DNA from: Desulfomicrobium sp.
GTDB lineage: Bacteria > Desulfobacterota > Desulfovibrionia > Desulfovibrionales > Desulfomicrobiaceae
Length of the DNA: 64,000 nucleotides
Assembly (NCBI GenBank): GCA_040768745.1
Contig: JAXGMI010000001.1
Coordinates: forward strand, 640,001 to 704,000
Reading direction: 5' to 3'
Position numbers and translations under genes: made by a program. Positions 1 to 64,000 of this stretch are shown piece by piece (positions within the stretch are counted from its first letter, which is position 1; the number at the start of each line of letters is the position of its first letter). Under the pieces are notes generated by a model. That model had not been told where the DNA came from and ran no database searches. It saw only the letters and a list, made by a program, of their open reading frames with translations.

Positions 1-1
1 C

Positions 2-553
2 AGGGCTGGTATTTTTCAGGTCATGGAGGGCCGCCGCGTCTTCGAGGACCTGACCGTGGAGGAGAACCTGCGCTGCGGCGGGTACACCCAGCCCGCGCGC
101 CTTTTTGCGCACAACGTGGAAAAGGTGTACGCGTACTTCCCGCGGCTCAAGGAGCGCCGCCACCAACTGGCCGGGTACATGTCCGGCGGCGAGCAGCAGA
201 TGCTAGCCATCGGACGGGCGGTCATGGCCAACCCCAAATTGTTGCTGCTGGACGAGCCGTCCCTGGGCCTGGCGCCCCTCCTGGTGGAAGAAATCTTCGG
301 CATCGTCGGCCGCATCAACAAGGCCGAAGGCGTGAGCGTCCTGCTGGTCGAACAGAACGCCCGTCTGGCCCTGTCTCTGGCCGATCACGGCTATATCATG
401 GAGAACGGGCGCATCGTCATGGACGGGAAGGGGTCCGACCTGCTCCAGAATCCCGACGTGCAGGAATTCTATCTGGGACTCGGGCATGGCGGGGAAAAAC
501 GGAGCTATCACGCCATCAAGCACTATAGAAGACGAAAACGCTGGCTGGGGTGA
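2..553 (+). CDS. branched-chain amino acid-type ABC transporter ATP-binding subunit (LivF-like), 5' end outside window
   Basis: ABC signature MSGGEQQMLAIGRA, Walker B LLLLDEPSLGLAP, LVEQNA motif; frame open from window start. Confidence 0.9.
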   Translation, partial: RAGIFQVMEGRRVFEDLTVEENLRCGGYTQPARLFAHNVEKVYAYFPRLKERRHQLAGYMSGGEQQMLAIGRAVMANPKLLLLDEPSLGLAPLLVEEIFGIVGRINKAEGVSVLLVEQNARLALSLADHGYIMENGRIVMDGKGSDLLQNPDVQEFYLGLGHGGEKRSYHAIKHYRRRKRWLG

Positions 554-724
554 AAGGCCGCTGGCGGCAGGCGATCATGACTTTGCCGCGCCCGATCCGC
601 AGCCTTGCCTGACGCCCGCCCCGGTTTGTCCGTGATCCCTGGCCTGGTGGATTTTGAACCGCCGTGCGGGGCCGCTATGCACAGAAAAACAGCTCAGTCC
701 CTGCACACTTCCAAAGGAGCCTCC

Positions 725-1981
725 ATGGAGAGAACACAGGGTTTTTTTCATCAGCGCGAAACCGAGTCCGATGCCAGTCGTGCTGCCCGGCAATGGCAAT
801 CTGTCCTGGCCGTGATCCACAGGGCGGCCTCCTTTGAGGGCGAATTCCGTGATCGCTTGCGCGATGCCGGCATGGTGCCCGATGAAATCCGCTCCCTGGA
901 TGATTTTTCCTCCATCCCGGTCCTGCGCAAGAAAGACCTGTCCCGCCTGCAGCGGGAAAAGGGCCTTTCCTGGTTTTTGTCCTGTGCGCCCGGCAGACTG
1001 TCCCGCATCTACCAGTCGCCCGGACCCATCTACGATCCCGAGGGGAGCAGCCCGGACTACTGGGGGTGGACCGAGGCATTTTTTGCCGCCGGGTTCCGTG
1101 CGGGGGACCTGGCCCAGATGACGTTCAGCTATCACCTTACCCCGGCGGGGCTGATGCTGGAAGAGCCGCTGCGCAGCCTCGGATGCGCCGTCATTCCGGC
1201 CGGACCCGGCAACTCGGCCTTGCAGCTGCAGCTGCTGCAGGAGCTGCCGGTGACCGGATTCGTTGGAATGACAAGCTTCCTGAAGATCCTTGGTCAGAAA
1301 GCCCTGGAAAAAGGCCTTGATCCGAAAAAGGATTTCGGTCTGGAAGTGGCCTTCGTGGCCGCCGAACGATTATCCGAAAGCCTCCGCTCCGAAATCCAGG
1401 ACATGTTCGGCATACTCATCCGCCAGGGCTACGGTACGGCCGATGCAGGTTGCATCGCCTACGAGTGCCCGGCTTTGGGCGGCATGCACCTGTCCACCCG
1501 CTGCCTGGTGGAGATCTGCGATCCGGCCACCGGACAGGCAGTTCCTTGCGGCGAGATGGGCGAGGTCGTCGTCACGCCCTTCACCCTGGAGTATCCCCTT
1601 GTCCGCCTGGCCACGGGAGACCTGTCCCGACTGTCCGAAACCCCCTGCCCCTGCGGCCGCACAGCGCCCAGACTCCAGGGCATCCTGGGCCGCGTGGACG
1701 ATACGGCCAAAGTCAGAGGGCAGTTCCTCTACCCGGCTCAGGTCGCCCAGACACTGGCCCGCTTCCCCCAGATCGTCCGTCATCAGGTGGTTGTCGACAA
1801 CGTCAGCGGGAAGGATGGGTTGACCCTGCGCGTCGAGACCAGCGGCCCTCTTGACACCGCCCAAGTGGCTTCAGTCTTCCAGGAACATCTCAAGCTCAGG
1901 CCTACCGTCATTGTCCTTGGACTTGGGGACATGATCCCGGAAGGGGCGCCCCCCCTTGTTGACAACCGCAAATACGACTAG
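725..1981 (+). CDS. phenylacetate-CoA ligase family (PaaK-like) AMP-dependent ligase
   Basis: AAAGGAG RBS before ATG 725; motifs YQSPGPIYDP, RQGYGTAD, YPLVRLATGDLS, CPCGRT..GRVDD. Confidence 0.8.
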   Translation: MERTQGFFHQRETESDASRAARQWQSVLAVIHRAASFEGEFRDRLRDAGMVPDEIRSLDDFSSIPVLRKKDLSRLQREKGLSWFLSCAPGRLSRIYQSPGPIYDPEGSSPDYWGWTEAFFAAGFRAGDLAQMTFSYHLTPAGLMLEEPLRSLGCAVIPAGPGNSALQLQLLQELPVTGFVGMTSFLKILGQKALEKGLDPKKDFGLEVAFVAAERLSESLRSEIQDMFGILIRQGYGTADAGCIAYECPALGGMHLSTRCLVEICDPATGQAVPCGEMGEVVVTPFTLEYPLVRLATGDLSRLSETPCPCGRTAPRLQGILGRVDDTAKVRGQFLYPAQVAQTLARFPQIVRHQVVVDNVSGKDGLTLRVETSGPLDTAQVASVFQEHLKLRPTVIVLGLGDMIPEGAPPLVDNRKYD

Positions 1982-1990
1982 GGTTTGACT

Positions 1991-3406
1991 ATGACCAAAT
2001 TCCCGACCAATCCCATCCTCCTCGTGGATGACGAGGACACGTGGCTCCGATCCTTTTCTCTGGCCCTCAAATCCAACGGCATCGACAACATCATCTGCTG
2101 CCAGGACAGTTCCGGGGTTCCCGGGATCCTGGCCTCCACGGAAGTGGAGGCCGTCGCCGTGGACCTGGCCATGCCCGGGATTTCCGGCCAGGAACTGATC
2201 TCTCTGATTGCAGGGAAATACCCAGACATCCCGGTCCTGGTCATCACCGGCATGGGCCAGGTGGAAACAGCCGTGGACTGCATCAAAAACGGCGCATTTG
2301 ATTTCTTCGTCAAAACCAATGACAAAAACAGCCTGGTGTCCGGCATCCGCCACGCCATCCAGATCCGTGAGCTCAAACGGGAGAACAGCAGCCTGCGGAC
2401 CCGTTTTCTGCAGGACACCCTTGAGCACCCAGAGGCCTTCGCACCCATCGTGACCTGTTCCAAGGCCATGCGCTCCATCTTCCAGTATATCGAAGCCATC
2501 GCACGCAGCACCCAGCCCGTCCTCATCACGGGGGAATCAGGCGTGGGGAAGGAGCTGGTGGCCAAGGTCATCCACGATCTGAGCGGCCGCCAAGGCGAAT
2601 TCGTGCCGGTCAACGTGGCCGGCCTGGACGACAACATTTTTGCAGACACCCTTTTCGGCCACAAGAAAGGGGCCTTCACCGGAGCAGACAAGGCCCGGCA
2701 GGGGCTGGTCGAAAATGCCAAAGCCGGAACCCTTTTCCTTGATGAGATCGGGGATCTGACCGCCGCGTCCCAGGTCAAGCTGCTGCGCCTGGTTCAGGAG
2801 CGGGAATACCTGCCCATCGGCTCCGACGTGACCCGCAAGACAGACGCCCGCATCATCGCCGCCACCAATGTGGCCCCTGGCAGCCTGAGCGAGCCCGACC
2901 GCTTCCGGTCCGACCTCTACTATCGCCTGCGCGCCCATCATGTGCACATACCTCCCCTGCGCGAGCGTCGAGAGGATCTGCCTCTGCTGGTGGACCATTT
3001 TCTGCGCCAGGGCTGCCAGGGTCGGAAGCGGCCAAGCGTCCCGGCGGAACTTCTGCCCATGCTCTCCGCATATTCCTTTCCCGGAAACGTCCGAGAACTG
3101 CGGTTCCTGATCCTGGATGCGCTGAGCTGCTCCGGCGACGAACGCCTGAATATCGACCGGATCAAAGAACATCTCCCCCCAAAGCCCGTGATCCTGGCCA
3201 GAAAAGCCATCTCGGACGAAGCGGTCAAACTCGGTTTTGGCCCCGAACTGCCCACCCTGAAGCAGGTGTGCAGGGAGCTTGTGCAGGAGGCCATGCGTCG
3301 CACTGGCGGCAATCAGGCCATGGCCGCAAGCCTCCTCGGTGTTTCCCGTCAGGCCCTGAACAAAAGGTTGAATAAGGTGCGCCGTATACGCGATGAGTGG
3401 GCATGA
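1991..3406 (+). CDS. sigma54-dependent response regulator (NtrC family)
   Basis: N-terminal receiver (LLVDDE..DLAMPG), GESGVGKE, GAFTGA, FPGNVREL, Fis-type HTH. Confidence 0.93.
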   Translation: MTKFPTNPILLVDDEDTWLRSFSLALKSNGIDNIICCQDSSGVPGILASTEVEAVAVDLAMPGISGQELISLIAGKYPDIPVLVITGMGQVETAVDCIKNGAFDFFVKTNDKNSLVSGIRHAIQIRELKRENSSLRTRFLQDTLEHPEAFAPIVTCSKAMRSIFQYIEAIARSTQPVLITGESGVGKELVAKVIHDLSGRQGEFVPVNVAGLDDNIFADTLFGHKKGAFTGADKARQGLVENAKAGTLFLDEIGDLTAASQVKLLRLVQEREYLPIGSDVTRKTDARIIAATNVAPGSLSEPDRFRSDLYYRLRAHHVHIPPLRERREDLPLLVDHFLRQGCQGRKRPSVPAELLPMLSAYSFPGNVRELRFLILDALSCSGDERLNIDRIKEHLPPKPVILARKAISDEAVKLGFGPELPTLKQVCRELVQEAMRRTGGNQAMAASLLGVSRQALNKRLNKVRRIRDEWA

Positions 3407-5013
3407 ACAGTGACCACGACGTCCCGTTGCGCCGCCTGAGGGAACTTGAAGCGAAAAATCGGCAACTCCTGCGCGAACTTGAAGACCTGCGTACCCTCAT
3501 CGACACCCCGCGCAACGTCATGCTTTTCTCCTTCGATCTCAACTACAACTACATCGCCTTCAACCAGGCCCACCGTGACTTCGTCAAACACAACTGGGGC
3601 ATGGACATCCATCCCGGCATGCACGTTTTCGACATCCTGAACGACCCACAGGAGAAGCTCTCCTCCCTCCGCAATTTCGACCGGGTCCTGGCCGGCGAGT
3701 CCTACATCCTGCGCCGAAGATACCGCAAACCCAAAGGCGATGTCGGCTTTTATCAGAACACCTATGTCCCCATCATGCACGGCGGAGAAATCCTGGGCGG
3801 AACCGTCTTTGCCCACGACATCACCGAATGGAGCGAACGCGAGGAGGAAGGAAAGAAGTATCGGGCCATCTTTGAAAAGGCCCTGGAAGGCATCTACCGC
3901 TCCACGGCTGGCGGCCGCTTTCTGGAAGCCAACCGCGAAATGGCGCGCATCCTGGGTTACGATTCACCCGAAGATCTGATGCGCACGGTCACCGACATCA
4001 GCCGGCAGCTCTACTGCGACCCGGTCGACCGGGAACGCTTTTTCTCCATGCTGCGCCGTGACGGATTGGTGAAGGACTATGAAACACGCATGCGCCGCAA
4101 GGACGGCAGCGAAATCTGGGTGGAATTCAATGCCCGGGTGGAAAAAAACACCCGGGGCCAGACCGCCTTCATCGAGGGCAAGCTGACGGACATCACGACG
4201 CGCAAGGAGGCAGAGCGCAAGGCGGAACTCAGACGGCAGAAAATGATCCAGGCGGACAAGATGGCATCCCTCGGCGTCCTGGTGGCCGGCGTGGCCCATG
4301 AAATCAACAACCCGAACAGCTTTCTGACGCTGAACCTGCCCCTTTTGCACGATGTCTGGACAGACTCGCTCAAGATCCTCGATGAATATCACGAAGAACA
4401 CGGGGATTTCGTGCTCGGGGGAATCAACTATCCCGAGTTGCGACAACAGATGCCGCTGCTGCTGCAGGGCATGATCGAAGGATCCGACAGGATCAAGGAC
4501 ATTGTGTCCCGGCTCAAGGACTACTCTCGGCAACGGCCCCAGGGCGGGAGGGAGATGACGGATCTGAACAACGTGGTCACCGGGGCCCTGGCCTTTGTCC
4601 GGCATAAACTCAAATCCGTGGCCCCCGGCTACGTCATCCGCATGGAGCCGGGACAACCAATGGTCCATGCCGACCCCCAGCGCCTCATTCAGGTTCTCAT
4701 CAACCTGCTGGTCAACGCCACCGAGGCTGTCCCGAACACTGGAGGACAGATCACGGTCCAGGTGCTGTCCCGCTGCGGAGAGAATGCGTCCTGGGCAGGG
4801 ATCGAGGTCCGGGACAACGGCTGTGGCATTGATCCCATGGATCTCAAATGCATCCAGGACCCCTTTTTCACTACGAAGCGCGAGCAGGGAGGCACGGGCC
4901 TGGGACTTTCCATCTCCTCGGCCATCATGCATGACCACGGTGGCAGGCTGGAATTCGAATCCACCCCAGGGCAAGGCACCACGGTACGGATGATGCTGCC
5001 CCTGGCGAGCTGA
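3403..5013 (+). CDS. PAS-domain sensor histidine kinase
   Basis: ATGA overlap with upstream regulator; PAS domains; H-box VAHEINNP, N-box NLLVNA, DNGCG, GTGLGL. Confidence 0.93.
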   Translation: MNSDHDVPLRRLRELEAKNRQLLRELEDLRTLIDTPRNVMLFSFDLNYNYIAFNQAHRDFVKHNWGMDIHPGMHVFDILNDPQEKLSSLRNFDRVLAGESYILRRRYRKPKGDVGFYQNTYVPIMHGGEILGGTVFAHDITEWSEREEEGKKYRAIFEKALEGIYRSTAGGRFLEANREMARILGYDSPEDLMRTVTDISRQLYCDPVDRERFFSMLRRDGLVKDYETRMRRKDGSEIWVEFNARVEKNTRGQTAFIEGKLTDITTRKEAERKAELRRQKMIQADKMASLGVLVAGVAHEINNPNSFLTLNLPLLHDVWTDSLKILDEYHEEHGDFVLGGINYPELRQQMPLLLQGMIEGSDRIKDIVSRLKDYSRQRPQGGREMTDLNNVVTGALAFVRHKLKSVAPGYVIRMEPGQPMVHADPQRLIQVLINLLVNATEAVPNTGGQITVQVLSRCGENASWAGIEVRDNGCGIDPMDLKCIQDPFFTTKREQGGTGLGLSISSAIMHDHGGRLEFESTPGQGTTVRMMLPLAS

Positions 5014-5031
5014 TTCATTGATTCTTATGGA

Positions 5032-5250
5032 TCATCTGCGCCTTGCTTCCCAAGCTGGACAACGTGAAGTCAGCAATGCCAGAACCACGTAGCCCACGGC
5101 CACCAGGGCCAGGACGGCCAGAACCAGCTTCATGATCAGCCGTGGCCGCTTCCAGAGGGCAAGGGCTACTGCCGCCGCCATGGCCGCGCCGAACAGCGGA
5201 TGCCCCAGCACCCAGCCCCAGACTGCCGTCACGACCCCGTGCATATCCAC
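5032..5250 (-). CDS. small membrane protein (3' end possibly frameshifted)
   Basis: two hydrophobic stretches; starts immediately after yajQ stop. Confidence 0.55.
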   Translation of the reverse strand: MDMHGVVTAVWGWVLGHPLFGAAMAAAVALALWKRPRLIMKLVLAVLALVAVGYVVLALLTSRCPAWEARRR

Positions 5251-5251
5251 C

Positions 5252-5743
5252 CTACTTTTTCATGTTGACGAACTGCAAAGGCAATTCGAAATCCGTTTCG
5301 CGCAGCAGGGCGATGGTCGCCTGCAGATCGTCGATCTGCTTGCCCGTGACCCGCACCTGTTCATCCTGAATGGCCGCCTGCACTTTCACCTTGCTGTCCT
5401 TGATGATCTTGACCAGTTTTCTGGCCGAATCCTTGTCGATCCCGTCGTGAAGTTTGATTTCCTGCTTCAGTTGACCTCGACTTGTCTTTTCCGGCTCTCC
5501 GAATTCCATGGATTTGGGGTCTATCTTGCGGCGGACAAAATGGGAAATGAGCATATCCCGAACGGCCCTGATCTTCATGTCATCTCCGGTGAGAAGAGAA
5601 ATGGTCTTGGTCTTGCGGTTGAAGTCGATTTCCGTGTGCACCCCCCGGAAATCATACCGGGTTTCCGTTTCCTTGCGGACATTGTTCACCGCGTTGTCCA
5701 CTTCCTGCAAATCAAGTTCGCTGACAATATCAAATGATGGCAT
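5252..5743 (-). CDS. yajQ: YajQ family cyclic-di-GMP/nucleotide-binding protein
   Basis: [32 protein letters not shown] family signature; GAGGAGG RBS. Confidence 0.95.
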
Positions 5744-6038
5744 CGTGCCCTCCTCGTATGTGATTCTGCTCCGTCAACGTAGCCGGAAGCTGCCTTGAAA
5801 AACCTCTCGGAGTCAAGTTCACAGGACCTCAACTGCGGCCTTGTCTTTCCTGTGCCAATACGACCGTCTCCCTCATAATCTATGTACAGCATGTGATCGA
5901 CTTCCTGATCCTCACAAGCAGTCAACAATAAATTTCCAACAAACTATTTGACATTCTCAGGCCATATACTAATGTTTTTTGTACATTAATCGATGAACTA
6001 CAGTTCTATCATCGAGAATATATATTCATGGAGAAAAT

Positions 6039-6437
6039 ATGGAAGTCTATCTCAAGCAGGCAATTGAAATTGTTAAGGCTCAGGCCGCAGTCCGGACCAT
6101 GAATGAGGAGGAGATCACTTCCCTCATCCGCTCCCTGGCCGAAAGCATCAAATCCGTGGCAGAGGGCGTGACCCCTGTCAGCGAATCAGAACCCGCGGTG
6201 GATCCGAAGAACGCCATCCGTGAGAAAAGCGTCATCTGCTGCGAGTGCGGAAAATCGTTCAAGGTGCTGACCAAGCGCCATCTTGCCAGTCATGGCCTCA
6301 CGCCAGAGGAATACAAGGAAAAGTTCGGCTACAAGAAAGGAACGTCCCTGGTGGCCAAATCCTTGGCCAGGGATCGCCGCAAGACCATGCAAGGCATGAA
6401 ACTTTGGGAAAAGCGCAAAAAAGCTGTTAAGGAATGA
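6039..6437 (+). CDS. MucR/Ros family zinc-finger regulator
   Basis: ICCECGKSFKVLTKRHLASHGLTPEEYKEKFG motif; GGAG RBS. Confidence 0.9.
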   Translation: MEVYLKQAIEIVKAQAAVRTMNEEEITSLIRSLAESIKSVAEGVTPVSESEPAVDPKNAIREKSVICCECGKSFKVLTKRHLASHGLTPEEYKEKFGYKKGTSLVAKSLARDRRKTMQGMKLWEKRKKAVKE

Positions 6438-6444
6438 TCCCCGC

Positions 6445-6471
6445 AAGCCCTCTCTCCTGAGGGCTTTTTTT
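6445..6471 (+). terminator. intrinsic terminator after MucR/Ros gene
   Basis: AAGCCCTC-TCTCCT-GAGGGCTT followed by a T run. Confidence 0.8.
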
Positions 6472-6889
6472 ACGGCCTCCCTCCAGGGTCGCAGGCGCAC
6501 CGCCGCTCCAGCAACCTCTCGTAGAGCATGTCGATCCGTTCCAGCAATTCATCCACGGCACAGGGTTTGAGCAAAAAATCGTTGGCCCCCGCGCGCATGG
6601 CGTTCATGGCGATGTCCGTATGGGCGTGGCCGGAAAGAATGATCACCCCGAAATCCTCTCCTTTCAACTCCCGCATCTTGCGCAAAACATCCAACCCATC
6701 CAGGTCGGACATCTTGATGTCCAGCACCACGATGTCCACGGGGTTCTTGGTAAACCAGTCCAAGCCGGCCATGCCGGAGTTGGCAGTGGCCACGTTCAGT
6801 TTCTTGCGGTGGAGGAATTTGACCAGAGTGGACAGAAACTCCTCTTCGTCGTCAACAAACAAAATCTGGCAGGACTGCAGTGTATTCAT
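6470..6889 (-). CDS. single-domain response regulator (receiver)
   Basis: ILFVDDE..VVLDIKM..ILSGHA..FLLKP. Confidence 0.9.
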   Translation of the reverse strand: MNTLQSCQILFVDDEEEFLSTLVKFLHRKKLNVATANSGMAGLDWFTKNPVDIVVLDIKMSDLDGLDVLRKMRELKGEDFGVIILSGHAHTDIAMNAMRAGANDFLLKPCAVDELLERIDMLYERLLERRCACDPGGRP

Positions 6890-6904
6890 GGCAACCTCTC
6901 TGGA

Positions 6905-7705
6905 CTAGATTTGCCCGGGACAGGCAATATCACCGAGACGAACGGGCGCGTCCACAGAGGTTTGTAGCGTGATCTCGCCTCGGCCACAAGCGATGACCTT
7001 CCCCTGCCCGAGATTTCCCCGACGTGGATGTGTAAAAAGATACACAGCCCCCACCCGGGCCTCGACCCCCTCCGTCACCTCTATTCCTGCCTCCAGGAAG
7101 CCGTCTACAATCTTGAGCCGGAATATCTCTCCGCATCCGATTTCAGCCAGAATGGAGCTCCACTGCCTGCCCAGCAAAAAATTTGCCCCAGCTGCCAGGA
7201 TGCCGAGTATCCCCATGCCTATCGCGACCAGATAGGCATTGATCCCGCTCCATCGGTAGACAACTGAGGGGGAATTGGCCTGCCGGTCCGCTGCGCTGGT
7301 GAAAACGTGCACCCCGAAAACCAGGGCCGGATTCTGTTTTTCTCCGTGCTTGTCGCGCACCCTGAGCAGATACGTGCCAGGCCGGGGCTGCGTGCCGACC
7401 TCGATATGCCCGCGCCACATGCCCCCGCCAAACCAGTATCCGGTAAAGATCGACTCGGGCACGAGTCGGACTGAACCATCATCAACGTCTCCTTCGATGA
7501 CAAAATCCTCGATGAGTTCAGTTTTGGGCGGCATGGGCCCGCTGAGGGGATATCGTTCACCTGGGATCAGCCGGATTGTACCTGAAGTGCCGAAGATTCC
7601 TGTCCGCAATCCGTCAAACAGGGTGAGCAGGGCCAACGTCAGAAAAATCATGGAGGCAAGCCCGCTCACGCGCTGCAACCGCCAGACACGCTCGGCCCGG
7701 ATCAT
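6905..7705 (-). CDS. hypothetical membrane-anchored protein
   Basis: 266-aa ORF with two TM-like segments, ATGA-coupled to the upstream gene. Confidence 0.75.
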   Translation of the reverse strand: MIRAERVWRLQRVSGLASMIFLTLALLTLFDGLRTGIFGTSGTIRLIPGERYPLSGPMPPKTELIEDFVIEGDVDDGSVRLVPESIFTGYWFGGGMWRGHIEVGTQPRPGTYLLRVRDKHGEKQNPALVFGVHVFTSAADRQANSPSVVYRWSGINAYLVAIGMGILGILAAGANFLLGRQWSSILAEIGCGEIFRLKIVDGFLEAGIEVTEGVEARVGAVYLFTHPRRGNLGQGKVIACGRGEITLQTSVDAPVRLGDIACPGQI

Positions 7706-8001
7706 GCCGGATCAGCGCCCACGGTCTGCACACAGCGGGACAGCCAGCGCTTACCCATAAAACCCAGACCCATGATAGCAAGGAGAAGACCGCCAAAGAC
7801 CTTCAGAAAAACCAAGGTGAATTCTTCAGGATTCTGGGCGGCAAAATACATGGAAACGGTCACCGCCCCGAGGACCAGGGCGTTAATGGAAAGAACCAGC
7901 ATCTTATGCAGAAGGAAGAATTTGTATTCGCTCACAATCAGCTCCTCGTGAGGAGGACGGGATGGCCTGGAGGGTGTGGCCATCCCGCCCTCGGGAATCA
8001 T
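7702..8001 (-). CDS. small two-TM hypothetical protein (alternative start 7983)
   Basis: two hydrophobic helices; overlaps neighbours by ATGA. Confidence 0.7.
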   Translation of the reverse strand: MIPEGGMATPSRPSRPPHEELIVSEYKFFLLHKMLVLSINALVLGAVTVSMYFAAQNPEEFTLVFLKVFGGLLLAIMGLGFMGKRWLSRCVQTVGADPA

Positions 8002-8609
8002 TTCTTGAAGATGTCAGTCTTGGTGATGTTCATGAAACGAATGGCCTTCCCCTTCTCTTTCCAATAAATGCGCACTTCATCACCTGCGTCCCAGGTATCC
8101 TCTGGGAAACCGAAGTACTCATCTGGCACGCTGAACGTGGCGAGCATTTTCTGGCGGCCGGAATAGATGGTGATGGCCTTTTTGTCCTTGTCGATGGCGG
8201 GATACTTCTTGGCCGCGTTCTTCTCCTTGTCGAAGACCAGGGGATGGTCCTTGGCGATGTCCTTCTGCACGTCGACAATGGTAATGGGCAGGTCCTCAAT
8301 GGCCTGGGTATTGGTGTTGAAGATCTTGATGTACTTCTTGTCGATGTCCAGCTTCAAACGCAACCCGGCCTTGGGGTCAGCGCCACGTTCCATGGGGTCC
8401 GTGGGCATGGTATAGGTATGGGGCGGCAGGATCGCGTAGTCAGGATTCTGGGAATCCATGTTTTTGTCTTCGATAACGGTCACTGTGTGTTTGTCCTTGT
8501 CAAAGGCAATGACCCGGCCCTGGTCAACCTTGCCGTATTCCCCGCAACCCAGCACTCCGAAGGTCAGCATGGCGATGGAGAGCAGGAAGAATGTGCGTGT
8601 AATATTCAT
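7998..8609 (-). CDS. lipoprotein (DUF4881-like)
   Basis: signal peptide with lipobox VLGC; GKVDQGRVIAFD motif; AAGGAGA RBS. Confidence 0.75.
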   Translation of the reverse strand: MNITRTFFLLSIAMLTFGVLGCGEYGKVDQGRVIAFDKDKHTVTVIEDKNMDSQNPDYAILPPHTYTMPTDPMERGADPKAGLRLKLDIDKKYIKIFNTNTQAIEDLPITIVDVQKDIAKDHPLVFDKEKNAAKKYPAIDKDKKAITIYSGRQKMLATFSVPDEYFGFPEDTWDAGDEVRIYWKEKGKAIRFMNITKTDIFKK

Positions 8610-8638
8610 GAGTGTTCTCCTTTGCGTTGAGCGCTGTG

Positions 8639-9691
8639 CTAGCGGTTCTTCTTCATTGCAATTTCCCTCTTCGCGCCCTGGACCATCTTCACGAAGATGT
8701 ACACGGACATGCTCAACACCAGCCCGAGGACCAAGGTTGTCGAGGCGGCGTCCAGGATGGACTTGTAGGCGGGAAGCCAGGGCTGAACCAGCTTGAGGAG
8801 AATGGAGATCGCACAGCCGACGACAGCCAGACCAAAGGCGACGCGGATGCCGTAACCCTTGATGTACTTGGTGGCCACGGCCCCGACCTGGGCGCCCATT
8901 GCTGCGCCGATCAACATGATCAGGGCGGCGACGAGCTCGGTGCGGCCTTTCCAGGTGTAGGTTGCGGCGCCGTACAGACCGGAGATGGCGACTTCAAAGA
9001 GGTCGGTTCCGACAGCAACGTGGGTCGGACAGCCAATGAGGTAGATCAGGGCGGGCATGCGGATGAGGCCGCCGCCGATGCCGAGGATGCCGGCCAGCCA
9101 GCCAGTGAAGAAACTGACGGCAATGGGCAGCCAGGCCGAGCAGTAGATGCCCGCCTCCTTCAGATGGACCATGGGCGGGATCTTGATCTTGTGCAGCTTG
9201 GAGGCGAAGTCGATGCCCTGGACGCTGTCATCAAGGACTTCACCCTTGGCGGCAGCGGCCCGTTCCATCTTCTTGCGCTTGCCCACGTCGTGGAAGACCA
9301 TCCAGGCGATGCCGGCCAGCAGGGCAATGTAGATCCAGCGCACGACCTTCTCGACGTTGCCGATGCGTTCGAGCCACATGACCATCTGGGCGCCGACCTC
9401 GAACCCGACGACGGTGCCGACAAGCATGATGAGGCCAAGCTTATAGTCCACGTTGCCGAACTTGCCGTGCCGCATGGTCGAAATGAGGGATTTGCCGGCC
9501 ATGTGCGCGATGTCCGTGCCGATGGCGAAGGCCATGGGGAAACCCAGGATGTTCAGACCTGGGGTGACCATCCATGCGCCGCCCATGCCGAAGAAGCCGC
9601 CGATGATGCCCACGCCGATACCGAGGATGATCAGGCCGGGCCAGAAAATTTTTACGCCTGCGATGGGCATGAGAACATAGAGCCATTCCAT
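8639..9691 (-). CDS. TauE/SafE (TSUP) family membrane transporter
   Basis: repeated GFFGMGGAW / GILGIGGGLI and AIGTD / AVGTD motifs; many TM segments; TAAGGAG RBS. Confidence 0.88.
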   Translation of the reverse strand: MEWLYVLMPIAGVKIFWPGLIILGIGVGIIGGFFGMGGAWMVTPGLNILGFPMAFAIGTDIAHMAGKSLISTMRHGKFGNVDYKLGLIMLVGTVVGFEVGAQMVMWLERIGNVEKVVRWIYIALLAGIAWMVFHDVGKRKKMERAAAAKGEVLDDSVQGIDFASKLHKIKIPPMVHLKEAGIYCSAWLPIAVSFFTGWLAGILGIGGGLIRMPALIYLIGCPTHVAVGTDLFEVAISGLYGAATYTWKGRTELVAALIMLIGAAMGAQVGAVATKYIKGYGIRVAFGLAVVGCAISILLKLVQPWLPAYKSILDAASTTLVLGLVLSMSVYIFVKMVQGAKREIAMKKNR

Positions 9692-9717
9692 ATGCTTATC
9701 TCCTTACATCGTGTGGT

Positions 9718-10017
9718 TTAGTGTCCGGGCAGGCTTTTGGACTTCAGGTCGATGCCGATATGCGACATGATGATGTCCGCCAGCACGCCGAAGATCACGC
9801 CCGTGACGGGGATGATGATGATCGTCAGGATCATGAACTGAAAATGGCTCTCGTTGTAAAGATTGGCCCACCAGGCCATCACGCCGCTCAGCTTGCGCGT
9901 GTCGGCCACCAGGACGATGGGTGCGGCCCCACCGCCTCCCGCGGCAAAGGCAAAACCAGGACTGAGAATGATCATTGCCATCAATGACCACCACAATTTG
10001 CTCAACTTGGTACGCAT
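9718..10017 (-). CDS. small exported/membrane protein (DVU0150-like family)
   Basis: GGAGG RBS, signal peptide ending AFA, PIVLVADTR and IGIDL motifs recalled for this family. Confidence 0.75.
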   Translation of the reverse strand: MRTKLSKLWWSLMAMIILSPGFAFAAGGGGAAPIVLVADTRKLSGVMAWWANLYNESHFQFMILTIIIIPVTGVIFGVLADIIMSHIGIDLKSKSLPGH

Positions 10018-10152
10018 CTGGACCTCCAATTTTAGTTGCTTCCCCGATGTCCGGCATTCTCACCTGCACCCTCCGGACTGCCCCAACCCTCTAGCCACAT
10101 CAAAACTTTCACGGCCTTTGCTGCAAATGCACTGCATGGTCTCGCAAGTGAA

Positions 10153-10168
10153 AGCAAACTCCGGGCCA
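10153..10168 (-). promoter_or_regulatory. sigma54 -24/-12 promoter of the TauE operon
   Basis: minus strand TGGCCCGGAGTTTGCT = GG-N10-GC consensus, upstream of the operon and divergent from a sigma54 activator gene. Confidence 0.75.
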
Positions 10169-10304
10169 CAACTATCATGCAAAAATATTCATTAATTATT
10201 TCAGAAAAATAAAAATTTGTATTGCATAAAAGAATTTCAAAGACTAGATATTGCGCAACGTGATTTTCGTCTTATCGGGATTCCACTCCACAGGGGGGGG
10301 AGGC

Positions 10305-12866
10305 ATGCGCTATTACTATCCGACAGATTTGGCCCCGGTGTTGGACCTTGAACGCTCTGTCAGAGAATGGAGCATCTCTCGCATCCTGTTTTTGCTTGGC
10401 GCGCCCCTCGTGGGGATTGTGCTTCTCGGCATGACCTTCTCGACCTACCGCATTGTTTCGCATTATCTGAACAGGGCCTATGCCCGAAATGCCCAGACCC
10501 GTGCGTTGGCTCAGGCACACGAGATAAAGCAGTGTCTTCTTGAGGCCCGCAATGAAATCCAGTTCCTGGCCCGATCGAATCCGACTCCCGATTCAATTCG
10601 CAACTACATGGCGCTCAAGCCTCAAACGCAACGGGACCGCTATCGTGAAATCGCTTTTCATGGCCCCAAACCCGACGATAATTTCGTGCTCCTCAATACG
10701 GGGGATTCAATCTGGCAATTGCCCGCGGAGCAGGCAAACGCCATCAAATTCGGAGTATTTTCTCATCAGAACGGACCTGCCGAAATGAACAGCGATTATG
10801 TCCAGGTCACTCAACCTGTACAGACGTATTATTCCTCCGTGCCGTATCGCGGTTCGACCCAGAACATGGAGTTTTCAGTCATCAGGTTTACCACACAGAC
10901 ATTCGACACCGAAGGAAAGGCCAACGGGGTCCTGACCATTTCCCTTGATTTGCTCGTAGTCCATCGCATCATGTCCCTGTTTTCTTCGTCACAATCCCCG
11001 TTATTCATTTTTCCCCAAGATCGGGAGCGGACCATCAGCTTTTTCTTCGATTCCTCGGGGTGGCTCCTGTTCGCATCAGGATTCAGCGACAATCAGAAGA
11101 AGGGGCTGTCCGTTGACACCTTGCGGAGCGGGCTGCAGGGCGACATTGGCAGGCCTGGATTTGATTCAGCATTCAGGCCCAGCCCGCTGCATGAAAAATA
11201 TTGGACCATGGTTGCCTCGGTACAATCTGGAAATTCAGGACAACTGGCCCTGGGTCCCCTGTTCAACAACCCCTCCAACTCAGGAAGCGACCTTTTTCTG
11301 AACTACGCCCCCATTGAATTCCCTGAGACGCTCCTCTCCAGCCCAACCATTGTAGGCGGCATAGGATGCATGGACACGAGCTTCATGTTCATGTCCGCAA
11401 CATACGAAGTGATCATGGCGTTGTCCGTGGCCTTGTTCACTGCCATCGTGCTGACCTTGGGAACGTTCTATTTTCTCCATCGACGCATCAGCCGGCCCGT
11501 TACCACCTTGGCGTCGGCCGTGGAAAAGAGGACCCTGGGCGGCGATGCCTCACATTTGGAAATCAGTCCTCTTCCGAAAGAGCTCCACCACCTCCAACAC
11601 ACCATCAACACGCTGCTGCTCCAGCTGCAAACGGCCCGCAACGAAGCAAGCATCCGCCAGGAGATGATCCTGGGTGAATTGCACCGGCAACCCGTGTACC
11701 TGGACAAGCTGATCAAGGCCAATCAATCCTCAGTTCAGGGTCAGAGCCACGATCCAGAGTGCGGCATCGTAGGGCAAAGCCAAGCGGTACTGAACTTGAG
11801 GGCCATGATCCAGAAGGCGGCCCAAGTCATGGCAGACGTGCTCATCATTGGTGAGACAGGAACAGGCAAAGAGCTTGCCGCGGAGGCCATCCACCGCAGC
11901 AGCCCCAGGGCTGGCGGCCCATTCATCTCCATCAATTGCGGGGCGCTGGATGAGAATCTCCTGCTTGATGCCCTGTTCGGACATGTGAAAGGGGCATTTT
12001 CCGAAGCCAAGACCGACCGGAAGGGGGCTTTTCTGGCCGCATCCTCCGGCACACTGCACCTGGACGAAATCGGCAATGCCTCACCAAAGGTCCAGCAAGC
12101 CCTGCTCAGAGCCTTGTCCGTCCGCCATATCCGTCCCCTGGGCAGCGACCAGGACGTACCCTTCGATGCGCGGGTCATTGCCGCAACCAATGTCGACCTG
12201 TTGGAATGCGTTAAAAACGGCACATTCCGGGAAGATCTCTATTACCGGTTGGCAGTCATCACCATCAGCACCCCACCCCTGCGGCAGCGCAAGGAAGATC
12301 TTCCTCTCCTCGTCCACTACTTCCTGACAGAAACCACTCAAAGTCAGAACAAGCCTGCCATAGACCTGAGTCGTGGGGCTCTGGACAAACTTTTGCGTTA
12401 CGATTGGCCCGGCAATATCCGGGAATTGAAGAACAGCATGACGCGTGCTGTGACGTTTGCTGAGGGAGGCATCCTGCTTGCCAGTCATATCATTCTGGGA
12501 AATACCACCAATAGTACCGCATCAGACACTCCCCCTGCCTACCCTGCGCCCGGCATGCCCCCCGCACGGACACTTCCCGGAGAGTTCCCGCCCAAAGAGC
12601 ATATTGCTGACCAAAATTCATCCCGCAGTCCGCTCGTCGCCCAAATAGAGATTACGGACCAGCTCAATCCTCGACAAAAAAAGGCTTGGCCTATACTCCT
12701 TGCATCGGGTGGCACGAACCGTGCTGAGTATCAAAACGCAGTCGGCGAAAAAATTTCTGTGCGAACCGCGCAATATGACCTGCAAGATATGGTGAACAAA
12801 GGCTTATTGGTCAAATCGGGCAAGGGTCCGGCCTCTCGCTATATCCTTGCCGATGGGGTTCTGTAA
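10305..12866 (+). CDS. membrane-bound sigma54-interacting activator (periplasmic sensor, HAMP, AAA+, C-terminal HTH)
   Basis: two TM helices, GETGTGKE, GAFSEA loop, LDEIG, FREDLYYRL, WPGNIREL. Confidence 0.88.
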   Translation: MRYYYPTDLAPVLDLERSVREWSISRILFLLGAPLVGIVLLGMTFSTYRIVSHYLNRAYARNAQTRALAQAHEIKQCLLEARNEIQFLARSNPTPDSIRNYMALKPQTQRDRYREIAFHGPKPDDNFVLLNTGDSIWQLPAEQANAIKFGVFSHQNGPAEMNSDYVQVTQPVQTYYSSVPYRGSTQNMEFSVIRFTTQTFDTEGKANGVLTISLDLLVVHRIMSLFSSSQSPLFIFPQDRERTISFFFDSSGWLLFASGFSDNQKKGLSVDTLRSGLQGDIGRPGFDSAFRPSPLHEKYWTMVASVQSGNSGQLALGPLFNNPSNSGSDLFLNYAPIEFPETLLSSPTIVGGIGCMDTSFMFMSATYEVIMALSVALFTAIVLTLGTFYFLHRRISRPVTTLASAVEKRTLGGDASHLEISPLPKELHHLQHTINTLLLQLQTARNEASIRQEMILGELHRQPVYLDKLIKANQSSVQGQSHDPECGIVGQSQAVLNLRAMIQKAAQVMADVLIIGETGTGKELAAEAIHRSSPRAGGPFISINCGALDENLLLDALFGHVKGAFSEAKTDRKGAFLAASSGTLHLDEIGNASPKVQQALLRALSVRHIRPLGSDQDVPFDARVIAATNVDLLECVKNGTFREDLYYRLAVITISTPPLRQRKEDLPLLVHYFLTETTQSQNKPAIDLSRGALDKLLRYDWPGNIRELKNSMTRAVTFAEGGILLASHIILGNTTNSTASDTPPAYPAPGMPPARTLPGEFPPKEHIADQNSSRSPLVAQIEITDQLNPRQKKAWPILLASGGTNRAEYQNAVGEKISVRTAQYDLQDMVNKGLLVKSGKGPASRYILADGVL

Positions 12867-12887
12867 CTTTAATTGCGAGACCATGCC

Positions 12888-15446
12888 ATGAAATTGCGCA
12901 ACTGGCTGGAAGCCATTTTACCCAAAAAGCAACCTGGAACGGATCACGAGACGGTCTTGAGGTCTTTCCGGCTGCAGTACACTCACTTCAAGGACCTGCT
13001 GCTCTCCAATGCCGAATTGGGGAACCTCATGGCCGATATCGACGAGAAAATGCGTGGCACTGTCCTCTTCGGCATGAACGAAATCAGGGCATTAGCAACA
13101 CGCAGTGTCTTCCACACCATGCGCATGGTCACGGCTCTGAATGCCATTTCAGGCAACCGCTACGCCGTACTCCAGGAAATGGTAGAACTTATCAATGCCC
13201 GGATTTCCTCTATTCTTGACAGCAAACCCCTGCCAGCCGCAGATGTGCTGACCTACCCCCTCAGCTCAGTAAACCGTGACTTTGTCGACCTTGTGGGAGG
13301 GAAATGCGCAAATCTCGGTGAAATGCGCAATCATGCAAAAGTTCCCACTCCTGGGGGATTTGGAATCACAACCGCAGCCTACAATGTTTTTCTCCAATCC
13401 GAGGGATTGCGCGAAGAAATTCTGAAACTGTTGCGGGAGGCCAATCCTGACGCCCCGGCATCCATCGTGGAAGTCTCTGAGGCCATTTTCAGGACCATGG
13501 CTGGGGTCAAAGTTCCTGATCAGGTCATGACGGCCATCAATGCAGCCTGGGACGAGGTCTTTGAAAATCCGGCTCAAACCCGGACCGCGTTGCGCTCCAG
13601 TGCCATCAGTGAAGACGGTATCCTCTCCTTTTCAGGGCAATATCGAACAATACTCGGTGTCACCCGCTCCTCCCTCGAAGACGCTTTCCGGGAGGTTCTG
13701 GCCAGTCTGTTTTCGCCGCGCGCCATCACCTATCGCATCCACCATGGTGTCCCGTTCGAACAGTGCGCCATGGGCATGGCCTGCATCGAAATGGTGGACG
13801 CCCTGTGCAGCGGCATCATTTTCTCCCGCCACCCGGTCAACCCATTGTCCGATGAAATGGTCCTCAACGCTGTCTGGGGGTTGGGGGCCTACGCGGTGGA
13901 TGGAATTATTGAACCCGACACTTGGCACATCAAGCCTGGCATCACCCCTCAGATCATGCAGCAGTATGTTGCCGACAAACGTGTCCAGCTCATTTCCGAT
14001 GCGTCGGGAAAACATGAGCAAGCGGTCCCAGAGGAATTGCGCAAAACACCATGTTTGAACACCGAACAGGTCATGGCACTGGCAGCCATTGCCGCCAAAC
14101 TCGAAGCTCACTACCGTCATCCCCAGGACGTGGAATGGGCCATGAACAAGAAAGGAGAGATCCTGGTTCTGCAAAGCAGGCCCATGCGCCTGGCCAGCGC
14201 CCAGCACAATGGACTGTCCAACGACTCCATCCCTGGAGCCCAGTTGTTGGTCGAGCATGCAGACATTGCCTGCGCCGGAATCGGATCGGGTGCGGCCATC
14301 ATGGCGGACTCCATGCAGGACTTGTCCGATTTCCCCACGGATGGGATTTTGGTCGCCAAGCATTCCCTTCCCAATTACGTCCTGGTCATGAACCGGGCCC
14401 AGGCCATTGTCACCGAAGCCGGGAGCATCACCGGTCACATGGCCTCCCTGGCACGTGAATTCAACGTGCCAACCATCCTGAATGCCAAAGGGGCCACCAA
14501 AATCATTCAAGACGGCCAACTCATCACCGTGGATGCCATCACCGGACGCATCTACAGTGGAAGCGTTCCGGAACTCATCGCCCTCAAGTCCGAACGCAGG
14601 TTAAAAATAGCCGACACCCCTGTGCACGCCACGTTGCGACAGGTTGCGGACCAGATCACCCCTCTGCACCTCCTGGATCCAAAATCTCCACTGTTCAAGC
14701 CAGAGTCCTGCACCACCCTGCATGACGTCATGCGTTTCGTCCACGAACGTTGCTATACCGAGATGTTTCGCATCAGCGACCGGGCTTCGGATGCAGGCTC
14801 CGTGTCCTGCCAGCTCAAGGCCAAATTGCCTATCGACCTGCGCATCATCGATCTTGGTGGAGGCCTCAAGGACGTGGATGGGCCATACGTCTATATGGAA
14901 CAGATTGAATCGGTGCCGCTGTCCGCCCTCCTGTCTGGAATGCTCAGTCCCGAGGTGCACGTGCGTGGACCCAGGCCCGTCGATGTCAGCGGATTTCTCT
15001 CGGTCATGAGCCAACACATGCTCGAACCGCCCAACACCCAGGTTGAACGGTTCGGCGAGAGGAGCTACGCCATTGCCTCCGACAAATATCTGAACTTCAG
15101 TTCGCGTGTGGGGTACCACTACAGCGTCATCGACGCGTATTGCGGGCAAACCATATCCAAGAATTATATCACGTTCCAATTCAAGGGTGGAGCGGCCGAC
15201 GAGATTCGCCGGGTGCGGCGGGTGCGTTGTATTGCCGAAATCCTGAGCAGACTTGATTTTGTGACTGAAGTGCGGGGCGACATGACCCAGGCCAAGTTTC
15301 AGAAGTACTCATCCGAAGAGACGAGAGAACGCCTGGATCAGCTGGGTAGACTCCTGATCGTCACCCGACAGATGGACATGCTCATGACGAGTGAAAACGC
15401 AGTCAAGATCATGGCCGATAACTTCATGGCCGGAAAATATCACTAG
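12888..15446 (+). CDS. PEP/pyruvate-binding (PPDK/PEP synthase N-domain) + phosphohistidine domain protein
   Basis: VGGKCANLGEM, LRSSAISEDG..SFSGQY, PQDVEWA, LQSRP, phospho-His motif GSITGHMASLARE. Confidence 0.85.
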   Translation: MKLRNWLEAILPKKQPGTDHETVLRSFRLQYTHFKDLLLSNAELGNLMADIDEKMRGTVLFGMNEIRALATRSVFHTMRMVTALNAISGNRYAVLQEMVELINARISSILDSKPLPAADVLTYPLSSVNRDFVDLVGGKCANLGEMRNHAKVPTPGGFGITTAAYNVFLQSEGLREEILKLLREANPDAPASIVEVSEAIFRTMAGVKVPDQVMTAINAAWDEVFENPAQTRTALRSSAISEDGILSFSGQYRTILGVTRSSLEDAFREVLASLFSPRAITYRIHHGVPFEQCAMGMACIEMVDALCSGIIFSRHPVNPLSDEMVLNAVWGLGAYAVDGIIEPDTWHIKPGITPQIMQQYVADKRVQLISDASGKHEQAVPEELRKTPCLNTEQVMALAAIAAKLEAHYRHPQDVEWAMNKKGEILVLQSRPMRLASAQHNGLSNDSIPGAQLLVEHADIACAGIGSGAAIMADSMQDLSDFPTDGILVAKHSLPNYVLVMNRAQAIVTEAGSITGHMASLAREFNVPTILNAKGATKIIQDGQLITVDAITGRIYSGSVPELIALKSERRLKIADTPVHATLRQVADQITPLHLLDPKSPLFKPESCTTLHDVMRFVHERCYTEMFRISDRASDAGSVSCQLKAKLPIDLRIIDLGGGLKDVDGPYVYMEQIESVPLSALLSGMLSPEVHVRGPRPVDVSGFLSVMSQHMLEPPNTQVERFGERSYAIASDKYLNFSSRVGYHYSVIDAYCGQTISKNYITFQFKGGAADEIRRVRRVRCIAEILSRLDFVTEVRGDMTQAKFQKYSSEETRERLDQLGRLLIVTRQMDMLMTSENAVKIMADNFMAGKYH

Positions 15447-15780
15447 ATCTTGCCATTATCCTCCCCTGCTCCCGATTTCCCTGGCGCGCAACTCAAGTCC
15501 TGGCGCGGGAACAAATCCATGAGGGGTGCAAAACTCCTTCGTTTTAGGCATTTTTCCCAATTTCAAGGAATTATTCTCAGATCTGCCGAACAAAATAACC
15601 AGGGAAAAAGGAAGAATTCCTATCGACATGAAATACGCTCATTCATAGATAATCTATCGAAATTTTTCCTGGCAGAAGGAAAGGTGCTTTGAAAATCATC
15701 ACCAGGCCGCCGTCCATGGCCACCCTGGTTCAGCCCAACTGCTGCCGGAGAGCGCACAATCTCATTTTACGGAGTTCCAC

Positions 15781-17421
15781 ATGATCCAATGGCCCAAAAG
15801 TAACGACGTTCTCGGCACCACCAACCGCGGCAACCCGGCCGAATCCGGTCTGTGCACCCTGTGCCGCTCGGACTGCTCAGGCAAATGCGAAACCTGGATG
15901 TCCTGCCTCAAAGGTCGGCACATGCTCTATCCCAGGGATTTCGGCTTTGTCACCGCAGGCAGCGGCAACACCAGCCATATCGGGGTGAACTACAATTCCC
16001 TGCGCATCCAGGGTTACAACTACGGAGCCCACGGCGTTGCACCCGGGCGGACAACCAACCCCGATGACTGTCTGTTCACCAATGTCTCTCTGGAGACCTC
16101 CTTTGGCGCCACGGAAAAAACCAAGGTTCGCATGCCCATTATGACCGGGGCCCTGGGCTCGACCTTCATTGCCGCCAAATATTGGAACTCCTTTGCTGCT
16201 GGTTGCGCCCTGATCGGGATCCCCATCGTCATCGGCGAGAACGTAGTCGGTGTGGACCGCCAGTCCAGCATGGCCAACGGCCGCATCGACAAATCCCCCG
16301 AACTGGACCGCCGCATCGAGATCTACAAACGCTACCATGACGGCTACGGAACCATCATCGTCCAGCTCAATGTCGAGGATGCCCGCAATGGCGTGGCAGA
16401 ATATGTCATCGACAAATACGGCGACAAGGTCTGCATTGAACTCAAATGGGGCCAAGGGGCCAAGAACATCGGTGGCGAAATCGAGGTCAAAAGCCTGGAT
16501 TACGCCCTGTTCCTGAAAAAACGCGGCTATCTCGTCGATCCCGACCCCGAGTTGCCCGAAGTGCAGGACGCCTTCAAGGCAGGAGGCATCAAGGGCTTCG
16601 CCCGCCACAGCCGCCTCGGGTATACTGACCTGCCTTCATCGGACGCAGTGCACCAGAACTTCATGGAGACCGCGGCCTATCTGCGCAAGCTCGGCTTCAA
16701 GAAAATCTCCCTCAAAACGGGGTCCTACGGCATGGAAGCCCTGGCCATGTCCATCAAGTACGCCACGGAGGCGGGATTGGATCTGCTGACCATTGACGGT
16801 TCCGGAGGCGGCACTGGCATGAGCCCCTGGAACATGATGGAGACATGGGGTGTTCCGTCCATCCTGCTGCACTCCAAGGCGGTGGAATATGCCTCCATCC
16901 TGGCCGCACAGGGCAAACGGGTCGTGGACATGTCCTTTGCCGGAGGCCTGGCCCGGGAAGATCAGATTTTCAAGGCCCTGGCCCTGGGCGCACCGTTTGT
17001 CAAGCTGATCTGCATGGGCCGCGCCCTGATGATCCCCGGTTTCCTGGGCTCCAACATTGAAGGTGCACTGCATCCGGACCGCAGGGAAAAGGTTTCCGGC
17101 AACTGGGACGCGTTGCCCAAAACCGTCAAGGATATCGGCGAAACACCGGAACAGATCTTTGCCGGATACGAGTCCCTGAAAGCAAAAATCGGGGCTGCGG
17201 AGATGCAGAACGTGCCTTTCGGCGCCATTGCCGCCTGGACTTTGGCCGACAAGCTTGGCGCAGGGTTGCAGCAGCTTCTGGCTGGCGCACGCAAGTTCTC
17301 TGTAACGGACATTTGTCGCGGAGACATTGTTTCAGCCAATCGGGAGACGGCCCGGGAAACGGGGATCCGGTTCATCACTGAAGTGCAGGACGAAATCGCC
17401 CGCAAGATTCTTTTCTCCTGA
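15781..17421 (+). CDS. stand-alone FMN-binding glutamate synthase family protein
   Basis: IELKWGQGAKNIGGE, TIDGSGGGTG, FAGGL..FKALALGA; N-terminal Cys cluster. Confidence 0.85.
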   Translation: MIQWPKSNDVLGTTNRGNPAESGLCTLCRSDCSGKCETWMSCLKGRHMLYPRDFGFVTAGSGNTSHIGVNYNSLRIQGYNYGAHGVAPGRTTNPDDCLFTNVSLETSFGATEKTKVRMPIMTGALGSTFIAAKYWNSFAAGCALIGIPIVIGENVVGVDRQSSMANGRIDKSPELDRRIEIYKRYHDGYGTIIVQLNVEDARNGVAEYVIDKYGDKVCIELKWGQGAKNIGGEIEVKSLDYALFLKKRGYLVDPDPELPEVQDAFKAGGIKGFARHSRLGYTDLPSSDAVHQNFMETAAYLRKLGFKKISLKTGSYGMEALAMSIKYATEAGLDLLTIDGSGGGTGMSPWNMMETWGVPSILLHSKAVEYASILAAQGKRVVDMSFAGGLAREDQIFKALALGAPFVKLICMGRALMIPGFLGSNIEGALHPDRREKVSGNWDALPKTVKDIGETPEQIFAGYESLKAKIGAAEMQNVPFGAIAAWTLADKLGAGLQQLLAGARKFSVTDICRGDIVSANRETARETGIRFITEVQDEIARKILFS

Positions 17422-17531
17422 TTTTTACGCATCCCATACGCTTACAGGGGGCGGTATCGACCCGATGCCGCCCCCTGGTCCCCCCCTCCTACCTGTGCTA
17501 TAATTTTAATAGTTACAGCCCAGGAGAACTC

Positions 17532-18677
17532 ATGATCGCCCAACCAAGTAATCCGTACAGCTCGCCACCCACCCGCGAGGCATGGGAGGCATTCCAGGTC
17601 CAAAGCAGGCAGATGGAAAACGCCCTGCTGGAACGCATCAAAGAACTCAACTGCCTTTACGGGATCACTCGCCTGGCCCAACAAGCCGAGCGGCCCCTGG
17701 AAGAAATCCTGGTCTCCATCGCCGAGCTCATTCCCGCTTCATGGCAGTATCCGGATATCACCTGCGCCTCAATCCGCCTGGGCGAGACGAGATATAGCTC
17801 CGCCAATTTCAAACCCACTCCGTGGCGTCAGGCCAGCCCCATCCTCGTTCGCAGAGAAACGCACGGTGAAGTTGAAGTGTGTTACCTTGAGAAACGCCAA
17901 GAGTGTGACGAAGGACCGTTTCTTCACGAGGAGCGCAGCCTTATCGACACCGTAGCGGATCTGATCGGCCGCATCGTGACCCAACGTCAGGCCGATGAAC
18001 AGATGCGAACCCTGTCCCAGGAACTGATCATGGCCCAGGAGAACGAGCGCCAACGCATTGCACGAGAACTTCATGATCACCTGGCCCAGGACCTGTCCCT
18101 GGCCCGGGCTGATCTGGAACGCATCGCCTGCGGACTCCCTCTGGACGGCCCGTACCGCAGCCAGGCCGTAGCTGTGGCCGAACGGTTGGGCAGCGCCATC
18201 AGCTCCATCCGCAACCTGGCTTATGGACTTCTTCCTCCGGGCTTGACCGAACTGGGCCTGGTCGAGACCGTGCTGGACCATTGCGAAGATTTTTCCCTTC
18301 GTCACGGCATTGAGGTTGAAGTCTTTGTTGACGGATTGGGTGGACTGGAGTTTGACTTCGACACCCAGATCAACATCTACCGTCTCATCCAGGAAGCATT
18401 GAGCAATGTGCGCAAGCACGCCAAGGCCAGCCGAGTGGTCATTCGCCTCCTCGGCGCCTACCCGAGCCTGCTGGTTCGTATCGAAGACGACGGATGCGGC
18501 GCGGATATGGAGCAGTGCATGGCCCAGGCCGGGAAAACCAAGCGCATGGGCATGTGGAGCATGCGGGAACGGGTTCGTCTGCTGGGAGGGACCATTGCCT
18601 TCCGCTCCAAACCGGGACAGGGCCTGCGCATCCTGATCGAAACCCCTCTGCAGCGGAGCAGCCGTGAGCGGTCCTAA
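17532..18677 (+). CDS. sensor histidine kinase (HisKA_3 type)
   Basis: ERQRIARELHDHLAQ, QEALSNVRKHA, EDDGCG; CAGGAG RBS. Confidence 0.9.
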   Translation: MIAQPSNPYSSPPTREAWEAFQVQSRQMENALLERIKELNCLYGITRLAQQAERPLEEILVSIAELIPASWQYPDITCASIRLGETRYSSANFKPTPWRQASPILVRRETHGEVEVCYLEKRQECDEGPFLHEERSLIDTVADLIGRIVTQRQADEQMRTLSQELIMAQENERQRIARELHDHLAQDLSLARADLERIACGLPLDGPYRSQAVAVAERLGSAISSIRNLAYGLLPPGLTELGLVETVLDHCEDFSLRHGIEVEVFVDGLGGLEFDFDTQINIYRLIQEALSNVRKHAKASRVVIRLLGAYPSLLVRIEDDGCGADMEQCMAQAGKTKRMGMWSMRERVRLLGGTIAFRSKPGQGLRILIETPLQRSSRERS

Positions 18678-19332
18678 ACGCATCCTCATCGTCGACGACC
18701 ATCCCCTGTACCGCGACGGGCTCAAAGCCAGACTGGCCGGTAGATCAGATTTCAACGTGGCCGGCGAGGCCGGCTCCTGCGCCGATGGCCTGCGTCAGGC
18801 CAAAGAACTTGAACCAGACCTGGCCATCGTCGACATCAGCCTCCCTGATGGAAGCGGAATCGAACTGACCCGTGAGCTGCGCACCATCTTTGCGGGAATT
18901 TCCATCCTCATCGTCAGCATGCACGCCAAGCTCGATTTCATCGCCGCGTCCTTTCAGGCCGGCGCTTCCGGATACATGTCCAAAGAAACAGGGGGGGAAG
19001 GCATCCTGCAGGCCATCTCCACCGTGCTGGCCGGCGGACAGTATCTGGATGGGTCCCTCTCGCCCTCTGTCTTGCGCCGTCTGAACGACATTTCGGAACG
19101 CAAGGCCAAGCGCCTGGACGCCTCTTACGGCACCCTTTCCCTGCGCGAGCAGCAGATCATGCGCCTGCTGGCCGAAGGGCTGACCCCTGAAGAAATCGCG
19201 GGCAAACTTTTCGTCTCCCGCAAGACCGTCCTCAATCACCGCTATTCCATCATGACCAAGCTCGGGATCAAGAGCCCCATGGCCTTTGTGCGCCATGCCG
19301 CGCGACTCGGCCTCATCGACATCGAAGACTGA
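18664..19332 (+). CDS. NarL/LuxR family response regulator
   Basis: IVDDHP receiver; LSLREQQIMRLLAEG..SRKTV LuxR HTH. Confidence 0.92.
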   Translation: MSGPKRILIVDDHPLYRDGLKARLAGRSDFNVAGEAGSCADGLRQAKELEPDLAIVDISLPDGSGIELTRELRTIFAGISILIVSMHAKLDFIAASFQAGASGYMSKETGGEGILQAISTVLAGGQYLDGSLSPSVLRRLNDISERKAKRLDASYGTLSLREQQIMRLLAEGLTPEEIAGKLFVSRKTVLNHRYSIMTKLGIKSPMAFVRHAARLGLIDIED

Positions 19333-19464
19333 ACCGCCAGGTTGTGCAATTTGCGACTTTACCGGGGCCCGCATTGATGGATACACAGATGCCAGTGCGG
19401 GTTCGATCGGACAGGTTTTGCCTGGCTCGTCATGCCCGCATGACCCAAGCATAAAGGATTGTTC

Positions 19465-20778
19465 ATGCTTCGCTCCATCGGATTGCTGCTCCTGGTTCTC
19501 CTCCTCGTCCTGGCCAACGGCTTTTTCGTGGCTTCAGAATTCTCACTGGTCGGTGTCCGCCGCTCGCGTATCGCCATCCTGGCCGCAGCAGGCAACCGGA
19601 GAGCCAGGAGGCTGCTGCGCCTCATCGACCACCTCAATGCCTATATCTCAGCCACACAGCTGGGCATCACGCTGGCCTCCCTGGCCTTGGGCTGGATAGG
19701 AGAACCGGCCATCGCCCGGCTGCTGGAGCCTGTTCTCGAAAACAGAGTGCCTCCGGCTGTCCTGCACTCCATCTCCTTTGCCGTCGCGTTCAGCCTCATC
19801 ACCTTTCTGCACATCGTTCTGGGCGAATTGGCGCCCAAGACCATTGCCCTGGAGTTGGCCGAGAAAACCGCTTTGGCCATAGCCCTGCCCATGGAGATCT
19901 TTTACCGGATTTTCTGCTGGCCCATCCGCCTGCTGGATTGGTCCGGGACATGCACGGTCCGGCTGCTGGGATTCACGCCCAGCGCCAGCCACGGCTCGGT
20001 GTATACAGAGGACGAGCTGCGCATGCTGATCGACGCCAGCTACAATAGCGGACAAATCGAAGACGAAAAACGCAAACTCATCAGCAAGGCCTTCGACTTC
20101 AACACCACGGAAGCCTGCGAGGCCATGATCCCCCGCTCCGAAATAGCGGCGTTGCCCGTGACAGCAACCCTGGAAGAGGTCCTGCAAGCCTTCCAGGTGC
20201 ATGGGTACTCACGCCTGCCGGTTTTTGGCGAAGACCTGGACGACATCGTCGGCGTGCTGTTCCGCAAGGACATGGAACCGTTTCTGGCCCGCACCTCGGA
20301 CGCGGCGTTCTCCATGACATCCATCATCCATCCCCCCACCTTCGTTCCGGCAGGGAAGCATCTCGGGGCCCTGCTCAAGCAGATGCAGGCCTCGCGCACC
20401 CACTTGGTCTTTGTCATGGACGAGTACGGCGGACTGGAGGGTCTGGTCACCCTGGAAGACGTCTTGGAAGAGATCGTCGGGGAGATCAACGACGAATACG
20501 ATGAGGAAGTGCGATCCCAGATCGTGCGTGACGGAACCGACTACATTCTGGACGGAATGCTGGCGGTGCGGGACGCCAACCGAAAACTGAAGCTGACTCT
20601 GCCCGAGGACGAGACCTACACAACTGTGGCCGGATTTCTCCAGGCCCGGGCCGGCCGTGTTCTTGAACCCGGCGACGTGGTGCCCCTCAGGGAAGGCCTG
20701 TTCAGGGTTGAACGCGTGGAACGACGCCGCATCCAACGCATTCGATTCAGCCCCGCTCCGGCTTCAGATCAGAGATAA
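19465..20778 (+). CDS. HlyC/CorC (CNNM + CBS) family membrane protein
   Basis: NGFFVASEF, QLGITLASL, GELAPK, GYSRLPV, DEYGGLEGLVTLED. Confidence 0.92.
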   Translation: MLRSIGLLLLVLLLVLANGFFVASEFSLVGVRRSRIAILAAAGNRRARRLLRLIDHLNAYISATQLGITLASLALGWIGEPAIARLLEPVLENRVPPAVLHSISFAVAFSLITFLHIVLGELAPKTIALELAEKTALAIALPMEIFYRIFCWPIRLLDWSGTCTVRLLGFTPSASHGSVYTEDELRMLIDASYNSGQIEDEKRKLISKAFDFNTTEACEAMIPRSEIAALPVTATLEEVLQAFQVHGYSRLPVFGEDLDDIVGVLFRKDMEPFLARTSDAAFSMTSIIHPPTFVPAGKHLGALLKQMQASRTHLVFVMDEYGGLEGLVTLEDVLEEIVGEINDEYDEEVRSQIVRDGTDYILDGMLAVRDANRKLKLTLPEDETYTTVAGFLQARAGRVLEPGDVVPLREGLFRVERVERRRIQRIRFSPAPASDQR

Positions 20779-20785
20779 CCGCCCC

Positions 20786-22138
20786 TCATTCCCCGGCGTC
20801 CAGAACAGCCAAAATTTCGGCGGTTTTTTCTGCCATCAGGGCGCAATCCCCGCGCGACTCCACATTGAGGCGCAGTACAGGCTCTGTGTTGGACGAGCGC
20901 AGGTTGAACCGCCAGTCCGCGAACTCCAGGCTCAGACCATCCGTGGTGTCACGGGCCAGGCTCTTCCTGCCGAAACGCCCTTCCACAGCGGCAATGGCAG
21001 CGGCCGCGTCCCTGACCGTGCGGTTGATCTCCCCGCTGGCCGGGTAGGCGGCCATGGCGTCGTCCACCAATTGGGCCAGGGTCTTGCCGCTGATGCAGAT
21101 CCGCTCGGCAACCAGCAGCCAGGGGATCATGCCCGAGTCGCAGTAGGCGAAATCGCGGAAGTAGTGGTGGGCGCTCATTTCTCCTCCGTACACGGCGTCT
21201 TCCAGGCGCATGCGTTCCTTGATGAAAGCATGGCCCGTCTTGGACATGAGGGGGCGTCCCCCGGCCGCGCTCACAGCGGCAATGGTGTTCCAGATCAGAC
21301 GCGGGTCATGAATGATGCCTGCCCCCGGAAACTTGCGGGAGAACGCCTCGCCCAGCAGTCCCACCACGTAGTATCCCTCGATGAACCGCCCCCTTCCATC
21401 GAAGAAGAAACAGCGATCAAAATCCCCGTCCCAGGCCAATCCCAGGTCTGCGCCCGTTGTCACGACGGCCCTCGAAGTCAGGTCCCGATTCTGCGGGAGA
21501 AGGGGATTGGGGACGCCGTTCGGAAAGTTTCCATCCGGTTCGTGCAGAATCTTGTGAAAGGTGAAGGGAAGCACGGGTTCGAGCAGATCGATCACGGCCC
21601 CTGCCCCGCCATTGCCCGCATTGGTCACGATGGAAAGAGGCGTCAGTTGTTTACGGTCCACATAGCTCAGCAGATGGTCCCGGTACCGCTCGCGCACGTT
21701 GAGTGGGCGCAACTGTCCAGCTCCTGTGGCGGCCTCGAACACCTCTGCCGCAGCCATGTCCCGAATGGCGAAGAGACCGGTATCCCCGCTGATGGGCCGC
21801 GAATCTTCGCGCACGAACTTCATCCCGTTGTAGTCCTTGGGATTGTGGCTGGCTGTGACCATGATCCCGCCGTCCAGACCCTGATCAAATACGGCGAAAT
21901 ACACTTCCTCGGTCCCGCATTCTCCCAAAAAGAAGACGTCCACCCCTGCATCGAGCAGTCCACGGGCCACAGCATCCGCCATGCCCGGGCTGGAAAGTCG
22001 GATGTCATGCCCGACAACCACCCGCGCGGGATGGAGGAAGGAGGCGTAGGCCCGGCCAATGCGGTAGGCCAGGGATTCGTCCAGTTCGTCCGGGACCCGT
22101 CCGCGGATGTCGTAGGCCTTGAAGCAGGAAAGGTTCAT
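20786..22138 (-). CDS. manB: phosphomannomutase/phosphoglucomutase (CpsG/ManB type)
   Basis: [14 protein letters not shown] phosphoserine motif, DGDFDR, GEMSAH, RSSNTEP. Confidence 0.92.
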
Positions 22139-22395
22139 GTTCGGGGCTCCTGGGAATGGAAAAATTCTGTTGGCGTTGCGGTGCCGGGCACTCTCACGGC
22201 TATGCACGGATGGCCATCTTGATCAAGTGAAAAGGTGCCGATGTCCCATTGCGGTTCTGCCTGCAACCGGTGGATACTCCTCCTGGAATTTCCCGCAACT
22301 TCTTGCACTCGCCGCCCCATGATGTCAGACTGCCTTGCAGGCCCGCTCACCGGCCCGAAAAAGCCCATTCCACCACGACCAGCAACAGGATTCTC

Positions 22396-23604
22396 ATGGC
22401 CCCATCTTTCCTCAGTGCTTTTGCCCGGCCCCTCCGGCACCGCAATTTCCGCCTTTTCGCCTCTGGACAGATCATCTCCCTCATCGGCACCTGGGTCCAG
22501 AACGTGTCCGAGGCATGGCTGGTGTACCGACTGACGGGATCCAGCGCAGCCCTGGGACTGGTGCGCTTCGCGGGGCTAGCACCCGTCTTCGTCCTGGCCC
22601 TGGTCGGCGGGGACTGGGCCGACAGGGCCAACCGCCGGCACATCCTGATCGGGACCCAGACCGCGGCCATGGTTCTGGCCTTTGTCCTGGCGGTTCTCTG
22701 CTTCACGGATCGCGTTCAGGTCTGGATCATCGTCCTTCTGGCGGCGCTGCTGGGCGTGGTCAACGCCATCGACAACCCCACGCGGCAATCCTTCGTGGTC
22801 GAGATGGTCGGCAAGGAGGACCTACCCAGCGCCATCGGCTTCAACTCTTCCATGTTCCACCTGGCCCGCATCCTCGGACCCACGGCGGCAGGGATTCTGC
22901 TGGCCACTGTCGGCGAGGCGTGGTGCTTCACCATCAACGGTCTGTCCTTCGTGGCCGTGATCGTCTCCCTGATCCTCATGCGCCTGCCGCAGATTCCCAG
23001 GCCCGCCCCTCAGGGGCACATCTGGGCCCGTATCAGGACCGGCGTCGCCTACGCATGGACCACCCCGCCCATCCGCTCCCTGCTTGTCCTGGTGGCGGTC
23101 ATCAGCCTCTTCGGGTCCTCCTTTCTCGTGCTCATGCCGGTGGTGGCCAAGGAAGTCCTGGGACAGGGGGCAGACGGCTACAGTCTGCTCATGACTGCGG
23201 CCGGCCTCGGCAGCCTTGCCGGTGCCGTGACCCTGACCCTGCGCAAGACTGCCGGGCTATGGTCCCTGCGGGCCACGGCCAGCCTGGGCTTTGGCCTGAC
23301 CCTCATCCTCTTCGCCCTGTCCCGGACATTCTGGCTTTCCGCCCTGCTGGCCGTGCCCTGTGGGCTGTTCATGATCCTGCTCATGGCCACATCCAACACC
23401 TTGGTGCAAACCCTAACACCCGATGAACTGCGGGGCCGGGTCATGGCCCTGTTCGCCATGATGTTCATGGGCATGTCCCCCTTCGGCTCCCTCGGAGCGG
23501 GACTGCTGGCCGAGCACCTGGGTGTCGGATCGACTCTGGTCCTGTGTGGAACAGTCTGCCTCTCAGCCGGCCTCCTCCTCGGGTTCAGAAAACCTGCAAT
23601 CTGA
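22396..23604 (+). CDS. MFS transporter
   Basis: LRHRNFRLF..GTWVQ start; many TM segments; PDELRGRVMA motif. Confidence 0.88.
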   Translation: MAPSFLSAFARPLRHRNFRLFASGQIISLIGTWVQNVSEAWLVYRLTGSSAALGLVRFAGLAPVFVLALVGGDWADRANRRHILIGTQTAAMVLAFVLAVLCFTDRVQVWIIVLLAALLGVVNAIDNPTRQSFVVEMVGKEDLPSAIGFNSSMFHLARILGPTAAGILLATVGEAWCFTINGLSFVAVIVSLILMRLPQIPRPAPQGHIWARIRTGVAYAWTTPPIRSLLVLVAVISLFGSSFLVLMPVVAKEVLGQGADGYSLLMTAAGLGSLAGAVTLTLRKTAGLWSLRATASLGFGLTLILFALSRTFWLSALLAVPCGLFMILLMATSNTLVQTLTPDELRGRVMALFAMMFMGMSPFGSLGAGLLAEHLGVGSTLVLCGTVCLSAGLLLGFRKPAI

Positions 23605-23767
23605 AAAACGTGGCGGTTCATCCTCCAGCCACAGTGCTGGACAAAAATTCTCTCCATCTGCCGGTGCCGGATTCCCGTCCAAAAAATTTTATTCCAAAAT
23701 TACGATATGTTAAAAAACAAGGACGTCGATATAGATTCAGATTGACTTAAATAATAATTTCTACTAA

Positions 23768-23782
23768 AAGAAAATTATTCTT
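23768..23782. promoter_or_regulatory. candidate Fur/PerR 7-1-7 operator
   Basis: AAGAAAA-T-TATTCTT (one mismatch) just downstream of TTGACT (23742-23747), upstream of the Fur-family gene. Confidence 0.4.
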
Positions 23783-23817
23783 AATCAATACTGTTTAACA
23801 CTGGAAAAACCGCATCC

Positions 23818-24255
23818 ATGACTGACACCCGGCGCCTCGAACGCATGCTCCTGAGACTGCAGGAGCGCAATTTCAGGGTCACTCCGCAACGGCTCGAAGT
23901 CCTGTGCGTCCTTTCTCAAAGCAGAGGACACCCGTCAGTGGAGCAGATCCATGCCCAGGTACGGGACAAATTCCCCACCACCAGCCTGGCCACAACCTAC
24001 AAGACCGTGGCTTTGCTGAAGGAGATCGACGAGGTCCTGGAACTGGGTTTTGGCGATGGCAGCAACCGCTACGACGGGTTCAAACCCTTTCCCCACCCCC
24101 ACGTCATCTGTACCCGCTGCCACAAGATCCTGGACCCGGATCTGTCCATGCTCCAGGACATGGCCGAAGAAGCAGCCAGAGAAACGGGATTCCGCATCCT
24201 GACCCACCGGCTCGACTTTTTCGGGTTGTGTCCCGACTGTCAGGAAAAACCATGA
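23818..24255 (+). CDS. perR: Fur family peroxide-sensing repressor (PerR-like)
   Basis: RVTPQR, HPSVE, SLATTYKT, HPHVICTRC..CPDC; directly upstream of catalase. Confidence 0.8.
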   Translation: MTDTRRLERMLLRLQERNFRVTPQRLEVLCVLSQSRGHPSVEQIHAQVRDKFPTTSLATTYKTVALLKEIDEVLELGFGDGSNRYDGFKPFPHPHVICTRCHKILDPDLSMLQDMAEEAARETGFRILTHRLDFFGLCPDCQEKP

Positions 24256-24381
24256 GCATACCCCAGGCAACGAGTCAGGCCTCCCTGGTGGAGGACAACC
24301 AACCAGCCCTGGATGCCTTCAGGGCATGCGTTGATCCGCACCGGGAGCACCCTTCTCCACAACAATGAACAGGAGGATCGT

Positions 24382-25860
24382 ATGAGCACCAAAAAGAAAC
24401 CGACCGCCAAAACGAAACTGACCACCAACGCCGGGGCCCCGGTTCCCAACAACCAGGATATTCTGACTGCCGGACCGCGCGGCCCGCAGCTGCTTCAGGA
24501 TGTCTGGTTTCTCGAAAAGCTGGCCCACTTCGACCGCGAGGTCATTCCGGAGCGGCGCATGCACGCCAAAGGATCTGGCGCCTACGGAACCTTCACCGTG
24601 ACCCACGACATCACCAAGTACACCAGGGCCAAGATTTTCTCCCAGATCGGCAAGAAAACCGATTTGTTCGCGCGCTTCTCCACCGTCGCCGGCCTGCGCG
24701 GCGCGGCCGATGCCGAACGCGACATCCGAGGCTTCGCCCTCAAATTCTACACCGAAGAGGGGAACTGGGACCTGGTCGGCAACAACACCCCGGTGTTCTT
24801 TTTCCGCGACCCGCTCAAGTTCCCGGACCTCAACCACGTGGTCAAGCGCGACCCGCGGACCAACATGCACAACCCGACGAGCAACTGGGACTTCTGGACC
24901 AATCTGCCCGAGGCCCTGCACCAGGTGACCATCGTCATGAGCGACCGCGGCATCCCGGCCAGCTATCGCCACATGCACGGTTTTGGTTCGCACACCTTCA
25001 GCTTCATCAACGCCAAAAACGAACGTTTCTGGTGTAAATTCCACTTCAAATCCCAGCAGGGCATCAAGAACCTGACCGACGCCGAGGCCGAGGCCATTAT
25101 CGGCAAGGACCGTGAGAGCCACCAGCGCGACCTCTACGAAGCCATCGAGCGGGGGGATTTCCCGCGCTGGACCCTGTTCGTGCAGGTGATGACCGAGGAA
25201 CAGGCGGCCAATCTGCCCTACCATCCGTTCGACCTGACCAAGGTCTGGTACAAGAAGGACGCCCCGCTCATGGAGGTGGGAGTGCTGGAACTGAACAAAA
25301 ACCCCGAGAACTACTTCGCCGAGGTTGAACAGGCCGCCTTCAACCCGGCCAACGTGGTGCCCGGCATCAGCTTTTCGCCGGACAAGATGCTCCAGGGCCG
25401 GCTTTTCTCCTACGGCGATGCCCAGCGCTACCGCCTCGGAGTCAACCATCACCTTATCCCGGTGAACAAAGCCCGCTGCCCCATGCACAGCTATCACCGC
25501 GACGGCCTGATGCGGGTGGACGGCAACTACGGCTCCACCATTCCATACGACACCAACAGCTACGGCGAGTGGCAGGAACAGCCCGACTTTTCCGAGCCGC
25601 CGCTGAGCCTGTCCGGGGCGGCCGACCGCTGGAACGCCCGCGACGACGACAGCGATTACTTCACCCAGCCGGGCAAGCTCTTCCGCCTGATGACCAAGGG
25701 GCAGCAGAAGGTGCTCTTTGAGAACACGGCCCGGGCCATGGCCGGAGTCCCCCAGGAGATCATGATGCGCCACATCACCCACTGCTCCAAGGCCGACCCG
25801 GAATACGGCAAGGGCGTGGCCAAGGCCCTGAAGATCAATTTGAGCGACCTGCCGAAATAA
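24382..25860 (+). CDS. katA: monofunctional heme catalase
   Basis: [47 protein letters not shown]. Confidence 0.96.
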
Positions 25861-25878
25861 TCAGATCTGCCAGACAGG

Positions 25879-25914
25879 AATACGGGCTGCTCTCAGGGGC
25901 AGCCCGTATTTGTT
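25879..25914 (+). terminator. terminator hairpin after catalase
   Basis: AATACGGGCTGC-N8-GCAGCCCGTATT then TGTT. Confidence 0.75.
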
Positions 25915-26006
25915 GCCGCTGTTCTTCTGGCAGCCCCCCCAAACAAAAAGGCCGGAGACCCCCCACAAGAGGGGCCCGGCCGCATGTGCAGTGCCTTGGG
26001 CCGTCG

Positions 26007-27404
26007 TCAGTATCCCTTGAGCTTGTCGATGAATTCCGGGAGCCACAGCGAAAGCTGCGGCACATAGGTGACGACGACCAGGAAGCCGAGTAGAATGCTT
26101 AGCCAGGGCATGGCCGCCCGGACCACCCAGGCAATATCCCGCTTGGTGATGCCGGCCGTGACAAAGAGGTTCAGGCCCACCGGCGGGGTGATCAGCCCGA
26201 TTTCCATGTTCACCACGCAGATGATGCCCAGGTGGATGGGGTCGATCCCCAGTTTGACCGCAATGGGAAAGAGGATCGGGATCATGATCATGGTGATGGC
26301 CGACGGCTCCATGAAGTTTCCGGCGATGAGCAGCAGGATGTTCACCACGATGAGGAAGCCCCAGGCCGGCAGGCCCCACCCGACAATGGCCTCGGCGATG
26401 ATGTGCGGGATGCGCTCCGTGGTCAGCACGTGGGCGAAGAGCATGGCGTTGCCGATGATGAAGAGGAGCATGATGCTGACCTTGGCCGCGTCGAGCACCA
26501 CATGCCGCACTTCCGGATGCACGACGGACCGGGGGAGGGCCAGGGCGCTCTGCCACATGCCGCGCACCAGGGCCGAGGGCAGCGCCTCGTCCTTGGCGCG
26601 CCAGGGCACGCCCTTCAACGGCCCCATGTCCCGGTAGACGAAAATGGCAACCCAGTAGGCGTACACGGCCGAAACGGCCGCCGCCTCGGTGGGGCTGCAC
26701 ACGCCCCCATAGATGGTCCCCAGCACGATGATGACCAGCATGAGGCCGCCCAGGGCGGAGAATCCGGACCGGAAAATCTGCCCGAACCCCGGCCAGCCCA
26801 GGGAGGGCAGGTTCTTGATGCGGGCCACGATGTAGATGCCCAGCATCAGCAGAAGTCCCAGGGTTATGCCAGGGATGAACCCGGCCATGAACAGCCGGGC
26901 CGCCGATTCCTGGGTGGCCGCCGCGTACACGAGCATGACGATGGACGGCGGAATGAGGATGCCCAGGGTGCCGGCGTTGCAGATGACCCCGGCGGCGAGA
27001 CTTTCGGGATAGCCCGAGCGGACCATGCCGCCGATGACGATGCTGCCGATGGCCGCCACCGTGGCGGGCGAGGAGCCGGACACGGCGGCAAAGAGCATGC
27101 AGGCCAGGACCGAGGCCATGGCCAACCCACCCTTGATGTGGCCGACACAGTCCAGGGCGAAATTGATCAGCCGTTTGGCCACCCCGCCTGTGGACAGGAA
27201 CTGGGAGGACAGGATGAAGAACGGGATGGCCAGCAGGGTATAGTGTTCGGAAACCGACTCGAAAAGCTTCAGGGCGATGGACGCCAGGGAGTCGTTGGAA
27301 AAGAACAGAATGGTGGTGATGCTCGACAGCCCCAGGGCGATGGCAATGGGCATGCCCGTGGCGATGAAGAGGAACAGCAGGGTGAAAAGGGCCGCAGAGG
27401 TCAT
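26007..27404 (-). CDS. dctM: TRAP transporter large permease
   Basis: LLAIPFF, SGSSPAT, LGILIPPS, ITPPVGLNLF. Confidence 0.93.
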   Translation of the reverse strand: MTSAALFTLLFLFIATGMPIAIALGLSSITTILFFSNDSLASIALKLFESVSEHYTLLAIPFFILSSQFLSTGGVAKRLINFALDCVGHIKGGLAMASVLACMLFAAVSGSSPATVAAIGSIVIGGMVRSGYPESLAAGVICNAGTLGILIPPSIVMLVYAAATQESAARLFMAGFIPGITLGLLLMLGIYIVARIKNLPSLGWPGFGQIFRSGFSALGGLMLVIIVLGTIYGGVCSPTEAAAVSAVYAYWVAIFVYRDMGPLKGVPWRAKDEALPSALVRGMWQSALALPRSVVHPEVRHVVLDAAKVSIMLLFIIGNAMLFAHVLTTERIPHIIAEAIVGWGLPAWGFLIVVNILLLIAGNFMEPSAITMIMIPILFPIAVKLGIDPIHLGIICVVNMEIGLITPPVGLNLFVTAGITKRDIAWVVRAAMPWLSILLGFLVVVTYVPQLSLWLPEFIDKLKGY

Positions 27405-27949
27405 TCGTCGTCTCCTTCCAGGTCAACTACCTCTTTTTTGGCCAGCTGCATGCTTTCCTTGGCCTCGTCCAGAAGCTTGAATCCTTCGGCCCGCCCCTGG
27501 ATGACCGCCCACAGGAGGTGGAGCAGCCTCACGGCCAGCATGGCCATGCCTACGAACAGGATACTGTAGGCCACCCATTTGGGAATGGGGATGTCATGGA
27601 GGTGAATACCGATCTTGATGAGTTTGCCGAGGAAGACCCAGGAGCCAAACAGAAACAGGCCGCAATAGGCCAGGCACAGAAGGATGGCCACGATGCCGAC
27701 AGTGCGGCGCACATGCGCTGGAAAGAGCTTGACCAGGGCGTCCACCCCGATGTGCGACCCCACCTTGATGCCGTAGGACACACCGAACATGACCATCCAG
27801 CCAGAAAGCAGTAGCGTCAATTCCTGCGCCCACATGATCCCGACATTGAAGCCGAAGCGCAAGACCACTTCCACAAAAACCAGAAGCGTCATGGCCGCCA
27901 GGAGGAGGGAAATGATCCCCTCCTCCAGCTTGTTGATGAAGGTATTCAT
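27401..27949 (-). CDS. dctQ: TRAP transporter small permease
   Basis: four TM segments, WAQEL and HIGVD motifs; between dctP and dctM. Confidence 0.9.
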   Translation of the reverse strand: MNTFINKLEEGIISLLLAAMTLLVFVEVVLRFGFNVGIMWAQELTLLLSGWMVMFGVSYGIKVGSHIGVDALVKLFPAHVRRTVGIVAILLCLAYCGLFLFGSWVFLGKLIKIGIHLHDIPIPKWVAYSILFVGMAMLAVRLLHLLWAVIQGRAEGFKLLDEAKESMQLAKKEVVDLEGDDE

Positions 27950-27958
27950 GGACAGAGA

Positions 27959-28948
27959 CTAGTTGTTGGCGGCGATGGCGGCAGCAAGGTTTTCCTTGCC
28001 CACGGCCTCTTCGAACTTCTTCCACACGGGCTTCATTGCTTCAACCCAGGCTTGGCGTTCTTCCGGAGTCAAGGTGATGAGCTGGGAACGCTTGGAGTCG
28101 ATGATCTTCTGCTTGTCTTCCAGATCCTTCTGCGCGGACACCTTGTTGCCCAACGCGATGGACTCCTTCAGGCATCCTTCCAGGACCGTGCGGATGTCAG
28201 CGGGCAGCCCCTCCCAGAACTCCGACGAACTGACAACCAGATAGTCCAGAACGCCGTGATTGGATTCAGTGATGTAGGACTGCACCTCGTAGAACTTCTG
28301 CGAATAGAGGTTGGACCAGGGGTTTTCCGCGCCATCGATGGCCTTGGTCTGCAGCAGGGTGAAGACCTCGGAAAAGGGCTTCTTAATGGGCATGGCTCCC
28401 ACGGCCTCGAACTGTGCGGCCAGGACGTCGGAGGTCATGATGCGGAATTTCTTGTTCTTGGCATCACTGGGAAGACGGATGGGATCACTTGCCGAAAGCA
28501 CCTTGAACCCGTTGTGCAGATAGCCCAGCCCGATAATGCCCTTGTCCTTCATGGAGTGAATCATAGCCTGACCATGGGGACCCTGCTGGAACTTGTCCAC
28601 AGCCGCCATGTCCTTGAACAGGAAGGGCAGGTCATAGATCTGCAGCAGAGGCGTGTACTTCTGAAACTTAGCCAATGCCGGGGCTATGAGATGCACGTCG
28701 CCCAGCAAAAGAGCCTCCATTTCATTCGTATCCCCGAAAAGCTGCGAGTTGGGGTAGACCTCCACCACGACCTTGCCGGCCAAACGTTCGGCCACGAGAT
28801 CGCGGAACTTGTTGGCCATGATGCCCTTGGGCGTGTCTTCAGCCACGACATGGGAAAACTTGATCACAATGGGAGCAGCGATGGCGGATGCAGCACACAG
28901 AAAAACCGCAGTCACCACAAACGCAAGAATGGCCTTCAGCTTCAACAT
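27959..28948 (-). CDS. dctP: TRAP C4-dicarboxylate-type solute-binding protein
   Basis: signal peptide; IKFSHVV..TPKG, VYPNSQL, KFRI, DGAENP. Confidence 0.92.
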   Translation of the reverse strand: MLKLKAILAFVVTAVFLCAASAIAAPIVIKFSHVVAEDTPKGIMANKFRDLVAERLAGKVVVEVYPNSQLFGDTNEMEALLLGDVHLIAPALAKFQKYTPLLQIYDLPFLFKDMAAVDKFQQGPHGQAMIHSMKDKGIIGLGYLHNGFKVLSASDPIRLPSDAKNKKFRIMTSDVLAAQFEAVGAMPIKKPFSEVFTLLQTKAIDGAENPWSNLYSQKFYEVQSYITESNHGVLDYLVVSSSEFWEGLPADIRTVLEGCLKESIALGNKVSAQKDLEDKQKIIDSKRSQLITLTPEERQAWVEAMKPVWKKFEEAVGKENLAAAIAANN

Positions 28949-29444
28949 TCCGGGTACCCTCCATACAGTTAAATTTGTTTGCGTATAACTATACGCAGCG
29001 AGCCTTTTTCGCAATACATTTCAAGCAAATCGTCATTTTTTGTTCTAGGAAGGCCCTCGGGAAGCTCCAAATCGATTGAACAAACGATCAATTTGCAAGC
29101 TCAGATTTTTCCCTTTTTTCGCCAATACATAAAAAAATACAGTCAATTTCTGTTTACAATGAATTGCATGCGGAAAAATACGGATTCTGCTGAACGGGCA
29201 AGATGCACTAGGTAGTGCAGTTGACTCTCGATCATACTGGCCCATCGTGCCTCCTGCCAGACCTTCCGGCACAGCGTGACGGCTGCGTCTTTGGAAGCAA
29301 CTGCTCGTTTTCCTTGTGCTGCTGACACCCTGAAAAGGAAAACGCAGCGCAGGGTCAGACTTCTCCGAACCCGGCGCTGCGTCTCCATGGAATGCGGTCC
29401 AGCTCAAATGCTGATGCCGGACCGCGTGTCCGCCAAGAGCAAGC

Positions 29445-32639
<3,195 letters not shown>

Positions 32640-32875
32640 GTGGGAACAACCTTGGGATGTGGGTGTATGGATGCCAGCCGGGCGCGGTGGTTGCGTTCGC
32701 TGGTGTGTGCGCAAGGACGGGGATGGCCGCAGCCGTCGTTCACCGCGAGCAGAGACGTATGTCAAAAGGAAGTTTTATTCAATGACCCTGCGTGGCGGCT
32801 GATGTGACGAGCCCCAAACCGTGGCAGCAGAAGGGATGCAGGACAAGCAGAGCAGGAGGCAGTTCTGGGTCTGGG

Positions 32876-33244
32876 TCACGCGGGGAAGTATTCCCTTTCG
32901 TCGCCACCATGGCTGAATACGATCTCGAAAATCGAGGATGCAAGGATCCAGAAGACAGCAGAGACTCCCCCGGACAGCCATCCAAAAAAATCAGCCAATG
33001 AAATTCCCAGGAATTGAGAGATGTTAGGAGTCAAGTTGGCAAGAAGGAGAATGCATAAATCGCCGGGATAAAAATACAGCCATTTGAACCACAGCATCAC
33101 GTCATTCAGTGTCAGCGCCCCACAGCAATCCATGTCTGCAACGAAAGACCATTGCCGGAATCCCAAGGAAAAACCTTCCATGCCGACAAGCTTGAGGGCG
33201 ATGACGGAGTGGAACAGGAGCAAGTAAAAAACAATGCTACGCAT
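32876..33244 (-). CDS. hypothetical membrane protein
   Basis: GGGGA RBS-like site; hydrophobic ORF with WLYFYPGD motif. Confidence 0.5.
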   Translation of the reverse strand: MRSIVFYLLLFHSVIALKLVGMEGFSLGFRQWSFVADMDCCGALTLNDVMLWFKWLYFYPGDLCILLLANLTPNISQFLGISLADFFGWLSGGVSAVFWILASSIFEIVFSHGGDEREYFPA

Positions 33245-33879
33245 GGCCACGCTTTCCCCTAATTTTGCATGGCAAATACTGCAAAAAAACAAATCATGCA
33301 ATAAATCCAGATCACATTTTTTCATTTTTTTAAAGATATCAGTGCAAGGAATGTTCAGCTGGCGCACACCAAGAAATACCCAAAAATTATGTTGAAAAAA
33401 TTGAATGAGGGTCAAAGCAAAAAATGAAATGATCTTCAAAGAATGTTTTGATTACATTAAAACTGAAATTGTGTTCATCCGCAGAAAACTCGCAAATATG
33501 ACTTCCCGCTTTGTCGAATTGACATGCTCCGACAAATATATGGAATGACAATGAAAAAATATAATGCAGGTTTTAAACCATTATTCGACTTAAAAAAATT
33601 CTTTGTTGCTTGTTTTGCAGTGTCTGCAGGAACGTGGGGCGAGATGTTACGCTTGGCGTGTTGAACAGTACAGGACGCAGGACCAATCCTGAATATATGT
33701 GATTCTACATAATTACTGAAATTATGAAAAATATAAAGATTGTCGTTTGTGTCCCCTGTCTGCACGTCGTTCTTTCCGGATTGTGGATTGCCAAAGACTT
33801 GGGTCACCTCCACAACATTAATCATCCGGATACCATGCAGGCCATTGGCACGGGCTTCTGTGAACGGTCTTGACATGCG

Positions 33880-33895
33880 ATTAACTTTTGTAAAT
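33880..33895. promoter_or_regulatory. candidate operator 1 of the CI/LexA-like repressor
   Basis: ATTAAC-TTTT-GTAAAT (one mismatch to palindrome) just downstream of TTGACA at 33870-33875. Confidence 0.55.
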
Positions 33896-33919
33896 TATCG
33901 TCTGCATGGGGAGCATCGT

Positions 33920-34549
33920 ATGAATTTCGACGGATTCTTCCAGAGAGTGGCCAAGACCACTGACATCACAACCCAGAAAGAACTGGCCAATCTGCTGGGC
34001 ATCGAGCCCGCGGCCATCACCCTGGCCAAGCGCAGAGGCGTCCCCAAGTCCTGGATGCTGACCATATCCTCCATGTTTGGAGTCAACCCGAATTGGCTCA
34101 AGACAGGTACAGGATCGGTCTACCTGCACGATCAGGGCAAGGCCGTGTTCATTCCCAAGGTGTCGGCCAAGGCATGCGCCGGAGCCGGATCTCTTGAATT
34201 GGCGGACACAATTGTTGGCGAATTGCCGTTCGATCGGTCCTGGCTCGGCAAAAAGGGCAATTCAGGACACATGGTCGCCATGGAAGTCACGGGTGACAGC
34301 ATGTTTCCGGAACTGGAACCGGGTGACACCATCCTTGTGGACCAGAGCCAGAACCAGGTTGCCGACAACAGCCTCTACGTCGTGGCTGTAGCGGACACCA
34401 TCCAGGTCAAACGTGTACAGCTCCTCCCCGGTCTGGTCGTTCTGTTCAGCACAAACCAGCGCTATCCCCCCATCACCCTGCAGGGGGATGAGATCGAGAC
34501 TCTGCGGGTCATAGGACGGGTGCTGTGGAGCAGCCGCAGCTACGCATAG
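33920..34549 (+). CDS. CI/LexA-like repressor (HTH + S24 autopeptidase)
   Basis: N-terminal HTH (QKELANLLGIEPAAIT), Ala-Gly site ACAGAG, catalytic GDSM and VKR; GGGGAG RBS. Confidence 0.9.
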   Translation: MNFDGFFQRVAKTTDITTQKELANLLGIEPAAITLAKRRGVPKSWMLTISSMFGVNPNWLKTGTGSVYLHDQGKAVFIPKVSAKACAGAGSLELADTIVGELPFDRSWLGKKGNSGHMVAMEVTGDSMFPELEPGDTILVDQSQNQVADNSLYVVAVADTIQVKRVQLLPGLVVLFSTNQRYPPITLQGDEIETLRVIGRVLWSSRSYA

Positions 34550-34568
34550 AATTTTTTTGTCCCTCATG

Positions 34569-34584
34569 ATTAACAAAGGTTAAT
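34569..34584. promoter_or_regulatory. candidate operator 2 of the CI/LexA-like repressor
   Basis: perfect palindrome ATTAAC-AAAG-GTTAAT 24 nt upstream of the small ORF start. Confidence 0.6.
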
Positions 34585-34608
34585 TTTCAAATCACAGGGA
34601 GGTCTGTC

Positions 34609-34767
34609 ATGCAGCAGAGATTTTGTGAATGTGGGCATCCGGTCCTGGTGGCCTACGTGATCACACGCAAGGGCGTGTGGCACCTGTACAAGGTGGACAT
34701 GAAGATCGGAAGCCCGATGCGCTGTCCGTCATGCGGCAGGCATATCGATATCAACGAGCTGAGGTAG
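34609..34767 (+). CDS. 52-aa putative zinc-ribbon protein (not in ORF track)
   Basis: AGGGAGG RBS; MQQRFCECGHPVLVAYVITRKGVWHLYKVDMKIGSPMRCPSCGRHIDINELR with CxC..CxxC. Confidence 0.7.
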   Translation: MQQRFCECGHPVLVAYVITRKGVWHLYKVDMKIGSPMRCPSCGRHIDINELR

Positions 34768-34906
34768 GCGGATTTGCACCGATTGCACAGCTGCACGTTG
34801 CGCCTGCATGCCCGATTATCCTGGTCGGGGCCAGGTTGTGCTGCACGGATGACGTGCCGGGATCCGGAACGCTTTTGCATCAGATGGTTGAGAAGCGCAG
34901 GGAGCT

Positions 34907-35353
34907 ATGGAACATAACACGTGTCGGGTGGAAATGGCTGGCCAAGCCGTGGGTGAGGATGCAGGGCGCCTGTCTCTTCCCTGCTATCTGCATCGAGTCC
35001 CTGCCGGATTTCCCTCCCCGGCAGACGACTACATCGAATCCGCCTTGGATCTGAACAAATTCCTGGTCCGAAACCCCATGGCCACGTTCCTGGTCAGGGT
35101 CAGCGGAGACTCCATGGCCGGTGCGGGTATCCACGACGGGGACATCCTGGTGGTCGATCGGTCAGAGGAAGCGGCACACGGCAAGATTGTGGTACTGGTG
35201 CTGGATGGGGAACTGACGGTAAAGCGACTCCATCTCAAGAATGGGCATTGCATGCTGATACCCGAGAATCCGAGGTACCGGCCCATTCACGTCGGCTCCG
35301 AGCAGGACCTGCACGTCTGGGGGGTGGTCACTGGCCTGGTACGGCAGTTGTAG
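34907..35353 (+). CDS. umuD: UmuD-like S24 autopeptidase
   Basis: VPAGFPSPADDY cleavage region, TFLVRVSGDSM, GELTVKRL; no HTH. Confidence 0.9.
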   Translation: MEHNTCRVEMAGQAVGEDAGRLSLPCYLHRVPAGFPSPADDYIESALDLNKFLVRNPMATFLVRVSGDSMAGAGIHDGDILVVDRSEEAAHGKIVVLVLDGELTVKRLHLKNGHCMLIPENPRYRPIHVGSEQDLHVWGVVTGLVRQL

Positions 35354-35592
35354 TGCCCGCATCTCGGGGAACAGGGTGCCCGCTCGGCTTTCAGAAACCC
35401 GCATGACGCTCTCTGCGCAAAATGACCGTTGATCCCAGTTCTGAAAATGAATCCGGCCACCATGCGCACAACGCGGCCCTGCAGAAGAGGGCCGCGTTGT
35501 ACCCTGGAAAACCTTGCGTGCCCGGGGCGGTCACCCTGCGGTGTACCAAACCTCACTTCCCGGACAGGTGCGTAGGCCGGATTCCAGGACTC

Positions 35593-36885
35593 CTACGAGG
35601 CGCATCCGGCCTGGCGCAAGGTATTGTGTGCCTGCAACGCGCAGAGCTTGCCGCACATCGTGCAGGTCTTACCTTCCCGGGCCCGGTTTTCCTCCCAACG
35701 TCTGCGGGGCAATTCTTGGTCCAGGGCTGTGGAGAACATACCTTCCCAATCGAGTTCCTTGCGGTACACGGACATGAGACGGTCCCGGTCCATGGCACCC
35801 GGGACGCCCTTGGCAATGTCGCCGGAATGGGCCGCGATGAGCGTGCTGACCACGCCCTGGTGCACATCGCCCAGGTTCGGCAGGCAAAGATGCTCCGCCG
35901 GGGTCACGTAACACAGGAAATCCGCGCCCGCAGCAGCTGCGGCCGCACCTCCGATAGCCGCAGTGATGTGGTCGTAGCCTGGGGCGATATCCGTCGTCAG
36001 GGGGCCCAACACATAAAAAGGGGCCCCGTCGCAAATACGTTTCTGCAGCATGACATTGCCGGCGATCTGATCCAACGGCATGTGTCCCGGGCCTTCGATC
36101 ATAACCTGAACACCCCGGTTCCTGGCCCGTTTGGCCAGCTCTCCGATGACTAGAAGTTCATGAATCTGAGCCGAATCCGTGGCGTCGCTGACAGCCCCCG
36201 GGCGCAGACCGTCTCCCAGGCTCAATGTGACGTCGTACTGGAACGCAATGTCGAGCAGGTGATCGAATTCTTCCAGCAGCGGGTTCTCCCGGTTGTTGCG
36301 TTCCATCCAGGCAGCCAGAAGCGCTCCGCCCCGGCTGACGATGCCTGCCACCCTGTCCTGCGCATGGGTCTGGGCCACGGCTCGGCGGGTCACACCACAG
36401 TGCACAGTGATATAGTCGATGCCTTCTGCGCATTGCGCTGCAATGGACTCAAGCAACATCGAGGCGGTCATGGATTCGATCTCACGCCCGGCATCAACCA
36501 GGTCGGCGGCAACGGCATACAACGGCACGGCTCCGACCATGACCGGCGAACGGTCCAGGATCGCCCGCCGTGTAATGCAAAGATCCCGGCCAGTGGAAAG
36601 GTCCATGACACTGTGGGCTCCGGCCTTGACCGCCACGTCCAGCTTGGCCAGTTCGATTTCCAGTGCGCCCTGTACGCCTGATGTGCCGATATTGGCATTG
36701 ACCTTGGTCTTCAAACCTTCCCCGATGCCCTCGGGGGAGAATTCGCGTCCCACGTTCTTGGGAATGACGACCCGTCCCCTGGCCACTCCCTGGCGTATGA
36801 TTTCCGGGTCCTGATTCTCCTTTTGTCCCACAACCCGCATTTCCGGGGTGATGGTGCCCTGAAGGGCCAAACTGAGCTGCGTCAT
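35593..36885 (-). CDS. thiC: phosphomethylpyrimidine synthase (short ThiC)
   Basis: [52 protein letters not shown]; preceded by a TPP riboswitch. Confidence 0.88.
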
Positions 36886-36900
36886 GGTATTCCTCCGTTA

Positions 36901-36938
36901 AAAAATGAAAAAGCCGCTTTCCAAAGAAGGAAAGCGGC
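36901..36938 (-). terminator. riboswitch expression-platform terminator
   Basis: minus strand GCCGCTTTCC-TTCTTT-GGAAAGCGGC-TTTTTCATTTTT. Confidence 0.85.
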
Positions 36939-36955
36939 AACAGATGTCTCGCGTA

Positions 36956-37032
36956 GCGTTTTCCTCCGCTGGAATGATCCAGATCAGGTTCAAAGGGTAT
37001 GATCTCAGGCCCGCATGGGCCACCCCTAACGT
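36956..37032 (-). ncRNA. TPP riboswitch
   Basis: minus strand AGGGGTG..CTGAGA..ATACCCTTTGAACCTGATCTGGATCATTCCAGCGGAGGAA matches the THI-box consensus. Confidence 0.92.
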
Positions 37033-37040
37033 CAGAAAGG

Positions 37041-37069
37041 CTTCTACGTAGTCAGCCCTTGTGTGTCAA
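37041..37069 (-). promoter_or_regulatory. sigma70 promoter of riboswitch-thiC
   Basis: TTGACA-N17-TAGAAG ending 8 nt before the aptamer. Confidence 0.65.
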
Positions 37070-37692
37070 CCCGAAGCGACCTCGTCGTGGCCGCGGTCCC
37101 GCGAAGTTTCTTTCGGTGCCGATCCGGCAACGCACATGTTCAGAAAGTAGCGGTGCATGCGGTTGTCGGTGGTCAGTTCCGGATGAAAGGCCGAGCCCAG
37201 GATGTGCCCTTGGCGCAGGGCCACAGGCTGCCCCTGGACCTGGGCCAGCACTTGGACACCTCCGCCGCACCGGGTCACCCGCGGGGCGCGGATGAAGACA
37301 CCCTGCAGCGGCATGCCCGGTTTTTCGAGACCGGAAACATAAAGGTCGGCCACAAAGCTTTCCTGCTGGTGCCCGTAGGCATTGCGTTCCACCGTGATGT
37401 CCAGGAGCCCCAGACAGGGATCTTCGTCCCTGATGCATGCCGCAAGGAGGATGAGCCCCGCGCAGACCCCCCAGACCGGACGCTCGGCTCCGAAAGCCCG
37501 CATGGCCGAATCAAGTCCGGTCAGTCCGGCCAGACGCCGCATGCTCGTGCTTTCCCCGCCCGGCAGAATAAGCCCGTCGAGACCTTCGAGATGGGCAGGA
37601 AGTCGGACAGGCACGGCCTCGGCATCCAGACCGGCCAGCATGGCCGCGTGCTCGGCAAAGGCACCCTGCAGGGCCAGAATGCCGACGCGCAT
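37066..37692 (-). CDS. pdxT: PLP synthase glutaminase subunit
   Basis: GILALQGAF, LPGGEST, GVCAGLI, VFIRAP, FHPELT; TGATG coupling to pdxS. Confidence 0.95.
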   Translation of the reverse strand: MRVGILALQGAFAEHAAMLAGLDAEAVPVRLPAHLEGLDGLILPGGESTSMRRLAGLTGLDSAMRAFGAERPVWGVCAGLILLAACIRDEDPCLGLLDITVERNAYGHQQESFVADLYVSGLEKPGMPLQGVFIRAPRVTRCGGGVQVLAQVQGQPVALRQGHILGSAFHPELTTDNRMHRYFLNMCVAGSAPKETSRDRGHDEVASG

Positions 37693-38588
37693 CACCAACC
37701 GCGCGCAGCCATTTGGTTCGCGCTGTCCAGGGTCCTGGCCGCGACGCCGGACATGGCCGGTCCCAGGTTTGTACTGATTTCAGCCAGAATGGCTGGATCG
37801 TTGAAGTGGGTCACGGCCTGCACGATGGCCTTGGCCCGTTTGGCAGGGTCTCCGCTTTTGAATATGCCGGAGCCCACGAACACCCCGTCCATGCCGAGGT
37901 GCATCATCAGCGCCGCGTCAGCCGGAGTGGCCACCCCGCCTGCCGCAAAATTGACGACAGGCAAGCGGCCCAGCTCGCGCACCTGCCGCAGGAGCTCCAC
38001 CGGGGCGCCGATCTCTTTTGCGTAGCTCACGAGTTCTTCAGAGGGCATGGCGCAGACATGGCGGATGCCGGATTGCACAGTCCGGGCGTGGCGCACGGCT
38101 TCGACAACGTCCCCGGTCCCCGCCTCACCCTTGGTCCGGATCATGGCCGCGCCCTCGGCAATGCGACGTAACGCTTCGCCCAGGTTCCGGCAGCCACAGA
38201 CAAAAGGCACCCTGAATGTGGCCTTGTCTATGTGGAATTCCTCGTCCGCCGGAGTCAATACCTCGCTCTCGTCGATATAGTCCACGCCCACTGCCTCCAG
38301 AATGCGGGCCTCAACGAAATGTCCGATCCGGCATTTGGCCATGACCGGAATGGATACGGCGGCCATGATCTCCCGGATCATGCCTGGATCGGACATGCGG
38401 GCCACGCCGCCGGCTGCGCGGATATCTGCAGGGACCCGCTCCAGGGCCATGACCGCACAGGCTCCGGCCTCCTGGGCGATGCGTGCCTGGTCGGCATTGA
38501 CCACATCCATGATCACCCCGCCTTTGAACATCTGCGCCAAGCCCTTGTTCAGCAGCGACGTCTCCGTCGCATTCGTTGTCTGGTTCAT
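37692..38588 (-). CDS. pdxS: PLP synthase lyase subunit
   Basis: [40 protein letters not shown]. Confidence 0.96.
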
Positions 38589-38683
38589 GGCATCCTCCTT
38601 TTTTGAAAGAGATCTGTAATTAGTCTAGACAAGGAATGGCAATGCTGGTTTTTTATGGAGCGAATATGGAGGGTTTCTCCATA

Positions 38684-39607
38684 TTAGCGTTGCGCAAGGG
38701 ACAGAAGATAGGCCCGCAGGTTGGAGTTCCGGCCATCGAGCTTCAGCTTGCGCCGGATGTGATACCGATGGGAATCAATCGTTGCTGCGCCGACCCCGAG
38801 ACGGGCCGCAATCTCCTTGGTGGTCAACCCCTGGCGGATCAGATCCGCAACCTGGATTTCGGCGGGCGTGAGGTTCTGGCTGGCGACGGAAAGGCGGCGG
38901 CAAAAAGGCTTGGTCAACTCGTCGAGACCCTGACGAACCTCGACAAAAACGTCCTGGGCCGCATCCGCGGTGCAGACCGCCTGCAGGCGGGCCAAGGCCG
39001 GCGCCAGGCGATGACGGACGTTGACCAGCACGCACTGCTCCAGTTCATCCCGATCCTCGTCGCGCTGGTGGAGCAACACTTTCAGGGCAGCATTCATCTC
39101 GGCCAGCCGACTGGTCTGGGATTCGAGTTCCGCTGTGCGCGCCTTCACCCGCGACTCCAGTTCCTCCCTGTACCGCTGCCGCGCATGCTCCTTTTCCTTG
39201 CGGTCCGAAATTTCGGCCAGGGTGCCCACATAGCCCAACAGCTTTCCGTTCGGGTCCAGAACTGGGCGGGTCTGTTCCTCCACCCAGCCAAACGAGCCCT
39301 CGCCACGCACGTAGCGGTACTCTGTCCGAAAAAGGAGGGCTCCCTCCGCCACGGCTCGGGCCCTCTCTGCCATGAGCCGTCCCAGATCGTCGGGGTGCAC
39401 GGTGCGTATCCATCCATCGTCCAGGGCCTCGTCCGGGGAAAGACCCGTCATCTGGCAAAACGTGCGGTTGACGAAAACGCATTTGTCCTCAGCGTCGTCA
39501 AAGAAGATACCCAGTGGCGATCCGTCGACCAGAACGTCCATGCGGGCCTTCAGCTGGACAAGTTCGGCTTCAAGTTCACGGAGACTGGTTTCCGAGATGC
39601 CGGCCAT
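38684..39607 (-). CDS. PAS + LuxR-HTH transcriptional regulator
   Basis: PAS (WIRTVHPDD), C-terminal LTPAEIQVADLIRQGLTTKEIA..HRYHIRRKL. Confidence 0.88.
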   Translation of the reverse strand: MAGISETSLRELEAELVQLKARMDVLVDGSPLGIFFDDAEDKCVFVNRTFCQMTGLSPDEALDDGWIRTVHPDDLGRLMAERARAVAEGALLFRTEYRYVRGEGSFGWVEEQTRPVLDPNGKLLGYVGTLAEISDRKEKEHARQRYREELESRVKARTAELESQTSRLAEMNAALKVLLHQRDEDRDELEQCVLVNVRHRLAPALARLQAVCTADAAQDVFVEVRQGLDELTKPFCRRLSVASQNLTPAEIQVADLIRQGLTTKEIAARLGVGAATIDSHRYHIRRKLKLDGRNSNLRAYLLSLAQR

Positions 39608-39612
39608 GAGGT

Positions 39613-40056
39613 TTATCGCCGGGGTCTGATGGTAATGACCGGCATGGTGGCGATCTTGACAACCTTTTCGGCCACGGATCCGAAAACCAGGCGGTTGAAC
39701 CCATGTCGGCCATGGGTGGCCATGACGATGAGGTCAACCCCTTCGGCCTGGGACAGATCCAGGATGGAATGTGCGGGATCACCGCTGATGACCTTGCCGG
39801 AGGCTTTGACTCCGGGAAAGTGTTTGACCATGAAATCGGACATCTTTTTTTCCGCGCTGTTGACAACGCTGTTCACCACTTTCGGCAGCAAGTCAGGGGG
39901 AAGGTTCATGATCTGATCCTTCGTGCCGATTGGGACCACATGGACGACAAGCACCTCGGACCCGAACCCGAGGGCAATCTCACGGGCCGCTTCTGCAATG
40001 GTCGTGCTGACGTCGGAGAAATCCACCGGGCAAAGCACTTTTGCGAACATGGACAT
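39613..40056 (-). CDS. universal stress protein
   Basis: KVLCPVDFS, DLIVMATHGRHG..FGSVAEKVV. Confidence 0.92.
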   Translation of the reverse strand: MSMFAKVLCPVDFSDVSTTIAEAAREIALGFGSEVLVVHVVPIGTKDQIMNLPPDLLPKVVNSVVNSAEKKMSDFMVKHFPGVKASGKVISGDPAHSILDLSQAEGVDLIVMATHGRHGFNRLVFGSVAEKVVKIATMPVITIRPRR

Positions 40057-40146
40057 GGGGCGATCTCCTTGAACAACTCTGTGTTCCAGTAGAAATATGA
40101 AGGTTACGTTTCGTATGCTTGATTATCATCCAACCAATATCAGGGA

Positions 40147-41415
40147 TCAGACGAAGTCCACCCGTTCCTCTCCCTTGCCTATGGTCACCGTGGCCACGAC
40201 TTCAGGAGTTTCGCTCACGACCTTGCCCCGCCGGATGACCCACAGTCTTGCAGGGCGGAGCCGCAAGGCTTCGAGTTCGTCCGCGGCCTGCAGGATGACC
40301 ATGTCCGCATTGCAGCCGGGTGTCAGTCCATATCCATCCAAACCCAAGACCTTGGCTCCGTTTTCAGTAACTGCCTGAAACATCCTCTTCAGTCCACCCA
40401 CGCCCGTCATGTGCAGGGCATGGGCTCCCATATGGGCCACTTCGAGCATGTCGTGGCTGCCCATGGGATACCAGGGATCCATGACGTCGTCGTGGCCAAA
40501 CGCGACATTGATGCCCTGGCTCAGAAGTTCGGGCACCCGCATGAGGCCCCTTCGTTTGGGGTAGGTGTCGTGGCGCCCCTGCAGATTCATGTTCACCAGC
40601 GGGTTGCAGACGCAGTGCATCCCGCACTCGGCCATCAGGGGGAGCAGCTTGGAAACGTAATAATTGTCCATGGAGTGCATGCTGGTCAGGTGGGACCCCG
40701 TGACCCGGCCATGCAGTCCGAGGCGCTGGGCCTCGAAGGCCAGCATTTCAACATGGCGGGAATGAGGGTCATCCGATTCGTCACAGTGCATATCGACCAT
40801 GAGGCCACGACGCGCCGCGATTTCGCACAGGATGCGCACCGATTCCCGACCCTGCTCCATGGTCCGCTCTAAATGCGGGATGCCACCCACAACATCCACC
40901 CCTTTGTTCAACGCTCTTTCCAAAAGTTCAATGCCGCGGGGGGCCCGCAGCACCCCGTCCTGGGGAAAGGCCACGAGCTGGATGTCGACGTATGGCCGCA
41001 TCTCGTCGCGCACTTCCAACAGGATCTCCACGGCCATGAGGCTCGGGTCCGTGGTGTCCACATGGGTGCGGATGGCCAGGTTTCCCTTGGCCACGGACCA
41101 GCGCACAAGCTTCAATGCCCTGTCTTTCAGGGCCTGAGGCGTCAACAGGGGCTTCAGCTCCCCCCAGATGCGGATGCCTTCGAGCAAGGTGCCGCTGTCG
41201 TTCCGGCGGGGCATCCCGAGGGATAGGGCCGCGTCCATGTGCAAATGACTGTCCACGAAAGGAGGGCTGACCAGATATCCCCTGGCGTCGATGACGCGGT
41301 GAGCCAGGGCTTTGATGGCTGGCCCGACCTCTGTGATCCGGCCATCCTGGCAGGCGATGTCCGAGACTGCGTCACTCCCTGCAAGAACGGCGTTTTTGAC
41401 GAGCAGATCGAGCAT
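40147..41415 (-). CDS. codA: cytosine deaminase-like amidohydrolase
   Basis: PFVDSHLHMD, SGTLLEGI, VAFPQDG, HCDE, GHDDVMDPWYP; AAAGGAGG RBS. Confidence 0.82.
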   Translation of the reverse strand: MLDLLVKNAVLAGSDAVSDIACQDGRITEVGPAIKALAHRVIDARGYLVSPPFVDSHLHMDAALSLGMPRRNDSGTLLEGIRIWGELKPLLTPQALKDRALKLVRWSVAKGNLAIRTHVDTTDPSLMAVEILLEVRDEMRPYVDIQLVAFPQDGVLRAPRGIELLERALNKGVDVVGGIPHLERTMEQGRESVRILCEIAARRGLMVDMHCDESDDPHSRHVEMLAFEAQRLGLHGRVTGSHLTSMHSMDNYYVSKLLPLMAECGMHCVCNPLVNMNLQGRHDTYPKRRGLMRVPELLSQGINVAFGHDDVMDPWYPMGSHDMLEVAHMGAHALHMTGVGGLKRMFQAVTENGAKVLGLDGYGLTPGCNADMVILQAADELEALRLRPARLWVIRRGKVVSETPEVVATVTIGKGEERVDFV

Positions 41416-41484
41416 GTGGCCTCCTTTCCTGGGCTCTCAAGAACCTGTATCGGTCTACGGTTTTTTGGACACGTTTTTGGTTAA

Positions 41485-42373
41485 TCAAGCCGCAACGTTC
41501 ACGGCCTCTTTCTGGATGGCCCGCACCGCTGCCGGAGTCTTGTAGCCGTGGCGTCCAATGATCCATTCCCGGTTGTACGTCTCCTTGAACTCCAAGAGGG
41601 CAAGTCGGAGTTCCTCGACCGTATCGAACCGCCGGACCCAGAGCAGGTTTTCCTTGAGCGTGCGCACGAACCTCTCGGCGATGCCGTTGCCTTGGGGTTC
41701 TCTGACGAAAGCAGGCGAACTCCGGATGCCCAGGAAGGAAACCTCCTCTTGAAACACACTGGAAACGTACTGGCTACCATTGTCATGTCGCAGGGTCAGG
41801 CCCTCTGCCACGGCGGGTCCAAAGGCTCCAAAGCTGTGGCGCACACCTTGGCGAATCGGCTCCAGGGCTTCAAAGCGCGTCCCGTACTTAGCGGCGTGGA
41901 TGCCGACACACTCCAGAGAGCAGTGGTCCACGGCCAGGAAGATCGAAGCGTTGCCTTCTGCATGGTCATCGTCGTGGTCATGTCCGTGCCCCACATCTCG
42001 TCCACCCGGGCAGTCTTGATCGTCCCGTCATGCGCCTTGGGGCCATGCGGCCTGCCGGGCTTGCGCACTGCGAGCAGGTTGTTCTCTCTCATGATCCGAA
42101 GCGTTCGCAGGGGGGACGTTCTGATGCCCTCAAAACGCAACCTGGCCCACACTTTCCGATAGCCTTCACCAGTAAAAGGGAGTTCTGGATGCATGCCACG
42201 ATGTGCCCGAACAACTCCCCATCACTGTGGAAGCCAATAGGGCCTCGGCGGCTTGGTGTGCCCTCATTCGCAACCTTGCGTGCATAATGCGTGGACCTGG
42301 GGAGATTCCAGACCCGGCAAACCAGCACCAGCCCATACGTCTGACCAGTGGAGGGCGAGGTGGACCGGCTCAT
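41485..42373 (-). pseudogene. IS orfB (DDE integrase core) with two single-base deletions
   Basis: lacks one C (GCCTTCTG vs GCCTTCCTG) and one G (AAAAGGGAG vs AAAAGGGGAG) relative to copies 2 and 3. Confidence 0.8.
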
Positions 42374-42759
42374 TTCCTCGACCTCCGCAACCCCAAAGGG
42401 TCTTTTGCCTCCATCATTCGGATCTTCTCGCGGAGCAGTTCTATCTCCATGGTCTGCTCGCCGATTTTCTCATTGAGGCGCTTGTATTCGGCCTCCTCCG
42501 CCGGAGAGCGTTTTTTGAGACTATCCGCGCCACCGGCCAGAAAGGCATCTCTCCATTGTGAGAGCGTGGCAGCCGTCACGCCGAGTTCCCGACTGAGCGT
42601 TTCGATGTCTTCACCACGCAGAAGCCGGAGGACGGCCTCGGTCTTGTGCTGTGCCCAGAATCGCTTGGGAGTTGCCTTCGTCTCCCCGGTTCCAGTCGGC
42701 CTACGGCCTCCCTCCACCGGGGAGACGGCTGAAATATCCTTGTCGCTTTGTTTGCTCAT
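42370..42759 (-). CDS. IS orfA (HTH) transposase subunit
   Basis: identical 129-aa ORF in all three copies. Confidence 0.85.
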   Translation of the reverse strand: MSKQSDKDISAVSPVEGGRRPTGTGETKATPKRFWAQHKTEAVLRLLRGEDIETLSRELGVTAATLSQWRDAFLAGGADSLKKRSPAEEAEYKRLNEKIGEQTMEIELLREKIRMMEAKDPLGLRRSRK

Positions 42760-43148
42760 GAATCACCTCATGGGGAGTCTCTCTACTCCCAATTTGGTGT
42801 CCAAGAAAACCCTATCCCAGAGGAAACCCGGGGCATGCGGCAGCCGTGGGGTCTGGCATGGCTTGGCGATGAGGGTCCAGCCGTTGTTACAGATGTGTGT
42901 ATCATTTTTTGGATCACAACCTCAACAAAACACTTCACCGTCCCGGCATTTCAACAGTTCTCCCCCGTCAGGTCGTCTGGTCCACCGTCGCATTCTCACG
43001 GGATGCGCGGACGGGCATGATGGACAGGCAACCAAGGGGAGGATCATGGCCCCATGCGTTGTGGCCATTGCCAAAATCCACTATCTGCAATCGGGAATTG
43101 AAGTGCAGTTTTGTGGTGGCCCCTTGGGGAATGTCGGAGTGCAGGGTG

Positions 43149-43433
43149 ATGACTGAGGCCAAAATCTGCGAGGCTGCCGGTCTTGGTGCCGGCGAGAGCG
43201 GGAACGAGCCATCGTTGAGCGTAAAGGAATGCCGGGATTGGTCTGTTTGGCGTCAGGATGACAACGCCAATACGTTCTTGGTGCAGGCAAACCTGACAGA
43301 ATCAGAAGCGCAAGACATGGTGCGACATTTCGAGGAAAGCGGACATAAACAGTTCTACTGGGTCAATAATGACGCGAGACAAACTTTTGAATTCCACCAG
43401 AAGAACAAATCTCTCGAGAAAGAAGATTATTGA
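43149..43433 (+). CDS. small conserved hypothetical protein
   Basis: WSVWRQDDNANTF..EA..GHKQFYWV pattern recalled from a widespread small family; start inferred. Confidence 0.6.
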   Translation: MTEAKICEAAGLGAGESGNEPSLSVKECRDWSVWRQDDNANTFLVQANLTESEAQDMVRHFEESGHKQFYWVNNDARQTFEFHQKNKSLEKEDY

Positions 43434-43514
43434 TTCCTCTGCTGAACAAAATCAATGATGATGTGACATGCATTTTTTGAATTTTGCAACATATCAATTG
43501 GTATCGGGATTGAG

Positions 43515-44984
43515 ATGCAGGCCAAGGATATGACGCATACTCCAATCGGCAACTCCTACTGGATCATTCCCGGCAGATTCCTGGCCGGAGAATACCCCCG
43601 CAACTTCGACCACGAATCCTCTGTCCCCAAGCTGCAGGCCCTGTTGGACAGGGGTATCCGCGTCTTCATCGACCTGACCACGCCAGAGGACGGCCTGGCG
43701 CCGTACCGGGACATGCTGCGCAAGCTCGACCCCCAGGCCAGTCATCTGGTGCTTCCGACCCGGGACGTGAGTGTTCCGGACCGGCGCGAGACCACCATCG
43801 CCGTCCTCGACGCCATCGATGCCGCGCTGGCCCTCGGCAAGGGCGTGTATCTCCACTGCTGGGGCGGCGTGGGCAGAACCGGAACCCTGGTCGGTTGCTG
43901 GCTGGCCCGACACGGGCTTACCGGGGATACGGCCCTGGCGAAGCTGGGGGAATTGTGGGGGCAATGCTCGAAATCGCGGGAGCGGCAGGCACCGGAGACG
44001 CGGGCCCAGCGGGACTACATCCTCGCCTGGCAGGAAAACCCGCCGGATGATGGAGCGGGAATGCTGTCCCGGGCCCAGGGGTGCTTCATGGGCCAACTCG
44101 CCGGGGATTCTCTGGGCAGCCTAGTGGAGTTCACCCCCGCCGCCGAGATCCGCAGGCTGTACCCGGAAGGCGTGCGTGCCTTGGCCGACGGCGGCACGTG
44201 GAACACCCTGGCCGGTCAGCCCACCGACGACTCCGAGATGGCCCTCATGCTGGCCCGGACCTTGATCAGGGACCGCCGCTTCGAGCCCGAGGCGGTCAGG
44301 AAGGCCTACCGCGACTGGCTCGACTCCAGACCATTCGACTGCGGCGGCACCGTCAGGTCCGGCCTGCTCGGCACACCCAACCCCCACAGCCAGGCCAACG
44401 GCGGCCTCATGCGCATCAGCCCCCTGGGCATCTTCGGCGCCCACAGACACATTTGGGACGTGGCCGAATGGGCCTCCCAGGACGCGGCCCTGACCCATCC
44501 CCACCCCATTTGCCGCCAGGCCAGCTCCCTCTTCGTCATGGCCCTGGCCCGAGCCATCCGCTCAGGCTGCCCACCATCCACCCTCTATGCCGGCATGCTC
44601 CTGTGGGCCGAACACATGAACGCTGAACCGCCCCTACGCGGCGCACTCCTGGACGCTGCCATCACCCCGCCCGCCGACTTCCAGCGCCAGCAGGGCTGGG
44701 TCCTCGTCGCCCTGCGAAACGCCCTCTGGCAGCTCCTCCATGCCCCGAGCCTGGAGCAAGGCGTTGTCGATACGGTCATGCGCGGCGGAGACACCGACAC
44801 CAACGCGGCTATCTGCGGGGCGCTCCTGGGCGCGGTCCACGGATTGGAGGCGATTCCCGCGCAATGGAAGGAAAAAATCCTGCACTGCAGGCCCGAACCT
44901 CGCCCGGGGGTAGTCCGCCCCAGGCCAGAAGTCTTTTGGCCGGGAGACGCCTTGGAACTCGCTCAACAGCTTATGAAGGAGTGA
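43515..44984 (+). CDS. protein-tyrosine/dual-specificity phosphatase - ADP-ribosylglycohydrolase fusion (alternative start 43530)
   Basis: HCWGGVGRTG (CX5R) then AGDSLG, PTDDSEMA, ANGGLMRISP, GGDTDTNAAICGALLGA. Confidence 0.88.
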   Translation: MQAKDMTHTPIGNSYWIIPGRFLAGEYPRNFDHESSVPKLQALLDRGIRVFIDLTTPEDGLAPYRDMLRKLDPQASHLVLPTRDVSVPDRRETTIAVLDAIDAALALGKGVYLHCWGGVGRTGTLVGCWLARHGLTGDTALAKLGELWGQCSKSRERQAPETRAQRDYILAWQENPPDDGAGMLSRAQGCFMGQLAGDSLGSLVEFTPAAEIRRLYPEGVRALADGGTWNTLAGQPTDDSEMALMLARTLIRDRRFEPEAVRKAYRDWLDSRPFDCGGTVRSGLLGTPNPHSQANGGLMRISPLGIFGAHRHIWDVAEWASQDAALTHPHPICRQASSLFVMALARAIRSGCPPSTLYAGMLLWAEHMNAEPPLRGALLDAAITPPADFQRQQGWVLVALRNALWQLLHAPSLEQGVVDTVMRGGDTDTNAAICGALLGAVHGLEAIPAQWKEKILHCRPEPRPGVVRPRPEVFWPGDALELAQQLMKE

Positions 44985-45299
44985 TGGTCTCCAGAACGAG
45001 GCGACAGAAGCGCAATGCATTGACCGACTGGAACAGCAAAACCGTCCCCGTAACCATCAGCATGAGCGGCGAGAGGGCTCTTGCGCACTCCCTTCGACAA
45101 CCTGGACCCGGCGTCGATCTCTTTCAGCCCCCATTGATCTGTCTTTCCCGAAATCGAGGCTTCTTCGTCCCCAGGGAGGCAATCTTAACCAGAAATCTCT
45201 ATTTTTCGATGGCTTGGTTTTACGGGAAGGCTACAGACGAGATGGGCGAAGCTGCCAGAAAAAGTGGCAAAAAATTGTTTGAGTATCAAGCAAATCAGA

Positions 45300-45332
45300 A
45301 AGGGTTTACCGCTTTTTGTACGATAAACCCTT
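45300..45332 (-). terminator. hairpin downstream of tRNA-Thr
   Basis: AAGGGTTTACCG-N9-CGATAAACCCTT, 8 nt from the tRNA CCA end. Confidence 0.55.
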
Positions 45333-45340
45333 GATTTTAT

Positions 45341-45416
<76 letters not shown>

Positions 45417-45507
45417 CAAATCGTGGAAATGCTTGATATACGCGGCCTCCTGGAGCGTCAAGGCATTTTTTGAGGTGGTCTAGAAGACCGCTTCTGACTA
45501 ACGGTAA

Positions 45508-45775
45508 GCCAGGGAACGGTTCCGTCGTCGTGCTGCCATCGAGCCAATCTTCGGCCACCTCAAGAATGATCACAGGATGCTGCGCAATTATCTCAAAGGT
45601 CACATCGGCGACTCCATGAACCTGTTCATGGCCTGGGCTGCGTTCACTTTCCGGAAGTTCATCCGGATTCTGTGTTTTTTGTGCCTCAAATTCCTTGGAC
45701 ACCCATTTCGACCCAATGTTCAGCCTGTGCAAGCATGGGCCTGACGTCGCGTATTAAGAGCTTTTCAGGATCGAC
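45508..45775 (+). pseudogene. IS5-family transposase C-terminal remnant with right end
   Basis: start-less frame RRRAAIEPIFGHLKNDHRMLRNYLKGHIGDSMN ending TGA 45742-45744, followed by CTTTTCAGGATCGAC. Confidence 0.75.
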
Positions 45776-47333
45776 TAATCCCAAGCTTTGCCATCTTTCT
45801 CTGCAGCGATGAACGTGACAGGCCCAGCATATTCGCGGCCCCCTTGGGCCCAGATATGACCCCCCCGGCTCTCTCCAAAGCATGCATGATGTGCCTCCGT
45901 TCAATATCCTCGAGACTTGAATTTGAGCCGACCGTCAATACGGGCGTGACAGCCGGCACTTTGGACTCGGCGAAAGCAATGACATCAGTGCAGAGCGCCT
46001 CCTCGATATCGCTTTCGGTCAAATCCCCGGAGATGCTCTTTTTGATGAGCAGCGCGTTGATGACATTGCGCAGTTCCCGGACATTCCCCGGCCAGCTGTG
46101 CTGTCCAAGCCTATTTAGAATACGCCGGGATAACTGGATTTGCGGAAGGGAGTACTGCTTCGAGAGGTGGGTGACAAAAAAACTTGACAATGCGGGAATG
46201 TCGTCAAGGCGCTCCCGCAACGTTGGAATCTCCAGGGTGCAGGACGAAAGCCTGTAGTAGAAGTCACTGCGCACCTGGCCTTTGGCCACTGCATCACGCA
46301 TCTTCACATTCGTCGCGGCGATAAGCCGGGTGTCAACGGACAGGGACACGCTCTCGCCAACCCGCTCGAAACAGCTATCATCAAGGACATGCAGCAGCTT
46401 GCTCTGCATCTCCTGGTTCATTTCGGCGATTTCATCCAGAAACAGAGTGCCCTGGTGGGCCAGCTCAAAACGCCCGACGCGCTTGGTGGCAGCGCCGGTA
46501 AAAGCACCCTTGGCGTGCCCGAAGAGCTCGCTTTCGAACAGTGTCGAGGCCATGGCCGGACAGTTGACCTTCACAAACTGCATTTTGCGACGCTGGCTGT
46601 GGCAGTGGATGTAGTGCGCCAGCCTCGTCTTGCCCGTACCCGTCTCCCCCAAAATGAGCACAGGTATGTCCAGAACGGCCACCGCATGGACCCTGGCCAT
46701 GAATCGGCGCATGGCCTGACTTTCGAAAAAGAATGTTTCGCATTCCCCCCCATCTCCGCCAAAAGGCAGCTGGGTCAGCGCCGATCCCTCCTCCAAGTGT
46801 TCCATGCCGAGGAGTGTGCCCAGCCCCGCTGCCACATAGGGCGAAAGCTCGAGCAGAAATTCCATAATCTCGTAAAGATTGTCCGGTTTTTGCCGGAAAG
46901 AGCAATGCAGGGTCCCTATGACCTTGTCGTTGAGTATCAGCGGAAACGCCATTGTCGTGGTCAGACCTGCCTCGGCCATGGGATGCAGCATGTACTCGGC
47001 GAAATGCCGGGAAATGTCCGTGATAACGACGGGTTTACGGGAGGCGATTACGTGCCCGGCCACGGTGGCCTTCTCCGCCTTCCTGATAGGTGAGAGTGAA
47101 TTGACGACCGCACCCTCGGCGGCAGTGAAGTAGCTCAACAGTTCACTGTTCGAGTCATACAGGTTGATACACAGCCGGTCATAATCGAACTGCTGACGAA
47201 AAAGGCGAGCGAGGGTCTGAAGAAAGATATTCCGAGACGTCGCCTTCGCCAGCGAAGCGATGAGCTCCCGGGCCAGTCCCTGGGCGTTGGGCAGCTGTGC
47301 TGCATGCGCGCGGTGGGTTTTGACGGAATCCAT
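45765..47333 (-). CDS. GAF-domain sigma54-dependent activator (FhlA/NifA-like)
   Basis: GAF, GETGTGKT, ESELFGHAKGAFTGA, WPGNVREL, C-terminal HTH; GGGGAG RBS. Confidence 0.92.
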   Translation of the reverse strand: MDSVKTHRAHAAQLPNAQGLARELIASLAKATSRNIFLQTLARLFRQQFDYDRLCINLYDSNSELLSYFTAAEGAVVNSLSPIRKAEKATVAGHVIASRKPVVITDISRHFAEYMLHPMAEAGLTTTMAFPLILNDKVIGTLHCSFRQKPDNLYEIMEFLLELSPYVAAGLGTLLGMEHLEEGSALTQLPFGGDGGECETFFFESQAMRRFMARVHAVAVLDIPVLILGETGTGKTRLAHYIHCHSQRRKMQFVKVNCPAMASTLFESELFGHAKGAFTGAATKRVGRFELAHQGTLFLDEIAEMNQEMQSKLLHVLDDSCFERVGESVSLSVDTRLIAATNVKMRDAVAKGQVRSDFYYRLSSCTLEIPTLRERLDDIPALSSFFVTHLSKQYSLPQIQLSRRILNRLGQHSWPGNVRELRNVINALLIKKSISGDLTESDIEEALCTDVIAFAESKVPAVTPVLTVGSNSSLEDIERRHIMHALERAGGVISGPKGAANMLGLSRSSLQRKMAKLGISRS

Positions 47334-47382
47334 GATACTCCCCCAAAGGCTAGATATCGGCCAAGGCCTGAAGCACCCGCAA

Positions 47383-47402
47383 TGTGCCCGGATTCGGGCA
47401 CA
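47383..47402. promoter_or_regulatory. palindrome, candidate activator binding site
   Basis: TGTGCCCG-GATT-CGGGCACA; extra half-site CGGGCAC at 47414-47420. Confidence 0.45.
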
Positions 47403-47765
47403 CTGTCCATCATCGGGCACCAGTTTTAAAAGCGCTTTCGTTGAAGCTTAAAAAATCTTGAGTTCTCAGCGTATTAAAATTTTTGCGCACGCAGCATTTT
47501 CTGGAATGTTCCTTGCATGTGTCACGAAAAGCGCATCGGAACGGATGCATGATTCCTGTAAAGAATACTTTATTTACAGATAATAAACGTATTATTTTCG
47601 AAGTTGATTGTTTTTGTCTCTTTTTAGAAAAATTCAATTCAACAAAAAAGATCAAAATCACTTTATACAAAAAGTTAGAGGCAGATCGAGCAAATAATTC
47701 TATTCAATGTTGAGTAGAATTTTTTGAAACTCGATTTACATTATTAACAGTTTTAGGAGGCATAC

Positions 47766-48050
47766 ATGGCTATCGATTTTTTGGTTCACGAAGCTGCGGA
47801 TGGCGTTGGCGTAGTGGTCATTGAAGGCTTGAAAGCCAATCAGGAGATCACCGGATGGGTCATGAAAGAAGACCAGACCGTCAAGATCAAGATTCTCAAT
47901 GACATCCCGATTGGCCACAAGGTGGCCTTGAAGGATTTCGCGGTGGGCGACACCGTCTTCAAATACAATACCGACATCGGCAAGGTCGTGGCCCCCATCA
48001 AGAAAGGCGAACACTTGCACGTCCACAACGTCAAAACAAAGAGGTGGTAA
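47766..48050 (+). CDS. suyA: (R)-sulfolactate sulfo-lyase alpha subunit (UxaA-family SAF domain)
   Basis: IDFLVH..VGVVVIEG..TGWVM..IPIGHK..HVHNVKTKRW closely resembles recalled SuyA sequences; AGGAGG RBS. Confidence 0.82.
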   Translation: MAIDFLVHEAADGVGVVVIEGLKANQEITGWVMKEDQTVKIKILNDIPIGHKVALKDFAVGDTVFKYNTDIGKVVAPIKKGEHLHVHNVKTKRW

Positions 48051-48053
48051 TCC

Positions 48054-49214
48054 ATGCAGACCAAATTTTTCGGATATCGTCGTGAAAATGGCCGTGTCGG
48101 CATCCGCAACCATGTCGTGATCCTGCCCCTGGACGACCTGTCCAACGCCGCCTGCGAGTCCGTGGCCAACAACGTCAAGGGCGTGCTGGCCATCCCCCAC
48201 GCCTACGGCCGCCTGCAGTTCGGCGAGGACCTGGACCTGTATTTCCGCACCCTGATCGGCGCCGGAAGCAACCCCAACGTCGCCGCCGTGGTGGTCATCG
48301 GCATCGAACCCTTGTGGACCAACAAGATCGTCGAAGGCATCGCCGCCACCGGCAAGCCTGTCACAGGCTTCGCCATCGAGAAGAACGGCGACCTGAACAC
48401 CATCTGTGCCGCGTCCCGCAAGGCCAAGGAATACCTGCAGTGGGCCACCGAGCTGCAGCGCGTCGAATGCGACGTGAAGGAACTGTGGGTCTCCTGCAAG
48501 TGCGGCGAGTCCGACACCACTTCCGGCATCGCCACCAACCCCACCGTCGGCAACGCCTACGACAAGCTGTATGAGAAGGGCTCGACTCTGCTCTTCGGTG
48601 AAACCACCGAACTGACCGGCGGCGAGCACCTCGTCAGCGAACGCTGCATCAACGAACAGGTCCGCAAGGACTTCCAGTTCTACTTCGACCGCTACGCCAA
48701 GGTCGTCGACGACCACAAGACCGACGACCTGTCCGACTCCCAGCCCACCAAGGGCAACATCGAGGGCGGCCTGACCACCATTGAGGAGAAGGCCCTGGGC
48801 AACATCCAGAAGATCGGCCGCAAGGCCCCCGTCGTCGGCTGCCTGGAAAAGGCCGTCGCACCGACCGGACCCGGCCTGTGGTTCCAGGACTCCTCCTCCG
48901 CCGCCGCGGAAATGCTCACCCTGTGCTGCGCCTCCGGCTTCGTGGTCCACTTCTTCCCCACGGGCCAGGGCAACATCATCGGCAACCCGATCCTGCCCGT
49001 CATCAAACTGTGCTCCAACCCCCGCACCCTGCGGACCATGGTAGAGCACTTCGACGTCAACGTCTCCGGCCTGCTGCGCCGCGAAATCAACATGGACCAG
49101 GCCGGCGACATGCTCCTGGACATGATGATCCGCACCTGCAACGGCCGCCTGACCTCTTCCGAAGCCCTGGGTCACCGTGAGTTTATCATAACCAGGCTGT
49201 ATGAAAGCGCGTAG
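48054..49214 (+). CDS. suyB: (R)-sulfolactate sulfo-lyase beta subunit (UxaA family)
   Basis: [62 protein letters not shown]. Confidence 0.82.
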
Positions 49215-49270
49215 GGCTTTCCCCCCAGGGCGTCTCTCGCCCTGATGGGAATTTCCCTCTATTTAGCAAA

Positions 49271-49295
49271 GCTGGGGCGGCCGTTCCGCCCCAGC
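49271..49295 (+). terminator. hairpin after suyB
   Basis: GCTGGGGCGG-CCGTT-CCGCCCCAGC; no U tract. Confidence 0.5.
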
Positions 49296-49338
49296 CGCAC
49301 CGAAACAGACGGCATTGAGGCTCGCCGCGGAGAAACGC

Positions 49339-49599
49339 ATGCTCCACGTCCCTGACTCGCTTTACCAGCCCATAGAAGTTACCCCCGAGGGTTTCTTCAG
49401 CTCCCTTGCGAAAATTCTCCAGTCAAAAATCGGCTGCGACCGCGTCAGCCTGACCATCTACGAATCCGCAACCGACTCCCTGGCCTGGTTCGCCAAGGCC
49501 GCGGGCATCTGTGTCACATGCATGGACTCAGGCGCCGCACTCGGGCTCATCTGCGGCGAAATCGGTACTAACAATTCAGTTTTCAAGATAGCACAATAA
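49339..49599 (+). pseudogene. truncated GAF-domain regulator N-terminus
   Basis: GGAGA RBS; FFSSLAKILQSKIGCDRVSLTIYESATDSLAWFAKAAG aligns by eye to the GAF of the 45765-47333 protein. Confidence 0.6.
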
Positions 49600-49686
49600 C
49601 TGCGTATAAATAAGGAGGAGATTCAACTCTGCAATGAAGGATAGCATCGTCATCTTTGTGAAAAAAAAAACGAAAACGGAGGCATT

Positions 49687-50664
49687 ATGCGGTTTAAAGC
49701 GATCTTTTTAAGCACCCTGGTTTTTATTTTCAGCATTGGAACAGTACATGCAGCTGGATTCCCCACTAAACCTATCAATCTTATTGTCCCGTTTGGTGCA
49801 GGAAGCACAACTGACCTCGCAGCACGATCACTAGCCAATGCCGTTAAAGATATGCTCCCTGAACCCATTGTTGTCGTCAACCGTCCTGGAGCATCCGGGA
49901 TTGTAGCGGCAGCATCTGTAGCAAACTCTCAGCCTGATGGCTATACAATGCTCATGTCCAGAGTAAGTTGCAACGGAGCCGTACCAGCACTGAACAAGAA
50001 GACTCCCTACAAGGTTGATGATTTTACATTTGTTGGTATTACTGAATTGAATCCTTTTGTGATTTGTGTACTCGCCGATTCTCCATATAAAACATTGGAC
50101 GACCTGATAAAAGCGATCAAAGAAAATCCTGGCAAGCTGTCCTTCGGCACCTCAGGCGCCCTTTCAATGCTGGACATCGTTGGAATGATGCTTCTTGATG
50201 CCGCAGGCCTTCCTCAGCAAGCCGCAGTCTCAGTACCATATAAGGGCGATGGGGATGCCAAGACCGCTCTTCTTGGGGGGCATATACAATTTATACCCAA
50301 TAACCTTTCACCCATGGCTGATGTCATGAAGGCAGGCACGGTTCGCGCTCTGGCAGTGACAACAAAAGAACGCCTTGAAAACTTTCCAGACGTTCCAACT
50401 GTTGCTGAAGCTGGATATCCCGCTTTGTCCGGTGCAGTGGGATGGTCAGGCTTCTTTGGTCCAAAGGGCATGGATGCAGAAACTGTCAAGGTGTACGCTG
50501 AAATGCTGCAAAAAATGAAAAACGACCCTGAGTGGTTGAAAGCTACCAAACTGCTTGGCGCTATTCCTAACGTATTGACACCTGAGGAGTCGAAAGCCTT
50601 CGTCATGAAACAGTATGCGGACTTTGAAGCGCTCGGCAAGAAATTGAATATTATTGTCCAATAA
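49687..50664 (+). CDS. tctC: tripartite tricarboxylate transporter substrate-binding protein (TctC/Bug)
   Basis: signal peptide; FPTKPINLIVPFGAGSTTD, VNRPGASG, PDGYT, VPYKG, PDVPT. Confidence 0.9.
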   Translation: MRFKAIFLSTLVFIFSIGTVHAAGFPTKPINLIVPFGAGSTTDLAARSLANAVKDMLPEPIVVVNRPGASGIVAAASVANSQPDGYTMLMSRVSCNGAVPALNKKTPYKVDDFTFVGITELNPFVICVLADSPYKTLDDLIKAIKENPGKLSFGTSGALSMLDIVGMMLLDAAGLPQQAAVSVPYKGDGDAKTALLGGHIQFIPNNLSPMADVMKAGTVRALAVTTKERLENFPDVPTVAEAGYPALSGAVGWSGFFGPKGMDAETVKVYAEMLQKMKNDPEWLKATKLLGAIPNVLTPEESKAFVMKQYADFEALGKKLNIIVQ

Positions 50665-50673
50665 AAACATATT

Positions 50674-50703
50674 CATGGCGCACGGATTCATCCGTGCGCC
50701 ATG
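50674..50703 (+). other. 14-bp perfect inverted repeat between tctC and tctB (probable mRNA stabiliser/attenuator)
   Basis: CATGGCGCACGGAT-TC-ATCCGTGCGCCATG. Confidence 0.6.
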
Positions 50704-50752
50704 GGTGCGTTACCTTTGTTTGTGCGACTTTACAAACTAGAAGGAGCGTTTT

Positions 50753-51262
50753 GTGAATAAAACTGTTGATATAACTGTTGGGGCTGTGTTCGCCATCATA
50801 TTTCTCGCAATGCTTTTCATTGTAAACCCTTGGGCAATTGCAGTGCCAACTGCATCAGTCACAGAGGTTGGATCTGTCACGCCGCGTTTTTTTCCAAATT
50901 TAATTTGTATTTTCGCATTTATTTTTAGCATAATTACAATAGTATACAGTTATAAATTTGCTCATTACGATAGTAATGAAAAATTCGATGTTTTAGATTT
51001 TAAAAATAAGGAACATCTCCATACTTTTTTGACACGTTTAGCAGCAATGACGTTATTAGTAATTTTTCCTTTCATTGCTGGCTCCTTAGGCATAATAGTA
51101 GGAGGAGCTATTTTATATATTTTATTTGCACTATTTTGTGGAGAAAAAAATTGGTTAAAAGCTGGTCTTGGTTCTTTAATTTGCATTGCTTTGCTTTACT
51201 ATTTTTTTGTACATATTGCTGATATTCCTATGCCGTTAGGTTTTATAGAAAAGTTTTTGTAA
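50753..51262 (+). CDS. tctB: tripartite tricarboxylate transporter small membrane subunit
   Basis: PRFFP and C-terminal PMPLG motifs, several TM segments, position in operon; very AT-rich. Confidence 0.82.
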   Translation: MNKTVDITVGAVFAIIFLAMLFIVNPWAIAVPTASVTEVGSVTPRFFPNLICIFAFIFSIITIVYSYKFAHYDSNEKFDVLDFKNKEHLHTFLTRLAAMTLLVIFPFIAGSLGIIVGGAILYILFALFCGEKNWLKAGLGSLICIALLYYFFVHIADIPMPLGFIEKFL

Positions 51263-51302
51263 TTTTTAATTATTTATATTGAGGTGCAAAAAGGGGTTTG
51301 AT

Positions 51303-52064
51303 ATGATTGAACAACTTTCTCAAGCTTTTTTTCTAGCATTTACATGGTATAATTTGTTTCTTATGTTTGTAGGAATGCTTGGCGGAGTAATCATAGGTGC
51401 ATTGCCTGGCTTGACTGGAACCATGGCCGTTACCCTGGTATTGCCTTTCACATTTCATATGCAACCGATTCCTGCTTTGTTGCTCCTCGTCGCTATATAC
51501 AAAGGAGCTATGTATGGCGGGTCTATTTCTGCGATTTTAATTAAAACCCCAGGGACAGGAGCCGCTGCGTGCACTGTACTGGACGGCTGGCCGATGGCAC
51601 AACAGGGCAAAGCAGGCAAGGCACTGTTCATGGCGCTTTATGCTTCATGCATCGCAGACTTTATTTCCAATCTTTCCTTAATTTTCTGTGCTGGCCTCAT
51701 CGCCAGTTTTGCATTAAGCTTTGGGCCTCCGGAATTTTTTCAACTTATCTTTTTTTCGCTGACGATTGTAGCCTCACTGTCTGGTGAAAACATGTTCAAA
51801 GGTCTGATTGGTGGTTGTATCGGTCTGCTTTTATCCACTGTTGGCTTGGATATGGTCTATGGGACAGATCGTTATACTTTTGGAAGCGTAGACCTCATGT
51901 CAGGAATCAGTTTTATACCTTTGATTATTGGCTTGTTCGCCATCCCGGAAATCATCAAGGCATGCACCGGAAGGCCACCTCAGAAAGAACACGTAATCAG
52001 TGTTGGCGGCGACAGAGTAACCATGTCCGAGTTCAAACGTTGCTTCAAGACCACCCAAGTTTGA
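51303..52064 (+). pseudogene. tctA: TctA large membrane subunit truncated by IS1634
   Basis: GALPGLT, YGGSISAIL..PG, LDGWPMAQQG; about half the normal length; final QV-stop is encoded by the IS end. Confidence 0.9.
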
Positions 52065-53929
52065 CAGCAATATCGAGCTTATTTGTTTAAAATTAGGATA
52101 TTATCGCTTCGGCGCTAGTTGGAGTTTACACTACATTTCCTTTTTCTCCACGGGTCGGGATCGGCGGGACTCCCAGAGCACGCAGGATCTTTTTCTGCGC
52201 GTCCGTGGGGCGACTAGGAGTCATCAGCGTCTCCTCTCCGACCATGATCTCCCCCATCTTGATCTGACGCAGAAGGCGGATGGCTGTCGGCACAGACACT
52301 GCCATTCCTTTGAGCTTGTTGCGCATCCAGCGCTCTAACTGCAATGCGATCACGCAGACAAACACATGTGCCCTGATTCGCTCCTCAGTCCAGTGATACA
52401 CAGGGCGTAGTTCCAAGGTGCTTTTGAGCGCTCTCCATCCCCGTTCAATTTCAGCAAGCTCTTTGTAATGTTTGATAATGTCTGCGCATGGTGCATCCAT
52501 GTCGGTTGTTTCGAGAAGCAAGACGCCATCGATCTTTTCCTCCCAAGCCCTGCGTTTCCTGTGGGCCTTGACGATGACCTGATCCTGAGTGAGCGCAACT
52601 TGGAACAATGAGAGCAAGCCCTTGTCACGCAGGTAATCCCTGATGCGGTCGTATTGACCCTGTGGGCTTGGTTTGCGTCCCTTGCCTGACCTTGGGGCGA
52701 GTATTTCCCGGATCTTGGCATCGGCCTTGGCAAGGCGCTCCTGGCGGTTCGCCTTGGTTTCGGCTGCGATCTTCGGAGAATAGGCCATAACGAACCGGAC
52801 CCCGCTGCGAACTTCCTCGACAATCTCCTCGTCCTGCCCATTAAACGAGATCTTAAGACGCAACGCCTCGATCACGCTCCGCGCCTCCTCTCCACGACGC
52901 AATGGATGCGCCACGATGAAGCCGAATTCCTCGGCCAGCAACGTCTCGAGATTTTGGTCCGAGAGCATTCCCCTGTCCCCGACAAACACCACGCTGCGTA
53001 GCTTGAAGCGAGTCTTCAGATCCTTCACCACCTCAACCACAGTGGTCTTATCCACGGTGTTCCCCGGAAAGACATGGTGGCAAAGCGGTATGCCGTCCTT
53101 GCCCATGACCACGCCGATGGTGATTTGGCGCCGATCAAACCGGCCATCGCGACTGTATCCGAAGCGCCGAATGTCATCCTCCACCAACGATCGATCCCCG
53201 TCGAACCATGTGGAAGTGATGTCATAGAAGAGCAGGTCGCCTTCCCAATGCGCCTTGGGCATGAAGCGCTTGGCTATCAAGGGCTCCAAAGCTTCCTTCG
53301 CATCCAGCAATCTATCCATGGCGCGCAGGAGATGGTGATAGGCCGGGCGGTGTTGCTCAAATCCAGAAAGCCAGACGCCATCGAGCCAATCCAGTAGCGC
53401 CAGTTTGGAGCACGGATCGCAGAGTCGATTGACGATCAGCAACTTGATCAGTTCAGCATAATCCATCCCGGCCCCGGTCTTTACTCCTGCACGGGCCAGG
53501 GCTTTGGAGAGTCCCAGGATTTCCCAGAGATGTTTGACCGCGTGAACATGTCCGAAATCACGTGCAAACGTGAGGAGCGGCGGTCCAGTCTGAACCGGGT
53601 CTCGACCGAGAGCTTTCTGGAAGCCAGCGATGAGTCTCTCGACCTGGTCTTCGCCCAAACTCTCGATAGTGCCGAGATGAGCCAGGATGCGTGTGCGCGG
53701 AGATCCGCCTTTCTCGGGATCACGGAAAGATTCCGCGATCTGAAGATGGCGGTAGACTTTGTCGCCTCGTTTCTGCTTGGCTATTCGTACAAACATAAAC
53801 TACGAGTAGCATTATTATTCATGAATAGCAATGTTTATGTCTATTTTGTACGTACTACAAATCGGATATCAAAAATCAATATAAGTCATAACTTCGAGAT
53901 GTTAGCCTCAAGTTGTTGTCAAACTTGGG
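52054..53929 (-). mobile_element. IS1634-family element (1876 bp)
   Basis: terminal IRs CCCAAGTTTGACA(G/A)CAA; single 556-aa transposase; no flanking direct repeat. Confidence 0.88.
52126..53796 (-). CDS. IS1634-family DDE transposase
   Basis: NRLCDPCSKL, FYDITSTWF, GYSRD, VGDRGM, IERGWRALKS..LRPVYHW..RIRAHV. Confidence 0.9.
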   Translation of the reverse strand: MFVRIAKQKRGDKVYRHLQIAESFRDPEKGGSPRTRILAHLGTIESLGEDQVERLIAGFQKALGRDPVQTGPPLLTFARDFGHVHAVKHLWEILGLSKALARAGVKTGAGMDYAELIKLLIVNRLCDPCSKLALLDWLDGVWLSGFEQHRPAYHHLLRAMDRLLDAKEALEPLIAKRFMPKAHWEGDLLFYDITSTWFDGDRSLVEDDIRRFGYSRDGRFDRRQITIGVVMGKDGIPLCHHVFPGNTVDKTTVVEVVKDLKTRFKLRSVVFVGDRGMLSDQNLETLLAEEFGFIVAHPLRRGEEARSVIEALRLKISFNGQDEEIVEEVRSGVRFVMAYSPKIAAETKANRQERLAKADAKIREILAPRSGKGRKPSPQGQYDRIRDYLRDKGLLSLFQVALTQDQVIVKAHRKRRAWEEKIDGVLLLETTDMDAPCADIIKHYKELAEIERGWRALKSTLELRPVYHWTEERIRAHVFVCVIALQLERWMRNKLKGMAVSVPTAIRLLRQIKMGEIMVGEETLMTPSRPTDAQKKILRALGVPPIPTRGEKGNVV

Positions 53930-54080
53930 CGTCAACAGTCAGGCCGAGCACAGTTTTACGGCAACATGGAGTACCAGTGGAATATTCACGGATGCGAACG
54001 CTTGCGTCATCCTCATCGGAATTTTGTAGGATTTCAAGAATACGTCCTTTAGCGTTATCCGTCATGAAAACTTTAAACAT
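53919..54080 (-). pseudogene. ErpA/HesB-related Fe-S protein truncated by IS1634 (not in ORF track)
   Basis: AGGAGAG RBS; MFKVFMTDNAKGRILEILQNSDEDDASVRIREYSTGTPCCRKTVLGLTVD then IS-derived AQV-stop. Confidence 0.65.
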
Positions 54081-54105
54081 AGCTAGGCTCTCCTATGATT
54101 TGTAG

Positions 54106-54999
54106 TTAGACGATGATTGTATGCAAGTTGTGCGCATCAAAATACTTCAGAACATTCTTAAGAGCCTCTGGGGAATATCCTGGATACGTAGGCTCTGGCT
54201 TAGACAACGCGGCGTACTTGTTTTTGCCGAATGCATGACAGGGGAGCACATCGACTTCGTCCTTGCAAAACTCTTTCAGCAGAACAGCCAGTCGTTTGAT
54301 GTTTTCTTCTGTGTCATTCAGACCGGGTATCAGCGGGATGCGTATACGATATGGTACGCCGAGACGGACTATTTCTCGTAAGTTTTCAAGGATTAGGCGG
54401 TTGTCAACCCCTGTAACATCCTTGTGCATTTCCGGATCCATATGCTTGATGTCAAACAGCACAAGGTCAGATAATTTAACGAACTCCCGGAATTTTTCTG
54501 TTGGGCACTGTCCGCAGGTATCCAAGCAGACATGATACCCGTGTGAACGGCAGGCGTGCTGCAGTGCCAACAAAAAATTGCCGGCCATGGTCGGTTCGCC
54601 GCCGCAGAAAGTAACCCCACCCCCAGAGTTGAAGTAGAAGAGTTCATCCTTGCAAACGACATTCATCACCTCGTTCACAGTCATTCGTTTGCCAGAAATG
54701 ACTCGCGCCTTGCTCAAGCAAATTGCTTCGCATTGACCACAGTTAACACATTTTATCCTGTCAATCACCGCCTTCCCGTTGGCAATGGCAATAGCTTTTT
54801 CAGGACAAGTTTCGACGCAGAGACCGCACCCTGTGCAGAGATCTTGGAAGAGCATGAGTTGCGGGGACAGGCTCTGTGATTCCGGGTTGCTGCACCATCG
54901 ACATTGCAAGGGGCATCCTTTCAAAAATACCGTGGTCCGCAATCCGGGCCCATCATGCCCGGACATTCGCTGGATGTTGTACACTATTCCTGATTGCAT
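54106..54999 (-). CDS. glycyl-radical enzyme activating enzyme (radical SAM with ferredoxin-like insert)
   Basis: HDGPGLRTTVFLKGCPLQCRWCSNPES; CTGCGLCVETC and CVNCGQCEAIC; GGVTFCGGEP. Confidence 0.95.
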   Translation of the reverse strand: MQSGIVYNIQRMSGHDGPGLRTTVFLKGCPLQCRWCSNPESQSLSPQLMLFQDLCTGCGLCVETCPEKAIAIANGKAVIDRIKCVNCGQCEAICLSKARVISGKRMTVNEVMNVVCKDELFYFNSGGGVTFCGGEPTMAGNFLLALQHACRSHGYHVCLDTCGQCPTEKFREFVKLSDLVLFDIKHMDPEMHKDVTGVDNRLILENLREIVRLGVPYRIRIPLIPGLNDTEENIKRLAVLLKEFCKDEVDVLPCHAFGKNKYAALSKPEPTYPGYSPEALKNVLKYFDAHNLHTIIV

Positions 55000-55030
55000 A
55001 CAGATCACTCTACAATTTCTTCGGTTAAGC

Positions 55031-55059
55031 GCCGGCAAGATGGTTGGCATCCTGCCGGC
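55031..55059 (-). other. hairpin between GRE and activase genes
   Basis: mRNA GCCGGCAGGAUG-CCAAC-CAUCUUGCCGGC (12 bp including one G-U). Confidence 0.55.
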
Positions 55060-56420
55060 TCCGAATCAATAATTTAGTTGTACTCGGTGCGTTTAATGAT
55101 TTCGTTCTGCACGCCTTTATCCAGTCGGGTAAAGTAGGCGCTGAAACCAGCTACCCGTACGACCAGATCCTTGTAGTTTTGAGGCTTCTCCTGTGCATCC
55201 TTAAGTGTATCTGAACTTACACAGTTGAACTGGATGTGGCTGCCGCCAAGGTCAAAGTAAGTTTTCAACAGACTGAGAAGGGTTCGAGCACCAGCCGGTC
55301 CTTCTAGGGCAGAGGGGAGGAACTTCACATTGAAGTGGTTTGAGGCATAATCTACGGTGTCTACTGCTTGGGCGGCGGATTTAATCAAAGCAGTACTGCC
55401 TTCCAGGTCGGTGCCAGGCATGGCAGATACACTACCGTCGGTCAGAGCCACCCCAGCTTTTCGTCCATTGGGCAGCGCACCCATCATGCCGCCAAAGTAG
55501 TTGTGAAAGGACAATGAATAGGCATCAATGAACGCAGTGTGCCCCATGTAGTCAGGACCGTAGCTGCGATAGATTTTGTGCACGTCACGGTAGAATCTGC
55601 GAACAAGGGTGTCGACTTCCGGAATGTCGTTGCCATGCTTGGGAGCTTCAATGCACATGCGATGCACATCTTCGTAGCCCTCAAAGTTGGCCGCAAGAGC
55701 TTCTTTGAGTTGAGCCATGGTCAAGGTTTTGGTGTCGTAGACCAGATGCTTAATAGCCAGTAGACAATTGGAAGCGTCAATCCCACCAGTGCCTATACAC
55801 AATGTCTGTGCATAACGAGCTCCTCCAGCTTCCTCAACCAAACCCTTTTCAAGGCATCCGTCGATGATAGCAGAGCGGAACACGCTAGGTACAACCCATT
55901 CTTTAACAGTGTTACCGATATCTGAACGCAGGCGTTGCATCTTTAGCAAATAATCAGTCTGCTTTATGAACGCAGTATAGAATTCTTCGAAGGTTTGAAA
56001 TTCTTCAGAATTGCCAGATTCAATGCTGATCTGCTTCTTGGTTGTCGGGTCCCATCCGTTGTATAGGGTAAATTCAATGGGCTTAACAAAGTTTGGAAAG
56101 TCTTCCATGATGACAAAAGATCCCTTACCAGCCACCCCGGTACCGACGCAGCCGAAGTTGGCACAGTTTCGGGCATCTTCGAGAGTGATGCCTAATTCAC
56201 CAAAGCGGTTGAAGTGACGTTGAATGACAACATTATTGTTCATGAACTGAGGTTGCCCAGTCCCGCCGCGGACTACTTCGACAGCTTTCTGCAGGTAAGA
56301 CTCCTTCATCTTAGGATGATAGAATAAGCTAATGGTGGGCTGAATATTCTTCATCTGAATTTGGGTGTCCATAATAACTTCTGCATCGGTCTACGGTTTT
56401 TTGGACACGTTTTTGGTTAA

Positions 56421-57311
56421 TCAAGCCGCAACGTTCACGGCCTCTTTCTGGATGGCCCGCACCGCTGCCGGAGTCTTGTAGCCGTGGCGTCCAATGATCC
56501 ATTCCCGGTTGTACGTCTCCTTGAACTCCAAGAGGGCAAGTCGGAGTTCCTCGACCGTATCGAACCGCCGGACCCAGAGCAGGTTTTCCTTGAGCGTGCG
56601 CACGAACCTCTCGGCGATGCCGTTGCCTTGGGGTTCTCTGACGAAAGCAGGCGAACTCCGGATGCCCAGGAAGGAAACCTCCTCTTGAAACACACTGGAA
56701 ACGTACTGGCTACCATTGTCATGTCGCAGGGTCAGGCCCTCTGCCACGGCGGGTCCAAAGGCTCCAAAGCTGTGGCGCACACCTTGGCGAATCGGCTCCA
56801 GGGCTTCAAAGCGCGTCCCGTACTTAGCGGCGTGGATGCCGACACACTCCAGAGAGCAGTGGTCCACGGCCAGGAAGATCGAAGCGTTGCCTTCCTGCAT
56901 GGTCATCGTCGTGGTCATGTCCGTGCCCCACATCTCGTCCACCCGGGCAGTCTTGATCGTCCCGTCATGCGCCTTGGGGCCATGCGGCCTGCCGGGCTTG
57001 CGCACTGCGAGCAGGTTGTTCTCTCTCATGATCCGAAGCGTTCGCAGGGGGGACGTTCTGATGCCCTCAAAACGCAACCTGGCCCACACTTTCCGATAGC
57101 CTTCACCAGTAAAAGGGGAGTTCTGGATGCATGCCACGATGTGCCCGAACAACTCCCCATCACTGTGGAAGCCAATAGGGCCTCGGCGGCTTGGTGTGCC
57201 CTCATTCGCAACCTTGCGTGCATAATGCGTGGACCTGGGGAGATTCCAGACCCGGCAAACCAGCACCAGCCCATACGTCTGACCAGTGGAGGGCGAGGTG
57301 GACCGGCTCAT
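56421..57311 (-). CDS. IS orfB DDE integrase-core transposase
   Basis: WGTDMT, RHDNGSQY, NGIAERFVRTLKE. Confidence 0.9.
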   Translation of the reverse strand: MSRSTSPSTGQTYGLVLVCRVWNLPRSTHYARKVANEGTPSRRGPIGFHSDGELFGHIVACIQNSPFTGEGYRKVWARLRFEGIRTSPLRTLRIMRENNLLAVRKPGRPHGPKAHDGTIKTARVDEMWGTDMTTTMTMQEGNASIFLAVDHCSLECVGIHAAKYGTRFEALEPIRQGVRHSFGAFGPAVAEGLTLRHDNGSQYVSSVFQEEVSFLGIRSSPAFVREPQGNGIAERFVRTLKENLLWVRRFDTVEELRLALLEFKETYNREWIIGRHGYKTPAAVRAIQKEAVNVAA

Positions 57312-57697
57312 TTCCTCGACCTCCGCAACCCCAAAGGGTCTTTTGCCTCCATCATTCGGATCTTCTCGCGGAGCAGTTCTATCTCCATGGTCTGCTCGCC
57401 GATTTTCTCATTGAGGCGCTTGTATTCGGCCTCCTCCGCCGGAGAGCGTTTTTTGAGACTATCCGCGCCACCGGCCAGAAAGGCATCTCTCCATTGTGAG
57501 AGCGTGGCAGCCGTCACGCCGAGTTCCCGACTGAGCGTTTCGATGTCTTCACCACGCAGAAGCCGGAGGACGGCCTCGGTCTTGTGCTGTGCCCAGAATC
57601 GCTTGGGAGTTGCCTTCGTCTCCCCGGTTCCAGTCGGCCTACGGCCTCCCTCCACCGGGGAGACGGCTGAAATATCCTTGTCGCTTTGTTTGCTCAT
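57308..57697 (-). CDS. IS orfA (HTH)
   Basis: ATGA-coupled to orfB; HTH SRELGVTAATLSQWR. Confidence 0.85.
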   Translation of the reverse strand: MSKQSDKDISAVSPVEGGRRPTGTGETKATPKRFWAQHKTEAVLRLLRGEDIETLSRELGVTAATLSQWRDAFLAGGADSLKKRSPAEEAEYKRLNEKIGEQTMEIELLREKIRMMEAKDPLGLRRSRK

Positions 57698-58966
57698 GAA
57701 TCACCTCATGGGGAGTCTCTCTACTCCCAATTTGGTGTCCAAGAAAACCCTATCCCAGAGGACTTCTTCTAACTCTGTGCTTGCGTCTTCACCATTCGCA
57801 TCTAAGCCGCCTATGGTAATGGTCTGGCCAGTGTGCCCCGACAGGGCCAGGGCATAGGCATGTCCTTGATAAACAGCGACTTCGAGATGTTTGACCCACT
57901 GGAACTTAAGCAAGGTGAGCACCTGTTCGCGAGTCAGATTTCCTTCATCGATATCCTTTTTGTAGAAGGGGTACATGTACTGACCATAGCGGCCGGGTGA
58001 GGTGGCGCAACCTGTCTGCTCTATCTGAATGCCCAGATGTGTGAACCAGAAGGATTGAATTGCTTCACGAAAGTTACGAGCAGGGAATTCAGGTACTCTG
58101 CGGCAGATTTCGGCGATTTCAAGCAATTCTGCCTTGTTGGCAGGATCAGATTCCTTGGCTGCGGTCTGTTCGGCCAAGTCTGCGTAACGGTGCGCGTAGG
58201 CAATCACAGCTTTGAGGGCAATGCGCACGGCGCGGTAAAATGCGAATTTTTCCTTGTTTCCAGCTTTTTTCGGCAATGCATTGATCCGTTCATCGACTTC
58301 CCTCAAGATGCCAGAAATGCCCTCATTGAGAACGCGTGCATAGTCTGCCACGCCAGTCCCTGTGGTTATGGAGATGGCATCGTATACCATTCCAGACTTA
58401 AATAAGAAGGATGGATTTTGGCCATACAGATCCTTGAACAACGTGTTTGTTCTGTCGACGGTGGTTTTTCCCTTCCACGCCTTGTAGGTTTTTTTCAGTA
58501 GCTCCTCGGTTTCTTTCGGAATGCTGATTTCGCCCAATGAACTCATTTTGGCCAAATCCATTTCATCTTTAATCCAGTTTACATTCCATTCTGGAAAAGC
58601 ATATACGCCTGCGCGAAAACCACTAATGGTGCCGACGATGGGGTTTCCGTCCAGGAAAATATTTTTTTTGGCTAGCAACCGCTCAAGGAGTCTGGCGCGG
58701 ATTATCACAGGTTCTTCACTGGAGAGCTCGTCATAGACTTCAAGCAGGACCTCCAAGCGCAAAGGGTCCATCTTTTGCGGAGCATCCAACAAGAATCCCT
58801 TAAGGTCTTTAATTCGCTGATCCGCAGTGTTCCAGTTAAGGTAATATCCGGAACATTTTTTTGCACTGGCTTCATTTTCATCCCATAGCTTTTTCATACG
58901 ATCCTCTGGGATAGGGTTTTCTTGGACACCAAATTGGGAGTAGAGAGACTCCCCATGAGGTGATTC

Positions 58967-59356
58967 ATGAGCAAACAAAGCGACAAGGATATTTCAGCCG
59001 TCTCCCCGGTGGAGGGAGGCCGTAGGCCGACTGGAACCGGGGAGACGAAGGCAACTCCCAAGCGATTCTGGGCACAGCACAAGACCGAGGCCGTCCTCCG
59101 GCTTCTGCGTGGTGAAGACATCGAAACGCTCAGTCGGGAACTCGGCGTGACGGCTGCCACGCTCTCACAATGGAGAGATGCCTTTCTGGCCGGTGGCGCG
59201 GATAGTCTCAAAAAACGCTCTCCGGCGGAGGAGGCCGAATACAAGCGCCTCAATGAGAAAATCGGCGAGCAGACCATGGAGATAGAACTGCTCCGCGAGA
59301 AGATCCGAATGATGGAGGCAAAAGACCCTTTGGGGTTGCGGAGGTCGAGGAAATGA
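58967..59356 (+). CDS. IS orfA (HTH)
   Basis: identical to the other copies. Confidence 0.85.
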   Translation: MSKQSDKDISAVSPVEGGRRPTGTGETKATPKRFWAQHKTEAVLRLLRGEDIETLSRELGVTAATLSQWRDAFLAGGADSLKKRSPAEEAEYKRLNEKIGEQTMEIELLREKIRMMEAKDPLGLRRSRK

Positions 59357-60243
59357 GCCGGTCCACCTCGCCCTCCACTGGTCAGACGTATGGGCTGGTG
59401 CTGGTTTGCCGGGTCTGGAATCTCCCCAGGTCCACGCATTATGCACGCAAGGTTGCGAATGAGGGCACACCAAGCCGCCGAGGCCCTATTGGCTTCCACA
59501 GTGATGGGGAGTTGTTCGGGCACATCGTGGCATGCATCCAGAACTCCCCTTTTACTGGTGAAGGCTATCGGAAAGTGTGGGCCAGGTTGCGTTTTGAGGG
59601 CATCAGAACGTCCCCCCTGCGAACGCTTCGGATCATGAGAGAGAACAACCTGCTCGCAGTGCGCAAGCCCGGCAGGCCGCATGGCCCCAAGGCGCATGAC
59701 GGGACGATCAAGACTGCCCGGGTGGACGAGATGTGGGGCACGGACATGACCACGACGATGACCATGCAGGAAGGCAACGCTTCGATCTTCCTGGCCGTGG
59801 ACCACTGCTCTCTGGAGTGTGTCGGCATCCACGCCGCTAAGTACGGGACGCGCTTTGAAGCCCTGGAGCCGATTCGCCAAGGTGTGCGCCACAGCTTTGG
59901 AGCCTTTGGACCCGCCGTGGCAGAGGGCCTGACCCTGCGACATGACAATGGTAGCCAGTACGTTTCCAGTGTGTTTCAAGAGGAGGTTTCCTTCCTGGGC
60001 ATCCGGAGTTCGCCTGCTTTCGTCAGAGAACCCCAAGGCAACGGCATCGCCGAGAGGTTCGTGCGCACGCTCAAGGAAAACCTGCTCTGGGTCCGGCGGT
60101 TCGATACGGTCGAGGAACTCCGACTTGCCCTCTTGGAGTTCAAGGAGACGTACAACCGGGAATGGATCATTGGACGCCACGGCTACAAGACTCCGGCAGC
60201 GGTGCGGGCCATCCAGAAAGAGGCCGTGAACGTTGCGGCTTGA
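59353..60243 (+). CDS. IS orfB DDE integrase-core transposase
   Basis: same protein as copy 2. Confidence 0.9.
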   Translation: MSRSTSPSTGQTYGLVLVCRVWNLPRSTHYARKVANEGTPSRRGPIGFHSDGELFGHIVACIQNSPFTGEGYRKVWARLRFEGIRTSPLRTLRIMRENNLLAVRKPGRPHGPKAHDGTIKTARVDEMWGTDMTTTMTMQEGNASIFLAVDHCSLECVGIHAAKYGTRFEALEPIRQGVRHSFGAFGPAVAEGLTLRHDNGSQYVSSVFQEEVSFLGIRSSPAFVREPQGNGIAERFVRTLKENLLWVRRFDTVEELRLALLEFKETYNREWIIGRHGYKTPAAVRAIQKEAVNVAA

Positions 60244-60287
60244 TTAACCAAAAACGTGTCCAAAAAACCGTAGACCGATACAACGAG

Positions 60288-60296
60288 ACCTCCTCT
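60288..60296 (-). promoter_or_regulatory. orphaned ribosome-binding site of the GRE gene
   Basis: removing IS copy 3 gives AGAGGAGGT-CTCGT-ATGAAAAAG. Confidence 0.85.
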
Positions 60297-60362
60297 AAAA
60301 ATTTAAATTTTACAAAATTACTTCTGCGACGTGGTTGATGCGTTCAAAATTTCACTTTCTGT

Positions 60363-60378
60363 AGCAACTCGTGTGCCT
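60363..60378 (-). promoter_or_regulatory. sigma54 -24/-12 promoter of the GRE operon
   Basis: minus strand AGGCACACGAGTTGCT (GGCAC-N5-TTGCT), about 65 nt upstream of the RBS. Confidence 0.8.
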
Positions 60379-60573
60379 AATTATTTTCTCATTTAAATAC
60401 AAACCGTTATTCATTTTTTGACTTTCCTCATTTTATCTGAATAGAAAACTGTTCTCGAAGCGTTACATCCTTAGCGAACACAAAAATTTAACTATTTGAA
60501 ATACATCGTTTTTATAAAGAAGGTTTATTTGGACACTTGTCGCGAAATCAATACAGTGGTAATTTTTTACATC

Positions 60574-61583
60574 TGCTCGGCACTTTTCAGACCATTCGAA
60601 ACTTGAGATAGGTTTCCCCCTCAACCACGATGAGCTGATGAAAAAGGGACCATTTTCCGAAGAGCAGATGGTGGGCATCCTGCGAGAAGCTGACCGCAGC
60701 CCGGTGGCCCAGGTGGCCAAGAAGCATGGAATCAGCGAGCAGACGATCTATAATGGCGGCAGCGGTTTGCAGGCATGTCCGCCGATGACGTGAAGCGGCT
60801 GCGCCTGCTGGAACAAGAGAACACGCGGCTGAAGAAGATTCTTGCGGAACGGGACCTTGAAATCGAGGTCATGAAGGAGATCGCCGCAAAAAATGGTAGG
60901 CGCACCCGTCCGACGCCTCCAGGTGGCATACGCCAGGAGTCGCGGACTTTCACAACGCAGGGCGTGTGCGCTGTTATCCACTTCCCGGTCGTCGCTTCAC
61001 TACGAGTCACGGCTGGAGGCCCGGGACATGCCGCTGCTGGCGGCTCTGGCAGGTCTGGCTGCGACGTATCCGCGCTTTGGATACCGCCCGGATCAACGTG
61101 TTCATGGAACGTCTGGGTCATGTCATGGGTGCCGACAAGGCGTTCCGTCTGTGGTCCAAGGCCGGGTTGGAAGTGCCCAGGAAGCGGCCTCGGAAACGAG
61201 TGGCGACGTCCAGTCCGAGACCGCAACTGCCGATGGGAGCAAACGAACGGTGGGCGTACGACTATGTCTACGACGCCTGCGCAAACGGTCAACAGATCAA
61301 ATGCCTGACCGTGGTGGACGAATACACGCGTGAATGCCTGGCAATAGACGTTGCCGGGAGCATCAGGTCGAGACGGGTTATCGAGGTGCTGTCCCGCCTG
61401 ATCAGCGAACGAGGAGCCCCTCTCAGCCTGCGTTCTGACAACGGACCGGAGTTCGTGTCGAAGGCGCTGCTCAAATGGGCGGCTCAGGAGTCTCTGGACC
61501 TGGCGCTGATTGGGCCTGGGAAGCCATGGCAAAACGGTTTGAACGAGAGTTTTAACGGCAAATTTCGCGACGAGTGCCTGTCG
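60574..61583 (+). mobile_element. degenerate IS3-family element (different from copies 1-3), frameshifted and 3'-truncated
   Basis: starts TGCTCGGCAC; orfA MKKGPFSEEQMVGILREAD from 60638 with a frameshift; orfB WAYDYV..SDNGPEF..PGKPWQNG..ESFNGKFRDECL breaks off into AT-rich DNA. Confidence 0.85.
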
Positions 61584-61612
61584 AAAATTTTTTGAAAATT
61601 ATGGTGATTAAA

Positions 61613-62640
61613 ATGCTTGTTGAAAATTATCATGACAATGATTTGCAATCACTAATACGTAACGAGCTTTTTCAAATAATTATTGACGAATTGCAAATTG
61701 GATTCGCAATCATCGATACAAACGGAATTTATAAATACATAAATAAATCATATGCTAGTATTCATGGATTAGAAAACAAAGAAAAATATATCGGTAAAAA
61801 AGTAGATGATTTTTTTACATCAGCTAAAAATGGAACACTGAAGGCAATTAAAACACAAAAGAAGGTAATCACCAAAAGTAAATCTATAAATGGAGTTGAA
61901 GGATTAAGCTTTAGATACCCAATTGTTAGTAAAGACAATCGATTTATTTGCTGTATCACAGAGACATTGGCAACAAATTTAAGCAGTAAAAAATTAATTG
62001 AATTTATTGACACAATTAAGTCTCTTCAAAAAAAAGTAAATTATTACCAGTATAAATCTAATAATAGCATAGGAGTTCTTCATACATTCGAAGATATTGT
62101 CACTATAAGTTCTTCTATGGAAGAAATGAAACAACAAGGGCATCGTTTTGCAAGGAGTGCTGAGCCGATCCTTATCTTGGGTGAAAGCGGCACAGGCAAG
62201 GAGCTTGTAGCTCAAGCTTTGCACATGGCCAGCTCGAGGGCAAAGAGAGACTTTGTTGTTGTTAACTGCGCGGCCCTTCCTCGTGATCTCATGGAATCTG
62301 AATTGTTCGGTTATTCAGAAGGTGCTTTTACCGGCTCCCGGACAGGTGGGGTCAGAGGCAAATTTGAGTTGGCCCATCAAGGAACAATCTTCTTAGACGA
62401 AATAGGGGAACTTCCGCTGAACATGCAGTCAAAGTTGCTGCGCGTGTTGGAAAGCGGCGAGATTCAAAAAATCGCCCATTCAAGCCCGGTGTTTTCAGAT
62501 TTTCGCATGATCGCTGCGACCAACAAAAATCTGCAACAGATGGTGCGGGACGGAGCTTTCCGAGAAGATCTTTACCACCGCTTAAGTATTCTTGAGTTAC
62601 GTGTCCCTCCCCTGCGTGAAAGAAAGGAGGATATCCTCCC
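61613..62640 (+). pseudogene. PAS-domain sigma54 activator truncated by IS1182
   Basis: PAS-like N-terminus, GESGTGKE, ESELFGYSEGAFTGS, FREDLYHRL, ends at RERKEDILP; no WPGN motif or HTH. Confidence 0.88.
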
Positions 62641-64000
62641 CAGACTGCTGACAAAGTCACCTCAAAACCCTCGTCAAATGACGGGGGTTTTGTTATGAAA
62701 GCTTACATGTTACGCAGCACAGGACCCAAACAACTGAAGTACGAATTCGTCTGCATCGAGCGCTTGGTTCCCAAAGATCATCTTCTTCGTAAGATCACCA
62801 AGTTCATCGATTTCCGTTTCATCCACGACAAGGTCAAAGACCTGTACTGTCCGGACAACGGCCGGCCGGCTCTTGATCCGACAGTGCTCTTCAAGATGCT
62901 CTTTCTGGGGTATCTGTTCGGCATCCGCAGTGAGCGGCGGCTGATTGAGGAGATCAAGGTCAATGTCGCCTACCGCTGGTTTTTGGGCTTCAGCCTGGAA
63001 GACAAGATTCCCGACGCCTCGACCATCAGCCAGAACCGCCGCCGTCGCTTCAACCAGAGCACGGTCTACCAGGAGATTTTCGACGAGATCGTGGTTCAGG
63101 CCATCCGCCGCAAGATGATCGACGGTCGTACCCTGTACACGGATTCGACCCACCTCAAGGCCAACGCCAACAAGAACAAGTTTGTCGAAGCCGAGGTTGC
63201 CAAGAGCACGCGGGATTACATCGATGATCTGGAGCGGGACGTTGCCCAGGACCGGGCCGACCACGGCAAGAAGGCGTTGAAAGAGAACGATCCGGAACCC
63301 GAAACCAAGACGGTCAAGCAGAGCACGACGGACCCGGAGTCTGGCTACATGCACCGGGACGGCAAGCCCAAGGGGTTCTTCTTTCTGGATCACCGCTCGG
63401 TGGACGGTCTTCATGGCCTGATCACGGATACGTACGTGACGCCAGGCAATGTGCATGACTCGATACCGTATCTTGATCGTCTTGATCGACAGCGCGAACG
63501 ATTTGGTTTTGAAGTGGAGGCGGTTGGACTGGATGCTGGCTACGCGACGACAGGAATCTGCAAAGGGCTTGAGGAGAGAGGGATTTTTGGAGTGGTTGGC
63601 TACCGTCGTTTTGGAAAAAACACGGGCCGCTTCAGACGCAAGGATTTTTTCTACGACGACTCAGTGGATTGCTACGTCTGCCCTGCAAACTGCCTTTTGA
63701 GTTACCGAACCACCAACCGGGCGGGTTACCGGGAATACGCCTCGGATCCCAAGATTTGCAAAGCATGTCAGCTTCTTGAGAGATGCACGACCAGCAAGAT
63801 ATGCCGACGGGTCATAGCGCGCCACGTATGGGAAGATAGTCGGGAACGCATCGACTCCAACCGGCTGACGGAGCGTGGCAAGGCCATCTATGCCCGACGC
63901 AAGGAAACGGTTGAACGCAGCTTTGCCGACTGCAAGGAACTGCATGGGCATCGTTACGCCCGGATGCGTGGTCTCTCGAAGGTCTTGGAGCAGTGCCTGC
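62641..64000 (+). mobile_element. IS1182-family element, runs off the window
   Basis: begins (C)AGACTGCTGACAAA; hairpin 62663-62692; transposase from 62707. Confidence 0.85.
62707..64000 (+). CDS. IS1182-family transposase (3' end outside window)
   Basis: LVPKDHLLRKI..GRPALDPTVLFKMLFLGYLFGIRSERRL..AYRWFLG..DSTHLKANA..RKETVERSFAD. Confidence 0.9.
   Translation, partial: MLRSTGPKQLKYEFVCIERLVPKDHLLRKITKFIDFRFIHDKVKDLYCPDNGRPALDPTVLFKMLFLGYLFGIRSERRLIEEIKVNVAYRWFLGFSLEDKIPDASTISQNRRRRFNQSTVYQEIFDEIVVQAIRRKMIDGRTLYTDSTHLKANANKNKFVEAEVAKSTRDYIDDLERDVAQDRADHGKKALKENDPEPETKTVKQSTTDPESGYMHRDGKPKGFFFLDHRSVDGLHGLITDTYVTPGNVHDSIPYLDRLDRQRERFGFEVEAVGLDAGYATTGICKGLEERGIFGVVGYRRFGKNTGRFRRKDFFYDDSVDCYVCPANCLLSYRTTNRAGYREYASDPKICKACQLLERCTTSKICRRVIARHVWEDSRERIDSNRLTERGKAIYARRKETVERSFADCKELHGHRYARMRGLSKVLEQCL

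What the first reader, a model, noticed from the sequence alone, without database searches (positions are those of the whole stretch)
53919..62640. Reconstructable glycyl-radical-enzyme system of unassigned class (FGCVG Cys loop) under sigma54/PAS control
Seen: removing two ISs restores an uninterrupted 812-aa GRE (Cys455 in RNCANFGCVGTG, Gly789 in RVAGFS), followed by an activase with two extra CxxCxxCxxxC motifs and an ErpA-like gene, preceded by a sigma54 promoter and a divergent PAS activator. Established: PFL has a Cys-Cys pair; eliminases (CutC, HypD, diol dehydratases, IslA, HpsG) and HpdB have Glu two residues after the Cys. Here that position is Gly, and no small Fe-S subunit or microcompartment genes are visible. 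Inference: neither PFL nor a standard eliminase; closest in style to Glu-less arylacetate decarboxylases (IAD, PhdB, AAD-like) or a new radical chemistry with unknown substrate.
Basis: partly seen in the sequence, partly recalled or inferred. Interest (0 to 1): 0.8.

Follow-up and report, generated by a model that had tools for sequence, protein, structure and literature searches.

The report
Broken operon for unstudied radical enzyme
This is a transposon-wrecked copy of a widespread gene set for an oxygen-sensitive radical enzyme whose reaction has not been determined; its nearest studied relative is the toluene-making enzyme PhdB, so intact copies in common gut and environmental sulfate reducers are good candidates for a new decarboxylation reaction.

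Summary
Only one IS lies in the coding sequence; reading across it gives 812 aa with Cys455 and Gly789. The second IS separates RBS from ATG. The locus is a relic. The activator is split by IS1182 and erpA is cut by IS1634. The rest of the operon (dctP stub, dctQ, dctM) lies about 850 kb away beside another IS1634 copy.

The protein belongs to a large uncharacterised clade: 67% identical to probable DVU2272, with members in D. piger and Bilophila. None of 120 homologues has the Cys-loop Glu; Cys297 is invariant. No solved GRE is closer than about 33%. Trees place PhdB-fingerprint proteins (37-38% identical) in the same 100/100 clade. Grouping with IAD-, AAD-like or eliminase rows is rejected. 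IAD is not Glu-less.

Best reading (0.45): a radical decarboxylase of an imported substituted acetate. It is not PhdB itself, since Gln484, Trp495 and His327 are not conserved. The scan noted this clade before on other DNA (e1-3040784).

The parts
57763..58897 (-). GRE 5' part (codons 1-378), starts ATG AAA AAG; PF02901
55074..56377 (-). GRE 3' part (codons 379-812 plus stop) with the Cys loop (Cys455) and Gly loop (Gly789); PF02901 and PF01228
56382..57762 (-). IS3-family element, copy 1, inside the GRE ORF, 4-bp target repeat; 10 near-full copies in the genome
   Evidence: one junction is bridged by a contig of run X11
58902..60282 (+). IS3-family element, copy 2, between the RBS and the GRE start codon, 4-bp target repeat
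60289..60295 (-). GAGGAGG ribosome-binding site, now separated from the ATG by IS copy 2
60364..60378 (-). sigma54 -24/-12 site (AGGCAC-N5-TTGC)
   Evidence: not above chance alone; 51 of 71 related loci against 1.8% of shuffles
54106..54999 (-). GRE activating enzyme, apparently intact (about 297 aa from the ATG matching L020; the ORF can start at 55050); radical-SAM motif plus two ferredoxin motifs
53930..54080 (-). 5' half of an ErpA-related gene, cut by IS1634
52054..53929 (-). IS1634 copy marking a rearrangement breakpoint. Its left flank (tctA) continues beside the copy at G000:C1:1543844-1545719, whose other flank carries the rest of the GRE operon
60567..61585 (+). truncated, frameshifted IS3-family element between promoter and activator; boundaries approximate; single copy in the genome
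61604..62639 (+). 5' part of the divergent PAS / sigma54 enhancer-binding protein; AAA+ end and HTH lie beyond IS1182, outside the window
62640..64000 (+). IS1182 inserted in the activator gene (runs past the window end)

Best explanation
Shown: this is an IS-inactivated copy of a module made of a divergent PAS-sigma54 activator, GRE, activase, ErpA-like protein and TRAP transporter (dctPQM). The GRE belongs to the DVU2272-like clade, whose nearest characterised relative among those tested is phenylacetate decarboxylase PhdB. Inferred mechanism for intact copies: the activator senses a small imported molecule and switches on the operon; the activase puts the radical on Gly789, which passes it to Cys455. 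With Gly at Cys+2, the Cys-loop backbone anion hole is free to hold a substrate carboxylate, as in BSS and MASS. The thiyl radical then decarboxylates a substituted acetate (X-CH2-COO- to X-CH3 plus CO2), with Tyr665 (PhdB Tyr691) and His355 or Cys297 as proton or H-bond partners, and the product leaves the cell. X is probably aryl or heteroaryl in this TRAP-linked subclade but not phenyl; other subclades probably use other substrates. That this genome's copy is non-functional I put at about 0.9.
For: Careful tree: the family plus PhdB-fingerprint P0432 form a 100/100 clade apart from IAD-type, AAD-like, HypD, CutC, IslA-like and diol-dehydratase-like rows (same split with 124 and 35 rows). 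AU tests reject family+IAD (p 2.4e-6), family+AAD-like (1.6e-5) and family+eliminases (4.3e-5). P0432, P0454 and P0455 carry 8 of 8 PhdB-numbered residues at the published positions. Identity to them is 37-38%, against 30-34% for the other reference rows. Tyr691 aligns to Tyr665 and Val693 to Leu667. A Cys-loop oxyanion hole binds a fumarate carboxylate in BSS and MASS (PMC12358834). The modelled DctP of the nearest intact locus L020 ranks aromatic-acid binders first (cinnamate, coumarate, ferulate, 4-hydroxyphenylacetate complexes; 19-26% identity). Recurrent neighbours in 80 loci are importers, exporters, regulators and unknown-function genes; the only recurrent enzymes seen were a nitroreductase (7 of 80) and an aldehyde dehydrogenase (3 of 80).
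Against: Three PhdB residues needed for full activity are not conserved: Gln484 is Gly457, Trp495 is Met469, His327 is Ala298. The Tyr691 position is Phe in 54 of 120 homologues, although Y691F kills PhdB. 5 of 8 cognate DctPs, including L020's, lack the Arg found at that position in 4N6D and 4OVT; its role in carboxylate binding is recalled, not tested. The DVU2272 subclade has an APC amino-acid permease (18 of 80 loci) rather than an aromatic-acid carrier. Several uncharacterised lineages lie between the family and PhdB, and the PhdB branch is long (1.05). HPAD, BSS/MASS and PFL were not in the trees. The DctP fold match is at low identity and shows no ligand. No active-site coordinates could be inspected, so pocket assignments rest on alignments.
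Confidence: 0.45

Rival explanations
1. A Glu-independent eliminase or lyase (C-N, C-S or C-O) acting on an amine, amino acid or neutral molecule, using His355, Cys297 or Glu470 as the acid/base in place of the CxE glutamate.
For: His355 in 119 of 120, Cys297 in 120 of 120, Glu/Asp470 in 117 of 120. Cys297 aligns with glycerol dehydratase His281. APC permease in 18 of 80 loci, TauE exporter in 21 of 80. Arg-less DctP in 5 of 8. The best PDB hits by sequence and fold are eliminases, though nearly tied.
Against: All characterised eliminases and isomerases keep CxE, whereas 0 of 120 do here. Grouping with eliminases is rejected. An aldehyde dehydrogenase was found in only 3 of 80 loci and no BMC gene among the 40 neighbour representatives scanned. 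The beta1 and beta8 positions that carry the sulfonate-binding Arg in IslA/HpsG appear by alignment to be Ser/Thr181 and Tyr/Phe665, which disfavours sulfonates. Glu470 aligns with PhdB-type Glu496, next to the pocket Trp495, so it may point away from the substrate.
Confidence: 0.2
2. A two-cysteine redox GRE: Cys455 starts radical chemistry, Cys297 forms a disulfide to reduce the substrate (RNR-like), and the co-encoded ErpA-like or C_GCAxxG_C_C proteins re-reduce it.
For: Cys297 is invariant (120 of 120) and kept in sister rows P0247-P0250. An ErpA-related gene was found in about 49 of 80 loci (automatic clustering) and C_GCAxxG_C_C in 6 of 80; both kinds are present in the displaced half of this locus.
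Against: The Cys297-Cys455 distance could not be measured. IAD also has a second active-site Cys (Cys223) at the far end of the substrate, with no redox role described in the section read. ErpA-like proteins may simply serve Fe-S assembly on the activase. The PhdB-type rows lack this Cys.
Confidence: 0.12
3. A fumarate-adding (X-succinate synthase-like) or other C-C-forming enzyme.
For: A small residue at Cys+2, as in BSS (Ser); Ser in 43 of 120 homologues.
Against: The fumarate-binding Arg at Cys+15 (BSS Arg508, MASS Arg492) corresponds by count to Glu470. BSS and MASS are the weakest non-PFL full-length matches (390-422 bits against 451-595 for eliminases, isomerases and AAD). No small Fe-S subunit was found among the neighbour representatives scanned, and no beta-oxidation genes recur.
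Confidence: 0.05
4. Pyruvate formate-lyase, as DVU2272 is annotated and modelled in print.
For: DVU2272 is called a PFL and given a role in pyruvate metabolism (PMC4641369; PMC10920352).
Against: There is no Cys-Cys pair: Val follows Cys455 in 119 of 120, and the review says PFL and TdcE have two cysteines. Intact homologues score 69-83 bits on TIGR01255 against a cut-off of 994. PFL structures are the weakest PFL-like fold matches (Z 34 against 39-47). The paralogue DVU2824, also called PFL in those papers, is recalled to be the isethionate sulfite-lyase IseG.
Confidence: 0.03

Closest known systems
DVU2275 / DVU2272-DVU2269 sigma54 regulon of Desulfovibrio (Nitratidesulfovibrio) vulgaris Hildenborough (PMC4641369)
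   Same: 67% identity over 807 aa to P0191 (AAS96745.1, 817 aa; computed 91.25 kDa against 91.2 kDa tabulated for DVU_2272). Same layout of divergent activator, sigma54 promoter, GRE and activase. Same invariant Cys297, His355 and Glu470.
   Different: DVU2272 has GCVS and its subclade goes with APC, TauE and DUF4125 genes. This copy has GCVG, belongs to the P0001-P0004/L020 subclade with a TRAP transporter, and is broken. No biochemical function for DVU2272 was found in the searches made.
Phenylacetate decarboxylase PhdB/PAD (PMC7079210)
   Same: Same 100/100 clade. No Cys-loop Glu. Tyr691 aligns to Tyr665, Val693 to Leu667 and Glu496 to Glu470, and the xHF beta9 motif is shared. Same Cys-to-Gly spacing (333 against 334).
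   Different: 37-38% identity. Gln484 is Gly, Trp495 is Met, His327 is Ala, Ser689 is Asp. The invariant Cys297 and His355 are absent from PhdB-type rows.
Arylacetate decarboxylase AAD (PDB 7E7L)
   Same: No Cys-loop Glu (GCVL), similar length, no small subunit.
   Different: Cys+2 is Leu and the beta6, beta8 and beta9 residues differ. 30-31% identity for the P0001 model. Grouping with the AAD-like row P0351 (best PDB hit 7E7L) is rejected.
IAD and HPAD (CxE decarboxylases)
   Same: GRE fold; among the higher NCBIfam scores for intact homologues (IAD 472-486 bits).
   Different: Both have CxE and length extensions. Scores are far below the cut-offs of 1100 and 1150. Grouping with IAD is rejected; HPAD was not in the tree.
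GRE 1,2-eliminases and isomerases (HypD 6VXC, GD 1R8W, PD 5I2G/9RCO, CutC, IslA, HpsG, YbiW, PflD)
   Same: Best structural matches for the P0001 model: TM about 0.9, Z 43-47, 27-33% identity.
   Different: All have CxE. GD His164 aligns to Thr/Ser181 and His281 to Cys297. Grouping is rejected.

Membership tests
PFL-like glycyl radical enzymes (PF02901/PF01228) | Gly-loop fingerprint RVxG[FWY]x6-8[FL]x4Qx2[IV]x2R | tested here: met
   motif as given; matched by the C-terminus
PFL-like glycyl radical enzymes (PF02901/PF01228) | Cys loop and 10-stranded barrel fold | tested here: met
   Cys455; model of intact homologue P0001 (74% identical, pLDDT 90) matches GREs at TM about 0.9
PFL-like glycyl radical enzymes (PF02901/PF01228) | cognate radical-SAM activase | tested here: met
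   TIGR02494 342.6 bits, cut-off 174
PFL-like glycyl radical enzymes (PF02901/PF01228) | intact, expressible gene in this genome | tested here: not met
   IS in the ORF, IS between RBS and ATG, activator split
PFL-like glycyl radical enzymes (PF02901/PF01228) | glycyl radical by EPR and turnover | not testable with these tools
   needs purified protein
DVU2272-like clade | over 60% identity, shared invariant residues, sigma54-activator-GRE-activase layout | tested here: met
Pyruvate formate-lyase / TdcE | Cys-Cys pair in the Cys loop | tested here: not met
   CV in 119 of 120, CA in 1; TIGR01255 far below cut-off
1,2-eliminases and isomerases | CxE motif | tested here: not met
   Cys+2 is G 55, S 43, A 12, T 10 of 120
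1,2-eliminases and isomerases | NCBIfam cut-offs for HypD, CutC, HpsG, HpfG | tested here: not met
   intact homologues score 380-501 bits against cut-offs of 1000-1100
IAD / HPAD | CxE motif and family cut-off | tested here: not met
   AU p 2.4e-6 for IAD
AAD | one clade with AAD-like proteins and matching Cys loop (GCVL) | tested here: not met
PhdB / PAD | CxQ (Gln484), Trp495, His327 | tested here: not met
   Gly457, Met469, Ala298
PhdB / PAD | Tyr691 | tested here: met
   Tyr665 in this protein; Tyr in 66 and Phe in 54 of 120 homologues
PhdB / PAD | shared ancestry to the exclusion of the other characterised GREs | tested here: inconclusive
   100/100 clade against IAD-, AAD-like, HypD, CutC, IslA-like and PD-like rows; HPAD, BSS/MASS, PFL, YbiW/PflD were not in the tree
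PhdB / PAD | phenylacetate to toluene activity | not testable with these tools
   assay needed
X-succinate synthases | fumarate-binding Arg at Cys+15 | tested here: not met
   Glu470 by count; register by structure not checked
X-succinate synthases | small Fe-S subunit genes in the operon | tested here: inconclusive
   none among 40 neighbour representatives; ORFs under 70 aa and singleton genes were not annotated

The most novel reading that the evidence does not exclude
The DVU2272 clade, with the sister lineages P0247-P0258, is a large unexplored branch of glycyl radical enzymes rooted next to PhdB. It uses an invariant second cysteine (Cys297) and His355 for a reaction type not yet described, such as reductive cleavage through a Cys455/Cys297 pair, and it runs in common gut sulfate reducers (D. 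piger, Bilophila wadsworthia) where it has been read as pyruvate formate-lyase.
Probability: 0.2. Interest if true: 0.8.

Novelty: new variant of a known kind. Interest (0 to 1): 0.5.

Why it matters
The 2026 GRE review lists four decarboxylases, none from this clade in the sections read, and says whole clades lack experimental validation. This clade has 90%-identity clusters of 883 (D. piger), 872 (B. wadsworthia) and 779 members, and a member in the model strain D. vulgaris that flux models treat as PFL. If it is a decarboxylase, gut and digester sulfate reducers make an unrecognised small product, possibly volatile, and their PFL annotation is wrong. The link to PhdB gives a concrete assay direction. 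The copy in this window is itself only a decayed operon; its added value is the reconstructed synteny with a TRAP transporter.

Tried and rejected
(1) SuyAB-like dehydratase genes (47766-49214) and tctCBA (49687-52053) as context clues. Rejected: tctA was joined to the GRE operon by an IS1634 rearrangement; its 3' half and an Ldh_2 gene lie at G000:C1:1540283-1543843.
(2) Glu470 as a charge-reversed BSS Arg508 pointing to an amino-acid substrate. Attractive by count, but alignment pairs Met469 with PhdB Trp495, IAD His514 and GD Asp447, so Glu470 may face away from the pocket. Kept only as a rival.
(3) Search for an IS-free allele. No joint skipping the IS in four runs, but cover was fragmentary, so nothing is shown either way. 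No RNA holder was listed.
(4) Relatives of the genome: 0 of 24 same-genus genomes searched had a clade member (best hits 38% or less). One same-order genome, G036, had one at 65%. This means not found in those searched.
(5) Plasmid search: best hit 33%.
(6) Literature. Searches found no biochemical characterisation of the clade. The D. vulgaris RB-TnSeq paper has no main-text mention; its supplements were not read and may hold a fitness phenotype. Most subscription papers are outside the library. PMC12583861 (DUF4125) and PMC13759103 gave no substrate clue.
(7) Permease and NMT1-type binding-protein searches gave only weak generic hits.
(8) The sigma70 scan was uninformative.
(9) A careful 35-row tree did not finish; a 19-row careful tree was used instead. 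P0251 (a chimeric-looking row) and rows under 700 aa were left out of the trees.
(10) Complex prediction and the protein atlas were not used.
Full report
OBSERVATION. The window is G000:C1:640001-704000 of a 3.09-Mb genome at 60% GC. Two 1381-nt IS3-family copies lie at 56382-57762 and 58902-60282, inverted and one base apart, each with a 4-bp target repeat. Reading the minus strand across copy 1 gives an 812-aa ORF with Cys455 (RNCANFGCVGTG) and Gly789 (RVAGFS). Copy 2 lies between the GAGGAGG RBS and the ATG, not in the ORF. Both pieces are PF02901, and the 3' piece also has PF01228. The activase is intact, with two extra ferredoxin motifs; such motifs are common in GRE activases. The sigma54 site is a chance-level match in the window but recurs upstream in 51 of 71 related loci, against 1.8% of shuffles.

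THE LOCUS IS A RELIC. IS1182 splits the activator (481 aa when read across; HTH outside the window). A truncated IS3-family element sits between promoter and activator. IS1634 (52054-53929) cuts erpA and has no matching target repeat on its right. The 6 bases on its left recur beside the copy at C1:1543844-1545719, where tctA continues. On the other side of that copy lie the last 30 codons of dctP (53% to L020 DctP), dctQ, dctM (76% to L020), a second erpA-like gene, C_GCAxxG_C_C, usp, an IS, a frameshifted DUF4037 and DUF4125. L020, the nearest intact locus (GRE about 74-75% identical), reads activator / GRE-activase-erpA-dctP-dctQ-dctM. I infer an inversion between the two IS1634 copies plus an adjacent deletion of the erpA 3' half and most of dctP. 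The tct and suyAB-like genes next to the finding are therefore not part of the system. A contig from run X11, not flagged as a possible source, bridges one junction of the in-gene IS (57686-58042), so the insertion is not peculiar to this assembly. No IS-free joint was seen in 4 runs of patchy cover.

FAMILY. A search with the 3' piece returned 1269 proteins at E <= 1e-50. The best 120 are about 57-74% identical over the whole protein and mostly 800-830 aa. They include D. piger, B. wadsworthia, D. desulfuricans, Maridesulfovibrio and D. vulgaris proteins. P0191 (AAS96745.1) is 67% identical; its computed mass of 91.25 kDa fits DVU_2272 (91.2) and not DVU_2824 (93.9). This is an inference, not a read-out of the locus tag. 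DVU2272 is in print as a putative PFL under the sigma54 activator DVU2275. In the 120 hits, Cys+2 is G 55, S 43, A 12, T 10 and never E. Cys297 is 120 of 120, His355 119, Glu/Asp470 117, His726 120, and position 665 is Tyr 66 / Phe 54. Subclades differ at other candidate pocket positions, which suggests shared chemistry on different substrates. In 80 loci (79 plus L019; many cut by contig ends; kin not independent; automatic clustering) the neighbours were: sigma54 activator 54, ErpA-like about 49, DUF4125 23, TauE 21, APC permease 18, DUF169 14, DctM 9, DctP 8, nitroreductase 7, MFS 6, NMT1-type ABC binding protein 6. An aldehyde dehydrogenase was seen in 3 loci. No BMC or small Fe-S subunit family appeared among the 40 representatives scanned; singleton genes were not annotated. 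None of 24 same-genus genomes searched had a member. With the low GC of the genes (activase 49%, activator 39%), this suggests acquisition from outside the genus.

COMPARISON WITH KNOWN ENZYMES. No PDB GRE stands out. Profile scores run from 390 to 595 bits for non-PFL GREs. The model of P0001 (pLDDT 90) matches eliminases, isomerases and decarboxylases at 24-33% identity, with Z 39-47 against 34 for PFL. Three intact homologues fall below every GRE cut-off in NCBIfam. The exhaustive profile search returned sister lineages, two of them with a CVQ loop (P0253, P0265). P0265 matches PhdB numbering at a constant offset for 7 residues; its His is one position off. Its relatives P0432, P0454 and P0455 are 839 aa with His327, Cys482, Gln484, Trp495, Ser689, Tyr691, Val693 and Gly815 at the published positions. 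P0454 and P0455 also have Ala132, one of the two residues reported there, and a mass of 95.7 kDa against 95.6 reported. I treat them as PhdB-type. In the careful 19-row tree the family, P0248, P0252, P0254 and the PhdB-type pair form a 100/100 clade; the 124- and 35-row quick trees agree. AU tests reject holding the family with IAD-type P0322 (above the IAD cut-off), with AAD-like P0351 or with eliminase rows. These groups were named after earlier trees had been seen, and HPAD, BSS/MASS, YbiW/PflD and PFL were not included. The protein is 37-38% identical to PhdB-type rows and keeps Tyr691 (Tyr665), but not Gln484, Trp495 or His327. It is related to PhdB but fails membership.

MECHANISM. Shown: GRE motifs, activase, conserved sigma54 design, transporter synteny, clade placement and gene breakage. 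From established knowledge: activase to Gly radical to Cys thiyl, and the Cys-loop oxyanion hole binds a substrate carboxylate in BSS and MASS, where Cys+2 is small. Inferred: the clade decarboxylates an imported substituted acetate and exports the product (0.45). In favour are the PhdB kinship, the free anion hole, Tyr665, an import/export-only neighbourhood, and a cognate DctP whose model ranks aromatic-acid binders first (19-26% identity, so weak). Against are the lost PhdB residues, Phe at 665 in 54 of 120, the missing Arg in 5 of 8 DctPs including L020's (the role of that Arg is recalled), and the amino-acid permease of the DVU2272 subclade. Rivals: Glu-independent eliminase 0.2, two-cysteine redox chemistry 0.12, fumarate addition 0.05, PFL 0.03; the remainder is unallocated. 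The active-site roles of GD His281, Asp447 and Tyr640 are recalled.

PAPERS SEEN. PMC13450708: outline, passages and sections 5.1, 5.4, 5.5, 5.6 and 7. PMC7079210: passages and the mutagenesis section. PMC13232127: passages and one results section. PMC4641369: passages and one section. PMC10920352, PMC6373464, PMC6386719, PMC12358834, PMC12583861 and PMC13759103: passages only. PMC10102598: term search with no hits. No supplements were read; those of PMC10102598 may bear on function. 'Uncharacterised' rests on searches of an open-access library.

VERDICT. A real, IS-destroyed member of a widespread, functionally unassigned GRE clade. It was already noted by this scan on another genome (e1-3040784) and is in print under a doubtful PFL label. 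New variant of a known kind; interest 0.5.

Noticed in passing
window 47766-52053 and G000:C1:1540283-1543843: Split SAF plus GD_AH (UxaA/SuyAB-like) genes, tctCBA and an Ldh_2-family dehydrogenase were one module before the IS1634 rearrangement; this resembles sulfolactate or sugar-acid use (label recalled). tctA is split.
   Followed up: partly
window 52054-53929 and G000:C1:1543844-1545719: The two IS1634 copies appear to bound an inversion of about 850 kb; the genome holds 7 near-full IS1634, 10 near-full copies of the IS3-type element and 8 IS1182.
   Followed up: partly
G000:C3:52650-54992 (L001): A second, intact 786-aa GRE; HypD-like (970 bits on 647 residues, cut-off 1100), with similar proteins in many same-genus genomes.
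   Followed up: partly
P0428 cluster: Proteins 78% identical to PhdB-type P0265 occur in Faecalicatena contorta and Eubacterium sp. (67 members): possible phenylacetate decarboxylases in cultured gut Firmicutes. Active-site residues were not checked.
   Followed up: no
P0436: A 1228-aa PhdB-type GRE listed with solute-binding-protein Pfam domains (PF13416, PF01547): a possible fusion or gene-calling artefact.
   Followed up: no
L020, L031, L040, L047, L070, L091, L092, L094: An orthologous DctP group travels with this GRE clade across distant members; 5 of 8 lack the canonical Arg.
   Followed up: partly
L033 and L072; L029 and L079; L058 and L088: Several genomes carry two or more clade members from different subclades with different transporters, consistent with different substrates.
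   Followed up: no
window 41446-42824: A further copy of the IS3-type element with small deletions (99.8% identical).
   Followed up: no
window 33740-35353: An S24-type HTH repressor-like ORF and a UmuD/LexA-like ORF in a low-GC patch (labels from sequence appearance only).
   Followed up: no
window 43515-44984: A 489-aa ORF that looks like a tyrosine-phosphatase domain fused to an ADP-ribosylglycohydrolase domain (motifs recalled, not scanned).
   Followed up: no
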